Source: Promethearchaeota archaeon
GTDB lineage: Archaea; Asgardarchaeota; Odinarchaeia; Odinarchaeales; JBHLKK01
NCBI GenBank assembly: GCA_048939465.1
Contig: JBHLPL010000033.1
Location: forward strand, 1-18,532
DNA: 18,532 nt
Reading direction: 5' to 3'
Shown: piece by piece, positions 1 to 18,532 of the stretch
Layout: each line of letters begins with the position of its first letter
How positions within the stretch are numbered: position 1 is the stretch's first letter
Program-made: the position numbers and the translations under genes
Notes under the pieces: generated by a model
What the model was told of the DNA's origin: nothing
The model's input: the letters and a program-made list of their open reading frames with translations, nothing else
The model's database searches: none

Positions 1-2
1 CC

Positions 3-332
3 GGAAGCTGCTACAAGATCATGCTTGACGACGTCTTGATCGGAGCCTTCATCGTGTTCCGAGATTATCCGGAAAAAGGATCAAATGTTCTGGGCACAAT
101 CTTTCTAGATCCTGAGTATCAGAATCGAGGCATCGGTACGCAGGTAATGGAGTACATTCATGATTCTTTTCCTGCTCGACGGTGGGTCTTGGATACTCCC
201 GAGTGGCATACTCGGAACCGCCACTTCTATGAAAAACTTGGCTACCATAAAATCGGGGAACGAAAGGAACCTCGTGCAGGCTTTTCGCTTTGGATTTATC
301 AGAAGAATACGGATGTATCGACGGCCAAGTGA
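3..332 (+). CDS. GNAT family N-acetyltransferase (5'-truncated by window edge)
   Basis: IFLDPEYQNRGIGTQVM acetyl-CoA-binding motif A and N-x-x-x-x-x-FYEKLGY motif B. The frame is open from the window start (GSCYKIM...), so the true start is upstream. Confidence 0.9.
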   Translation, partial: GSCYKIMLDDVLIGAFIVFRDYPEKGSNVLGTIFLDPEYQNRGIGTQVMEYIHDSFPARRWVLDTPEWHTRNRHFYEKLGYHKIGERKEPRAGFSLWIYQKNTDVSTAK

Positions 333-422
333 AAGAAAGACTTGTGCAGAATAGTAACACTTAATTCAGTTATCACTCATTGTACTGCATCAATAACTAA
401 TTCTGAGGAGGATGACATCCCT

Positions 423-1400
423 ATGACCGGTAACGCTCGAAATAAGCTTGGAGAACGACTAAGTATTCGGCAATTCGCAAGAGGTGTTGATGAGCCAGAC
501 TGGGTAGAGGTATTAAATGCAGCCTATAAGGAATTCGAACTCTGGTGGAGGGCCACTACCGCGGAGGAGATGTTTCTGCAAGAAAAAAGCCCGACTTATG
601 ACTTTGAAGGACGATTCATCGCTTCGATCAATGAAAAACCAGTGGGGATAGTGCACGCTCATGTTGACAAGTTGAGAAAGGAGAAAAAGGGTTTCATTCA
701 TACTCTCTGTGTTGTCCCAGAGTATCGTGGACTCGGAGTTGAAGAAAAGCTTCTCGAGTTGGCCGTAAATGAACTCAAGAAACGTGGAATGGACTCAGTA
801 CAATCCTGGAGTGATCATAGAAGAAATGATCGCATACAGCTTTTGGAGGCAAACAGCTTCGAAACTGTCCGAACGGAGAGCGATATGGAGATGGATTTGA
901 GCGGCATTCCAACCAATATTGGAGAGAATCTCCAAGTCAACATTTTACCGCTTCAAAAGAACGTCGAGAAAGACATAGAAACGCTCATTTGGCTTTACAA
1001 CGAGTCGTTTAAGGATCACTTCAATTATCGCCCGATAACTATCGGAGAAGTTCGCCATCTTTTGACAGAAGACCCACGCTACACAGAACAAGAATACTTT
1101 TTTGCAGAGATGAACCAAGAGATGGTGGGTTTTGCCGGTTTGGGTATAGACGAAAAATTAAACACTGAGAAGAATATCAAAGTTGGCTTTGTCAACATTT
1201 TGGGGGTTTTAAAATCCTTTAGGAGAAAAGGTATCGGAACCAGACTGATGCTTCATGCCTTGGAAAGGACTAAAGCGAAGGGCATGACCAAGGCCTTGTT
1301 AGATGTAGACGATTTTAACCTAACAGAGGCTAAGAAACTCTACGAAAAAATCGGATTCAAAGTCGTAAAAAAATACCTATTTTGTGAAAAGAGTCTGTGA
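423..1400 (+). CDS. Tandem-domain GNAT acetyltransferase (MshD-like architecture)
   Basis: Two GNAT motif sets: LCVVPEYRGLGVEEKLL and LGVLKSFRRKGIGTRLM...NLTEAKKLYEKIGF. ATG at 423 follows GAGGAGG and is preferred over the 342 start in the ORF track. Confidence 0.88.
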   Translation: MTGNARNKLGERLSIRQFARGVDEPDWVEVLNAAYKEFELWWRATTAEEMFLQEKSPTYDFEGRFIASINEKPVGIVHAHVDKLRKEKKGFIHTLCVVPEYRGLGVEEKLLELAVNELKKRGMDSVQSWSDHRRNDRIQLLEANSFETVRTESDMEMDLSGIPTNIGENLQVNILPLQKNVEKDIETLIWLYNESFKDHFNYRPITIGEVRHLLTEDPRYTEQEYFFAEMNQEMVGFAGLGIDEKLNTEKNIKVGFVNILGVLKSFRRKGIGTRLMLHALERTKAKGMTKALLDVDDFNLTEAKKLYEKIGFKVVKKYLFCEKSL

Positions 1401-1506
1401 AGCAGCGCTTTTGACAGACATTCGATTGTAGACTTTGAAAGTCAAAACCGTGGGGTCAAAGCTGCGGAAACCTCTTTAAGCAGAGCGTGCTATCGTAAGG
1501 TAGGGA

Positions 1507-1887
1507 GTGCAAAAAAACTTGCCCGCAGCCGGCGAAAAGGATCCTTCAAAGCAAATGCTGATTGCCCTAAAGTTCAACGAAAAGATTAACCTGCGGGATT
1601 TGGAAGGTTTAGCTGATTTAATGACTGATGACCACACATTCATTGACAACTTCGGAGAGATCACCAAAGGCAAGGACGCAATGAAAGAGGGCTGGAGGGA
1701 ATTCTTTGAGAAGTATCCGGATTATCGGAACGCATTCACCTGCGTAACGGTTAGAGATAATACTGTTGTTATGACCGGTTATTCTACCTGTTCTCACAAG
1801 CCGCTAAACGGTCCAAGCATATGGACCGCCAGAATTCGTGGGGATCGCGTCTCCGAGTGGAGAGTCTATTGGCTTGACCAGAGGTAA
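1507..1887 (+). CDS. SnoaL-like / NTF2-fold protein
   Basis: FNEKIN..DLEGLADLMTDDHTFID...GKDAMKEGWREFF...IRGDRVSEWRVY matches the SnoaL_2 pattern. Start codon uncertain. Confidence 0.85.
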   Translation: MQKNLPAAGEKDPSKQMLIALKFNEKINLRDLEGLADLMTDDHTFIDNFGEITKGKDAMKEGWREFFEKYPDYRNAFTCVTVRDNTVVMTGYSTCSHKPLNGPSIWTARIRGDRVSEWRVYWLDQR

Positions 1888-1991
1888 TCTCTTCGGATTA
1901 AGAAACTCAGCAGAATACAGTTCTTGTTCACGAACCCGGTCCCGATGGGGTTAGATGATTGCAAGACCGGCTCCTTATTTACAAATACCAA

Positions 1992-3047
1992 TCACTCTGT
2001 CCAGAAATACCACCCATCTGAACTTCTAGCTCCTTTCAGGGTTCCTTTTGTTACCCTTCGGGTCAAAGTAGTGTATATTACACCGCGCTTGCCTTTTATT
2101 GCGATTCCTCTGGCTTCCAATGCTTTCTCCACATCTTCTCTTGTCCTCCTGTTGGGCAGTCTGAAGAACCCTTCTTTGATCAATTTGTCGATTGCTGAGG
2201 CCCAAACTTTGGGAGCACCTTTCCGTTTCTTCTTGAGGGTTTTGACAGCTTCCTTAAAACTTTCCTTGAGGACCTCAAATGGTGATCCCAAGATTTCGAT
2301 TCCTTCCATGTCCCCCTCACCCAATCCCCGCCTCACAAACTCCTGTATCACCGGCATTCTTTCAGGATTCAGGCCTGCAAGAGTAGCTCCCACTGTTTCA
2401 ACGGCAATAGCATCCCTTCCCACCAAAAGAGTATTTGCAGGTACACGTTCGTCACCTGCTTTGAGCCAAAGGTACGTGCCGTCCAGAACGGCAAGATCTA
2501 TTCCTCCTATCTCCTCAAAGACATCCGCAAGGACTGAGGGCAAAATCTCTTCCTTATGGAATTTCGCCTTCTTGGGATCTGGAATACAACCCAGCAGGTT
2601 CTTGAGAATGCTTCCGCTTTGGAACGTACGCAATATGTGTGTGTCTACAAGTACATTAGGTTTGAAGAGCACTTGTGACAGCTCCATCTCCGTTCCTGCT
2701 ATTCTCACCTTCTTTGTATCGGTGTCCGAAGAAAGATTGAAGGGTACTACGCGATCAGAAAAAACCTCTCTCCAAATTTCTAGCCTTTCCGAACCCGTTC
2801 CGCGATAATTGTCTGACTCGACCAGAAAGACCTTTGGAGCATTGGTTAAGCTGTTAACGATTGATTGCACCACGGCAACTGATGTATGATTATCTGCTCG
2901 GTGAGAAAAGACTCCGACTTTAACAGCTACGGATCTCTCCGTAGAGTTCAGATCATCTATCCCTCCAACTAGGCGGAGAGCTTGTGAGAATGACTCTGAT
3001 TCGTTTCCATCAACCTGTACTACAGCGACCTTCGAAGTCAAGAACAC
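1992..3047 (-). CDS. DUF362-family protein with C-terminal winged-helix-like domain
   Basis: KNLLGCIP, AVLDG and LLVGRDAIAVETVGATLAGLNPERMPVIQEFVRRGLGEGD follow the DUF362 pattern. The last ~75 aa are basic and wHTH-like. GGTGAGG SD upstream; the start may be TTG at 3041. Confidence 0.75.
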   Translation of the reverse strand: MFLTSKVAVVQVDGNESESFSQALRLVGGIDDLNSTERSVAVKVGVFSHRADNHTSVAVVQSIVNSLTNAPKVFLVESDNYRGTGSERLEIWREVFSDRVVPFNLSSDTDTKKVRIAGTEMELSQVLFKPNVLVDTHILRTFQSGSILKNLLGCIPDPKKAKFHKEEILPSVLADVFEEIGGIDLAVLDGTYLWLKAGDERVPANTLLVGRDAIAVETVGATLAGLNPERMPVIQEFVRRGLGEGDMEGIEILGSPFEVLKESFKEAVKTLKKKRKGAPKVWASAIDKLIKEGFFRLPNRRTREDVEKALEARGIAIKGKRGVIYTTLTRRVTKGTLKGARSSDGWYFWTE

Positions 3048-3171
3048 ACCTCACCAAAAGCCGAGGAGTTCAATATCAGGGATATGAACGAGGATTATAA
3101 GTACTGTTAAGATTTAAAAGATGCGCTTGCGAATCAAGAATCGTTCATCAATCGCTGCGCAATCTTATGAA

Positions 3172-3795
3172 TTATGAAGATAGTTTCTTCGAGATAATCG
3201 TTAGATTTCTCCCCAGACCTTTTGCCAGCTTCAGCTCATTATCTGACGGCATCCGCTCACCCACGGGGCCTGCAATAGTTGAGGCTCCGTACGGTGAGCC
3301 TCCAGTTATCTCCTCGATTGTCGTTTGCTCCTTGAAAGAGTAGGGCAAGCCAACCAGGACGCAGCCATGATGTAAAAGGGTAATCATTGTTGAGATTATC
3401 GTGGTTTCTTGTCCGCCGTGCTGTGTGGCAGAGCTTGTGAATACTGCTGCTGGTTTGCCAATGAGAGTACCCAGTGCCCAGTCTTCTCCAGTCTGATCCC
3501 AGAAGTTTCTCATCTGGGCACACATATTGCCGTACCGAGTTGGTGTTCCCACAATAATCCCGTCAATTAGTTTAAGATCTTTTCGCGGATCAGCAATTGG
3601 AATATCCCTCATTAGCTCTTTCGCCTTGACCACGTCATCTCCCATGAACTCTTCTGGTATGAGTTCGGCCACTTGTTTTAGAACTGGCTCTCCCCCTGCC
3701 TCTCGAACACCCTCAACTACCCCATTGGCCATTTTGAAAATATGACCATACATGGAATAAAACAGAACGAGAATCTTGGGTCTGTTCTCTTCCAT
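3172..3795 (-). CDS. wrbA: NAD(P)H:quinone oxidoreductase, WrbA-type flavodoxin-like protein
   Basis: LFYSMYGH FMN-binding loop, GTPTRYGNMCAQMRNFWDQTG, HGGQETT and GGSPYGA are diagnostic WrbA motifs. ATG at 3795 is well spaced from GGAGGGAGG. Confidence 0.95.
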   Translation of the reverse strand: MEENRPKILVLFYSMYGHIFKMANGVVEGVREAGGEPVLKQVAELIPEEFMGDDVVKAKELMRDIPIADPRKDLKLIDGIIVGTPTRYGNMCAQMRNFWDQTGEDWALGTLIGKPAAVFTSSATQHGGQETTIISTMITLLHHGCVLVGLPYSFKEQTTIEEITGGSPYGASTIAGPVGERMPSDNELKLAKGLGRNLTIISKKLSS

Positions 3796-3847
3796 TCTCA
3801 ACCTCCCTCCTTATTATTGATTATTCTATTTTTTGATGCTGATTCTT

Positions 3848-3896
3848 TGGTCATTTTCAACATCGCCTGCTTACTGTGAACTGTTGAAAATGGCCA
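3848..3896. promoter_or_regulatory. 15-bp inverted repeat (14/15) upstream of wrbA
   Basis: TGGTCATTTTCAACA (3848-3862), a 19-nt loop, then TGTTGAAAATGGCCA (3882-3896). Function inferred only. Confidence 0.5.
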
Positions 3897-3964
3897 GCTT
3901 TCTGTCGCACGTCCCCTTTCGGCCGATATAAGAAATCTGTTGATGAAGGGGGCCAATCAATAGT

Positions 3965-4198
3965 TCATCCACCACTAATCTCAATAGCGACGACAGGACA
4001 ACTGTCTGCACCTTCTTGTGCACACCCCTTTAGACTTTCATCGACCTCTCCGATGCTGAAATCTTCATTCTGTTCTTTCAGGTAACTGTCTACGATTCTG
4101 GACTTCCCTTCATCGTCTTCCTCATATACCTCGCCGCAAATACTATAACACACGCCACAGGCTATGCACAGATTTCTATCTACCTTAACTGAGACCAT
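3965..4198 (-). CDS. Single-cluster 4Fe-4S ferredoxin
   Basis: CIACGVC (CxxCxxC) plus distal CP (DSCPVVAI); small acidic protein. Confidence 0.93.
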   Translation of the reverse strand: MVSVKVDRNLCIACGVCYSICGEVYEEDDEGKSRIVDSYLKEQNEDFSIGEVDESLKGCAQEGADSCPVVAIEISGG

Positions 4199-4401
4199 TC
4201 TAAGTAATCTCCGGCAAGTTGTTCATTCATACGAGCAGATCATAGCTGGATCTACTTATTCGTTCACTTACCTAGGAGTTCTTCATGATTTCCTACCCAT
4301 TATCCACCTGGATTTCAGGACTCTCATCCCGTCAACGTTATAATGTTATTCTCGGCCGCCTATTTTGCACTGTAATTTGCTTCCAAGTGCCGATATATAA
4401 A

Positions 4402-4416
4402 TATAACGGTGTGATA
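4402..4416. promoter_or_regulatory. Palindromic operator-like site A, TATAAC-GGT-GTGATA
   Basis: One mismatch to TATAAC-N3-GTTATA; abuts a TATA-like element at 4394-4401 (TTTATATA on minus strand). Confidence 0.5.
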
Positions 4417-4483
4417 TTTTGGCTTTTTGATAGGGGCTGTGAAAGACCTCAGTGTGTTAAGATATTAGAACTCTAAGCTTCGA

Positions 4484-4506
4484 AAGGTTTTTATAGGGAA
4501 AACCTT
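4484..4506 (+). promoter_or_regulatory. Hsp20 promoter: AAAGG-TTTTTATA (BRE/TATA-like) inside an 8-bp inverted repeat
   Basis: AAGGTTTT (4484-4491), TATAGGG, AAAACCTT (4499-4506); about 50 bp upstream of the ATG at 4544. Confidence 0.55.
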
Positions 4507-4512
4507 CAAAGA

Positions 4513-4527
4513 TATAACAGTGTTATA
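4513..4527. promoter_or_regulatory. Palindromic operator-like site B, TATAAC-AGT-GTTATA
   Basis: Perfect 6-3-6 palindrome about 18-32 nt downstream of the TATA box, i.e. over the expected transcription start of the Hsp20 gene. Confidence 0.6.
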
Positions 4528-4543
4528 CTCAAGAGGTGTTGTT

Positions 4544-4837
4544 ATGTATAAAGAAAAACCAACGACTTCTCCAGTAGTATGTGTCGACCATGACCATGAA
4601 AAATACTACATTCAGATCGAATTACCTGGAGTAAAGAAGAAAGACATAGATCTGACGGTCGCCGAGCAGGGATTCTGCATCAAGGGCTCCAGGAAGGATG
4701 CCGATCTTTCAGGGTGTTACTTCTTGGTTCACGGTGTAGATCCAGACAAGACCAAAGCTAAGTTTGAAAACGGCTTGCTAGATATTGTTATACCCCTGAA
4801 GAGCCCTCTCATAGGCAAGAAAATCGCAGTGGAGTAA
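4544..4837 (+). CDS. Small heat-shock protein (Hsp20/alpha-crystallin domain only)
   Basis: YYIQIELPGVKKKDIDL and AKFENGLLDIVIP are alpha-crystallin motifs; GAGGTG SD before ATG 4544; 97 aa. Confidence 0.9.
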   Translation: MYKEKPTTSPVVCVDHDHEKYYIQIELPGVKKKDIDLTVAEQGFCIKGSRKDADLSGCYFLVHGVDPDKTKAKFENGLLDIVIPLKSPLIGKKIAVE

Positions 4838-4951
4838 AGGGAGGAATTCGTCACAGGTTAACGGATTTCACGAACTCCACTATTATTTCTTCTCAAGATC
4901 AGGCCTTGGAACGCTTCTAACGGGAACAAAACCGGTATGAAGACCGGACTT

Positions 4952-5494
4952 CTAATATTCTCTCTCTTCGAGCAGTTTTACTAATTTCTTATACTTGTCG
5001 TGAATCATATTTCTGTCAAACTCCCAGAATTCCTCGAGCATATCCTGCTGTTCTTCTTTGCTAAAGTACTTCATGCAAGGGACAAAAAAGTGCTTATCTT
5101 CCTTTTCGATATGTTTCGGATAAAATTCAACCAGCTCCTCTACAAGCGCAGTAATATCTTCAAGGGCATCAAGATTGCCCCTTTCATAGCTCTCCTTTGC
5201 ACCAACCAGCTTACCGACAGTCTTTCTGGCATAAACATGCTCTTCTATCAATTCATCCATGATTTCTCTGTGCTTTGAAGAAAGCTGTTTCTTGCCAAGT
5301 TCTCTGAATAGAATATCTTCTTCCTTACCGTGATGAGTCCTATCGGCATACGTTCTGATGAAGTCGACCGCAACGTCAATGAAATTCAGACTCACCTTGT
5401 TCGTCTCGCCTATTCTTTGTCGCTCCTCCCGCATCAAAGCAATCATGCGCTCAATAAGCCTATGCTCGATCATCAAAGGACCAATTGGCATCAT
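4952..5494 (-). CDS. Hemerythrin-like (HHE cation-binding) domain protein
   Basis: EHRLI, HHGKEEDILF, EEHVYAR and HIEKEDKHFF give the H...HxxxE...H...HxxxE di-iron ligand pattern; GGTGAGG SD. Confidence 0.9.
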   Translation of the reverse strand: MMPIGPLMIEHRLIERMIALMREERQRIGETNKVSLNFIDVAVDFIRTYADRTHHGKEEDILFRELGKKQLSSKHREIMDELIEEHVYARKTVGKLVGAKESYERGNLDALEDITALVEELVEFYPKHIEKEDKHFFVPCMKYFSKEEQQDMLEEFWEFDRNMIHDKYKKLVKLLEEREY

Positions 5495-5691
5495 ATTTAC
5501 GCACCTCACCTTCCTATTTCATGCAGCCGATCCATTTAGAAGATATTCAGATCATAATTTCATTTTCTGGAACACAGAATTCTGAGGGGATGCGTAGGGC
5601 TTCAATTTCAGAACTCATCCAAATCATTTCCACACGCATTCGGAAGCGGAATTCAGGTATGGCATTTTCTCAAGAAGCACACGGAAAAGGC

Positions 5692-5973
5692 CTAATAAGG
5701 CGCAACTCCTCTTCTCTTAACAGCTCTATCATAAAGATACCAGTTGTTGGCCCAGTCTCTGTCTCTCTCAGCCAGTTCTTTTAGGACTAGTTCTTTGATA
5801 CCTGTGGTCTTGGCCGGAAATCTGAGTTCTTTCTCAATACTTTTGGCAATGTCTCTGGCAACGTCGATCGGCGCACCGCATTTTACACAAGAAACAACGA
5901 TTTTTTCCCTAACGAAATCTTCTTCCCGTCCGTCCATCTTAATGACTTTTTTCAGTTTAGCCACCTTCCTCAA
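5692..5973 (-). CDS. Stand-alone ATP-cone domain protein
   Basis: VIKMDGREEDFVREKIVVS matches the ATP-cone start VIKRDGxxExFxxxKI. The start may be GTG at 5964. Confidence 0.82.
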   Translation of the reverse strand: MRKVAKLKKVIKMDGREEDFVREKIVVSCVKCGAPIDVARDIAKSIEKELRFPAKTTGIKELVLKELAERDRDWANNWYLYDRAVKRRGVAPY

Positions 5974-6194
5974 GGCTGATGTCTTCTCTATAATCTTTCT
6001 CCTTAAAAAACCGTTGTTTTAATCAAAGAACGGTAGTTTTGACTTTTCGCTTTGAGAGACCCGAAATCTTTTGAGACTTCTTAAATCTTCACTCTTTGAT
6101 TCTATGTCGGAAGAATCATCTACGTTATACAAAAGGATAAAAGGGGAAGGAGTTCAGAATGGTATCAATTCCAAGCACCACGGAGGTAGAATGA

Positions 6195-7127
6195 TTGGTT
6201 GAGGTTCTTCTCCGAACCGTCATCCCTCTTTTTCTTCTGATCGGGGCAGGCTTCCTTTCAAGAAAAGTGGGAATTCTGAAGGCCGGGGACGAGCGGGTGC
6301 TCAACGCTTACATATACTTTTTTGCGTTACCCGCCCTACTTTTCGTCAATATGGTTGAAACCGAGTTTTTCGGGGATACTTTTACTTTTATACTTGCGGG
6401 GATGACTCCCATTTTTGTGGTGCTGGCGATCTATCTGGTTCTCTTCTTATTATTTAGGTTTCCGAAGGATACTCTTTATCTCCTAATCTTAAGCACCATT
6501 TTCGGTAACGTTGCCTTCTTTGGCATACCTTTCATAATGTTTGCCTTTCCCATTGCGCTGGCGGAGCGTTTGGCGGTATTATCGGTGGTTTCTATTGCTA
6601 TTGTGAGTGTTACGATTTCCATTACAGTTCTCGAACTACGTGAGCATGAAGGAGGTAGTAGATGGGATGGACTGAAGCACGTTGGGAAGAGGCTTTCGAA
6701 AAATCCACTGATCCTATCAATCTTTTTCGGTATTTTGCTATCCCTTGTTGGGGTGGAAATCCCTGCTCCTGTTTCGACTTTTCTGCACATGTTAGGAGGC
6801 AGTACAACGGCAGTAGCCATTTTTATGCTGGGGGTTTTTCTATACGGGAGGAAGTATACGGATAAGGGCAAGGCTTTTGGGCTAAGTCTTTTGAGGCTGA
6901 TACTTCTTCCGGTCATAGCTTCTTTGGCCATAAGCTTGTTCGGTCTGCCAGGTATCGAGATGCCAGTGTTGGTGCTTATGCATAGCATGCCTGTTGCCGT
7001 TTCTATGATAGTTCTCAGCGAGCGCTACAATTTTCATAAGGAGTTAATCGCTTCATTGATATTAATCTCCACGATTGGAGCAATAGTATCTTTAAATGTA
7101 TGGCTTCTGCTATTGGGATACTATTAG
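6195..7127 (+). CDS. AEC-family (auxin efflux carrier / malate permease-like) transporter
   Basis: About 10 hydrophobic segments; FALPALLF, FGNVAFFGIP, KNPLILS and MPVAV motifs; TTG start 8 nt after GGAGG. Confidence 0.9.
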   Translation: MVEVLLRTVIPLFLLIGAGFLSRKVGILKAGDERVLNAYIYFFALPALLFVNMVETEFFGDTFTFILAGMTPIFVVLAIYLVLFLLFRFPKDTLYLLILSTIFGNVAFFGIPFIMFAFPIALAERLAVLSVVSIAIVSVTISITVLELREHEGGSRWDGLKHVGKRLSKNPLILSIFFGILLSLVGVEIPAPVSTFLHMLGGSTTAVAIFMLGVFLYGRKYTDKGKAFGLSLLRLILLPVIASLAISLFGLPGIEMPVLVLMHSMPVAVSMIVLSERYNFHKELIASLILISTIGAIVSLNVWLLLLGYY

Positions 7128-7226
7128 AAAGAGGACAGGAGAGAGTAAATGTAGTGAAACAGTTCCGGCCGATTGGATAACTCACAAGACTGACGCTCTG
7201 TCTCATTCTGGTATAACACAATGTAA

Positions 7227-7234
7227 TTTATATA
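7227..7234 (+). promoter_or_regulatory. TATA box (TTTATATA) upstream of the zinc-ribbon gene
   Basis: Matches the archaeal TATA consensus about 95 bp before ATG 7329. Confidence 0.45.
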
Positions 7235-7328
7235 TGCGGACGTAGATGTGAAAGGAAAACGGATTAAAGAATAGAAAGCGTGAAGAAGAAAGTGAGCCGG
7301 ACAGAGAAAGCGAATCTTATGACAGGAG

Positions 7329-7511
7329 ATGATCGAAGTGAGCAAATGCCCTAAATGCGGACATGTCGTAACAAAACTCAAGGACGTAGTCTATAGAAGA
7401 TCTGGATCTAAATACGTAATTCTGTGTCCAAATGAAAAGTGCAAAGAGGAATACTACGCTACGGAGTGGGTAAATAAGCAATTAGAAAAGCAAAAGGAAT
7501 ATTTCGGTTGA
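7329..7511 (+). CDS. Small zinc-ribbon protein (CxxC...CxxxxC)
   Basis: CPKCGH and CPNEKC; GGAG SD 1-2 nt before ATG 7329 (short spacing); 60 aa. Confidence 0.7.
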   Translation: MIEVSKCPKCGHVVTKLKDVVYRRSGSKYVILCPNEKCKEEYYATEWVNKQLEKQKEYFG

Positions 7512-7649
7512 AAGGTAGCCTGCCCCAAATATGGTCATCCGATGGCGAATCTAACTGACGTGACAGACGAAGATGCCCAATGGATCAATAAGCCACCCAA
7601 ACGAACCGGCAGTCCAAGGAAGCAGAGAACGGATAGCATAAACCCATAA
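7508..7649 (+). pseudogene. Degenerate tandem paralog of the zinc-ribbon gene
   Basis: The frame after the TGA reads KVACPKYGHPMANLTDVTDEDAQWINKPPK..., aligning with SKCPKCGHVVTKLKDV...ATEWVNKQ but lacking the second Cys pair. Confidence 0.45.
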
Positions 7650-7667
7650 AAAGTGGAGCACAGGAAC

Positions 7668-9137
7668 ATGTCAGAGATTAAGCTTCAGAGGAATCTTAGT
7701 CTTTTTGACGTCACAAACTTAGTCATAGGAGGGATAATTGGGGCCGATGTCTATGTGGCCTCATCCTTCGGAGCAGGCCTTCTTGGACCACTTTCGATTT
7801 TGGTGTGGGTCATAGCAGGCCTTATAGCGATAGTTATTGCTCTATCTTTCGCTCAATGCGCTTCTCTACTGCCCAGAGTCGGAGGACCCTACGCCTATGC
7901 TAGAGAGGCTTGGGGGCCGTTTCCAGGTTTTCTTGCAGGTTGGTCGCTTTGGCTTGCCGAGTGGATATCACTGGCTGTATTTCCGGTGGCATTTACACGT
8001 TATCTGATGTTTTTCTTCCCAAATCTTGATTGGGTAGGCCAAACATTTGTCAAAGTGCTCTTTGTTGCATTCCTAGCAACAACGAATATAGTCGGAGTCA
8101 AGACGGCAGGAAGAACAAATGATGTACTTACCATAATAAAGATCGTTCCTCTGATTTTCTTTTCCGGAATTGGAATTATCTTTGTGATTCTGAATCCGGC
8201 TGTGGTAGCATCTAATTTTTCACAGTTCGCACCATTCGGATTGACAAACTTCGGTAGCGCTGTTGTTCTAATATTCTGGGCATATGCAGGATTTGAGATA
8301 TCGACCATTCCTGCAGACGTAATAGACGACCCTGATAGAACTATCCCAAGGGCAATAACTGTCGGGATCTCAATCGTGACTGTTTTCTATTTAACAACGA
8401 ACGTCATACTGTTTGCAGTAAGACCTTGGGCTCAATTGGCTTCAGATTCAGCGCCCCTTGCTTCAGCGACTAGTTTAGTGCTGGCTATACATCCCGCATT
8501 GGCCCTTGTGGGGGCATTAATCGTAGGTGGAGGAGCTTTGATCTCCGTCAGCGGCTCTGACGAATCAGGAATGATTGGTGCATCAAGGCTCGGATATGCG
8601 TTGGCGTTAGACGGCCTTTTTCCTCGAGCCTTTGCCAAAACTCATCCGAGATTCAAAACACCTTACCTGGGAATCATGATTCAAGCGGTCACGGCCCTGA
8701 TTGCTTCCATAGTCGGTACAGTACGTGCTTTAATAGCTACTTCTGTCTTCTTCATGGCATTTGCATATTTGCTTACAGTCGCATCCGTATTCAAACTCCG
8801 CAAGAGAGATCTAAAACCAAAATTCAGACTCAAAGGCGGTCTGATAATTCCGATCTCGGCTTTCATCTTTTCTCTCTATTTACTCTCGCAAGTTACAATA
8901 ACACAACTTGCGATAGGACTGGGATTACTTCTCGTCGGAATACCAATTTATACTAGATTCTCTCCGAAGAAGGAACTAAAAGAGCTCAAGAGAATACTGG
9001 TTTCCACTCCGAATAGATTAAGAAGAGCTTACAGGCAAGAACAGAGGTTTCTAGGCAACATATTTCGTCTGATAAAGAGGTACTACCGAAGAAAGACCGG
9101 CAGGAAGCAGGCCTGGGCTGAAGTCGAAGAACGATAA
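7668..9137 (+). CDS. APC-family amino acid permease
   Basis: LQRNLSLFDV..GGIIGADVY, GGPYAYAREAWG, FWAYAGFE, PDRTIPRAI and SRLGYALALDGLFPRAF...HPRFKTP; about 12 TM segments. Confidence 0.93.
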   Translation: MSEIKLQRNLSLFDVTNLVIGGIIGADVYVASSFGAGLLGPLSILVWVIAGLIAIVIALSFAQCASLLPRVGGPYAYAREAWGPFPGFLAGWSLWLAEWISLAVFPVAFTRYLMFFFPNLDWVGQTFVKVLFVAFLATTNIVGVKTAGRTNDVLTIIKIVPLIFFSGIGIIFVILNPAVVASNFSQFAPFGLTNFGSAVVLIFWAYAGFEISTIPADVIDDPDRTIPRAITVGISIVTVFYLTTNVILFAVRPWAQLASDSAPLASATSLVLAIHPALALVGALIVGGGALISVSGSDESGMIGASRLGYALALDGLFPRAFAKTHPRFKTPYLGIMIQAVTALIASIVGTVRALIATSVFFMAFAYLLTVASVFKLRKRDLKPKFRLKGGLIIPISAFIFSLYLLSQVTITQLAIGLGLLLVGIPIYTRFSPKKELKELKRILVSTPNRLRRAYRQEQRFLGNIFRLIKRYYRRKTGRKQAWAEVEER

Positions 9138-9428
9138 TATCCCTTTGCATTTCAGTCTATCTAAATTCAGACTAATAAATAATCAGCAGAATTAGCGCTA
9201 CCGCTGATGCTATTACTACTGCTATCAGAGGGAACCAGACCTCACATAGTGATTACTTAGCCTAGTGTTTTTGCATTACTTACCTTTCTTTCTCATAGAC
9301 TTTCAGCTGAATCCTGGATGTCGTTGATTTCGGCTTTTGACTTCGAAGAATCTCAGAATGAAGTGTGATTCAGAGAAGTCCTTGATAACTATCAGAAAAG
9401 GAAGGGCGGGGACCAGTTGTCAACGGAA

Positions 9429-10316
9429 CTACCAGGGATTCTTGCCGGTTACTGTCAGATTCTCTGGGAACGATGTCCATTCCGTAAATCCACCTTCATA
9501 GATCTTCACCTTGGGATAACCGAGATACCACTTATAGAGAATGAACTGGTTGGTTGCCTCACGTCCAGTGCCACAGGTAACGATGATGGTCTTATCCGGG
9601 GTTACTCCGCGATTCTTCAGGATGGATCTTATCTCTCCCTCAGACTTCAGCAACTTTCTGTTATTATCCGTCATCAGGGCGGGCCAAGGGAGGCTTACAG
9701 CTCCCGGAATATGACCGGTTTTGATCCATAGCTGGCTCCCTTCAACAACGCCTTCATAAACATGAGCGGGACGGTTATCCAAGACTATCACATCTTGCCT
9801 GTCTCGTTCTACCTTGAATCTTTCGTACTCTATGAAGTAATCTGAGCGGATAACGGCTGGAAAACGGGATTCCTCGCCTTTCGGGAAGACCTTCGTTATT
9901 TGCCTACCCTCTTCCTTCCACTTATCGATGCCGCCATCAAGGACGTAAACATTATCGTGTCCAAACCGCACCAGAGAATAAGCAACCATGGTCTGCTCCA
10001 GCCCATCCCCCCACCCTTTAAAGGGTCCAGTTCCCGTGTAAACAACAACGGGTAGATTCGGCTTCAGACCTAAACGACTGAAAATCAGACCGATCGCCTC
10101 GGGAGGTACATAGTATCCCGGTTTCCCCTTCAAAGATACCCGAAGTAACCCTTCGTTCATGTAGACTGCCCCCGGTATATGTTCTTGGATGTAATCGTGT
10201 ATATTCGGTTGAGTGTCCAGAATCATCAGGTTCTTATCTTCAAGGTGCTCTTCCAGCCAATCAGTTGAGACCCATTTGACCTTTCCCTCTCCAGAAGGAT
10301 GTGGGTATGCCTTCAT
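9429..10316 (-). CDS. Tandem-domain rhodanese / sulfurtransferase (SseA/TST-like)
   Basis: WVSTDWL, HIPGA twice, VLDGG..KW, active-site loop CGTGREA and YEGGFTEW; GGAGG SD before ATG 10316. Confidence 0.93.
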
Positions 10317-10360
10317 AACGTAAGCCCTCCTTTCAATCAAACTTCCACTGGAGTCTCCTT

Positions 10361-10375
10361 TATAACGGTGTTATA
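10361..10375. promoter_or_regulatory. Palindromic operator-like site C, TATAAC-GGT-GTTATA
   Basis: Perfect 6-3-6 palindrome overlapping the downstream edge of the minus-strand TATA box (TTTATATA, 10374-10381) of the sulfurtransferase gene. Confidence 0.6.
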
Positions 10376-10444
10376 TATAAATTTTGCTATTACATTAAAA
10401 GAAGCGAGATAAGACTCTCCTTCCTGAACGGATCTTCGGAGGTT

Positions 10445-11203
10445 TTAGAATCCGGATCTGCCCCTGCCCTGAACTACTGCTATGCCATCCTTTCCCACGG
10501 TGAATTCGTGGATTTCCATGCTGTGGGAAGTACCTCTCATTTTCCTTACCATTAGTGTTCTCACAAACGTGTGTTGCCGTTTCTCCAACCCAAGCACTAT
10601 TATGCCATCTGCCACGAATTGCTCTACGTCAAATCTGCTGAGTCTTTCGCTGCCCCCCGGAATCTCCGTCACAACAAAAGACGTGCAGTCAAGCTGAGCT
10701 ACCCCAAAGAAGAAACGTTGAACGTCTCGCCTCAATTCAAAGAGGTTATCATATTGGTACGCAACAGGAACTATCGAATCCAGTACGAATCTCTTGGCCC
10801 CGATTTCTCCTATGACGGTTGATGCCTTATAGAGCAAAGCGTCTATCTCGTTTCTTCTGAGAATGTATTTTTCAGCAGAAGGAGCAGATATTCTGGTGCT
10901 TATCGCGTCCACCATTGCAAGTTTTCCTTCATCTTCTAACTTATCCAAATCCCAGCCAAATGCTGAGAAGTGCCGTTTCAGCTTGCTCGGGGTTTCATCC
11001 ATTGCTATGAATACTCCGGGCTCACCTTGATCCACAATTCCCTTGTAGATGAATTGCATAGCGAATATGGATTTCCCAGTCCCTGTACTCCCTGTAATCA
11101 GGTATGTTCCACCTCTCGGGATTCCACCCTCTAACAGCTCGTCCAATCCCGTTACTCCTGTTGAAACTCTTGAGCTCATTCTCATCTGCGCTTCTTGACT
11201 CAT
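10445..11203 (-). CDS. Single-domain KaiC/RAD55-like (RecA-superfamily) ATPase
   Basis: STGVTGLDELLEGG, Walker A GSTGTGKS, Walker B RFVLDS, ADGIIVL and RKMRGT are hallmarks of the KaiC family; ATG 11203 follows GGTGG. Confidence 0.93.
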   Translation of the reverse strand: MSQEAQMRMSSRVSTGVTGLDELLEGGIPRGGTYLITGSTGTGKSIFAMQFIYKGIVDQGEPGVFIAMDETPSKLKRHFSAFGWDLDKLEDEGKLAMVDAISTRISAPSAEKYILRRNEIDALLYKASTVIGEIGAKRFVLDSIVPVAYQYDNLFELRRDVQRFFFGVAQLDCTSFVVTEIPGGSERLSRFDVEQFVADGIIVLGLEKRQHTFVRTLMVRKMRGTSHSMEIHEFTVGKDGIAVVQGRGRSGF

Positions 11204-11213
11204 TCTTACCACC

Positions 11214-11615
11214 TTAGAACCAACCCTCAATCTTTTTGAAGGTCTTTCCTCCTTTACCTATCCTAACGATTTCTTCGTAGATTCTTGGCAACTCCTTATC
11301 ATAATTCACATCAGTATTACCGTTAAAACACTCTTCCATAATTCGTGGCAACTGCTCTCGATATATGCTAGGAGCCTCCTTATCCTCCAATAAGACTACA
11401 AGGCATTTGTTTATATCAAGCCCCCCGTAGTAACTTGCTGCGTTCAACTTACCCATCTTCAGTGCCACAAAACCTGGGTTTCGGCTTGACAGCGTATGCA
11501 TGCTGTAGATGACCGTAGTTTGATTCTTCTCCAACCGAGTACGCGGCGGGTATACAGCTTCCAAAACAGCCCCTATGTTATTGTCCCACCCAATTATTGC
11601 GATTCCACGAGGCAT
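11214..11615 (-). CDS. Stand-alone longin / uDENN-like domain protein
   Basis: GIAIIGWDNNIGAVLEAVYP resembles the (F/W)DxxxG...YP beta-hairpin of uDENN/NPR2-type longins. The apparent order is beta-beta-alpha-beta-beta-beta-alpha-alpha. GGTGA SD lies 5 nt before ATG 11615 (133 aa). Fold assigned by eye only. Confidence 0.62.
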   Translation of the reverse strand: MPRGIAIIGWDNNIGAVLEAVYPPRTRLEKNQTTVIYSMHTLSSRNPGFVALKMGKLNAASYYGGLDINKCLVVLLEDKEAPSIYREQLPRIMEECFNGNTDVNYDKELPRIYEEIVRIGKGGKTFKKIEGWF

Positions 11616-11660
11616 GCGATTCACCAGCCTATTATCTGCTCGCCGAATATCCTCCATCTT

Positions 11661-11690
11661 CTTATTCTTTAGAGTCTTATTCTTCAGAGC
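11661..11690. repeat. 2 x 15-bp tandem repeat
   Basis: CTTATTCTTTAGAGT / CTTATTCTTCAGAGC (13/15 identical). Confidence 0.6.
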
Positions 11691-12079
11691 CAAAGCGTGC
11701 TGTAATTGCCTTCTTTTTGAAGAAAGCAGGGGGCTTCGAATTCATTCTCGACGGAGTTGTGTTTCAATATATAACAGTAGTGCAAATGATGTAATATATT
11801 TTTCTATGATTCGCGAATGTCCGCTGACTTCATTGTTAACTCTCCAAAAGAGACTGCGATATCCTCACTCTGACGAAGGTGTTGCCTGAAGTTCTTACAT
11901 TCCATAATACGTCAACTTATGGTTCTTTTGCAGGAACGAGTGAAAAAGGCCAACATCCAATATTGTTTTACGAGGAATCAATCACTTGGATGGCATCAAA
12001 TACTCAATCGGTGCGGTATCTTTTTTAATAACTGGTTTTTCATACTAATCGGTATTATCGGCACCCAGGAGAAAACGCC

Positions 12080-12652
12080 ATGAACGTAGAGGAAGCGATC
12101 AGCAAAAGGAGGGCATACCGCTCACTGGAGCCTTTCGAAATAACCGAACAGCTCATTGAGGATCTGGCCAAATCCATTCAACTGGCTCCTTCTTGTTTCA
12201 ACAATCAGCCCTGGAGATTTGTGTTCGTATACGAAGATAAAGCGCTGAAAAAGATGCACACCGCTCTGACTCCAGCCAACAGGTGGGCTAAACACGCGTC
12301 TGTGATTGTTGCCGTTTTCAGCAGAGCAGACTACGATTGTCAGCTTAAGGAGAGGGACTACTTCCTTTTTGATACCGGAATGGCCACGGCATACCTTATA
12401 CTGAGAGCAACTGAGCTGGATTTGGTCGCCCATCCGATAGCAGGCTATAGCGAAGACATCGTGAAGGACATACTTGACATTCCAGAAGACATGAAGGTAA
12501 TCACACTTGTCATCGTCGGAAAGCATTCCAAAGAGATCGCAGACTACCTTTCCGAAAACCAAAAAGAACGCGAAAGGAAAAGGCCGGAGAGACTGCCTTT
12601 GAAAGATTTTGCCTACCTAAACAGATACGGAACAGGCCTCACAATGGGGTGA
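12080..12652 (+). CDS. Nitroreductase family protein
   Basis: AISKRRAYRS, LAPSCFNNQPWRFV, and DTGMATAYLILRATELDLVAHPIAG. Confidence 0.93.
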   Translation: MNVEEAISKRRAYRSLEPFEITEQLIEDLAKSIQLAPSCFNNQPWRFVFVYEDKALKKMHTALTPANRWAKHASVIVAVFSRADYDCQLKERDYFLFDTGMATAYLILRATELDLVAHPIAGYSEDIVKDILDIPEDMKVITLVIVGKHSKEIADYLSENQKERERKRPERLPLKDFAYLNRYGTGLTMG

Positions 12653-12659
12653 TAAGATT

Positions 12660-12875
12660 TTGAGGAAAAGGGACGATGGACAACTGGACGGGGGAAGCCC
12701 CCTGGCTTTTATTGTCCTTTCAATTGTGTTTGTCGCAGCAGGCATCATTCTAATGTGGTTTTTCCTGTTCATAGCAATCATTTCCTTTTTCATAGCCTTC
12801 GTCTGGTTCGTAACAGGATACGCACATTACAGGAGGCTTAAGGAAGAGAAATCACGGGGCCGAACAAGATTCTGA
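12660..12875 (+). CDS. Small membrane protein (about 2 TM helices)
   Basis: Two hydrophobic stretches and a basic tail; TTG start 7 nt after GGGGTGA; fills the gap between co-oriented genes. Confidence 0.65.
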
Positions 12876-12913
12876 CCCCGTCGGAAGAATTGAGAACTTC
12901 GGGAGGACAGGAC

Positions 12914-15019
12914 ATGACCGACAATTCAGCTGAGATTAAGCCTAATCGGTTAATATCTGAAAAGAGTCCTTACCTGCTTCAGCACGCCCGCAATCCTGTC
13001 GACTGGTACCCTTGGAGTCCCGAGGCGTTTGAGAAGGCCAAAAGGGAAGACAGACCAATCTTCCTGTCCATCGGCTACTCAACATGCCACTGGTGTCATG
13101 TCATGGAGAAGGAGTCCTTCGAGGACCGCGAAGTGGCCAGCCTCATGAACGAAGCATTTGTCAACATCAAGGTAGACAGGGAAGAAAGACCAGATCTGGA
13201 CGCGATCTACATGACAGTATGCCAGATGATGACAGGCCGCGGCGGATGGCCTCTTACAATCATTATGACTCCTGACAAGAAGCCCTTCTTTTCAGCGACT
13301 TACATTCCAAAGGAAAGGAAGTTTGGAAGAATCGGGATGAAGGAGCTAATCCCTCACATAAAAGGACTGTGGAAGTCTAAGAGGGATGAGGTGATTGATT
13401 CTGCCGAAAAGATCGTATCTTCTCTGAGAAGAGCAAGAACCGCACTCTCAGTCCAAGAATTGGGAGAAACCACACTATCCTTGGCCTACGAAAGCCTCCA
13501 TATCAGTTTTGATGAAGAGCACGGCGGCTTCAGACACGCCCCGAAGTTCCCAACACCCCACAACCTTACTTTCCTTCTCAGGTACTGGAAGCGGACAGGT
13601 AACGCAAAGGCCCTCGAAATGGTTGAAAAGACCTTAAAGTCTATGCGGCTTGGTGGTATCTATGACCAGATTGGATTTGGATTTCACCGCTACTCGATCG
13701 ACAGAGAATGGCTGGTACCTCATTTCGAAAAGATGCTCTACGATCAGGCCATGCTCACAATGGCCTACACAGAAGCCTACCAGGCCACTGGAAGAGATGA
13801 GTATCAGCAGACGGCTCACGAGATAATTACCTATGTCTTAAGGGACATGACGGATCCGGAAGGTGGTTTCTACTCTGCCGAAGACGCAGACAGCGAAGGA
13901 GAGGAAGGAAAATTCTACCTGTGGACGAGGGAGGAAATCAAAGAACTGCTCACCGAAGAGGAGGGAGACCTCGTAACAAGTGTATACTCTATTGAGGAGG
14001 AAGGCAACTTCTCAGAAGAAGCCACAGGAAGGCTTACAGGCAGAAACATACTTCACCTAAAGAAGCCACTTTCAGAGATTGCCTCCGAACTAAAGATTCC
14101 GCTTGAGAAGCTTGAACAGGTTCTGCGTAAGGCCAGGCGCAAGCTGTTCTCTTTCAGAGAAAAAAGAGTTCATCCCCACAAGGATGACAAGATCTTAACC
14201 GACTGGAACGGGCTCATGATTGTTGCCTTGACAAAGGCAGCGCAGGCCCTAGGCGAGGAGAAGTATCTTGATTCTGCCAAGAAGGCGGCAGACTTCATCC
14301 TCGAAAGATTGAGCGACTCAAAAGGAAGGCTCCTTCACCGATACAGAGAGGGTGAAGCCGACATTCCTGCCTTCATAGATGATTACGCCTTCTTCATCTG
14401 GGGACTTGCTGAGATCTACGAGGCCAGCTTCGAGGTAAAATACCTCAGAAACGCTGTAAGATGCGCCGAGGACATGATAGAGCACTTCTGGGACGATGGA
14501 CCAGGTGGCTTTTACTTCACAGCAGACGATTCCGAAAGCCTGCTTGTTCGAAAGAAGGAGATCTACGACGGAGCGATACCCTCAGGAAATTCTGCAGCGA
14601 TGCTTGTTCTGCTTCGCCTCAGCCGCATGACCGGCAGCACCGATTACGAGGACAAGGCAGCGCAGATCGCGCGCACCTTTTCGGGAAATGTCGCAATGGC
14701 ACCCGAAGCGTACACTCATCTGATGAGTGCTCTGGACTTTGCCGTTGGCCCCTCATATGAGCTGGTTTTGGTCGGAAATTCCGAGGCAGAAGACACGAAA
14801 GCCATGTCAAAAGCTGTCAGAGAAAGGTTCATTCCAAACAAGGTGGTGCTTTTCAGGCCTGCAGACATAGAGTCTCCAGAGATCGCAGAACTCGCAAGTT
14901 TCACCGCTCCCCTATCAACCCTGGGAGGGAAGGCCACAGCGTACGTCTGCAAGAACTACAGATGCGATCTTCCGACAACAAGCATAGAGAAAATGCTGGA
15001 ATTGCTGGATGCCAAGTGA
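12914..15019 (+). CDS. yyaL: Thioredoxin-domain / six-hairpin protein of the YyaL (SSP411/SPATA20, DUF255) family
   Basis: [81 protein letters not shown] and AYVC. Confidence 0.95.
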
Positions 15020-15089
15020 GAGCAGGAAGGGAGAAAAAGGACTTCGACTGAAACCTTATCTTATCTGTTACGGAGCGCAGGGATCTAGC

Positions 15090-15605
15090 ATGGTGAAGCA
15101 AGAAATCTTTGAGGCGTTAAGAACAGTTTATCGAAAACTGAAAGATGAGAAGATCAGATGGGTTTTGATCGGAACTTCAAGCCTGGCTTTCCAGGGAGTG
15201 GATATTGAGGTACAAGATATTGACATCCTCACCGACAGAACTGGTGCGCTTAGGATCGGCGAATTGCTGAAAGAGTATGAGGGCAAGCCGGTGGAATTTG
15301 GGCGTTCTGAGATTTTTGAGTCATATTTTGGAATATTCAGGATAGGGGGGGTGGATGTGGAGATTATGGGAGATCTTAAGGAAAGGATCGGTGGCAGGTG
15401 GGTTTCTACTGTTCAGAGATTGGAGTCCCCGGAGATTGTGCGGATTCAGGGAGTGAAGGTAGCCGTTTCTTCTCTCGGAGAGCAGTTGAGGGCTTATGAA
15501 GGGTTGGGGAGGGAGGGAGATCTGGCTACGATTAGGAAGATAAGGGAATTCTTAGGTCGATGCGAGAAGGAGAGGGGAGTGGGAGGAAGCAGGTTAGGTG
15601 GATAG
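15090..15605 (+). CDS. Pol-beta-superfamily nucleotidyltransferase (LnuA/aminoglycoside-NT-like fold)
   Basis: WVLIGTSSLAFQG...QDIDILT (GS/GT...DxD) and a third acidic strand VDVEIM; ATG 15090 preferred. Confidence 0.8.
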   Translation: MVKQEIFEALRTVYRKLKDEKIRWVLIGTSSLAFQGVDIEVQDIDILTDRTGALRIGELLKEYEGKPVEFGRSEIFESYFGIFRIGGVDVEIMGDLKERIGGRWVSTVQRLESPEIVRIQGVKVAVSSLGEQLRAYEGLGREGDLATIRKIREFLGRCEKERGVGGSRLGG

Positions 15606-16202
15606 CGGGGTGTTTTCGGGCAAAGCGGCTTCGGGTTCTTGAAGATGCGAAGTGAGGAATTGGGGTAAAGGCTAGGTAGTATCAAGGTTTTTAACTCTTG
15701 ATGACAGATTAGTTACTGCAGATGTCCGAGAACCCCTCAGAAGCTGCGGAGTGCGAGGGATCTTTCGTATATGTTGGTTTTTGGAGTTCGTAGTGGGAGG
15801 CGGGGGGTGGAGAGGGGGCCGGGGAGAGGAGGGGGCTAAACTACTTTCGAAATTTGCTGAAAGCTTTTGATCGGAGGTCGAGTTTAGTTCACGGAACCAC
15901 TCCGATCGCCGCGAATTGGACAAAAGGGCCCGTCTGCCGAGACTCTCACACTAGCAGACCAGGAAGAAAGAGCGAGACTATGGAGTTCCCTCACCTGAGC
16001 AGATTTGGCAGTGAGGCTAATCGAGGTTTTCCTATTGCTACGAACAACCAAGCCGCGCTGTTTCCTGCAGTTTGACTTCCACGTTTCAAGCAAAACTATC
16101 CTTCTTTTTCATATCCAGGAGAAATCTGTCTCGATCTCTCGTATCCCTTAAGCTTATTCGGGTCGTCAAAGACTTCAATGGCTTCGAACAATTGATTTAC
16201 TG

Positions 16203-17357
16203 TTAGCTCTCTTTTGAAAAGAGAGTTTTCATGAAATCCGCGAATTCTCTTAGTCTATCTACGTTTATGTATTCGCCTGTTTTGTGGCACACACCGGTTT
16301 GTCCGGGTCCCATTATCACCGTTTTTATACCAGCAACATGATAGAGGTACATCGAATCGGTCCTCCCAACGTTTATCCGTATATCAGGCCTATAGCCGAT
16401 ACTCCGTTGGGCCGAGTCAGCCACAAGTGAGACAACGTATTCGGATTTGTCGGTCTGATACGGTAGCTGGACCCTCGAACCAAAATCCAGATGAAACTTC
16501 ACTTCAGGTTGGAGACTGCGCAAAGCAGATCTTATTGCCTCTTTTATTTGCTCAGGATCTTCACCAGGGAAGACTCTCCTCTCACAGTTTATGAAGCATT
16601 CCCCAGGGATTATTGTCAGCATCCTTCCTCCGTGAATCTCAGCTACATTGATTGGCATTTCAGCTTCGAAGTCATCAATTCTGAATCTGCCTGGAGGTAT
16701 TTCTCTAATCTTTTCTATTACCTTCATCATATGGTAGATGGCGTTAATTCCCGCTTGCGGTGTCGAGGAATGAGCTTCCTTTCCTATGGTTCTGATTCCG
16801 AATCGAACTCTGCCAGTACATCCAACGCTAATTGAGAATTGATTATCTTCTACAGTTGGCTCAACGTTTATCCCATAGTCTGCCGAAAAATCGGGATTTT
16901 TTGAGAGAAAGTATGGCATTCCCAGTCTTCTTTCTCCTTGATACTCTACGGAGTTGTCTTCATAGTTGACAAACTGGATGATCAGTTTTTCAAATCTGCA
17001 GTCTTCCAATTCGTACAGTGCAGATAGCGTTGAGGCTATGCCGCCCTTGGCGTCCGAAGAACCTACAGCGTATAACCTTTCCCCCTCAATCTTAGGAACC
17101 AGAGCATCCTTCCATTCAGCAGAAGGAGGAACTGTATCAAAATGAGTGTTTACAAGAAATGTTCCGTTTCCGTCAAATCTTCTCTCTGCCGTTACAGAGT
17201 ATAATTCGTCTACTGCCACCTTGAAGCCAAGGTTCTCAAGATGCTTTGACAGGAACTCAGAACATTCTTTCATGCCTTCAGCAATCTTGTCTGATTCAAC
17301 CTGAAATGAAGGGAATACTACAAGGTCCTTAAGAATATGCAGCGGATCTGTTTTCAT
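16203..17357 (-). CDS. M20-family metallopeptidase / deacylase (ArgE/DapE-like)
   Basis: THFDTVP, GSSDAKGG, EPT, GKEAHSS.P..GINAI, IIPGEC, TD, and GPG...H...EYI. Confidence 0.92.
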   Translation of the reverse strand: MKTDPLHILKDLVVFPSFQVESDKIAEGMKECSEFLSKHLENLGFKVAVDELYSVTAERRFDGNGTFLVNTHFDTVPPSAEWKDALVPKIEGERLYAVGSSDAKGGIASTLSALYELEDCRFEKLIIQFVNYEDNSVEYQGERRLGMPYFLSKNPDFSADYGINVEPTVEDNQFSISVGCTGRVRFGIRTIGKEAHSSTPQAGINAIYHMMKVIEKIREIPPGRFRIDDFEAEMPINVAEIHGGRMLTIIPGECFINCERRVFPGEDPEQIKEAIRSALRSLQPEVKFHLDFGSRVQLPYQTDKSEYVVSLVADSAQRSIGYRPDIRINVGRTDSMYLYHVAGIKTVIMGPGQTGVCHKTGEYINVDRLREFADFMKTLFSKES

Positions 17358-17478
17358 GCTTATCCCTTATTTTAAAGATATGAGGGTAGATTTAAGTCTT
17401 GTTTCTTCAAATTGATTTTGGCCGCACTCTCTTCAAAAGAACCATATTCACGACTGAATAATCTGAACATGAATACGG

Positions 17479-18531
17479 TTAGATTTTGTCAAAAGCTTGT
17501 CCCAGATCAGAGATAATATCTTGTGGATCTTCAATTCCTAAAGCTAGACGTACGAGCTGATTGGTGATTCCCGCCCTCATTCGGCTCTCCTCATCAACAA
17601 AGTAGTGAGAAGAGGTAACGGGCTGTGTAGCCAGCGTCTCGGTTCCTCCCAAACTGGGAGCCAGCAAACACAACTCTAAGCTCTCAACAAATTTCATTGT
17701 TTTTTCAAAATCCCCATCAATTTCAAAACTAACGACCCCGCCAAAGCCCTTCATCTGCTGAACCGCAATTGAATGGTCAGGATGGTTTAGGAGCCCCGGG
17801 TAATACACTTTTTTTACCTTAGGATGTTTTTCAAGATATTCTGCCACCTGCATACCGCTAGAATTGTGTCTTTCCATTCGCAGACCAAGAGTTTTAAGTC
17901 CCCTTAACAGTAACCAGCCAGCTATTGGATCAAGGGTTCCGCCCAAATGTTTTCGCATCTCTTTCAGCTTTTGAGTAAAGCCTGCCGAGCCCACAACTAT
18001 TCCAGCCGTCAAATCATTGTGCCCTCCCAGGTATTTTGTTGCGCTATGAATGACAACATCAACGCCAAATCGTATGGGTCTCAGGTTATAGGGAGAAGCA
18101 AAAGTATTGTCAACTGCAACTGTTATGCCTTTCTCTTTGCCCAGCCTGGCAACTTCAGACACATCCAAATATCTCAGCGTCGGATTGGTAAGAGTCTCAG
18201 CATAGATGAGTCTGGTATTCTGCTTGATGGCCGATTCCACTTCACTAGAGTCCGTAGCTTCCACCAGACTCACATCTATTCCAAATCGTGGAAGAATATC
18301 CGTAAAGAGCTTTAGAGTTCCCCCGTATAAGTCTCTGCTAGAAACGATATGGTCACCTGAAGAAACCGCAGTCAATACTACGCCAGTTATGGCTGCCATA
18401 CCTGAGGAAAAAACTGCAGCATCTTCACCTTCTTCGAGTTCTGCCATTTTCCTCTCAACAGACCTGAGAGTTGGGTTATCGAACCTGGTATATACGTATC
18501 CTTCTGCTCTTCTGCTCATTACATCAATCAG
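17479..18531 (-). CDS. PLP-dependent trans-sulfuration enzyme (cystathionine gamma-synthase/lyase family; 5'-truncated)
   Basis: YTRFDNPT, FSSGMAAI, YGGT, ETLTNP, DNTF, HSATKYLGGH (PLP lysine) and SLGG. The frame stays open to the window edge (LIDVMSRR). Confidence 0.93.
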   Translation of the reverse strand: MIDVMSRRAEGYVYTRFDNPTLRSVERKMAELEEGEDAAVFSSGMAAITGVVLTAVSSGDHIVSSRDLYGGTLKLFTDILPRFGIDVSLVEATDSSEVESAIKQNTRLIYAETLTNPTLRYLDVSEVARLGKEKGITVAVDNTFASPYNLRPIRFGVDVVIHSATKYLGGHNDLTAGIVVGSAGFTQKLKEMRKHLGGTLDPIAGWLLLRGLKTLGLRMERHNSSGMQVAEYLEKHPKVKKVYYPGLLNHPDHSIAVQQMKGFGGVVSFEIDGDFEKTMKFVESLELCLLAPSLGGTETLATQPVTSSHYFVDEESRMRAGITNQLVRLALGIEDPQDIISDLGQAFDKI

Positions 18532-18532
18532 C

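Follow-up and report, generated by a model that had tools for sequence, protein, structure and literature searches.

A longin-domain protein and a KaiC-like ATPase form a mobile gene pair in Odinarchaeales with a candidate link to small-GTPase signalling

Longin domains of the NPRL2 type are abundant in Asgard archaea and are tied there to prokaryotic signalling domains and small GTPases (bioRxiv 10.1101/2020.10.19.343400; PMC10933270), and dimers of longin or roadblock domains are well established as platforms on which small GTPases act (PMC10933270). Gene order, however, rarely allows Asgard GTPases to be matched to their regulators (Tran et al. 2024, PMC10933270). Archaeal KaiC-like ATPases have been proposed to act as signalling hubs (Makarova, Galperin and Koonin 2017, as cited in PMC5847659), and the CI domain of cyanobacterial KaiC has a ring to which KaiB and SasA bind and supplies a finger of its own, R226 (PMC12208873, PMC9171630); KaiA, the known exchange factor of KaiC, works through the A-loop of CII. 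The longin and the KaiC of the locus described here are each of these known kinds. A literature search returned no paper on a KaiC-longin pairing, the partner list of the 2017 hub proposal lying outside that search, and nothing that joined KaiC and Asgard with either a longin or a small GTPase; the word “KaiC” does not occur in the bioRxiv study cited above, and the one paper found on Odinarchaeum together with KaiC concerns a virus.

The window (the whole 18,532-nucleotide stretch of DNA analysed, contig JBHLPL010000033.1) carries on its reverse strand a stand-alone longin gene of the NPRL2/C9orf72 (uDENN-like) type (11214..11615, 133 aa), followed by the gene of a single-domain, CI-like ATPase of the KaiC family (10445..11203, 252 aa). 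The longin ORF starts at ATG 11615 behind a GGTGA Shine-Dalgarno sequence, both of which are kept in the orthologue L001, and ends with the TAA at 11216-11214; GGTGG, the Shine-Dalgarno sequence of the ATPase, follows directly, as it does in L001, and the KaiC ATG lies at 11203. The sequence-only reading had described a 133-aa ORF with a WDNNIG...YP hairpin ending at 11214 and a GGTGG right behind its stop in a 10-bp gap; W10-D11-N-N-I-G15 ... Y22-P23 are indeed present, and the gap (11204..11213, reverse strand) is exactly 10 bp long. Longer starts at TTG 11693 and TTG 11230 were rejected, as the Shine-Dalgarno sequences and the homologues fit ATG 11615 and ATG 11203 instead. The gap measures 8-12 bp in all 13 loci measured except one with 50 bp, and the two genes may be translationally coupled. 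Upstream of the longin gene, a non-coding part (11616..11925, reverse strand) contains AT-rich, TATA-like boxes near 11770-11800 that could serve as a promoter. An independent contig from a mangrove run (5.3 kb), which covers this whole region with 18 substitutions and no gaps, has the same gene order, so the layout does not stem from misassembly. Elsewhere, the window (1-9400 and 12080-18532) holds what appear to be ordinary housekeeping and stress genes, identified partly by Pfam and partly by eye: GNAT acetyltransferases, flavodoxin/WrbA, ferredoxin, Hsp20, a hemerythrin-like protein, a stand-alone ATP-cone, permeases, a rhodanese, a nitroreductase, a thioredoxin-domain protein, an M20 peptidase and a Cys/Met PLP enzyme.

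Judged by its AF2 model (built with 102 homologues; pLDDT 89.9), the 133-aa protein is an NPRL2/C9orf72-type longin domain and not a DENN module. Its secondary structure follows the longin order (E-E-H-E-E-E-H-H) and, unlike that of roadblock, has no N-terminal helix. The best structural match in VIA was a Loki longin (8yqg; Z 11.6, rmsd 3.0, 124 aligned), equalled by 8fw5_B (Z 11.6, rmsd 3.5, 126 aligned), a GATOR1 chain of 362 aa that is presumably NPRL2 by its length; the SEA complex, FLCN, Lst4 and C9orf72-SMCR8 came next. Longins matched at full length with Z 11.6-8, and roadblocks lower, with Z 7.1-7.6 over ~95 aligned residues, so that the longin/uDENN fold first suggested from the letters, together with the structural comparison against NPRL2, C9orf72 and roadblock proposed for it, came out on the side of longin. 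Structure-atlas searches agree with this ranking (TM 0.74 to NPRL2 clusters, from one source), and almost all top rows of Foldseek were longin, roadblock or profilin folds, none of them at E <= 0.001. Pfam and NCBIfam hold no family for the protein, no longin or DENN family of Pfam was found among its 102 homologues, and a PDB sequence search with the longin profile gave only noise. The tripartite uDENN-cDENN-dDENN module is absent, since the ORF stops after 133 aa and is followed by the KaiC gene.

Residues of note in this longin are the W10-D11...G15 hairpin, P23, H40 and S61-Y-Y-x-G65. The hairpin has the spacing of C9orf72 W33-D34...G38, a motif of GAP longins (PMC12290439), the match being one of spacing and not of structural superposition. 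The GP motif of GAP longins, located before beta2, reads G15-A16 in the window, and the proline is present in 6 of 13 KaiC-linked orthologues. As for an arginine finger beside the GP motif, the KaiC-linked longins have no invariant Arg; basic residues conserved in their clade, and so possible candidates, are K70 (12/13, vs 2/88 in other members) and R45 (10/13). Any GAP activity of the window longin is thus hypothetical; candidate partners for a longin-longin heterodimer acting on a small GTPase would be the C78 longin-wHTH protein and the L002 GTPase.

The ATPase matches PF06745 with E 2e-71 (240 bits vs a cut-off of 26.6). Walker A (G38-K44), Walker B (D142), D69-E70 in place of the usual EE pair and the K221-M-R223-G finger all occur as the sequence-only reading had listed them. 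The closest solved structures are KaiC CI and PH0186 (2zts, E 1e-58). As in a CI domain, Q195 and F196 occupy the positions of CII S431 and T432; a KaiC-type phosphorylation cycle is therefore not expected, and the autophosphorylation assay proposed earlier lacks its canonical target. The protein does not belong to the circadian KaiC family, having one domain of 252 aa and no tandem CI-CII (TIGR02655, 150 bits vs a cut-off of 546), and in NCBIfam it scores 35-44 bits against FlaH/ArlH (cut-offs 194-215) and 17-18 bits against archaeal RadA/RadB (cut-offs 259-278), missing the threshold of each named KaiC, FlaH or Rad family; this genome has its RadA- and RadB-like genes on C73. The EE-to-DE change is fixed in the longin-linked KaiC clade (13/13, vs 1/10 in others), and the residues invariant only in this clade gather on two helices, 119-132 and 149-170, with large-to-small changes at A128 and G167, which could provide a docking groove. 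Its motifs make the ATPase a candidate archaeal KaiC-like hub, which would hydrolyse ATP, form a hexamer and bind partners. The same genome (G000) also contains a Walker-A-dead KaiC placed tail-to-tail, 5 bp apart, with a Rab-like GTPase (C4:22629-23878), and further Walker-A-dead KaiC paralogues on C62 and C96 (two).

GTDB groups the host genome in one order with four that were deposited under Odinarchaeia/Odinarchaeota, among them Ca. Odinarchaeum yellowstonii (1,418,269-bp chromosome; G003), which bears out the Asgard-related host that the letters alone had suggested. A congener, G001 (L074, JBHLKK010000056.1), was deposited as “Candidatus Hodarchaeota” and is nevertheless placed in the Odinarchaeum order; the deposited label may be wrong. 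Among 400 Asgard genomes, KaiC matches of >=60% occur only in the seven genomes of this order, and the next matches (<=45%) lie mostly beside Lrp-like HTH or other genes, without a longin of this family. The longin family itself is large in Asgard archaea (29 of 41 genomes, with six copies in this genome), most of its members forming the N-terminus of ~360-aa proteins. Homologues of ~370 aa were considered as longin-KaiC fusions and rejected, as their C-terminal parts have no KaiC match.

The longin and the KaiC are adjacent, one to one, in all 14 distinct loci examined, and among the 400 Asgard genomes only in Odinarchaeales. In Odinarchaeum (G003), the two genes occupy C1:1265837-1266220 and C1:1265088-1265795. 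Because it recurs in 14 distinct loci, the adjacency is more than chance, and the conserved two-gene unit supposed from the window does exist in other genomes. The DE-type KaiCs form one clade (support 100/99, 15 rows), as do the short, tailed longins from the same loci (100/100, 15 rows). The two trees have matching A and Odinarchaeum subclades, and the B clade is left unresolved in that of the KaiCs; as adjacent genes share their history by linkage, this congruence is no proof of co-evolution.

Over the constant pair, the upstream gene varies among three contexts: a longin-wHTH gene in 11 loci, a Rab-like GTPase gene in two, and neither in the window. In type A, which includes C78 of this genome and all Odinarchaeum genomes, the upstream gene encodes a longin-wHTH protein of 336-377 aa, whose C-terminal 110 aa are modelled poorly (pLDDT < 50) and have no atlas hit, and whose longin type does not align by profile with the short longin. 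Type B comprises L001 and L002, the nearest relatives of the window copy (longin identity 77% and 67%, respectively), in which the gene immediately upstream, in the same orientation, encodes a Ras/Rab-family GTPase (PF00071, E 3e-41 and 4e-17). The two GTPases are 80% identical and group with an Odinarchaeum GTPase; in Odinarchaeum, their nearest relative is encoded far from the pair. This arrangement is known from two short metagenomic contigs (1.0 and 2.0 kb), which are close kin, so the GTPase neighbourhood counts as one event. An orthologue of the GTPase was not found in G000-G002 (91, 78 and 82% complete), the best match in G000 reaching 42%. Elsewhere in the longin family, members of ~360 aa immediately precede longin-GTPase fusions in genomes of Jordarchaeia and Baldrarchaeia (L063-L081, L086), and short members lie ~650 bp from Rab-like GTPase genes in two other genomes. 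The suggestion that the longin is coupled to the ATPase “instead of a small GTPase” is therefore not supported: the absence of a GTPase gene is a property of the derived window copy and not of the longin-KaiC system. Judging from these neighbourhoods, the pair probably does not stand in for a GTPase but connects the ATPase with GTPase signalling.

What the window holds is this genome's second copy of the two-gene unit, a transplanted one, the paralogous trio being on C78. In the congener G001, the spacer between the divergent rhodanese and nitroreductase genes is 225 bp long and lacks the pair, whereas in the window an insert of ~1.5 kb (approximately 10405..11925) holds it; because the pair occupies a site that is empty in G001, the longin and the KaiC moved together. 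Apart from a weak ~20-bp similarity at the edges, the insert bears neither repeats nor a mobile-element signature, and a tblastn search with the L001/L002 GTPases and the longin-wHTH proteins found no remnant of either gene on the window contig. As the window longin groups with L001 within type B (support 95/87), loss of the GTPase gene is the simplest history. Both genes are under purifying selection (dN/dS 0.14 for the longin vs L001, 0.08 for the KaiC vs L002). Three further observations concern this copy and its surroundings. At its C-terminus, the window KaiC is extended by eight Gly/Arg-rich residues (10445-10470) that occur in none of the orthologues, probably because a stop was lost on insertion. 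Fifteen of the 18 differences from the mangrove strain over 3.3 kb fall within 65 bp of the longin gene (11492-11556), are mostly synonymous with four amino-acid changes, and cluster at P < 1e-5 by shuffling; this tract looks recombined, with a divergent allele of type B as its source; the C78 paralogue, at only 55-58% identity, was rejected as a donor by gene conversion. In Odinarchaeum yellowstonii, the rhodanese orthologue matches in two pieces (G003 C1:162661-163520), possibly owing to a frameshift.

The reading preferred here, tentatively, is that the longin acts on the KaiC ring as an adaptor that depends on the nucleotide state and couples the ring to longin and GTPase partners; it was chosen because it fits the behaviour of KaiC CI and of longin dimers and all three gene contexts. 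By analogy with KaiC CI, the KaiC would form a ring that hydrolyses ATP slowly and unaided, would not run a phosphorylation cycle, and would report the ATP/ADP state. The longin would dock on this ring through its C-terminal amphipathic helix in a nucleotide-dependent manner, and its body would keep the ordinary dimer/GTPase-platform surface, making it an adaptor. The state of the KaiC would then be passed to a third partner, namely the longin-wHTH protein at the ancestral locus and, at the duplicated (B) locus, the Rab-like GTPase. On this view, the DE-type KaiC and its longin would constitute a dedicated pair, inherited and moved as a unit, of which the window copy would be a B-type representative that entered its new location by itself, its GTPase gene having been lost. 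Since it is still under purifying selection, it presumably acts in trans on partners encoded elsewhere, for which the 18 Ras-family matches of this genome and the paralogous trio are potential candidates.

It is unlikely that the longin acts directly on the ATPase, as an exchange factor, activator or inhibitor, in a closed two-protein switch that has no GTPase, as the sequence-only reading had supposed. Such a switch would suit a pair that is the only invariant part of the loci, that has no adjacent GTPase in 12 of the 14, and that was retained alone in the insert under selection; moreover, the clade in which DE has become fixed for EE is precisely the longin-linked one, and the change could make activity dependent on a partner. 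However, the gene run of the nearest orthologues includes a GTPase, GTPases also neighbour the wider longin family, the KaiC keeps its own K221/R223 finger and needs none in trans, and exchange of the KaiA type requires the CII A-loop, which a CI-like ATPase lacks.

In the adaptor reading, contact with the KaiC would fall to the longin tail (last ~13 aa; 11217..11255, reverse strand). The KaiC-linked short longins end in an amphipathic hydrophobic-x-K-hydrophobic-x-x-aromatic-F (hydrophobic moment 0.55-0.91), with the terminal F133 present in 13/13 vs 2/88 other members. The type-A longin-wHTH proteins share this end in the same register, with an invariant Trp and a conserved acidic residue inside the motif. 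The pLDDT of the longin model falls to 65/47 over the last 13 aa, so the tail is probably unpacked on the longin core; it is likewise poorly packed in the longin-wHTH model. When the C-termini of 1723 ORFs of this genome were scored against tails from other genomes only, the window longin ranked 2-8 against longin-wHTH tails and the C78 longin-wHTH protein ranked 4-9 against short-longin tails, both varying with the length of tail scored, and the C78 short longin ranked lower, 12-56, against longin-wHTH tails; as the likeness had been noticed before it was tested, these ranks serve as a lead only. The tail is absent from longins unlinked to KaiC and from the natural KaiC::longin-wHTH fusion (C10 of G000), which fits the prediction for a docking motif. 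The shared tail is thus a candidate helix for KaiC docking or for membrane attachment. It is tempting, though doubtful, to go further and regard this short helix as a shared docking code that plugs different longins into one KaiC ring, with the ATP/ADP state of the KaiC gating the access of the longin platform to a Rab-like GTPase. That the tail is a membrane-targeting sequence of the MinD/FtsA type, anchoring the complex while any contact with KaiC uses another surface, seems rather improbable. Its amphipathic character and aromatic end, the poor packing in both models and a net charge over the last 26 residues of +1 to +8 in the stand-alone longins would all suit a membrane, where longins often function (PMC10933270), but the tail follows KaiC linkage and not longin type, the longin-wHTH tails bear their acidic residue within the motif, and the window tail is poorer in basic residues than those of L001/L002 (+2 vs +7/+8).

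The longin-wHTH gene, present in 11 of the 14 loci, raises the prospect of a transcriptional switch formed by the ancestral trio KaiC - longin - longin-wHTH, in which the window copy, under a different promoter and among redox/sulfur-stress genes, would serve as an additional input to the same wHTH protein or as a paralogue that titrates it. A related Asgard KaiC clade does lie beside Lrp/AsnC-like HTH genes, and the insert does lie between rhodanese and nitroreductase genes; the latter are, however, an insertion site and not conserved partners, the B-type orthologues have a GTPase gene and no wHTH gene, and DNA binding by the wHTH part is putative, the wHTH domains of NPRL2/NPRL3 being scaffolding. 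This possibility is accordingly held to be remote.

KaiC and longin genes are also joined outside the DE clade. In G000 (C10:20921-22408; L026/L122) and G001 (C1:74546-75979), a divergent KaiC, a longin of another type than that of the window and a wHTH-like end are fused, an arrangement found only in this genus among the 400 genomes; the gene after the fusion resembles the gene after an unfused longin-wHTH paralogue. In another family, L116 (G017 C1:2336400-2338700) and L118 (G027) show a run of longin, thioredoxin-like protein (CxxC), KaiC and small GTPase, in which the longin is of the window's family and the KaiC belongs to a different clade (FEQ motif). KaiC and longin genes have thus become linked on at least three occasions, two of them involving a GTPase as well. 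The notion that the two genes are mere co-regulated neighbours whose products do not touch, with the window copy a redundant paralogue left by passive co-duplication, would be allowed by the restriction to one taxonomic order, for which one origin of linkage explains all loci, and by the long branch of the window longin (0.23 vs 0.05 for L001) with loss of the conserved K21, but is very improbable given that the adjacency outlived two context changes, that both genes moved together without their neighbours, that dN/dS is 0.08-0.25, and that the linkage arose separately at least two more times, once as a fusion.

For Asgard longin partners and the control of small GTPases, the unit offers small, soluble, expressible candidates (133 aa and 252 aa), with the Rab-like GTPase (partial sequence) and the 13-residue tail as further ones. 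All the evidence is computational and the pair has been found in a single order, which is not known to be the Asgard branch closest to eukaryotes. If the adaptor reading is true, the archaeal KaiC network would be tied to the fold of NPRL2, FLCN and C9orf72, and the docking code, if real, would let archaeal energy sensing feed directly into a GTPase switch of the eukaryotic type.

Compared with known systems, the window longin shares the fold of the eukaryotic longin GAP complexes (GATOR1 NPRL2-NPRL3, FLCN-FNIP and C9orf72-SMCR8; Z 9.3-11.6; PMC12290439), as well as the WD...G spacing, the GP of 6/13 orthologues and, in the ancestral locus, a second longin type next door. By contrast, it consists of one 133-aa domain, lacks DENN and wHTH parts, has GA instead of GP and no clearly placed arginine finger, and is both tailed and linked to KaiC. 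The ATPase has the same RecA-fold domain, full catalytic set and small neighbour gene as the archaeal single-domain KaiC-like ATPases (PH0186, 2zts; PH0284, 2dr3; SSO2452, 2w0m), but differs in its DE pair, its helices 119-132/149-170 and its longin partner. Its RFDVEQFVAD resembles the RYGVEEFVSD of cyanobacterial KaiC CI, whose binding of partners on the ring is the working analogy; unlike KaiC with its KaiB, SasA and KaiA, it has no CII, S431/T432, A-loop or adjacent KaiB, and it is not a clock. The Asgard NPRL2-like longins (PDB 8yqg), to be set beside the Roadblock/Rab/DENN operon, are of the same kind, and the truncated, tailed subfamily was found only in Odinarchaeales. What is new at the window locus is the GTPase-bearing B type, the empty site that reveals joint travel of the two genes, and the shared tail.
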